A stretch of DNA of 23,994 nt from Macrostomum lignano (taxonomy: Eukaryota). The position numbers were made by a program, and so were the translations under genes. Of the stretch, positions 1-23,994 are shown piece after piece (within the stretch, counting starts at the first letter, position 1; the number at the start of each line of letters is the position of its first letter). Where the stretch lies: the NCBI GenBank assembly GCA_002269645.1, contig NIVC01001317.1, forward strand, positions 264,425 to 288,418. Reading direction: 5' to 3'. The notes beneath the pieces were generated by a model. It was not told the origin of the DNA and made no database searches. It saw nothing but the letters and a program-made list of their open reading frames with translations.

Positions 1-5
1 AATCA

Positions 6-3000
6 ATGATGAGATTTCTGGTCCGTGTTTCTGATTACCCATTCAAGCGGTAATGCTGTTACTTTTTACCAGAACTGAATGCCAATTTATCCAAGTTTAT
101 AATAGTAGAAGTTTAAATTAAAGGTAGGTAAATCAGGAGTTAGATGTTGATAACAATCAATGATGAGATTTCTGGTCCGTGTTTCTGATTACCCATTCAA
201 GCGGTAATGCTGTTACTTTTTACCAGAACTGAATGCCAATTTATCCAAGTTTATAATAGTAGAAGTTTAAATTAAAGGTAGGTAAATCAGGAGTTAGATG
301 TTGATAACAATCAATGATGAGATTTCTGGTCCGTGTTTCTGATTACCCATTCAAGCGGTAATGCTGTTACTTTTTACCAGAACTGAATGCCAATTTATCC
401 AAGTTTATAATAGTAGAAGTTTAAATTAAAGGTAGGTAAATCAGGAGTTAGATGTTGATAACAATCAATGATGAGATTTCTGGTCCGTGTTTCTGATTAC
501 CCATTCAAGCGGTAATGCTGTTACTTTTTACCAGAACTGAATGCCAATTTATCCAAGTTTATAATAGTAGAAGTTTAAATTAAAGGTAGGTAAATCAGGA
601 GTTAGATGTTGATAACAATCAATGATGAGATTTCTGGTCCGTGTTTCTGATTACCCATTCAAGCGGTAATGCTGTTACTTTTTACCAGAACTGAATGCCA
701 ATTTATCCAAGTTTATAATAGTAGAAGTTTAAATTAAAGGTAGGTAAATCAGGAGTTAGATGTTGATAACAATCAATGATGAGATTTCTGGTCCGTGTTT
801 CTGATTACCCATTCAAGCGGTAATGCTGTTACTTTTTACCAGAACTGAATGCCAATTTATCCAAGTTTATAATAGTAGAAGTTTAAATTAAAGGTAGGTA
901 AATCAGGAGTTAGATGTTGATAACAATCAATGATGAGATTTCTGGTCCGTGTTTCTGATTACCCATTCAAGCGGTAATGCTGTTACTTTTTACCAGAACT
1001 GAATGCCAATTTATCCAAGTTTATAATAGTAGAAGTTTAAATTAAAGGTAGGTAAATCAGGAGTTAGATGTTGATAACAATCAATGATGAGATTTCTGGT
1101 CCGTGTTTCTGATTACCCATTCAAGCGGTAATGCTGTTACTTTTTACCAGAACTGAATGCCAATTTATCCAAGTTTATAATAGTAGAAGTTTAAATTAAA
1201 GGTAGGTAAATCAGGAGTTAGATGTTGATAACAATCAATGATGAGATTTCTGGTCCGTGTTTCTGATTACCCATTCAAGCGGTAATGCTGTTACTTTTTA
1301 CCAGAACTGAATGCCAATTTATCCAAGTTTATAATAGTAGAAGTTTAAATTAAAGGTAGGTAAATCAGGAGTTAGATGTTGATAACAATCAATGATGAGA
1401 TTTCTGGTCCGTGTTTCTGATTACCCATTCAAGCGGTAATGCTGTTACTTTTTACCAGAACTGAATGCCAATTTATCCAAGTTTATAATAGTAGAAGTTT
1501 AAATTAAAGGTAGGTAAATCAGGAGTTAGATGTTGATAACAATCAATGATGAGATTTCTGGTCCGTGTTTCTGATTACCCATTCAAGCGGTAATGCTGTT
1601 ACTTTTTACCAGAACTGAATGCCAATTTATCCAAGTTTATAATAGTAGAAGTTTAAATTAAAGGTAGGTAAATCAGGAGTTAGATGTTGATAACAATCAA
1701 TGATGAGATTTCTGGTCCGTGTTTCTGATTACCCATTCAAGCGGTAATGCTGTTACTTTTTACCAGAACTGAATGCCAATTTATCCAAGTTTATAATAGT
1801 AGAAGTTTAAATTAAAGGTAGGTAAATCAGGAGTTAGATGTTGATAACAATCAATGATGAGATTTCTGGTCCGTGTTTCTGATTACCCATTCAAGCGGTA
1901 ATGCTGTTACTTTTTACCAGAACTGAATGCCAATTTATCCAAGTTTATAATAGTAGAAGTTTAAATTAAAGGTAGGTAAATCAGGAGTTAGATGTTGATA
2001 ACAATCAATGATGAGATTTCTGGTCCGTGTTTCTGATTACCCATTCAAGCGGTAATGCTGTTACTTTTTACCAGAACTGAATGCCAATTTATCCAAGTTT
2101 ATAATAGTAGAAGTTTAAATTAAAGGTAGGTAAATCAGGAGTTAGATGTTGATAACAATCAATGATGAGATTTCTGGTCCGTGTTTCTGATTACCCATTC
2201 AAGCGGTAATGCTGTTACTTTTTACCAGAACTGAATGCCAATTTATCCAAGTTTATAATAGTAGAAGTTTAAATTAAAGGTAGGTAAATCAGGAGTTAGA
2301 TGTTGATAACAATCAATGATGAGATTTCTGGTCCGTGTTTCTGATTACCCATTCAAGCGGTAATGCTGTTACTTTTTACCAGAACTGAATGCCAATTTAT
2401 CCAAGTTTATAATAGTAGAAGTTTAAATTAAAGGTAGGTAAATCAGGAGTTAGATGTTGATAACAATCAATGATGAGATTTCTGGTCCGTGTTTCTGATT
2501 ACCCATTCAAGCGGTAATGCTGTTACTTTTTACCAGAACTGAATGCCAATTTATCCAAGTTTATAATAGTAGAAGTTTAAATTAAAGGTAGGTAAATCAG
2601 GAGTTAGATGTTGATAACAATCAATGATGAGATTTCTGGTCCGTGTTTCTGATTACCCATTCAAGCGGTAATGCTGTTACTTTTTACCAGAACTGAATGC
2701 CAATTTATCCAAGTTTATAATAGTAGAAGTTTAAATTAAAGGTAGGTAAATCAGGAGTTAGATGTTGATAACAATCAATGATGAGATTTCTGGTCCGTGT
2801 TTCTGATTACCCATTCAAGCGGTAATGCTGTTACTTTTTACCAGAACTGAATGCCAATTTATCCAAGTTTATAATAGTAGAAGTTTAAATTAAAGGTAGG
2901 TAAATCAGGAGTTAGATGTTGATAACAATCAATGATGAGATTTCTGGTCCGTGTTTCTGATTACCCATTCAAGCGGTAATGCTGTTACTTTTTACCAGAA

Positions 3001-6000
3001 CTGAATGCCAATTTATCCAAGTTTATAATAGTAGAAGTTTAAATTAAAGGTAGGTAAATCAGGAGTTAGATGTTGATAACAATCAATGATGAGATTTCTG
3101 GTCCGTGTTTCTGATTACCCATTCAAGCGGTAATGCTGTTACTTTTTACCAGAACTGAATGCCAATTTATCCAAGTTTATAATAGTAGAAGTTTAAATTA
3201 AAGGTAGGTAAATCAGGAGTTAGATGTTGATAACAATCAATGATGAGATTTCTGGTCCGTGTTTCTGATTACCCATTCAAGCGGTAATGCTGTTACTTTT
3301 TACCAGAACTGAATGCCAATTTATCCAAGTTTATAATAGTAGAAGTTTAAATTAAAGGTAGGTAAATCAGGAGTTAGATGTTGATAACAATCAATGATGA
3401 GATTTCTGGTCCGTGTTTCTGATTACCCATTCAAGCGGTAATGCTGTTACTTTTTACCAGAACTGAATGCCAATTTATCCAAGTTTATAATAGTAGAAGT
3501 TTAAATTAAAGGTAGGTAAATCAGGAGTTAGATGTTGATAACAATCAATGATGAGATTTCTGGTCCGTGTTTCTGATTACCCATTCAAGCGGTAATGCTG
3601 TTACTTTTTACCAGAACTGAATGCCAATTTATCCAAGTTTATAATAGTAGAAGTTTAAATTAAAGGTAGGTAAATCAGGAGTTAGATGTTGATAACAATC
3701 AATGATGAGATTTCTGGTCCGTGTTTCTGATTACCCATTCAAGCGGTAATGCTGTTACTTTTTACCAGAACTGAATGCCAATTTATCCAAGTTTATAATA
3801 GTAGAAGTTTAAATTAAAGGTAGGTAAATCAGGAGTTAGATGTTGATAACAATCAATGATGAGATTTCTGGTCCGTGTTTCTGATTACCCATTCAAGCGG
3901 TAATGCTGTTACTTTTTACCAGAACTGAATGCCAATTTATCCAAGTTTATAATAGTAGAAGTTTAAATTAAAGGTAGGTAAATCAGGAGTTAGATGTTGA
4001 TAACAATCAATGATGAGATTTCTGGTCCGTGTTTCTGATTACCCATTCAAGCGGTAATGCTGTTACTTTTTACCAGAACTGAATGCCAATTTATCCAAGT
4101 TTATAATAGTAGAAGTTTAAATTAAAGGTAGGTAAATCAGGAGTTAGATGTTGATAACAATCAATGATGAGATTTCTGGTCCGTGTTTCTGATTACCCAT
4201 TCAAGCGGTAATGCTGTTACTTTTTACCAGAACTGAATGCCAATTTATCCAAGTTTATAATAGTAGAAGTTTAAATTAAAGGTAGGTAAATCAGGAGTTA
4301 GATGTTGATAACAATCAATGATGAGATTTCTGGTCCGTGTTTCTGATTACCCATTCAAGCGGTAATGCTGTTACTTTTTACCAGAACTGAATGCCAATTT
4401 ATCCAAGTTTATAATAGTAGAAGTTTAAATTAAAGGTAGGTAAATCAGGAGTTAGATGTTGATAACAATCAATGATGAGATTTCTGGTCCGTGTTTCTGA
4501 TTACCCATTCAAGCGGTAATGCTGTTACTTTTTACCAGAACTGAATGCCAATTTATCCAAGTTTATAATAGTAGAAGTTTAAATTAAAGGTAGGTAAATC
4601 AGGAGTTAGATGTTGATAACAATCAATGATGAGATTTCTGGTCCGTGTTTCTGATTACCCATTCAAGCGGTAATGCTGTTACTTTTTACCAGAACTGAAT
4701 GCCAATTTATCCAAGTTTATAATAGTAGAAGTTTAAATTAAAGGTAGGTAAATCAGGAGTTAGATGTTGATAACAATCAATGATGAGATTTCTGGTCCGT
4801 GTTTCTGATTACCCATTCAAGCGGTAATGCTGTTACTTTTTACCAGAACTGAATGCCAATTTATCCAAGTTTATAATAGTAGAAGTTTAAATTAAAGGTA
4901 GGTAAATCAGGAGTTAGATGTTGATAACAATCAATGATGAGATTTCTGGTCCGTGTTTCTGATTACCCATTCAAGCGGTAATGCTGTTACTTTTTACCAG
5001 AACTGAATGCCAATTTATCCAAGTTTATAATAGTAGAAGTTTAAATTAAAGGTAGGTAAATCAGGAGTTAGATGTTGATAACAATCAATGATGAGATTTC
5101 TGGTCCGTGTTTCTGATTACCCATTCAAGCGGTAATGCTGTTACTTTTTACCAGAACTGAATGCCAATTTATCCAAGTTTATAATAGTAGAAGTTTAAAT
5201 TAAAGGTAGGTAAATCAGGAGTTAGATGTTGATAACAATCAATGATGAGATTTCTGGTCCGTGTTTCTGATTACCCATTCAAGCGGTAATGCTGTTACTT
5301 TTTACCAGAACTGAATGCCAATTTATCCAAGTTTATAATAGTAGAAGTTTAAATTAAAGGTAGGTAAATCAGGAGTTAGATGTTGATAACAATCAATGAT
5401 GAGATTTCTGGTCCGTGTTTCTGATTACCCATTCAAGCGGTAATGCTGTTACTTTTTACCAGAACTGAATGCCAATTTATCCAAGTTTATAATAGTAGAA
5501 GTTTAAATTAAAGGTAGGTAAATCAGGAGTTAGATGTTGATAACAATCAATGATGAGATTTCTGGTCCGTGTTTCTGATTACCCATTCAAGCGGTAATGC
5601 TGTTACTTTTTACCAGAACTGAATGCCAATTTATCCAAGTTTATAATAGTAGAAGTTTAAATTAAAGGTAGGTAAATCAGGAGTTAGATGTTGATAACAA
5701 TCAATGATGAGATTTCTGGTCCGTGTTTCTGATTACCCATTCAAGCGGTAATGCTGTTACTTTTTACCAGAACTGAATGCCAATTTATCCAAGTTTATAA
5801 TAGTAGAAGTTTAAATTAAAGGTAGGTAAATCAGGAGTTAGATGTTGATAACAATCAATGATGAGATTTCTGGTCCGTGTTTCTGATTACCCATTCAAGC
5901 GGTAATGCTGTTACTTTTTACCAGAACTGAATGCCAATTTATCCAAGTTTATAATAGTAGAAGTTTAAATTAAAGGTAGGTAAATCAGGAGTTAGATGTT

Positions 6001-7008
6001 GATAACAATCAATGATGAGATTTCTGGTCCGTGTTTCTGATTACCCATTCAAGCGGTAATGCTGTTACTTTTTACCAGAACTGAATGCCAATTTATCCAA
6101 GTTTATAATAGTAGAAGTTTAAATTAAAGGTAGGTAAATCAGGAGTTAGATGTTGATAACAATCAATGATGAGATTTCTGGTCCGTGTTTCTGATTACCC
6201 ATTCAAGCGGTAATGCTGTTACTTTTTACCAGAACTGAATGCCAATTTATCCAAGTTTATAATAGTAGAAGTTTAAATTAAAGGTAGGTAAATCAGGAGT
6301 TAGATGTTGATAACAATCAATGATGAGATTTCTGGTCCGTGTTTCTGATTACCCATTCAAGCGGTAATGCTGTTACTTTTTACCAGAACTGAATGCCAAT
6401 TTATCCAAGTTTATAATAGTAGAAGTTTAAATTAAAGGTAGGTAAATCAGGAGTTAGATGTTGATAACAATCAATGATGAGATTTCTGGTCCGTGTTTCT
6501 GATTACCCATTCAAGCGGTAATGCTGTTACTTTTTACCAGAACTGAATGCCAATTTATCCAAGTTTATAATAGTAGAAGTTTAAATTAAAGGTAGGTAAA
6601 TCAGGAGTTAGATGTTGATAACAATCAATGATGAGATTTCTGGTCCGTGTTTCTGATTACCCATTCAAGCGGTAATGCTGTTACTTTTTACCAGAACTGA
6701 ATGCCAATTTATCCAAGTTTATAATAGTAGAAGTTTAAATTAAAGGTAGGTAAATCAGGAGTTAGATGTTGATAACAATCAATGATGAGATTTCTGGTCC
6801 GTGTTTCTGATTACCCATTCAAGCGGTAATGCTGTTACTTTTTACCAGAACTGAATGCCAATTTATCCAAGTTTATAATAGTAGAAGTTTAAATTAAAGG
6901 TAGGTAAATCAGGAGTTAGATGTTGATAACAATCAATGATGAGATTTCTGGTCCGTGTTTCTGATTACCCATTCAAGCGGTAATGCTGTTACTTTTTACC
7001 AGAACTGA
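6..7008 (+). ncRNA. SNORD18: Array of 46 copies of a box C/D snoRNA, U18/SNORD18-like (one per 154-bp unit; first copy 6-78)
   Basis: Per unit: box C ATGATGA (6-12), antisense element TGGTCCGTGTTT (19-30), box D' CTGA (31-34), hairpin TTACC-CATTCAAGC-GGTAA (35-53), box D CTGA (75-78). TGGTCCGTGTTTC is the exact reverse complement of the conserved LSU rRNA segment GAAACACGGACCA, the known U18 target (yeast 25S Am649, human 28S Am1313 in older numbering). Confidence 0.85.
6936..7008 (+). ncRNA. SNORD18: Terminal (probably ancestral) U18-like C/D snoRNA copy in the intron upstream of the RPL21 coding exon
   Basis: Box C 6936-6942, guide 6949-6960, D' 6961-6964, box D 7005-7008. Box D lies 80 nt upstream of the acceptor AG at 7087-7088, a typical position for intron-encoded C/D snoRNAs. 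Confidence 0.88.
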
Positions 7009-7101
7009 AATTACTTAGTCTATGAAAGTTGAGTTTATTGATTAATTAAGGCAGGTGTTTTTATACTGTTAATATCGTTAATTCCAGCTTAAGCTGACAA
7101 C

Positions 7102-7338
7102 ATGACCAACACCAAGGGTATTCGCCGCGGCACGCGGTACATGTTTGCCAGGGATTTCCGACGCCGCGGTGCCCTCCCCCTGTCCACCTACATGCGGGTG
7201 TTTAAACGCGGTGATATTGTCGATATTAAAGGCAACGGCAGCATACAGAAAGGTATGCCGTATAAAACCTATCACGGCAAAACTGGCCGCGTGTACAATG
7301 TCACACCACACGCTGTCGGTGTGATTGTTAATAAGCAG
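7102..7338 (+). CDS. RPL21: 60S ribosomal protein L21 (eL21), coding exon 1 (79 codons)
   Basis: [23 protein letters not shown]...[30 protein letters not shown] is the canonical eL21 N-terminus. Acceptor TTCCAG (AG 7087-7088) precedes a 13-nt UTR and the ATG; phase-0 donor CAG|GTAAGT at 7339. Confidence 0.97.
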
Positions 7339-7420
7339 GTAAGTTCGCGTAAAATTTATACAGAATCCTGAATTTTAAAACTCCTGACCACTTGTAGTCA
7401 CCCTGCAATGACTGTCAGTC

Positions 7421-7775
7421 CTGTCACTTACCTGTCATTTGTGTGACTCACCTGTCATTTGAGTGACACCTGTTATCTTTGTGACTCACCTGTTATTTGA
7501 GTGACTCATCTGTAATTTGAGTGACTCACCTGTTATTTGAGTGACTCATCTGTCATTTGAGTGACTCACCTGTCATTTGAGTGACTCGCCTGTCATTTGA
7601 GTGACACCTGTCATCTGAGTGACTCATCTGTCATCTTAGTGACTCACCTGTAATTTGAGTGACACCTGTCATCTGAGTGACTCATCTGTCATCTGAGTGA
7701 CTCACCTGTCATCTGAGTGACTCACCTGTTATTTAAGTGACTCACCTGTTTTTTGAGTTACACCTGTCATCTGAA
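7421..7775 (+). repeat. Intronic minisatellite, ~20-bp unit GAGTGACTCACCTGTCATTT, ~18 diverged copies
   Basis: Repeated GTGACTCACCTGT core with 18-20 bp periodicity inside the RPL21 intron 7339-7816. Confidence 0.92.
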
Positions 7776-7816
7776 TGACACATAACGATCGCCTCACCAC
7801 CCCACAAATTCACCAG

Positions 7817-8062
7817 GTGCGCAACCGCGTGATCCCCAAACGGATCAACGTCCGCATCGAGCACGTGAATCCCAGCAAGTGCCGACTGGACTTTCTTCGC
7901 CGCGTCAAAGAGAACGACATCAAGCGACGCGAGGCCAAAGCCGCTGGCAAGAAAATCTCCCTGAAGCGTCGGCCGCAGGGTCCGAGGCGCGCCACCATTG
8001 TGAAGACTAAGAAGAACAAGCCCCAGCTGCTGGAGCCGCTGCCCTACGAGCTGATCGCTTAG
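7817..8062 (+). CDS. RPL21: 60S ribosomal protein L21 (eL21), coding exon 2 (81 codons + TAG); spliced product 160 aa
   Basis: Acceptor CACCAG at 7816. VRNRVIPKRINVRIEHVNPSKCRLDFLRRVKEND...PQLLEPLPYELIA* continues in frame from NKQ and matches the eL21 C-terminus. Confidence 0.97.
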   Translation: MRNRVIPKRINVRIEHVNPSKCRLDFLRRVKENDIKRREAKAAGKKISLKRRPQGPRRATIVKTKKNKPQLLEPLPYELIA

Positions 8063-8150
8063 GCATTAAAAGGGGCCTGCGTAATTCTATACAATATTAC
8101 ATCTGGACTCGAGTAATGGGCAAATGAATTTTCAATTCCGAGAATTATGA

Positions 8151-8156
8151 AATAAA
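8151..8156 (+). terminator. Polyadenylation signal of RPL21
   Basis: AATAAA 88 nt after the stop codon, followed by a GT-rich tract (GGTTGTGTTGTTGTTGTTGG, ~8171-8190). Confidence 0.75.
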
Positions 8157-8300
8157 AAACACCGGCCTGTGGTTGTGTTGTTGTTGTTGGACAACTAAAG
8201 CTCTATTGGATGAAAGATTTGCGTTGGTGTTGTGTTGCTTCTTTTTGATGATAATATAATTAGCTTTTTCTAATTTTCGGCTTGTTAGGCTTGCAATGTA

Positions 8301-8665
8301 CAGCCTCCCAGATCCTCAGTTTCTGGGTCAGCCTCCCAGATCCTCAGTTGTTGGGCCACCAGCCTCCCAGATCCTCAGTTTTTGGGCCACAACTCCCCCC
8401 CCCAGATCCTCAGTTGTTGGGCCACCCCCCCCCCCAGATCCTCAGTTGTTGGGCCACCAGCCTCCCAGATCCCCTGTTGCTGGGCCATCCAGCCTCCCAG
8501 ATCCCCACTTGCTGGGCCAGCCTCCCAGATCCTCTGTTGCTGTGCCACCACTGCCTCCCAGCTCCTCAGTTGCTGGGCCAGCCTCCCGGATCCTCAGTTG
8601 CTGGGGGCCGGCCTCCCAGATCCTCAGTTGCTGGGCCAGCCTCCCAGATCCCCAGTTGCTAGGGC
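8301..8665 (+). repeat. Minisatellite, ~28-32-bp unit CAGCCTCCCAGATCCTCAGTTGCTGGGC(CAC), ~12 copies
   Basis: Recurrent CTCCCAGATCCTCAGTTG core. It explains the Pro/Ser-rich overlapping ORFs at 8282, 8296 and the 5' part of 8382. Confidence 0.92.
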
Positions 8666-8735
8666 ATTGTCACCCAGTACTCAGACTCAACTGCGTGTTA
8701 CCATCACCATTCATGCCAATTGGACAACCAACACA

Positions 8736-9472
8736 ATGGCAACCGCTGTGCTACCTCCGCCGCCCTCAATGCCGGATCCGAACTCCTCTGGCGGCAGCTT
8801 CAGTCCTCTAACTCTGTTCGAATGCACCATGACCAATGCCGGTATGCTGGTGGACAGTATGCCAGTTAGGGACCTGGTCTCGGCCCTACGCATCATTGGC
8901 ACTCTGCACACTCACGTTGTCAACATCATGGACCCTGGCGTGGCCAGCGTGTGCGACCTGGCCGATCAGTTCAACTCTCACCGGATTAAATGCCCCGCTG
9001 CCGCTGCCGAGACCGCCGCCGCCTCAGCTGCCGCCGCCGGCGAGGCCGAGCAGTCGCCAACTGCCAACTCCTCACTAGACGAAGGCGGCAACGCTAAGAA
9101 ACGCTTGAAACTGGACGATAATTCTATGGCCTCATCGTTAAACGATCAGAATTCTACGGATAACAATCAGACACTTAATAACACCGCTTCTGCTGCTGTC
9201 AATGTCAAGTCCGAATCTGTTGCCGAATCTGATGATGATTGTTGTATCCTTGACGACGGCGGCTTAGGCCTGATTGGTTCCGACTTTTACACCAGCATGC
9301 AGCAGCAGCAACATCAGCCTCGCAATCCGCAGATATCCTCAGCAGCTTCAGCATCTGCCGCTCCACCCTATGGCGGTCCCGTGCAAGATTCGGCAGCTAT
9401 GAAGCAGATTTTACGCAACACCTACAAAGCTATGCGAGCTGGCGGTCCGCACCTATACGATTTTAATAGGCC
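8736..9472 (+). CDS. Exon 1 of a multi-exon gene encoding a putative nuclear protein (C14orf93-like C-terminal half)
   Basis: ATG at 8736 (ACAATGG context), GC-rich coding bias, Ala/Asn/Gln-rich linkers, NLS-like AKKRLKL. The genomic ORF stops at 9476, but a phase-2 donor CC|GTGAGA at 9473 splices in frame to the exon at 9913 (...LYDFNRP|WNDPLN...). Confidence 0.7.
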
Positions 9473-9535
9473 GTGAGAGATTCATCTGTGTATTCTCTTA
9501 ATTTTCTACTGGGTTTGTTAAATATGACAGATTAT

Positions 9536-9850
9536 ACTACTGAATTGAGAGTAGCTTAATACTGCATGTGCCTCACAATTTATTAGCTTGAGCTTAAAAA
9601 TCAAGAAATTATACTACTTAATTGATAGTAGTTTAATGGCACATGTATGGACTTATTAATGCTTCTCAGTAATCATTACAGCGGTTTAAAAATCTCAGAA
9701 GAGACTACACTACTTAACTGAAAGTAGTTTAATAGCACATGCACGGAGTTATTTATGCTTCTCGGGAATCATTTCTACGAGTTTAAAAGTGCTAAAAGAG
9801 ATAATACTACTTACTAAAATGAAAGTAGTTTATTAGCACATGCGCATAGT
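9536..9850. repeat. Four diverged 77-97-bp units, each starting with an ACTACT-N(7-11)-AGTAG hairpin
   Basis: ACTACT starts at 9536, 9613, 9709 and 9806. Each is followed by AGTAG(T/C)TTAAT/TTATT..(A/G)CATG, and the units share TTTAAAA/CTTAAAA downstream. Confidence 0.7.
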
Positions 9851-9912
9851 TTTTTATTCCTAATAATCGCACAATCGTTTTCTCCCTACCCTCACTGCCT
9901 TGTCTGCGCCAG

Positions 9913-10010
9913 CTGGAACGATCCCTTGAACCAGTCCGTGACTGAACGAATTGTCAGCCAAATTGTTGCCACAACGCCTGACATTTCCGTGTCTCCAGAC
10001 GACTGGCGAA
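9913..10010 (+). CDS. Exon 2 (constant; 98 nt; phase 2 in, phase 1 out) of the C14orf93-like gene
   Basis: Long pyrimidine tract plus GCCAG acceptor (AG 9911-9912); open frame WNDPLNQSVTERIVSQIVATTPDISVSPDDWR; donor A|GTGAGT at 10011. Confidence 0.72.
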
Positions 10011-10906
10011 GTGAGTGCAGCTCCATTTTGAATGTGCATAAAAATTATTGTGTGATTTGTATATAGATATTGAAACATTGGCGCGGTAGCATTTGCAGAG
10101 GTTTACAACCCCCAGTTACTGTTTCATTATTATTAATAATAGTATTATTATTACTATCCTCATCCTCAAAATGAGAGCCTGATGCTCTCTTGACACACTG
10201 ATGAAGCATTAATTGTATGAATTAATTAACTAATTAAAGCATTAATTGGCCTGTTAACAATGCATAGTGCCGAGCATTAACAACAATAATAATTCCACTG
10301 CAAATTCTAATGACATTTAAGGTCAGTCAGTCTCTATGCAGTTCAGTGTTCCCACTACCTGCGGAAATTCCGCAATGCGGAATTTCTGGCTCGCCTGTGG
10401 AAAATCAAGAGGAATTTTGCAATCTGCGGAAATTTGGTTGCTCCGATTTTGCTCTGATATTTGAATATATGAGGAATTGAGGACACACTTTAGTTTTATA
10501 CAATCTATATACTAAATATCTTATATATATATATATTTGTCAATATCTAGTATTTTCTATTTGTTGGAATTCTCCTTAATTATTTGTACACATTATACTA
10601 CTGTTTAAAAGTTCATTTCTTTATTGATTGTAGTTCTTAGTTTAGTCTATGTTCCACCGCCACCCTCTTACTAGGAAACTTAGTTTTTCGCATAGAGCTA
10701 GAATGGAAATTGGAACCTAATGAGTCTGGAAGCGAGTTTAATGAGTCAATACCAATAGTTAATTAAATAGATCAGGTTGGCTAGAAAGACTTTACAAAGT
10801 AGCTCAACTTATTTTTCAGCTTTGCTGCCTTTGCGACTTGCGTTTAACTCAATAAGACAATAACTGAAAAAATATTCTGAGAATACGCTCGTACCCTCGT
10901 AGTGAG

Positions 10907-13282
10907 ATGTCTCTAAGCAAGCCTCGTGCAACAGCATTTCGACATGAGTGGTTACAGCGATCCATTGATGGACGAGTCCTTAGCGAGTGGCTTCAGCCTG
11001 ATCGAAGTGACGAACTGCTTGGCTTCTGCACCGTGTGCAAAAAATCATTTCACCTCGGCACTAGTGGGTTCGGCGCAGTTACAGCCCACGCCCAAGGCAA
11101 GAAGCACAAGAGTCGATTGCCAGTCATGAATGAGACTGGGATAGCACACTTTTTTCCTACTCAAGGCAGCAAGCCATCTTTCACTGCCATGAAGAAGGCT
11201 GACGCAGAAGTGCTAATGGCAGAGCTGCGACTTGGAATCCATTTTATTGAGCACAATATTGCGTACAATACAGCCGACCACTCGGGTGTGTACCCAGCTA
11301 TGTTTCATGATAGCAAAATTGCTCAAGACATGAAGTGCCATCGCACAAAACTGTGCTATCTTGTTAATCACGCTCTTGCACCAGTGATGCGTGATGAGAT
11401 GATTCAAGACTTGAACTCTGGCTGCGGACTGTTTTCCCTTTCTATTGACGAGTCATCTGATGGGGCACGAAAGCACATGGCAGTTGTAATATCATTTGTG
11501 TCGTCGAAGAAGGGAAGGCTGTGTACAACTGCCTTGAAAACAGTTGAAGTTTCTGACTGCTCAGCCGCTGCTCTGAAAGAGGAAGTTTTGAAGATTCTCG
11601 ATGAATTCAACATTCCGATTAGGAACTGTGTTAGCATATCAACAGATGGACCAGCAGTTATGGTTGGAAAGTTTAACGGCTTCCAAAAAATAATGCATGA
11701 CTTTGCATCTCATCTTGTTTCCATTGGACCATGCAGTTTGCATATTGTCTCCAATGCGGTTCGACGTGCATGTGAAGCCTTTGATGGAAATGTAGAGGAC
11801 TTCGCTGATGAAGTGTTCTCCTACTTTCAGACCTCGAAAAGGTGGACGCGTTATAACAAAGTTCAGTCACTGCTTCAAGTGGCCCAGCATCGCATGTTGC
11901 GGCGCGTTGAAACAAGATGGGTGCAGCTTTTGCCTGTTGTTAATAGGCTTATTGAGCAATATGATTCTCTGGAAGAATTCTTTGTGAAGAATCCATCTCT
12001 GATTGAGCAAAAGACCAAAAAGACCAAAGAAATTGCTGAGCACCTAAAGTCGACGCATACACTGCTTAATCTGCAATTTCTGGCTGCTGTCTTGCCGCAT
12101 CTAGACCAATTCGAGAAGGCATTTCAGACAGAGGAGCCGTGTGTCCATCTTTTGCATGGAGAAGTCCGCAATTTGTTTAGGCAGACTTTGTCATTCTTTT
12201 TAAATCCAGCGCACATTCAGGAGAACAATCGACATTTGAGAAATTTGTCGTTGGAAGGCAAATACTTCCTCTCTAATGAAGCCATCTTTATCGGCGAAGC
12301 AGCTAAAGAGACATTAAAAAAAGGCTTGTCGGACACTCAACAGAAGCTCTTTTTCCTACGTGTTCGCACCTTCTATCGTGAACTTGCATTGTACTTGCAA
12401 GAACATTTGCCTCTGTCGAATCCTGTCTTACGCTCGCTACAATTTCTGGATCCGCAATATCCTATGAAAGTCGGTCTCGCAGCAGCTACTACATCGCTTG
12501 CTGCATGTAACCTAGCCAAACAAATGGAATATACACCTGATTCCGTATCAAAAATTGATTCCGAATGGCGATGCTTCCTCGTTGACCAACAGGTAGTGGC
12601 TTTGGCTAAGGACAATGATGTGGTTACATTTTGGCTTCGCGTGTCAGCCCTAGAGCTTGGTGGTCAAAAAAAGTACGGCACACTAACCCGACTAGCTTTG
12701 GGTGCTCTGACCATTCAGCCAGGCAACGCTGCAGTAGAGCGAGTCTTTAGCGAGTTATCGGACTTGTTAACGAAAAAACGCAACAAGCTTGGTGAATTGT
12801 CTATTGATGCCTGCCTTTTTGTTCGACACTACATCCGCCAATCTGGGCTAGTTGGTGAGGAGCCTACAACCTGCGAAAACTTTCCATTGACAGACGTCTA
12901 CGTTCAGTCTGCTGGGAAGGCTCGTTCAGTGTACATGGAATTCCTTCAACAGCAAAGAGATGCTGATAAGGCCAAGAAAGATGCACGGATTGCCGCTAAA
13001 CAGTTGGAAGAGCAGCTTGCTGCTGAGATTGAAGTAAACAAGAAGAAGATGGAATTGGAGGCGGCTGAAAAAAAGTTGGCTGCAGAGCGTGAAATAATTG
13101 AAGCTGAGAAGCGAGCTGCTTCGGCTATGCTGCTCGAGTATCAGAAAAAAATGAGGACTTTAGAAGAGCGAGAGGCCAAAGCTCTACATGATGACGCCAA
13201 GCTGCTGAAGCGAAAGTTGAAGACTCAAGACGAGCTGGCTGCAGAAGCACTGAAAAAGGCCGCCAAGATGATATGCAAATGA
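10907..13282 (+). CDS. hAT transposase, 791 aa, uninterrupted
   Basis: N-terminal zinc finger FCTVCKK...TAHAQGKKH; catalytic D in SLSIDESSD; second D in ISTDGPAVMVG; CxxH motif CSLH; RVETRW; catalytic E in the dimerization-domain motif GNAAVERVFS. Confidence 0.93.
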   Translation: MSLSKPRATAFRHEWLQRSIDGRVLSEWLQPDRSDELLGFCTVCKKSFHLGTSGFGAVTAHAQGKKHKSRLPVMNETGIAHFFPTQGSKPSFTAMKKADAEVLMAELRLGIHFIEHNIAYNTADHSGVYPAMFHDSKIAQDMKCHRTKLCYLVNHALAPVMRDEMIQDLNSGCGLFSLSIDESSDGARKHMAVVISFVSSKKGRLCTTALKTVEVSDCSAAALKEEVLKILDEFNIPIRNCVSISTDGPAVMVGKFNGFQKIMHDFASHLVSIGPCSLHIVSNAVRRACEAFDGNVEDFADEVFSYFQTSKRWTRYNKVQSLLQVAQHRMLRRVETRWVQLLPVVNRLIEQYDSLEEFFVKNPSLIEQKTKKTKEIAEHLKSTHTLLNLQFLAAVLPHLDQFEKAFQTEEPCVHLLHGEVRNLFRQTLSFFLNPAHIQENNRHLRNLSLEGKYFLSNEAIFIGEAAKETLKKGLSDTQQKLFFLRVRTFYRELALYLQEHLPLSNPVLRSLQFLDPQYPMKVGLAAATTSLAACNLAKQMEYTPDSVSKIDSEWRCFLVDQQVVALAKDNDVVTFWLRVSALELGGQKKYGTLTRLALGALTIQPGNAAVERVFSELSDLLTKKRNKLGELSIDACLFVRHYIRQSGLVGEEPTTCENFPLTDVYVQSAGKARSVYMEFLQQQRDADKAKKDARIAAKQLEEQLAAEIEVNKKKMELEAAEKKLAAEREIIEAEKRAASAMLLEYQKKMRTLEEREAKALHDDAKLLKRKLKTQDELAAEALKKAAKMICK

Positions 13283-13342
13283 CTAGAAAACAGAACAATG
13301 GGGCGTACTAGTAACTAATAAGACAATGTCACGCGTCTTGAC

Positions 13343-13551
13343 TAGAGGTAGGATTGGATCCCGATCACAAAAGCCTGGGATCCTGGCCAAACTCATGATC
13401 ATGATTCTGAAATTATTTTGAGATCCCATCCAACCATCTTATATATTCATATCTTTAAATGCTGAAACCTGAAATTCAATCATGAATTGCAATCCCGATT
13501 CCCGAAATTAGGAATCCCAATCCCAAAAATCTTCATCCTGTCCAATCTCTA
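13343..13551. mobile_element. Non-autonomous hAT-type MITE (209 bp) nested in the 3' non-coding part of the hAT element
   Basis: Termini TAGAGGTAGGATTGGAT and (reverse complement) TAGAGATTGGACAGGAT match at 13/17 positions. Flanked by near-identical 8-mers GTCTTGAC (13335-13342) and GTCTTGGC (13552-13559). Internal ATCCC/GGGAT subterminal repeats. Confidence 0.65.
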
Positions 13552-14046
13552 GTCTTGGCAGCAGTCTAATTAATAAGCAAAGTATTGTATCTCTAGTAGT
13601 TAACTTTACTTAATTAGTTTTACTTTTATTAACAGTTGAATAGAACCTAAAGAATGTTTAATGCTTGTAGTTGTAACTAAATAGCAGTTGTGCCTGTGTG
13701 TCACGTGACACGTCAAATCTTTTCCGTAAAGTGCAAACATTGAGCCAGCCATTGTTTTTTCGTTAAAGTAGAATAAAAAGAACTTTTTGCCATCCACAGC
13801 CAATGTGATGGGTTGACAACTTGATTGTAAACTGGAAGTCTAGAATACATTGACTTAGACTTGCTTACTTATTTTGAGTTTAAAAAAATGCTTGTTCAAA
13901 AGTTTTTTTCCATAGTTTTGTTGAAAATCTTATCATATTTAATAGGTTAAGCTATCTGCGGAATTTTCTTTAGGCTGCGGAGGAAAAATGGGTAGATTGG
14001 AGTGGGAACACTGATGCAGTTCTAAAGCCTATTTGCATTTTTGCAG

Positions 14047-14138
14047 CCTAAATGCTCAGACTATGGGAAGAATTGCATCCAACGCGCGATGTACAGTTGA
14101 AAAAGCTTAGAGACAGGAAATATTGTCGAGTGAAAAGA
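14047..14138 (+). pseudogene. Variable exon 3a (92 nt) with an in-frame TAA at 14049-14051: pseudo-exon or poison exon
   Basis: Acceptor TTTTTGCAG (AG 14045-14046), donor GTAAGT at 14139. Reads T*MLRLWEELHPTRDVQLKKLRDRKYCRVKR in the same phase and with the same terminal motif as its siblings. Confidence 0.55.
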
Positions 14139-14295
14139 GTAAGTTAAGCAGTATGAGGAAATATATATTAATTTAGCCTTAAAAACTACTGCCGTGTGCA
14201 AATGATACTACTGCCCGCGTGAATCTAAAACTCAGCCAAAAACAACATTAATTTATGCTACCTATTAACTCTACACTGAAACACTTGGACTGTAG

Positions 14296-14396
14296 AACTG
14301 TGCAGTCAGTTAATCGGGCAGCTAATGAGCAATCCGTCTGGCAGAAATCTTGATTTGAAACGTCAGACCATGAGAAAATGCGGCAGATTGCGCACC
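14296..14396 (+). CDS. Variable exon 3b (101 nt)
   Basis: Acceptor CTGTAG, donor GTAAGA at 14397; reads (K)LCSQLIGQLMSNPSGRNLDLKRQTMRKCGRLRT; phase 1 in, phase 0 out. Confidence 0.55.
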
Positions 14397-14464
14397 GTAA
14401 GAGACTTTTGCTACTTACAGGGGTGTGGAACTCCGGCCCCCCCCCCGGCCCTGTGACACTTAAC

Positions 14465-14545
14465 TCTCTTTCTCTCTTCTCTCCCCTCTTCTCTCGCCTC
14501 TCCACTCTCCTCTCCTATCCCCTTTTCTCCTCTCTCTCTTATCTC
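14465..14545. repeat. CT-rich low-complexity tract
   Basis: Irregular CTCTCTT/CTCC runs. Confidence 0.75.
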
Positions 14546-14730
14546 TTGTGTCTGTAGTAAAAACGTTTGCCGACCCCTGTGCCACTAGAAGATTCTGTAG
14601 CCGTTTGTTATTCCTGCTTTCGCAATCCTCTGCGAACTGCATTATCGTTGCGCTAATAAAAAGAATCCGAAGCAATGCTTAGTAGTATGTGTTGGGCATG
14701 GTGATGTCTCTCTATCTGATAAATTTGCAG

Positions 14731-14831
14731 GCAAATGTGCCGTAGCAATATTCACCCCGCTGCATAGGGAGACGGTTGTCAAGCACGAGGATAGGAAGCG
14801 GGTTAAACGAAAATATTCCCGAGTTTCCGCT
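14731..14831 (+). CDS. Variable exon 3c (101 nt)
   Basis: Acceptor TTTGCAG, donor GTAAGT at 14832; reads (S)KCAVAIFTPLHRETVVKHEDRKRVKRKYSRVSA; phase 1 in, phase 0 out. Confidence 0.68.
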
Positions 14832-14967
14832 GTAAGTTGACCTTGATTTCTAAGAAATAAGCCAAACCCTCGCCCTCACCGTTTCCTCTGCGAAAGTCGC
14901 CGACATTTGTATACAAAATAAATAAAGCACAACTAATTTTGTTTTAAACTGTCAATCCTATCTGTAG

Positions 14968-15077
14968 TTCGATGCAATTTGACATTTTTTGACAATTCCG
15001 CGTCAATGAAAAGCGACGCCGTGTTGAAATACGAGGCCAGAAAACGGTCAATGCGTAAATATGCCAGAGTTAGCTCT
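14968..15077 (+). CDS. Variable exon 3d (110 nt)
   Basis: Acceptor CTATCTGTAG, donor GTAAGT at 15078; reads (I)RCNLTFFDNSASMKSDAVLKYEARKRSMRKYARVSS; clearly paralogous to 3c. Confidence 0.68.
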
Positions 15078-15239
15078 GTAAGTAGTATATGCTTGGGTGA
15101 AATTGTCCACTAACACTTGAACAAGATCTCTGCAAATTTAAACCACAAGTGCCCGTTAACCACCAAAGTTTCACTGTGTACTTTTTATTGGGTTGGAATG
15201 CTTATTTTACTTTAAACACTTGCAATTAATGATGTCTAG

Positions 15240-15334
15240 GCGGTATAGACGAATTTGTGCGCACCGTTTTGGACGAAGAGATGCGCAATATTAAATCGCG
15301 CGGTTATAAACGGCGCTATAGCCGTATTACTGCG
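15240..15334 (+). CDS. Variable exon 3e (95 nt)
   Basis: Acceptor GTCTAG, donor GTAAGT at 15335; reads (S)GIDEFVRTVLDEEMRNIKSRGYKRRYSRITA; phase 1 in, phase 0 out. Confidence 0.65.
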
Positions 15335-15354
15335 GTAAGTCTCATTAACCCGGG

Positions 15355-15477
15355 GTGTGTGTGTGTGTGTGTGCCTGTCTGTGTATGTGTCTGTCTGTCT
15401 GTCTGTCTCTGTCTGTCTGTGTATGTGTCTGTCTGTCTGTCTGTCTTCCTGTGTGTGTGTGTGTGTCTGTCTTAGTG

Positions 15478-15513
<36 letters not shown>

Positions 15514-15740
15514 TGTCTGCCTGTCTGTGTATGTGTCTCTGTCTGTCTGCTTGTCTGTCTGTCTGTGTATGTGTGTGTGTGTGTGTGCCTGTCTGCCTCT
15601 GTCTGTCTGTCTGTCTGTCTTCCTGTGTGTGTGTGTGTGTGTGTGTCTGTCTGTCTGTCTGTCTTCCTGTGTGTGTGTGTGTCTGTCTGTCTGTCTGTCT
15701 GTCTTCCTGTGTGTGTGTGTGTGTGTCTGTCTGTCTGTCT
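15355..15740. repeat. Compound microsatellite (GT)n/(GTCT)n
   Basis: Alternating TG dinucleotide and GTCT tetranucleotide runs; source of the CVCV/THTH ORFs. Confidence 0.97.
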
Positions 15741-15960
15741 ATTGGCGTTAACCTATGTATTAAAAAATCCAAGCCCTACCTAGGCTATCTGTATTTAAAG
15801 TATATAGAAAACTGGGCAAATTAGAAATCCATTTAAGCCGCTGAGAAGTCCTTTTCTCAACCTCTGCTAGTCGCTTTCCGTTGTGTATTTAACTTATTAT
15901 TTGCTCGTTTTGAGTGTTTTTACTTACTATACTCCAATATAACTATGCGGTTCTGACTAG

Positions 15961-16070
15961 GACTACTGTACCATATAATGTTTGACGATGGCCGCTACAC
16001 TGGTAGCGAGGGCGGTTCTTGCACCAAAAATCGACTCAAATATTGGCGTCGTTATAGGCGAATCTCTACA
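15961..16070 (+). CDS. Variable exon 3f (110 nt)
   Basis: Acceptor TTCTGACTAG, donor GTAAGT at 16071; reads (R)LLYHIMFDDGRYTGSEGGSCTKNRLKYWRRYRRIST; phase 1 in, phase 0 out. Confidence 0.62.
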
Positions 16071-16189
16071 GTAAGTTCCCTCTGCACTTGTCATATCGGC
16101 CTAAGCAACAGTTATTATGTTGCTTGCCCTTAGCAACAAAGATTTTATATGCTGAGCAATAGTACTCAAATACCTTGTATTGCATACAG

Positions 16190-16266
16190 CTTTAATTAAG
16201 GAGATATTGTTTACAAAGCAGCGAGCTGATCTGGCCGCCGCGCGGAAACGCATGCGCGTACGCTGC
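16190..16266 (+). CDS. Variable exon 3g (77 nt)
   Basis: Acceptor TTGCATACAG (AG 16188-16189), donor GTAAGT at 16267; reads (T)LIKEILFTKQRADLAAARKRMRVRC. An alternative AAG acceptor at 16200 would instead make it a phase 0-0 exon. Confidence 0.55.
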
Positions 16267-16773
16267 GTAAGTTCAATTGGTCAGAATTTATTGATCTCGG
16301 CTTTTTTACATTATATATCTACTCAACCCGCTACTGATAGTAATATAATTGGGTCTGAGCACTTGTTTCTTTTTGTCTACAGATTGGAGCTTCATTAGAA
16401 ACCTGCAAAAAAATCTGAACAATCTGCTTGGACTTTTCTAATTGATGTACGTCTAGGTCCTGGGTTCGAATCCGCGTCGCGACTTGCACCTTAGGCCCTG
16501 ACCACTAATGCATAGTAACTAAAATTTGTGGATATGCTGGGGTGAACCGCAATAAATGGAGACTTCTTTCCCAATAGGAGGTTTTTGACAAACTTGACTC
16601 CCACTTCTAATTGAATGAATCCCCATTGCTATATAAATTAGCAGGGGTGCGATTCACCCATGAGGGCCAACCCCCCACCCCAAAACAGTGTACATGCCTG
16701 ATTGAAGTGTATGTTCTCAGGATTCATTGCGCACCACCCCCCCCCCCATTGTTCGCATCGCCATCCCATGCAG

Positions 16774-17115
16774 AAGCTGTCCCGTCGTCAGAAGGCATTT
16801 GAACAAGTCCTGCCATCGCTGAACCCGGACGATCTAGACAAGTATCGAGTTGTACTATCGCGCGATTTCACTTCGTCAGACGAGGAGACTGAGGACGAAT
16901 CCACTGGCGAGACGGCCCTGCGAGTTCGAGAACTCGTTTGGGAGTCGGAAGAGGTCCGCCAGGTGAAGCAGCGGCTAGATCAGACGTTTATGAATCGATT
17001 TGCCACGCAGAAGCAGCGAGCCACTCTGCAGCGCTGCATTCGAAACGCCGGCTGCACGAGTTCGAGGACGCCACCCGCTGAAGCGCCGGACTGGGCTCTG
17101 CGAGCTCCCGAGTGA
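16774..17115 (+). CDS. Terminal constant exon (113 aa + TGA), C14orf93-like C-terminal domain
   Basis: C-rich tract plus CATGCAG acceptor (AG 16772-16773), phase 0. KLSRRQKAF...YRVVLSRDFTSSDEE...LRVRELVWES...LDQ...R...SSRTPPAEAPDWA follows the pattern I recall for C14orf93-like proteins (basic helix, SxEE acidic patch, V/W segment, LD, SxRxPP); family call from memory, not searched. AATAAA at 17388-17393. Confidence 0.68.
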   Translation, partial: KLSRRQKAFEQVLPSLNPDDLDKYRVVLSRDFTSSDEETEDESTGETALRVRELVWESEEVRQVKQRLDQTFMNRFATQKQRATLQRCIRNAGCTSSRTPPAEAPDWALRAPE

Positions 17116-17900
17116 AAATTGCATTGACTCTTTTATTCCAGGGCGACTTAGCTAGAAGGCAGAGAGCAATATGCTTTGTTTCTTAAAAAAGCTTTGAAGG
17201 CTATTTTCTACGCAGAAATCGCTCGATGCAAGCCGGCCTTCAAATATTTTCTAAGAAAACCCAAAGTTTCCCATCCTCGGACTTCTGTGCTACTGATAGT
17301 AGTTTTTTTAAGTCAGCTTTTGTCTAAAACGATTTCTTGTATTTAAAATTGTGGCATCAAATTTGCAATTTGTGTTACACGAAACTTAATAAATTTGACT
17401 GGCAGTTTAAATACCTGGGTGTTGCATTTTGTTGTGTAAGCTGTCGGTGAACCAGTTACAATTATCTGTAGGATTTCTGCAATCGTTTTTTATGTATTAA
17501 CATGTTTTAATTTATAGTAATTCTCGTCTCGCATATATTCTATTCTCTTGTTTGCACCGATTTTGTTTATAAATAATCAAACAGGTTAACTTTTTTACAT
17601 TTTCTTAACAAGTTGCTACGGCTACAGATTAATGTTAGTGTAATATAAACATACAGCGCAAAGTAACTTGTCCTTGTCAACATAATCCATACGCTTGTGC
17701 ATCCTGTTTAATACCTGCCATTATCCAGCTGTACTTCGTTGAACAAAGCTTGAATACGAATACAAGTTTAGTGTTATTCTTAAACAGCAGACCAGAAATT
17801 TACTCATGAAGGCACCGTGCTTATTGTCATGCTCGCTATTCAATTGTGTCCATTGATGTGTCTTCAGGTCTTTAGCTTTTTGTTATTGATGAAAATCGAC

Positions 17901-17938
17901 AGATAGGTAGGTAGATAGATAGATAGATAGATAGATAG

Positions 17939-18006
<68 letters not shown>

Positions 18007-18039
18007 GATAAATATAGATAGATAGATAGATAGATAAAT

Positions 18040-18081
<42 letters not shown>

Positions 18082-18114
18082 GATAAATATAGATAGATAG
18101 ATAGATAGATAAAT

Positions 18115-18152
<38 letters not shown>

Positions 18153-18185
18153 GATAAATATAGATAGATAGATAGATAGATAAAT

Positions 18186-18238
<53 letters not shown>

Positions 18239-18321
18239 AAGATAGAAAGATATATAGATATTAGATGGATAGATAGATAGATAGATACATTCATAGGTAG
18301 ATAGATGCGTACGTAGATAGA
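17901..18321. repeat. (GATA)n microsatellite with interruptions
   Basis: Long AGAT/GATA run with recurring GATGATAAATATA interruptions. Confidence 0.97.
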
Positions 18322-18769
18322 CTATTTAGAATCTCTATAGTAATAACAGTATCGCAATATTGCAAGGAGTTGGGCGGATGTGCACTGAAATCTCTTAGCA
18401 GCCACTTTGAATATTTGTCCCAGATTCAATAGCCGATTTTTGCAGACAGTACGGGCTCTCAATAGTGAAGAGCCGAGCCCAGTTCGAGTCGCACGTGCTC
18501 TGAAAGTAGAAAATTCTCGAAATTGGGTCAGCGCGTCTGAATTAGTGTGGGGGAGTCAAGATTTGAGACTTCAAAAGTCAGTCGCAGACATGCAGGTACC
18601 CGTATTTTTTAACATTTTTGAAAGAGAGAAGTGAAATATCCACGCTGAGGGAACGCAAGCACGGATATGAATTCGAGTCGCTATTTTCAAGCATTCAGAA
18701 TTTAACGTTTTAACTTTATCTATTCAGCAGCAGTTCTTTTGGTTGGAATTGGATAATCAGATCTTTCCG

Positions 18770-19107
18770 AAGCTTCACAAATCGTCTAGAAGTCTTGCTT
18801 GTTGCCTTCACATTCACAAGCTCAAAGCTTCACAAATCGTCTAGAAGTCTTGCTTGTTGCCTTCACATTCACAAGCTCAAAGCTTCACAAATCGTCTAGA
18901 AGTCTTGCTTGTTGCCTTCACATTCACAAATCGTCTAAAAGTCTTGCTTGTTGCCTTCACATTCACAAGCTCGAAGCTTCACAAATCGTCTAAAAGTCTT
19001 GCTTGTTGCCTTCACATTCACAAGCTCAAAGCTTCACAAATCGTCTAAAAGTCTTGCTTGTTGCCTTCACGTTCACAAGCTCGAAGCTTAATAAATCGTA
19101 CAGAAGT
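18770..19107. repeat. 55-bp tandem repeat, ~6 copies (one internally deleted)
   Basis: AAGCTTCACAAATCGTCTA(G/A)AAGTCTTGCTTGTTGCCTTCACATTCACAAGCTC(A/G) at 18770, 18825, 18880 and onward; a degenerate remnant lies near 19146. Confidence 0.93.
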
Positions 19108-21740
19108 CTTTTGATTAGATAAGCTCCATAATTCTGGAGAATTTATGCTTGTTGCTTTCACAAGCTCTGCTTTCAATCCACACTACCAGGTCTTTCTATA
19201 ATCACTTCACTAGCTGACGACTTAAACCAGTTCGACCAATGTCAATTTTCGAACTATAGGAAAAGCTGTCCTTGCTATTCTCTGGAATTCCCCTATTGCT
19301 TTTAACAGTCGTGACTTTTACGTGTATATCTGCAGTAGGTGCGGGTTGTCTCCATGTCTAGCCTCGGGGTTGGAATACTATTATTATATTATATCAGCCA
19401 AGACGTAATTCTTTGCTGTAGTTTCTCGTGTATTTCAACCGACACAAGAAGCCCATTAAGCTGTTATAGTGGCTATAAAATTCTCCCACTGAGTGCCTCT
19501 ACGGACACAGCCATATTACACGTGGAAGTCAAAAGTTAAATTACACCCGATAAATTAAATACGAGTAGATTTTATTTAATTTTCGCGTATTACCCAACTT
19601 CCGTTTTTAGGGAACTCCCGTCAGTCGCTATAGGAGTCCTTTGCGAACGTGCAACAGGCGTATAACACTGTAGCTACTGTTAATAGGGCCGATAAGTCTT
19701 TGTTCTTGTCACGCGCTTGAATTCGGATTCCCCGCTGGTCAGTGGTTCGCTCCGGAGGGTTGGGTTAAAAGTGTCGTGATGCAATCAGCATTAATTAGAG
19801 CTGTGTCCTCCACGCGTGTGTCTGCTTAGGTCCGGAGTTATCGTTATGATAATGGATGGCTGGTTGCAGGTATGAAGTTTTAACTGCAGGATTTCCGCTT
19901 CTTCTTTTAATTCTTGAGTCATCGCGCGCTGAGTTGTCTCGAAGAACTTGGGAGCTAGTGGCCGCGGCCCGCACGCGAGCACATCCGAGTGTTCGGGAAC
20001 AGAGCTAACAGATGGGATAATTTCATAGCTGGATTGGACTGCAGATTCTGATAGGCAGATACAAGCGGAAGATTGAGGAAGCTGAGTCTGGCTTGCCTGC
20101 ATCATCATCAACCCCGTGCTGTTTCCGCTGACCAGTTCGCTACATTGAACAGTGTCGCCCGTCTGCGCGCCCCAGAGCACCACTTCTAACACTTAATTAT
20201 ATATCGAACCGCTATATTCTGGCTGCAGTTATGCAATTGGGAGAATGCTCAAAATATGAGGCTGGTGTAAAGACTATATAATCTCGTATAGAAAGAAGAC
20301 CCAAAAGAAATTTGTTGCTTTTTTGAACGCCCGGCTGAGCAGAGAAACCGCGAGTTCCCCGCTGTTTGAGCGCAGGTGAAACGTAACAACAGACATCCTT
20401 TTAGTATCGGCAATAATTCTCTTGAGTCGACACCTAAATCTACAAGCTTCTCCAAGGTCCCGAAGATAAGAGATTTCTGCTTTATAGCAGGCAACACAGA
20501 ATTGCAGTCTGAGATAGATAAAAATGCATATATTTTAAGACAAACTGATAAGAGACTTACAAAACCTAATTTTGAGCAAACAGATGCTTTGTGTAGACGC
20601 GCAAAGAAATAAGATCCAAGATAGATCATAAAATCTGTTATCAAAACGCATGTTAAGTCTCTGACTACAATCCAGATTCGTCTAGAATATGATTTTGTTC
20701 AGTGTCCGACCATCAGTTTTATCCTGTCTGCATGGAACCATGGCGGTTTCCGTGAAATTTGAAGCAACCGCCATTCCATGACGGCACGCGCCTCTCGTTT
20801 CCTGAGATTTGACCCTTCCCGCCCCTTGCCAGACTTCAGAAGCGGCTACCGCTGTTTGTTAAGGATTCCATGCCGTGTCTCCGTCCGGTCGCCTCTTGGA
20901 TTTATAGTGACTCTGCCGTCACTGTGTCCCTACAAAGTTAGCAAACAGTAAGCAGAGATAGGAGGCGCGAGAAGGGAGTTGAGAACCGGTGTTTGCTCAA
21001 CCACACGCTCCCTGGATGGACTCATGCCTCATAAGACTGAGCTAGTCTCTAAGCGGAGTCAGCCTCGCTCGTTCGGTCTCTATGCAACGTCGGCACTTAA
21101 ACACACAACCGCAGTGAGAAACTTCATCATCAGAGCTGTTTTCCTACTGATTTTCAATATATCCAACAGCCATCTGCATGCGCCAGCGTCCTCTGAAGGC
21201 ATGCGCCTAAACAGAACAACATACATCCGTCATCATTCGTTCGCCCTTGTTTTCATTTCTCAATATTCGAAGTTTTTCGAGGTCAGATAGATGGGGGGGG
21301 GGAGTAGAGGTGACCCCTGCAGTGATCCAGCTGGACAAACTTTGCGGCCGGGGGTCGGGCGATGCAAAAGTGTCCGGAAATGAGACGCTTTGAGCTTAGG
21401 GAAATATTTTCTTCAGGTGCCCGGTCTGCGGTTACCAAGATATTATTTGTTTATTAGGAATGAAATTCCACGATTTCTCTGCGCATGTCTACATTTAAAA
21501 AGCGGCGTGATGCCTGAAACTTCAATAGCAATTGACACTTGACATTGTGGACAAAGGAGCCAGATGGTCAAGGCTGGTAAGGGTGAGAAGGGGGAGAGAG
21601 GAGGAATGAGACAGGGGAAGAATCGCAGAGGTGAGTGAAGACTGTGATGTGACTGCAGAAGAGATGGGAGAGGTGAGAGTGAGGGAGAGAAAGTGAGATA
21701 GAGGGAAAGTGAATATGAGAGGAATAGAGTTGAGATCGGA

Positions 21741-23070
21741 GGGAGAGAGTGGAGATGGGAGAGAGGAGATTGGACGGAGAGTGATGGGAGAGTGGGGATG
21801 GGAGAGTGGAGATGGGAGAGTGGGGATAAGAGGGAGAGGAAATGGGAGGGAGAGTGGAGATGGAAGGGAGAGTGGGGATGGGAGGGAGAGTGGAGATGGG
21901 AGAGTGGGGATGGAGAGTGGGGATGGGAGAGTGGGGATGGGTGAGTGGGGATGGAAGGGAGAGTGGAGACGGGAGAGTGGGGATGGGAGGGAGAGTGGAG
22001 ACGGGAGAGTGGGGATGGGAGAGTGGGATGGGAGAGTGGGATGGGAGAGTGGAGATGGGAGAGTGGGGATGGGAGAGTGGAGATGGAGAGTGGGGATGGG
22101 AGAGTGGGGATGGGAGAGTGGAGATGGGAGAGTGGGGATGGGAGAGTGGGGATGGGAGAGTGGAGATGGGAGAGTGGGGATGGGAGAGTGGGGATGGGAG
22201 AGTGGGGATGGGAGAGTGGGGATGGGAGAGTGGGGATGGGAGAGTGGAGATGGGAGAGTGGGGATGGGAGAGTGGAGATGGGAGAGTGGAGATGGGAGAG
22301 TGGGGATGGGAGAGTGGGGATGGAGAGTGGGGATGGGAGAGTGGGGATGGGAGAGTAGGGATGGGAGAGGGAGAGTGGAGATGGAGAGTGGGGATGGGAG
22401 AGTGGGGATGGGAGAGTGGGGATGGGAGAGTGGAGATGGGAGAGTGGAGATGGGAGAGTGGGGATGGAGAGTGGGGATGGGAGAGTGGGGATGGGAGAGT
22501 GGAGATGGGAGAGTGGGGATGGGAGAGTGGGGATGGATGAGTGGGGATGGAAGGGAGAGTGGAGACGGGAGAGTGGGGATGGGAGGGAGAGTGGAGACGG
22601 GAGAGTGGGGATGGGAGGGAGAGAGGAGATGGGAGGGAGAGTGGGATGGGGAGAGTGGGGATGGGAGAGTGGAGATGGGAGAGTGGGGATGGGAGAGTGG
22701 GGATGGGAGAGTGGGGATGGGAGAGTGGAGATGGGAGAGTGGAGATGGGAGAGTGGGGATGGAGGGAGAGAGGAGATGGGAGGAGAGTGGGGATGGGAGG
22801 GAGAGAGGAGATGGGAGGGAGATGGGAGGGAGAGAGGAGATGGGAGGGAGAGTGGAGATGGGAGGGAGAGAGGAGATGGGAGGGAGAGTGGAGATGGGAG
22901 GGAGAGTGGGGATGGGAGGGAGAGTGGAGATGGGAGGGAGAGTGGGGATGGGAGGAGAGTGGGGATGGGAGGGAGAGAGGAGATAGGAGTGAGAGAGTTG
23001 AGACGGGAGAGAGGAGATGGGAGGAAGAGAGTTGAGATTGGAAGGAGAGAAGAGATGAGAGGAGATGGGA
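21741..23070. repeat. Purine-rich minisatellite, ~14-bp unit GGGAGAGTGG(G/A)GAT, preceded by GA-rich sequence from ~21575
   Basis: Dozens of GGGAGAGTGGGGAT/GGGAGAGTGGAGAT units; source of the ESGDGRVGMGEW and PSPLS ORFs. Confidence 0.96.
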
Positions 23071-23678
23071 GGCAGATCAATGCAGGATTCTGTTACGAGC
23101 TATACAACCTCAAACACCGGGAAAACATTCATGCCGGAAATTCTCCATCGCCCAACCTGCCGGGGGGGGGGGGGTTGGGGATGTAGGTATTTGGCTGCGC
23201 GCGTGTCTCGCTCGCCTATCTGCGAGTGGAGACTTGAGTCCGGTCGAACTTTCATTAGAATTTAATAAGCTTGAGTGTGTTTGGTCACGCCGCCGCCTTT
23301 GGTTGCGGTCTCGCTGGCCTAGGTGCGCGTGACTCCTGTTTTGGCAGGTGCGTGCCTGGGGACTCGCTGTGACTGGCTCTATAATATATGGCTTGAAATG
23401 AAATTCAAAATTGGACTGATTGAATCGGTGTTGCTGTCTCGGCGTAGCTGGGGTTGAGAGTGGTCGCATGCTTTTATTGCTTGAATTTCGGTTGAAGTGG
23501 GCTAATCTATGCATATACATAAATATATATGGCATACTTGATTGCGGTTGATACACAACTTTTCGGCAAAAGCTTTCTGGATTCTGTACAAAAAAATAAT
23601 GGATGTTGTGGAGGTGTTAGGGGCCACTTGCTGTTTCTGAGGCGTCCTTGATGCCTCTGGTGTCCTTTCACTTGCGTC

Positions 23679-23994
23679 CATCAGTTGTTTTTGGCGCCAA
23701 TCGGTTGTTTTAGATAATCGGTCAATCGGTCGTTTTTGGCGCCAATCGGTTGTTTTGGCGCCAATCGGTTGTTTTAGACAATCGGTCGTTTTTGGCGCCA
23801 ATCGGTTGTTTTTGGCACCAATCGGTTGTTTTTGGCGCCAATCAGTTGTTTTTACACCAATCGGTTGTTTTAAACAATCGGTTGTTTTTGGCGCCAATCA
23901 GTTGTTTCTGGCACCAATCGTTGTTTTTGGCACAAATAGGTTGCTTTTGGCGCCAATAGGTTGCTTTTGGCACCAATCGGTTGTTTTTGGCGCC
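23679..23994. repeat. 20-bp tandem repeat (TTTTTGGCGCCAATCGGTTG)n, truncated by the right window edge
   Basis: About 15 diverged units carrying TTGG(C/A)(G/A)CCAATC(G/A)GTTG. Confidence 0.92.

What the first reader, a model, noticed from the sequence alone, without database searches (positions are those of the whole stretch)
1..7009. At least 46 tandem copies of a U18-like methylation-guide snoRNA in a ribosomal-protein intron
What looks like a plain 154-bp satellite is a complete box C/D snoRNA per unit (seen: C box, 13-nt perfect LSU rRNA complement, D', D). rRNA-guide snoRNAs normally occur at one to a few copies, usually one per intron. Large tandem C/D arrays are established mainly for orphan imprinted clusters (SNORD115/116, SNORD113/114) in mammals, not for a canonical rRNA guide. 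Inference: this is either a real, very recent snoRNA amplification (a satellite born from a functional RNA gene) or an assembly expansion. It makes the RPL21 upstream intron at least 7 kb long.
Basis: partly seen in the sequence, partly recalled or inferred. Interest (0 to 1): 0.9.

Follow-up and report, generated by a model that had tools for sequence, protein, structure and literature searches.

The report
Tandem U18-type snoRNA array upstream of RPL21
In the flatworm Macrostomum lignano the only genes for a conserved ribosomal-RNA methylation guide (U18-type snoRNA) sit as a head-to-tail array just upstream of the ribosomal protein L21 coding exons, and one of the three genome copies has expanded it to about 50 identical units, although the exact number and the perfect identity cannot be trusted without raw long reads.

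Summary
Window 1-7009 is 45.5 copies of a 154-bp unit with no mismatch. Each of 46 units carries a full box C/D module: C box, a 13-nt guide that perfectly matches the organism's own 28S rRNA, D', a hairpin, a degenerate C' and a D box.

The genome is Macrostomum lignano Mlig_3_7, built from PacBio CLR reads with Canu and polished with Pilon. The window's contig starts inside the array, directly after a scaffold gap. Two sister contigs bound the array at 49.5 units plus two older flanking copies.

All 163 such modules in the assembly lie at RPL21 loci. The two other subgenome paralogs carry 9 and 4 copies with a 113-bp period and real variants between copies. Tandem U18 duplication is therefore genuine and copy number varies. 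The size of the 50-copy array rests on essentially one assembled measurement, and its 100% identity is at least partly a polishing product.

SNORD18 is the best Rfam hit, but at 32.2 bits it falls below the 41-bit cut-off. The "intron" is more likely an outron: sister contigs carry the last 6 nt of the spliced leader exactly at the acceptor, and no consensus cis donor lies upstream.

Multi-copy guide snoRNA arrays are known in protists, plants and Drosophila introns. I rate this a new variant of a known kind, of moderate interest.

The parts
1..7009 (+). Tandem array: 45.5 units of 154 bp with zero variation. It is cut on the left by the contig start, which follows a 1896-N scaffold gap.
2..80 (+). 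First U18-type box C/D snoRNA copy; ends are approximate and inferred. C box AUGAUGA 6-12, guide UGGUCCGUGUUUC 19-31, D' CUGA 31-34, hairpin AUUACC/GGUAAU 34-39/49-54, degenerate C' UGCUGU 54-59, D box CUGA 75-78. The pattern repeats every 154 bp, giving 46 copies.
81..154 (+). Spacer of the 154-bp unit, found only in this array. It contains the TATA-like GTTTAAATTA (111-120), the only block shared with the 113-bp spacer, and a 5'-splice-site-like AGGTAGGTAAAT (122-133). It shows no significant fold.
6932..7010 (+). Last (46th) snoRNA copy: C box 6936-6942, D box 7005-7008. The repeat ends right after CTGAA.
7010..7081 (+). Unique AT-rich stretch between the last copy and the acceptor.
7082..7087 (+). 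3' splice acceptor TTCCAG, matching the M. lignano trans-splice acceptor motif [T/C]TNCAG. Sister contigs read TGCATG here, which is the 3' end of the spliced leader.
7088..7338 (+). RPL21 first coding exon: 14-nt 5' UTR, ATG at 7102, 79 codons.
7339..7816 (+). RPL21 cis intron (GTAAGT...CAG), filled by a 20-bp minisatellite at 7412-7783.
7817..8156 (+). RPL21 second exon: CDS to the TAG at 8060-8062, AATAAA at 8151-8156.

Best explanation
The array is a real, recent tandem amplification of the gene for the U18-equivalent box C/D snoRNA of Macrostomum lignano.

Mechanism, step by step:
1. The array lies in the 5' transcribed, non-coding part of the RPL21 gene, in sense orientation (shown).
2. 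RNA polymerase II starts in the roughly 170-bp gap after the upstream methyltransferase gene, or reads through from it, and transcribes the array into RPL21 (inferred).
3. The spliced leader is joined at window 7087|7088, releasing the array as an outron (inferred from an SL imprint in sister contigs).
4. The box C/D core proteins (Snu13, Nop56, Nop58, fibrillarin) assemble on each C/D motif and protect an approximately 80-nt RNA while nucleases remove the spacers (established knowledge of the class, not tested here).
5. The 13-nt guide upstream of D' pairs with 28S rRNA 840-852 (shown). It directs 2'-O-methylation of A845, the site equivalent to human 28S Am1313 and yeast 25S Am649 (equivalence from my own knowledge; methylation inferred).

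The three subgenome paralogs carry 4, 9 and about 52 copies. The large array therefore arose after the recent genome duplication, by unequal exchange or slippage of a new 154-bp unit. That unit is the same snoRNA with a new 75-nt spacer.

Because about 50 snoRNAs share one excised RNA, releasing the internal copies needs endonucleolytic cuts in the spacers. This is unlike the usual animal arrangement of one snoRNA per intron.
For: Module and target:
- Complete module in all 46 units.
- Guide perfectly complementary to the organism's own 28S, with the target A at +5 from D'.
- Best Rfam hit is SNORD18, E 2.3e-4, with guide and D' identical to the consensus.

This is the organism's only U18 source:
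- All 163 C-box/guide/D' modules in the 764-Mb assembly are at RPL21 loci. Apart from rDNA, the 12-mer occurs only as scattered singletons.

Functional constraint:
- Among 12 distinct copy variants, UGAUGA, the guide, D', ACCAGA and D never vary.
- Changes fall in the hairpin or loop, including a C-G to U-A compensatory change and an A-U to G-U change, and in the flanks.

Tandem duplication is real:
- The paralogs on C420 (8 copies of a 113-bp unit plus 1 older copy) and C2369 (3+1) have ordered variants between copies and flanks that diverge 2-3%. This fits the three subgenomes described for this assembly.

Size of the large array:
- Array bounded by unique sequence on both sides in C3057, with the same 7622 bp (49.49 units) in C1318.

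Outron:
- Acceptor motif and SL imprint.
- No GT[A/G]AG between the upstream gene's AATAAA and the first copy.
Against: - No expression, processing or methylation data could be consulted.
- The score is below the Rfam SNORD18 cut-off.
- The 154-type copies have only a 2-bp terminal stem (CA/UG), against 5 bp (CAGCA/UGCUG) in the 113-type. They may therefore mature poorly.
- The perfect identity is suspect. In C3057, 5 of 35 three-base G/C runs in the flank carry uncorrected 1-nt deletions, but 0 of 49 in the array do (P about 5e-4). The array was therefore polished by piled-up multi-mapping reads.
- Contigs break at or in the array.
- C1318 and C3057 are byte-identical over the array, so they may not be independent measurements.
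- The SL imprint is 6 nt only, and position -7 was not converted.
Confidence: 0.6

Rival explanations
1. Assembly distortion. A tandem U18 array exists, but its length of about 50 units and its perfect homogeneity come from noisy-read consensus (Canu on PacBio CLR) followed by Pilon polishing with multi-mapping reads. The true array could be much shorter, longer or heterogeneous.
For: - Assembly method and its known redundancy.
- The window's contig starts inside the array after a 1896-N gap, and the pre-gap sequence has no homology to the true upstream flank.
- C1318 starts 13 nt before the first copy.
- The array is cleaner than its own flanks in C3057.
- The three large-array contigs are near-identical and probably represent one paralog.
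Against: - One contig (C3057) has unique sequence on both sides of the array, and two contigs give exactly 7622 bp.
- Long-read assemblers tend to collapse tandem arrays rather than inflate them (general knowledge).
- The sister paralogs independently show tandem U18 arrays of 4 and 9 copies.
Confidence: 0.2
2. Inert satellite. The 154-bp units are snoRNA-derived but do not yield mature RNA because they lack a terminal stem. Functional U18 would come from the older flanking copies and from the 113-bp copies of the other two paralogs.
For: - The 154-type has only CA/UG next to the boxes, whereas the 113-type has CAGCA/UGCUG.
- The spacer has no fold that could direct cleavage (z = 0.27).
- Fifteen per cent of this genome is simple or tandem repeats.
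Against: - From the C box to 4 nt past the D box, the snoRNA body is identical to the 113-type.
- A possible external stem, UUGAUAA/UUAUC(C)AA, flanks each copy (read directly from the sequence).
- The sense orientation, inside a highly expressed ribosomal-protein transcription unit, means core proteins would meet intact C/D motifs.
Confidence: 0.25
3. Cis intron. A very short TOP-like first exon (CTTTTTTTCAATTTTTAGCTTCTAG|GTTAAAAG) would be spliced in cis to 7088, so the array would be a classical 5'-UTR intron.
For: - A pyrimidine-rich TOP-like stretch and AG|GT dinucleotides lie 10-35 nt upstream of the first copy.
- Ribosomal-protein genes commonly host snoRNAs in introns.
Against: - The candidate donors are GTTAA and GTTAG, not the species' GT[A/G]AG.
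- The SL hexamer is imprinted at the acceptor in two sister contigs of an RNA-seq-polished assembly.
Confidence: 0.25
4. Independent genes. Each repeat would be its own transcription unit, driven by the TATA-like GTTTAAATTA in the spacer, as in tandem snRNA, SL RNA or 5S arrays.
For: - GTTTAAATTA is the only block shared by the 113-bp and 154-bp spacers.
- It lies 33 nt (113-type) or 46 nt (154-type) upstream of the C box.
Against: - A 10-nt match is not significant in this AT-rich sequence (12% of shuffles match as well).
- The distance differs between the two unit types.
- An internal T5 run (unit 63-67) would terminate Pol III (read directly from the sequence).
- The first, older copy has no such element.
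Confidence: 0.1

Closest known systems
U18 / SNORD18 (Rfam RF00093; human copies in RPL4 introns)
   Same: Box C/D architecture. The guide plus D' (UGGUCCGUGUUUCUGA) is identical, and it targets the same universally conserved LSU site (GAAAC[A]CGGACC). It uses a single guide; the D-side antisense has no rRNA match above chance. It is hosted by a ribosomal-protein gene.
   Different: It scores 32.2 bits against the family cut-off of 41, and has a longer C'-to-D segment. The host is RPL21, not RPL4. About 50 copies sit in one excised region instead of one copy per intron. The RPL21 loci of three neodermatan flatworms lack it.
Mammalian imprinted arrays SNORD115/116 and SNORD113/114
   Same: Tens of near-identical box C/D snoRNA genes arranged head to tail, in the sense strand of one long transcription unit.
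   Different: In mammals each copy sits in its own intron between small non-coding exons, has no rRNA target and is imprinted (my own knowledge). Here the guide is canonical, and no exon structure fits the unit. The only acceptor-like CAG lies inside the snoRNA, 2 nt before the D box.
Polycistronic or multi-copy guide snoRNA clusters of Euglena, trypanosomatids, plants and yeast
   Same: Several modification-guide snoRNAs lie in one orientation with short spacers, presumably cut from one precursor. [quoted passage not shown] These organisms, like M. lignano, use SL trans-splicing (Euglena, trypanosomatids).
   Different: Those clusters usually mix different snoRNAs and are repeated as whole clusters. 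Here a single snoRNA is repeated, in an animal, upstream of a protein-coding exon.
Drosophila intronic snoRNA gene clusters (Huang et al. 2004, 2005)
   Same: An animal precedent for several tandemly duplicated snoRNA isoforms inside one intron. This breaks the one-snoRNA-per-intron rule (titles seen; details from my own knowledge).
   Different: Those clusters have few copies, are mostly H/ACA and have diverged isoforms. Here there are about 50 identical C/D copies. The papers themselves could not be read.

Membership tests
Box C/D snoRNA (class) | C box RUGAUGA near the 5' end and D box CUGA near the 3' end | tested here: met
   AUGAUGA at unit 6-12 and CUGA at unit 75-78 in all 46 copies. 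Both are invariant across the 12 variants on 5 contigs; only the R position varies, A or G.
Box C/D snoRNA (class) | Antisense element of at least 10 nt ending at D or D', with the target nucleotide paired to the 5th position upstream of the box | tested here: met
   A 13-nt perfect duplex with the organism's own 28S 840-852 abuts D'. A845 is at position 5.
Box C/D snoRNA (class) | Short terminal stem joining the 5' and 3' ends | tested here: inconclusive
   The 113-type has 5 bp (CAGCA/UGCUG). The 154-type has 2 bp (CA/UG) plus a possible external stem.
Box C/D snoRNA (class) | Stable RNA of about 70-120 nt bound by fibrillarin, Nop56, Nop58 and Snu13 | not testable with these tools
   No RNA or protein data were available.
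SNORD18 / U18 (Rfam RF00093) | Score at or above the curated gathering threshold of the covariance model | tested here: not met
   32.2 bits against 41. No hit at gathering. It is the best hit of all families at E 2.3e-4, with the D box misaligned. The whole-genome family search was insensitive and found nothing.
SNORD18 / U18 (Rfam RF00093) | D'-linked guide to the LSU site GAAAC[A]CGGACC | tested here: met
   Guide plus D' match the consensus at 16 of 16 positions, and the target is present in the organism's own 28S.
SNORD18 / U18 (Rfam RF00093) | 2'-O-methylation of the target adenosine depends on the snoRNA | not testable with these tools
   This needs RiboMeth-seq and a knock-down.
SNORD115/116-type array | Each copy lies in its own intron, with exons between copies | tested here: not met
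   The unit has a donor-like AGGTAGGTAAAT (122-133). The only pyrimidine-CAG acceptor (unit 63-72) lies inside the snoRNA, 2 nt upstream of the D box, so splicing there would cut the RNA.
SNORD115/116-type array | Orphan guide with no rRNA or snRNA target | tested here: not met
   The guide is canonical, with a perfect 13-nt rRNA complement.
Polycistronic snoRNA cluster | Several snoRNA genes on the same strand with short spacers and no intervening protein gene | tested here: met
   Spacers are 35-75 nt and all copies are on the + strand.
Polycistronic snoRNA cluster | Co-transcription and endonucleolytic separation of the units | not testable with these tools
   No significant spacer hairpin was found (z = 0.27). 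No RNA data were available.
Outron-encoded RNA (SL trans-spliced host) | SL is added at the acceptor downstream of the element, with no cis donor upstream | tested here: inconclusive
   The evidence is indirect. The acceptor fits [T/C]TNCAG. TGCATG, the 3' end of the SL, replaces TTCCAG in C1318 and C3057 of an RNA-seq-polished assembly. No GT[A/G]AG lies upstream. SL tails fused to non-intron sequence are common in this assembly, in 18 of 20 sampled sites.

The most novel reading that the evidence does not exclude
A canonical, essential-type rRNA methylation guide has very recently become a satellite. After the genome duplication of M. lignano, one of three paralogous RPL21 loci amplified its U18 gene from a handful of copies to about 50 homogeneous ones. 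These lie inside the outron of an SL trans-spliced ribosomal-protein gene. An animal would then have to release dozens of identical snoRNAs from one excised RNA by endonucleolytic processing, or else accumulate poly-snoRNP or sno-lncRNA-like species. U18 dosage would differ more than tenfold between subgenomes.
Probability: 0.35. Interest if true: 0.65.

Novelty: new variant of a known kind. Interest (0 to 1): 0.45.

Why it matters
If the array is real and expressed, it gives a datable example of a tandem repeat born from a functional RNA gene. It postdates the whole-genome duplication and has graded paralogs of 4, 9 and about 52 copies.

It would also be a natural test of how an animal processes many snoRNAs from one excised RNA, and possibly the first described snoRNA cluster carried in an outron.

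It matters practically too. In Mlig_3_7 the locus is assembled redundantly, broken at the array, and carries RNA-seq polishing scars. Copy-number or expression analyses of U18 and RPL21 in this model flatworm need care.

Tried and rejected
- **Rfam at gathering thresholds:** no hit in the window.
- **Whole-genome search with RF00093:** nothing found, and the controls were also silent, so the search is uninformative.
- **Second target for the D-side antisense:** the best match to 18S, 5.8S or 28S is 7 nt, equal to the shuffled median. I rejected a double-guide reading.
- **Origin of the 154-type spacer:** alignments to the 113-type spacer, the A-B spacer and the 5' and 3' flanks are at or near shuffle level, with best P about 0.04. 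The origin is unresolved.
- **Spacer hairpin as an RNase III-type cleavage signal:** no significant fold.
- **Conservation of the host relationship:** the RPL21 loci of Schistosoma mansoni, Paragonimus westermani and Schistocephalus solidus contain no U18 guide within the DNA held.
- **Exact-protein contig look-up for RPL21:** nothing on record; the window's own genome is masked.
- **Synteny across the scaffold gap:** the 8.1 kb before the gap in C1317 has no similarity to the true upstream flank.
- **Literature:** no paper links M. lignano and snoRNA arrays, snoRNAs and outrons, or mentions the gene id. Huang et al. 2005 is not held.
- **Mini-exon model** (donor in the spacer, acceptor before the D box): rejected, because the D box would fall outside the intron.
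Full report
**1. What is in the window**

TRF finds a single array at 1-7009 with period 154, 45.5 copies, 100% matches and no indels. A direct comparison of every base with the base 154 positions earlier gives zero differences.

Each unit reads AAUCA-AUGAUGA-GAUUUC-UGGUCCGUGUUUC-UGA-UUACCCAUUCAAGCGGUAA-UGCUGU-UACUUUUUACCAGAA-CUGA-AUGCC, followed by a 75-nt AT-rich spacer. In unit coordinates:

| Element | Unit position |
|---|---|
| C box | 6-12 |
| Guide | 19-31 |
| D' | 31-34 |
| Hairpin, 6 bp (AUUACC/GGUAAU) | 34-39 / 49-54 |
| Degenerate C' (UGCUGU) | 54-59 |
| D box | 75-78 |

The window holds 46 complete modules. The last D box is at 7005-7008, and the repeat stops right after CTGAA.

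**2. Where the window comes from**

The spliced RPL21 product (7102-7338 plus 7817-8062, 160 aa) is 100% identical to Macrostomum lignano BOX15_Mlig028121g1.

That assembly was built with Canu 1.4 from PacBio CLR reads. It was polished with Pilon using Illumina and RNA-seq reads, and scaffolded with SSPACE. It is highly redundant, and 15% of it is simple or tandem repeats.

The window is the last 24 kb of scaffold C1317. A run of 1896 N lies immediately upstream of position 1, so the underlying contig begins inside the array. The 8.1 kb before the gap has no similarity to the true upstream flank seen on sister contigs. The window therefore gives only a lower bound of 46 copies.

**3. The same locus elsewhere in the genome**

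The unit occurs on four more contigs. All 163 C-box/guide/D' modules of the assembly are at these RPL21 loci: 46 + 52 + 52 + 9 + 4. Outside them the 12-mer guide occurs only in the 29 rDNA copies, as its complement, and as about 16 scattered singletons. That is fewer than the reversed-pattern control. This is the organism's only U18-type gene family.

C1318 and C3057 show the left edge of the array. In order they contain:
- an older, diverged copy A;
- one copy followed by a 35-nt spacer (the "113-type");
- 49.49 perfect 154-bp units (7622 bp);
- the same 3' flank and RPL21.

C420 has copy A plus eight 113-bp units with ordered variants (CAGC/CAAC 5' flanks, GAUUGCCUAUU in the last two). C2369 has copy A plus three units.

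The flanks of the three locus types differ by about 2-3%. C1317, C1318 and C3057 differ from one another only by a 3-nt cluster and homopolymer lengths. This matches the published finding that Mlig_3_7 consists of three paralogous subgenomes about 2.2% apart.

I therefore read the data as three paralogs carrying about 52, 9 and 4 U18 genes, with the first assembled redundantly. Tandem duplication of U18 at this locus is genuine and variable. The big array is confined to one paralog, so it postdates the recent genome duplication.

**4. Is the size and perfection of the array real?**

For:
- C3057 has unique sequence on both sides of the array.
- C3057 and C1318 give exactly the same 7622 bp.

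Against:
- These two arrays, and the 250 nt to their left, are byte-identical. They may not be independent.
- Contigs break at the array.
- C3057 is a poorly polished contig. It has 1-nt deletions in 5 of 35 three-base G/C runs in the 2.1-kb flank, one of them inside the RPL21 CDS. Yet none of the 49 CCC runs of its array is affected (P about 5e-4). The array was evidently corrected by piled-up multi-mapping reads, which would also erase any real differences between copies.

The 100% identity therefore says nothing about biology. The copy number rests on essentially one assembled measurement.

**5. What the RNA is**

The organism's own rDNA (L020) was delimited with Rfam. The guide pairs perfectly over 13 nt with 28S 840-852 (GAAACACGGACCA). 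The fifth nucleotide upstream of D' pairs with A845. From my own knowledge, this is the site methylated under U18 guidance in human (28S Am1313) and yeast (25S Am649).

The D-side antisense has no rRNA match above shuffled expectation.

Rfam gives no hit at gathering thresholds. In E-value mode SNORD18 is the top family at 32.2 bits against a cut-off of 41, E 2.3e-4. The stretch UGGUCCGUGUUUCUGA matches the consensus at every position. The model forces its D box onto the C' box, because this RNA has a longer C'-to-D segment.

Across 12 distinct copy variants, UGAUGA, the guide, D', ACCAGA and D never change. Substitutions fall in the hairpin, including one compensatory C-G to U-A change and one A-U to G-U change, or in its loop and the flanks. 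That is the pattern expected of a functional guide RNA.

I call it the U18-equivalent, and likely orthologous, snoRNA, while recording that formal Rfam membership is not met.

The 113-type copies have a 5-bp terminal stem (CAGCA/UGCUG). The 154-type copies have only CA/UG plus a possible external stem UUGAUAA/UUAUC(C)AA. A 7-bp internal complement, UUCUGGU/ACCAGAA, is conserved in all copies as CUGGU/ACCAG.

**6. Intron or outron?**

The upstream neighbour is a class I SAM-methyltransferase gene on the same strand. It ends with a stop codon and an AATAAA about 170 bp before copy A.

That gap contains a TOP-like pyrimidine run. Its only donor-like sites are GTTAA and GTTAG, whereas M. lignano cis donors are GT[A/G]AG. 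The acceptor at 7082-7087, TTCCAG, fits the species' trans-splice acceptor motif [T/C]TNCAG.

In C1318 and C3057 this hexamer reads TGCATG. The three changed bases turn it into the last six nucleotides of the 35-nt spliced leader...ATTTATTGCATG. Because the assembly was polished with RNA-seq reads, the simplest explanation is that SL-bearing RPL21 mRNA reads overwrote the genome there. That would be an indirect record of trans-splicing exactly at 7087|7088.

SL tails fused to non-intron sequence are common in this assembly: 18 of 20 sampled SL hits. Only the rDNA-linked copy and one other are followed by GTAAG.

I therefore think the array lies in an outron, or possibly in an intercistronic region if RPL21 is co-transcribed with the methyltransferase gene. 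My confidence is about 0.65. A classical 5'-UTR intron remains possible.

**7. Mechanism and its open step**

Shown:
- sense orientation upstream of RPL21;
- complete C/D modules;
- perfect guide-target pairing;
- a conservation pattern typical of a functional guide;
- copy-number differences between paralogs.

Inferred:
- transcription through the array;
- SL trans-splicing;
- snoRNP assembly;
- methylation of A845.

The unusual requirement is release of internal copies. Exonucleases entering from the two ends of an excised RNA stop at the first and last snoRNP. So either an endonuclease cuts the spacers, as in plant, yeast and protist polycistronic clusters, or long poly-snoRNP species persist. 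The spacer has no significant fold (z = 0.27). An internal T5 run argues against Pol III transcription of individual units. The shared TATA-like GTTTAAATTA is not statistically significant.

**8. Comparison with known systems and novelty**

Human SNORD18 copies lie one per intron in RPL4. The RPL21 loci of three parasitic flatworms lack a U18 guide.

Large homogeneous C/D arrays are known in mammals for orphan imprinted snoRNAs, each in its own intron. The present unit has no workable exon-intron structure, and its guide is canonical. Multi-copy, linked guide snoRNA genes are common in Euglena and trypanosomatids. Intronic clusters of duplicated snoRNAs are described in Drosophila (titles).

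The RNA itself is thus a new member of a known family. The arrangement is a new variant of known kinds: about 50 identical copies of one canonical guide upstream of an SL acceptor of a ribosomal-protein gene in an animal, polymorphic between subgenomes. I found no paper describing it.

**9. Verdict**

- Interest is moderate (0.45). The biology is plausible and neat, but the striking features, 50 copies and perfect identity, are exactly the ones this assembly cannot vouch for, and nothing about expression could be tested.

Noticed in passing
window 7082-7087; C1318:7946-7951 (L012); C3057 (L014 about 3780): The sister contigs read TGCATG where the window, C420 and C2369 read TTCCAG or TTTCAG. 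TGCATG is the 3' end of the M. lignano spliced leader. This is probably a Pilon correction driven by RNA-seq reads.
   Followed up: partly
G000:C1212:16525 (L039); also C1211, C1213, C1214, C3672, C3830, C4525, C4853: Spliced-leader RNA genes (SL followed by GTAAG) sit inside the rDNA repeat, about 2.1 kb upstream of the 18S gene, once per repeat.
   Followed up: partly
L024-L043 (20 sampled genomic SL hits): Eighteen of 20 sampled genomic matches to the SL 3' half are followed by exon-like sequence rather than GTAAG, with 18-35 nt of SL present. They are either retro-copies of trans-spliced mRNAs or RNA-seq polishing artefacts. Some form small families, for example ...GCATG|AACCATCAAAACA at three of the four such sampled sites (a fourth reads AACCTTCAAAAGA).
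   Followed up: partly
L011 8105-10000 (C1317:262529-264424) and the sequence before it: The scaffold join across the 1896-N gap is not supported by paralog synteny. The 8.1 kb before the gap shares nothing with the methyltransferase gene that lies upstream of the array on C3057, C420 and C2369.
   Followed up: partly
C3057 (L014) and C2369 (L016), RPL21 exons: There are single-base homopolymer deletions inside the RPL21 coding sequence, for example CCC to CC in exon 2 of C3057 and three in exon 1 of C2369. These look like uncorrected PacBio errors in redundant contigs, not pseudogenes.
   Followed up: partly
window 7412-7783: The RPL21 cis intron is almost entirely a 20-bp minisatellite (ACTCACCTGTCATTTGAGTG, about 18 copies, 83% matches). 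Its length differs strongly among the three paralogs.
   Followed up: no
window 8301-8665: A 28-31-bp repeat (CAGCCTCCCAGATCCTCAGTTGCTGGGCCAC, about 12 copies) lies directly downstream of the RPL21 poly(A) signal. It is in frame with a long open frame (8289-9476) that has no Pfam match.
   Followed up: partly
window 10868-13282: An uninterrupted 804-aa ORF has a hAT-family dimerisation domain (E 1.7e-7) and a weak DUF4371 match. It is an intact-looking hAT-type transposase or a domesticated derivative.
   Followed up: partly
window 15356-15740, 17901-18306, 21745-23023, 23680-23994: The rest of the window is dense in simple repeats: (TGTC)n about 98 copies, (AGAT)n about 106 copies, and a 14-bp repeat GAGAGTGGAGATGG of about 94 copies. 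A 20-bp repeat runs to the end of the contig, so the contig ends in repeats on both sides.
   Followed up: no
unit positions 16-22 and 68-74 (e.g. window 16-22 / 68-74): UUCUGGU, which overlaps the first 4 nt of the guide, is perfectly complementary to ACCAGAA just before the D box. The core CUGGU/ACCAG is invariant in all 12 copy variants. It may close the C/D motif from the inside or mask part of the guide in the free RNA.
   Followed up: partly
unit positions 113-133 (e.g. window 113-133): Each 154-bp spacer carries AUUAAA, a poly(A)-signal variant, immediately followed by GGUAGGUAAAU, a U1-binding or 5'-splice-site-like motif. That gives 45 such pairs in one transcribed region. Any significance is unknown.
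   Followed up: no
window 9613-9857; L014 6457-9564: A 96-bp repeat (2.5 copies, 80%) lies downstream of the next gene. C3057 has a 3108-N gap at the corresponding place.
   Followed up: no

Follow-up and report, generated by a model that had tools for sequence, protein, structure and literature searches.

To our knowledge, arthropod genes account for almost all large mutually exclusive exon clusters that are governed by a dock and its selectors, and a dock upstream of the cluster is essentially a feature of Dscam exon 6. In Drosophila Dscam1 exon 6 (Graveley 2005, summarised in PMC6071210), the dock is located downstream of constitutive exon 5 and one selector is found upstream of each variant. 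Such an upstream dock is the rarer arrangement, as the other known clusters have the dock downstream (PMC6071210). Mutually exclusive exons have also been reported from helminths and flatworms (coq-2 exons 6a/6e and mrp-1), and in the portion of PMC7434440 available to us no docking site or selector set is described for flatworms. The case of coq-2 is a two-exon switch, and both coq-2 and mrp-1 are conserved genes of known function. A different architecture is that of lola, mod(mdg4), broad and fruitless, which carry groups of alternative 3' terminal exons, each ending in a stop and a poly(A) site of its own, and in mod(mdg4) and lola these are joined partly by trans-splicing.

The DNA analysed here, hereafter called the window, is a stretch of 23,994 nt (24 kb) of contig NIVC01001317.1 of Macrostomum lignano, and the gene located there is Mlig015124g1. 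We consider it probable that the region of this gene holds a tandemly duplicated cluster of mutually exclusive exons, from which one variant is chosen by dock-selector pairing of the Dscam exon 6 type. As in Dscam1 exon 6, the gene has a tandem array of internal exons that are homologous and equal in phase, one candidate dock in the intron following the upstream constitutive exon, and candidate selectors before variants 2–7 that pair with overlapping nucleotides of the dock. It differs from Dscam1 exon 6 in the number of variants (7 versus 48), in having a flatworm rather than an arthropod host and a first variant without a convincing selector, and in that the pairing is predicted here from sequence alone. 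Its protein is uncharacterised, helical and probably nuclear, unlike the Ig-domain receptor Dscam1. By this comparison it would be a new case of the Dscam exon 6 type, in a flatworm gene family without Pfam domain or structural match.

With Dscam exons 4 and 9, 14-3-3 zeta, Mhc, MRP1, srp and human ATE1, the locus would have in common that competing intronic pairings pick one duplicated exon, and that the cluster originated by tandem duplication of an exon together with part of an intron (the model in PMC6071210). Those clusters differ in having either a downstream dock or bidirectional pairing, and most of them hold 2–3 exons. The coq-2 and mrp-1 exons show that duplicated exons are spliced in a mutually exclusive manner in Platyhelminthes, and the locus, in spite of the differences named above, would be a further example. 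A sequence-only reading of the window had also likened the cassette to lola, mod(mdg4), broad and fruitless. A constant N-terminal part followed by one of several short segments is indeed common to both, but the comparison fails because the Mlig015124g1 variants are internal, open to the last codon and provided with a donor, and need the one terminal exon that they have in common.

Host gene and variant exons

The NCBI gene model of Mlig015124g1 covers window positions 8718–17115, and the mRNA is composed of two constitutive exons, one variant exon and a terminal exon, all on the + strand, as are the features described below. Coding exon 1 (8736–9472, 737 nt) begins with the ATG at 8736, exon 2 (9913–10010, 98 nt) ends in phase 1 with the donor GTGAGT, and the terminal coding exon (16774–17115, 342 nt) starts in phase 0 and ends with the stop TGA at 17113–17115. 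The composite translation matches the NCBI proteins P0152, which is the model of the window's own gene, and P0001, which comes from a second genomic copy.

Seven variant exons are arrayed within 2.2 kb: variant 1 at 14047–14138 (92 nt), variant 2 at 14296–14396 (101 nt), variant 3 at 14731–14831 (101 nt), variant 4 at 14968–15077 (110 nt), variant 5 at 15240–15334 (95 nt), variant 6 at 15961–16070 (110 nt) and variant 7 at 16190–16266 (77 nt). All lengths are 2 mod 3, and all seven enter in phase 1, leave in phase 0, and have an AG acceptor and a GTAAGT donor, except for variant 2, where the donor is GTAAGA. Coordinates, lengths, phases and splice sites agree throughout with those proposed in the sequence-only reading, and the same applies to the basic ends (DRKYCRVKR, MRKCGRLRT, KRKYSRVSA, MRKYARVSS, KRRYSRITA, WRRYRRIST and ARKRMRVRC, respectively). 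The variants have in common the end motif [KR][KR]xxR[VIL]xx and a hydrophobic start, show pairwise identities of 10–42%, and align with the single exon of paralogues. GTAAGT is present seven times on the + strand of the 24-kb window, six times as a cassette donor and once as the donor of an RPL21 intron. The seven-exon pattern is well beyond chance.

The cassette had been read as seven-membered. All seven segments are present, but only six are open here: TAA as the first full codon disables variant 1, which leaves six usable variants in the window's copy. Variant 1 is intact in a further genomic copy (L004) and carries TAG at a different codon in another (L001). The expectation that exactly one variant restores the reading frame was borne out, with 737+98+101+342 = 1278 nt giving an open frame of 425 codons. 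When all variants are skipped the frame is shifted and a stop follows after 9 terminal-exon codons, and every variant, when read after another variant (frame 0), meets a stop within 2–6 codons.

A relaxed scan of the gene's introns (AG...GT, right phase, basic end) found no further exons; the chance matches that it gave were confined to a transposase ORF. A hAT transposon is located directly upstream of the cassette in the window's haplotype and is missing from the other two genomic copies, both of which carry the whole cassette. Neither tRNA genes nor Rfam families were found in the region, and the gene identifiers of Mlig015124g1 were not mentioned in the searched literature.

Candidate docking site and selectors, and paralogous cassettes

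RNAduplex applied to whole introns and a count of complementary k-mers were both uninformative for the dock; the site came from a sliding 25-nt window scan. The candidate dock is an intronic element of 22–27 nt about 70 nt after exon 2 (10077–10103, core GGCGCGGTAGCATTTGCAGAGG at 10080–10101), 67–93 nt past the exon-2 donor and outside the duplicated units. Paired with the region upstream of each of variants 2–7, it reached RNAduplex energies of −24.5 to −28.7 kcal/mol and ranked first among 3,724 windows, both by median partner and by weakest partner (background median −11.6, sd 3.8).

The candidate selectors are found about 20–90 nt upstream of variants 2–7, and their energies with the dock are −27 to −31 kcal/mol. 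They are located at 14190–14226 for variant 2 (GTGTGCAAATGATACTACTGCCCGCG; −28.5 kcal/mol), at 14626–14658 for variant 3 (CCTCTGCGAACTGCATTATCGTTGCGC, which includes the motif CCTCTGC; −30.7 kcal/mol), at 14880–14905 for variant 4 (core CCTCTGCGAAAGTCGCCGAC; −27.2 kcal/mol), at 15123–15174 for variant 5 (core ATCTCTGCAAATTT at 15125–15138; −30.4 kcal/mol), at 15858–15882 for variant 6 (core CCTCTGCTAGTCGCTTTCCG; −28.2 kcal/mol) and at 16070–16102 for variant 7 (CCCTCTGCACTTGTCATATCGGCC, overlapping the variant-6 donor; −29.5 kcal/mol). The GCAGAGG core of the dock is used by all six pairings, so that one pairing is possible at a time. GCAGAGG is present twice in the 24-kb window, once in the dock, and its complement CCTCTGC four times, always upstream of variant exons. 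Upstream of variant 1 there is no convincing selector (one weak candidate at −20.5), and no second dock stood out downstream of the cluster (16267–16773; best about −17 to −18). The architecture had earlier been called Dscam-type, and the docking site and selector set found here are of the Dscam exon 6 kind.

By analogy with Dscam exon 6, the dock would pair with one selector in each pre-mRNA. This pairing would loop out the upstream variants and put the exon-2 donor beside the chosen acceptor, after which the GTAAGT donor of the chosen variant would be spliced to 16774. Nonsense-mediated decay would presumably clear any transcript that carried two variants or the dead variant 1.

An alternative that we regard as unlikely is that the exons are mutually exclusive and are chosen without such pairing, by frame shift, nonsense-mediated decay and protein splicing factors, the complementarity being a remnant of the duplication history. 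The stops met within 2–6 codons after a preceding variant fit this explanation, and selector similarity could have been passed on when the unit was duplicated, being in part leftover homology. The dock of the window is also G/U-rich and pairs moderately with the introns of other genes (−22.6 and −25.5 on their selector regions versus −28.5 on its own). Against this, the best-pairing of the 3,724 windows lies outside the duplicated units. The dock is invariant in three genomic copies, and dock and selector segments together have 2 variable sites in about 350 nt, compared with 3.1% variable sites in the flanking introns, although this conservation is weak evidence because the copies are only about 3% divergent.

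Paralogues weigh further against a choice without pairing. Two of them have cassettes of their own at the corresponding position, one with five variants of 77 nt each (L006) and one with two variants (L007). The dock of L006 (CCTGGAAACGTCGCAAGTTCTCACC) is 72–100 nt past the exon-2 donor and ranks 1–4 of 4,091 windows. GACGTTT is present three times in 20 kb of L006, always upstream of variants, and AAACGTC once, in the dock. In a cross-gene control the L006 dock reached −27.5 on its own selectors versus −15.3 on those of Mlig015124g1. L007 has a third dock/selector code, unlike those of L006 and the window's gene, and in both paralogues the dock has the same relative position as in Mlig015124g1. 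Judged from these sequences, different docks with matching selectors in L006 and L007, and the weaker pairing between genes, are stronger evolutionary support than the conservation across three copies. The paralogues P0003–P0005 have one homologous segment at exactly the cassette position. No convincing cassette was seen in four paralogues for which one exon is annotated at that position; one of these, L002, has one doubtful second exon candidate. L002 was the one single-exon paralogue scanned for a dock, and none was found (best −15), which also speaks for dock-selector choice in the genes with arrays.

It is conceivable, if rather doubtful, that the Macrostomum family repeatedly amplified one helix-coding exon into arrays of 7, 5 and 2 variants, each with its own dock/selector code; if true, the arrays would provide the docking-site model with a natural series of covariation. 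M. lignano can be made transgenic. The compact array and the two paralogous arrays with different pairing sequences would form a small, tractable system, which bears on whether RNA pairing alone picks the exon, on how downstream variants are skipped, and on the way in which such clusters originate when one arm of an intronic stem is duplicated along with an exon.

Gene models, genomic copies and selection

Both RNA-seq-derived NCBI models, P0152 and P0001, contain the junctions 10010 to 15240 and 15334 to 16774, i.e. variant 5. The underlying annotation was built with StringTie/TACO on RNA-seq with --isoform-frac 0.75 (PMC5730564), a setting by which minor isoforms are discarded. The public annotation shows a single isoform per locus, which the present finding would correct. 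The UniProt models P0002 and P0153 splice exon 2 to variant 2 (10010 to 14296); as these run past the variant-2 donor into the intron, they may have been predicted ab initio and not reflect transcripts. Variants 3, 4, 6 and 7 were absent from every transcript and protein in the searched collections, and the 90% cluster and a search with the alignment of all seven isoforms returned variants 5 and 2 only. We infer that variants 3, 4, 6 and 7 are used in RNA.

The splice sites of all seven variants are kept in the three genomic copies, and variants 2–7 are open in all three. Of the changes in variants 2–7 across these copies, 5 are synonymous and 2 non-synonymous (pN/pS 0.12; Fisher p = 0.008), a test based on just 7 substitutions since the copies are only about 3% divergent. 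The constant exon has a pN/pS of 0.11, and in variant 1 all 4 changes are non-synonymous (0 synonymous). Variants 2–7 thus evolve under purifying selection. Together with the NCBI splicing, the UniProt joins, the paralogue exon, and the dock and selectors, this supports the central proposal of that reading, a cluster of mutually exclusive exons.

We think it improbable that variant 5 alone is functional and that the other six are decaying pseudo-exons, spliced never or by accident. The annotation derived from RNA-seq does show variant 5 alone, but the pipeline dropped minor isoforms by design and variant 2 is used in the UniProt models. Independent stop codons in variant 1 in two of the three copies would also agree with decay, whereas variants 2–7 keep open frames, GTAAG donors and AG acceptors in 3/3 copies, have the pN/pS of the constant exon, unlike variant 1, and each retain their own selector. 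It is highly improbable that transcripts chain the segments, or that these represent separate small genes or pieces of a transposable element: the cassette does lie just downstream of the hAT transposon in the window's haplotype, but this element is absent from two copies that keep the whole cassette, chaining gives immediate stops, no variant begins with a usable ATG, acceptors and not promoters are present, and the variants are homologous to the one exon that paralogues have at this position.

Protein product and family

The gene family is uncharacterised, widespread in metazoans and expanded in Macrostomum. No family was assigned when all isoforms, the paralogues and 47 relatives were scanned against Pfam, a PDB sequence-profile search gave no match, Foldseek against PDB and BFVD gave no significant structural match, and a homologue search with the family alignment returned "uncharacterized" names only. 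UniProt's automatic name for P0153 refers to a BEN domain, probably taken from a PROSITE profile. The searches made here did not reproduce this name: no isoform or paralogue had a Pfam BEN match even at an E cutoff of 10, the 25 families listed for the 47 relatives do not include BEN, and no BEN structure is among the Foldseek matches.

The product would be a set of six isoforms here, and seven in copy L004, which differ only in the variable segment. The constant scaffold is probably nuclear. The variable segment most likely alters a partner-binding or nucleic-acid-binding surface on this scaffold, which is the least secure of our readings. Were the choice of exon stochastic or specific to cell types, isoforms would be diversified in a Dscam-like way outside arthropods, and in a nuclear, possibly nucleic-acid-binding protein rather than in a surface receptor. 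The array marks one specific helix in an uncharacterised, widespread metazoan family as a target of diversifying exon duplication.

In the AlphaFold2 model of P0152 a single helix is predicted at residues 280–331 (pLDDT 84–98), and the variant segment lies inside it at about residues 285–316. With 25–36 residues, the variable segment forms the first two thirds of this long predicted alpha-helix, and its terminal basic patch continues into the constant KLSRRQK.

Seven variant exons and their use

The composite protein built from the exons of the sequence-only reading was 99% identical to BOX15_Mlig033261g1 of Macrostomum lignano, and window 7001-23994 corresponded at 100% identity to locus L005 (NIVC01001317.1), with the NCBI gene model Mlig015124g1 (P0152) covering 8718-17115. 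Seven short alternative exons, proposed earlier as a mutually exclusive cassette, were recovered at 14047-16266 with lengths of 92, 101, 101, 110, 95, 110 and 77 nt, each 2 mod 3, an AG acceptor on all seven, GTAAGT donors (GTAAGA for variant 2) and the quoted basic end motif in each. Exon 1 (8736-9472) and exon 2 (9913-10010) lead into phase 1 as calculated before. Variants 2-7 are open throughout in the frame that enters in phase 1 and leaves in phase 0, and any one of them gives 417-428 open codons with terminal exon 16774-17115; the exception is variant 1, whose first full codon in the window is TAA. Joining variant to variant brought a stop within 2-6 codons and skipping all of them shifted the frame, as had been stated; this frame rule is a backstop for the exclusive choice of one variant. 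The + strand of the whole window has seven GTAAGT sites, six of them cassette donors and one the RPL21 donor, and a relaxed exon scan of the gene's introns returned no further candidates save chance matches within a transposase ORF. The seven-exon pattern is well beyond chance.

The mutually exclusive reading is supported by P0152 and by the NCBI model of a second copy (P0001), which contain variant 5 spliced as predicted. Exon 2 is joined to variant 2 in two UniProt models from an older assembly (P0002 and P0153), which run past the variant-2 donor into the intron, and P0151, at a third locus, is an intron-2-retention model. The protein collections searched yielded no sequence containing variant 3, 4, 6 or 7, so we infer the use of these exons. 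The NCBI annotation was made from RNA-seq using StringTie and TACO with --isoform-frac 0.75, and alternative forms were filtered further (PMC5730564), so that minor isoforms were dropped by design. A single homologous segment is present in each of the paralogue proteins P0003, P0004 and P0005 (33-39% identical), where it lies after the conserved W of exon 2 and before the conserved KLSRRQK.

Selection was assessed in a three-way alignment of the window copy and two other genomic copies, L001 and L004, which differ by only about 3%, so that substitution numbers are small. All acceptors and donors were retained. Variants 2-7 had 7 variable sites in 594 nt (5 synonymous, 2 non-synonymous; pN/pS 0.12, Fisher p = 0.008), the constant terminal exon 8 in 342 nt (6 synonymous, 2 non-synonymous; pN/pS 0.11) and the flanking introns, microsatellites excluded, 27 in 883 (3.1%). 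Variant 1 (window 14047-14138; L001 11662-11753; L004 11649-11740) had 4 variable sites in 92 nt, none synonymous and four non-synonymous, including two stops that arose independently: a TAA in the window copy and, at a different codon, a TAG in L001. It is intact in L004 (QMLRLWEEMHPRRDVQLKKLRDRKYCRVKR), and the ancestral cluster therefore had seven working members; variant 1 is being lost in the window and L001 copies. As it has the best splice sites of the cluster, it could serve as a 'poison exon' where disabled.

Predicted docking site and selectors

Sliding 25-nt windows of the flanking introns were paired with the inter-variant introns using RNAduplex. One site stood out, a candidate dock at 10079-10103 (TGGCGCGGTAGCATTTGCAGAGGTT) just after exon 2, with -24.5 to -28.7 kcal/mol for all six introns; for shuffled windows the median was -10.8 and the minimum -17.3 kcal/mol. 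Among 3,724 windows across 7000-23994 outside the cassette (background median -11.6, sd 3.8), the dock ranked first by median and by weakest partner, and the sole other strong signal, from a promiscuously pairing G-rich minisatellite, was non-specific and scored below it. No second docking site was found downstream of the cluster in the RNAduplex window scan.

The putative selectors precede the acceptors of variants 2-7 by about 20-90 nt and have a common core complementary to GCAGAGG, while further paired parts of the dock vary by selector. The regions containing each core are 14190-14226 for variant 2 (GTGTGCAAATGATACTACTGCCCGCG), 14626-14658 for variant 3 (CCTCTGCGAACTGCATTATCGTTGCGC), 14880 onward for variant 4 (CCTCTGCGAAAGTCGCCGAC), 15123 onward for variant 5 (ATCTCTGCAAATTT), 15858 onward for variant 6 (CCTCTGCTAGTCGCTTTCCG) and 16070-16102 for variant 7 (CCCTCTGCACTTGTCATATCGGCC); variant 1 has a weak candidate partner only (-20.5). 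In the whole window, CCTCTGC occurs four times, each upstream of a variant exon, and GCAGAGG twice, once in the dock. A 120-nt stretch around the dock is invariant in the three copies, and across the roughly 350 nt of dock and selector segments 2 sites vary, at a divergence between copies of ~3%. Since the dock nucleotides used are the same for every selector, one pairing is possible at a time, and the predicted pairing would be a way of choosing one variant exon.

A hAT transposon (10345-14013, + strand) lies in the intron upstream of the cassette, with an intact transposase ORF (10907-13282, 791 aa) including the Pfam hAT dimerisation domain, perfect terminal inverted repeats (CAGTGTTCCCACT) and an 8-bp target-site duplication (ATGCAGTT) at 10337-10344 and 14014-14021. 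It is absent from L001 and L004, where the empty site is exact and the cassette complete; the insertion is therefore a recent one, and the element is possibly active. In the window haplotype it puts an extra 3.7 kb between the dock and every selector.

Cassettes in paralogous genes and known systems

At the homologous position of the paralogue Mlig018137g1 (L006, P0006), an unannotated cassette was found in region 8206-13225, with five 77-nt exons at 9004-9080, 10255-10331, 10543-10619 (the annotated one), 12142-12218 and 12410-12486. Its candidate dock at about 8277-8305 (CCTGGAAACGTCGCAAGTTCTCACC), 72-100 nt after the exon-2 donor, pairs with four of the five variants at -25.6 to -31.7 (ranks 1-4 of 4,091 windows); the first variant is without a strong selector (-18.0), like variant 1 of the window gene. 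GACGTTT occurs three times in 20 kb, always upstream of variants, and AAACGTC once, in the dock. Mlig000065g7 (L007, P0007; region 7196-10097) has two variants, 7675-7760 and 9340-9416, and a candidate dock at 7428-7460 (GCTCCTGCTCGAGTTTGAAGTCTGCTAA) with two matching selectors. Public annotation gives one variant per gene for both loci. The paralogous locus L002 (P0003) has one annotated variant and a doubtful candidate at 13971-14047, and no dock was found there when it was scanned as a single-exon paralogue (best -15); L003 (P0004), L008 (P0011) and L009 (P0009) have one variant each.

In cross-gene controls the L006 dock gave -27.5 on its own selectors against -15.3 on those of the window gene, and the L007 dock -24.8 against -17.7 and -19.9 on the others; the window dock discriminates less well (-28.5 against -22.6 and -25.5). 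Variants are more alike within genes than between them (within-gene maxima 42%, 36% and 43% in the three genes), which suggests that the three cassettes were amplified separately. Judged by sequence, the cassette with its dock and selector arrangement appears to be replicated independently in paralogues.

Mutually exclusive exon arrays with competing RNA structures are a known class into which the cluster fits. As in Dscam exon 6, the predicted dock lies downstream of the upstream constitutive exon; in other known clusters it is downstream of the cluster (PMC6071210). Helminth mutually exclusive exons have already been described in coq-2 and mrp-1 (PMC7434440), and no description of a flatworm docking site with a selector set, or of the Mlig015124g1 cassette, was found in the papers searched. 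The observation of the sequence-only reading is confirmed and its main interpretation is supported, and extended by the dock and selectors and by replication in paralogues. What is new is the phylum, the gene family, the unannotated state and the replication in paralogues with different pairing codes.

The protein and the surrounding locus

With E up to 0.001, a profile search returned 377 relatives, among them proteins from Lingula, Patiria, Gigantopelta and Saccostrea that all carry the name "uncharacterized"; no Pfam family matched the protein or its relatives. In an AlphaFold2 prediction built on a 47-sequence alignment, the C-terminal half was confident (pLDDT mostly >90 from about residue 225), with one 52-residue helix (P0152 residues 280-331) whose first two thirds are the variant segment; the basic end of this segment continues into the constant KLSRRQK. 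Foldseek searches of PDB and BFVD gave no similar structure. KKRLKLDD in exon 1 looks like a nuclear localisation signal. The variant-2 model P0153 (A0A1I8HGZ8) is automatically named 'BEN domain-containing protein' in UniProt, a domain without support from Pfam, PDB profile search or Foldseek; were the name correct, the protein would have a DNA-binding domain with its C-terminal helix encoded by the variable exon.

Upstream lies the RPL21 gene (ribosomal protein L21e, 7102-8062), with coding pieces at 7102-7338 and about 7790-8062 and an intron filled by a 20-bp minisatellite (7426-7779). A 154-bp tandem array (1-7009; 45.5 copies, reported 100% identical) extends to the window start and is either a genuine young satellite or an artefact of assembly. 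In its place upstream of RPL21, the L001 and L004 copies have a methyltransferase gene. Between RPL21 and Mlig015124g1, directly upstream of the start codon, ~12 copies of a 28-31-bp repeat (CAGCCTCCCAGATCCTCAGTTGCTGGGCCAC, 8301-8665) may belong to the promoter or the 5' UTR. Its copy number varies among genomic copies of the locus. The last intron of Mlig015124g1 holds a tRNA-like, T-arm-like fragment (GGTCCTGGGTTCGAATCCGCG, 16455-16490), not called by ARAGORN or Rfam, which may be a SINE remnant. Further repeats are (TGTC/TG)n inside the intron preceding variant 6 (15356-15740), a long (AGAT)n microsatellite (17901-18306), ~94 copies of a G-rich 14-bp unit (21745-23023) and, at the end of the window, a 20-bp unit (23680-23994).
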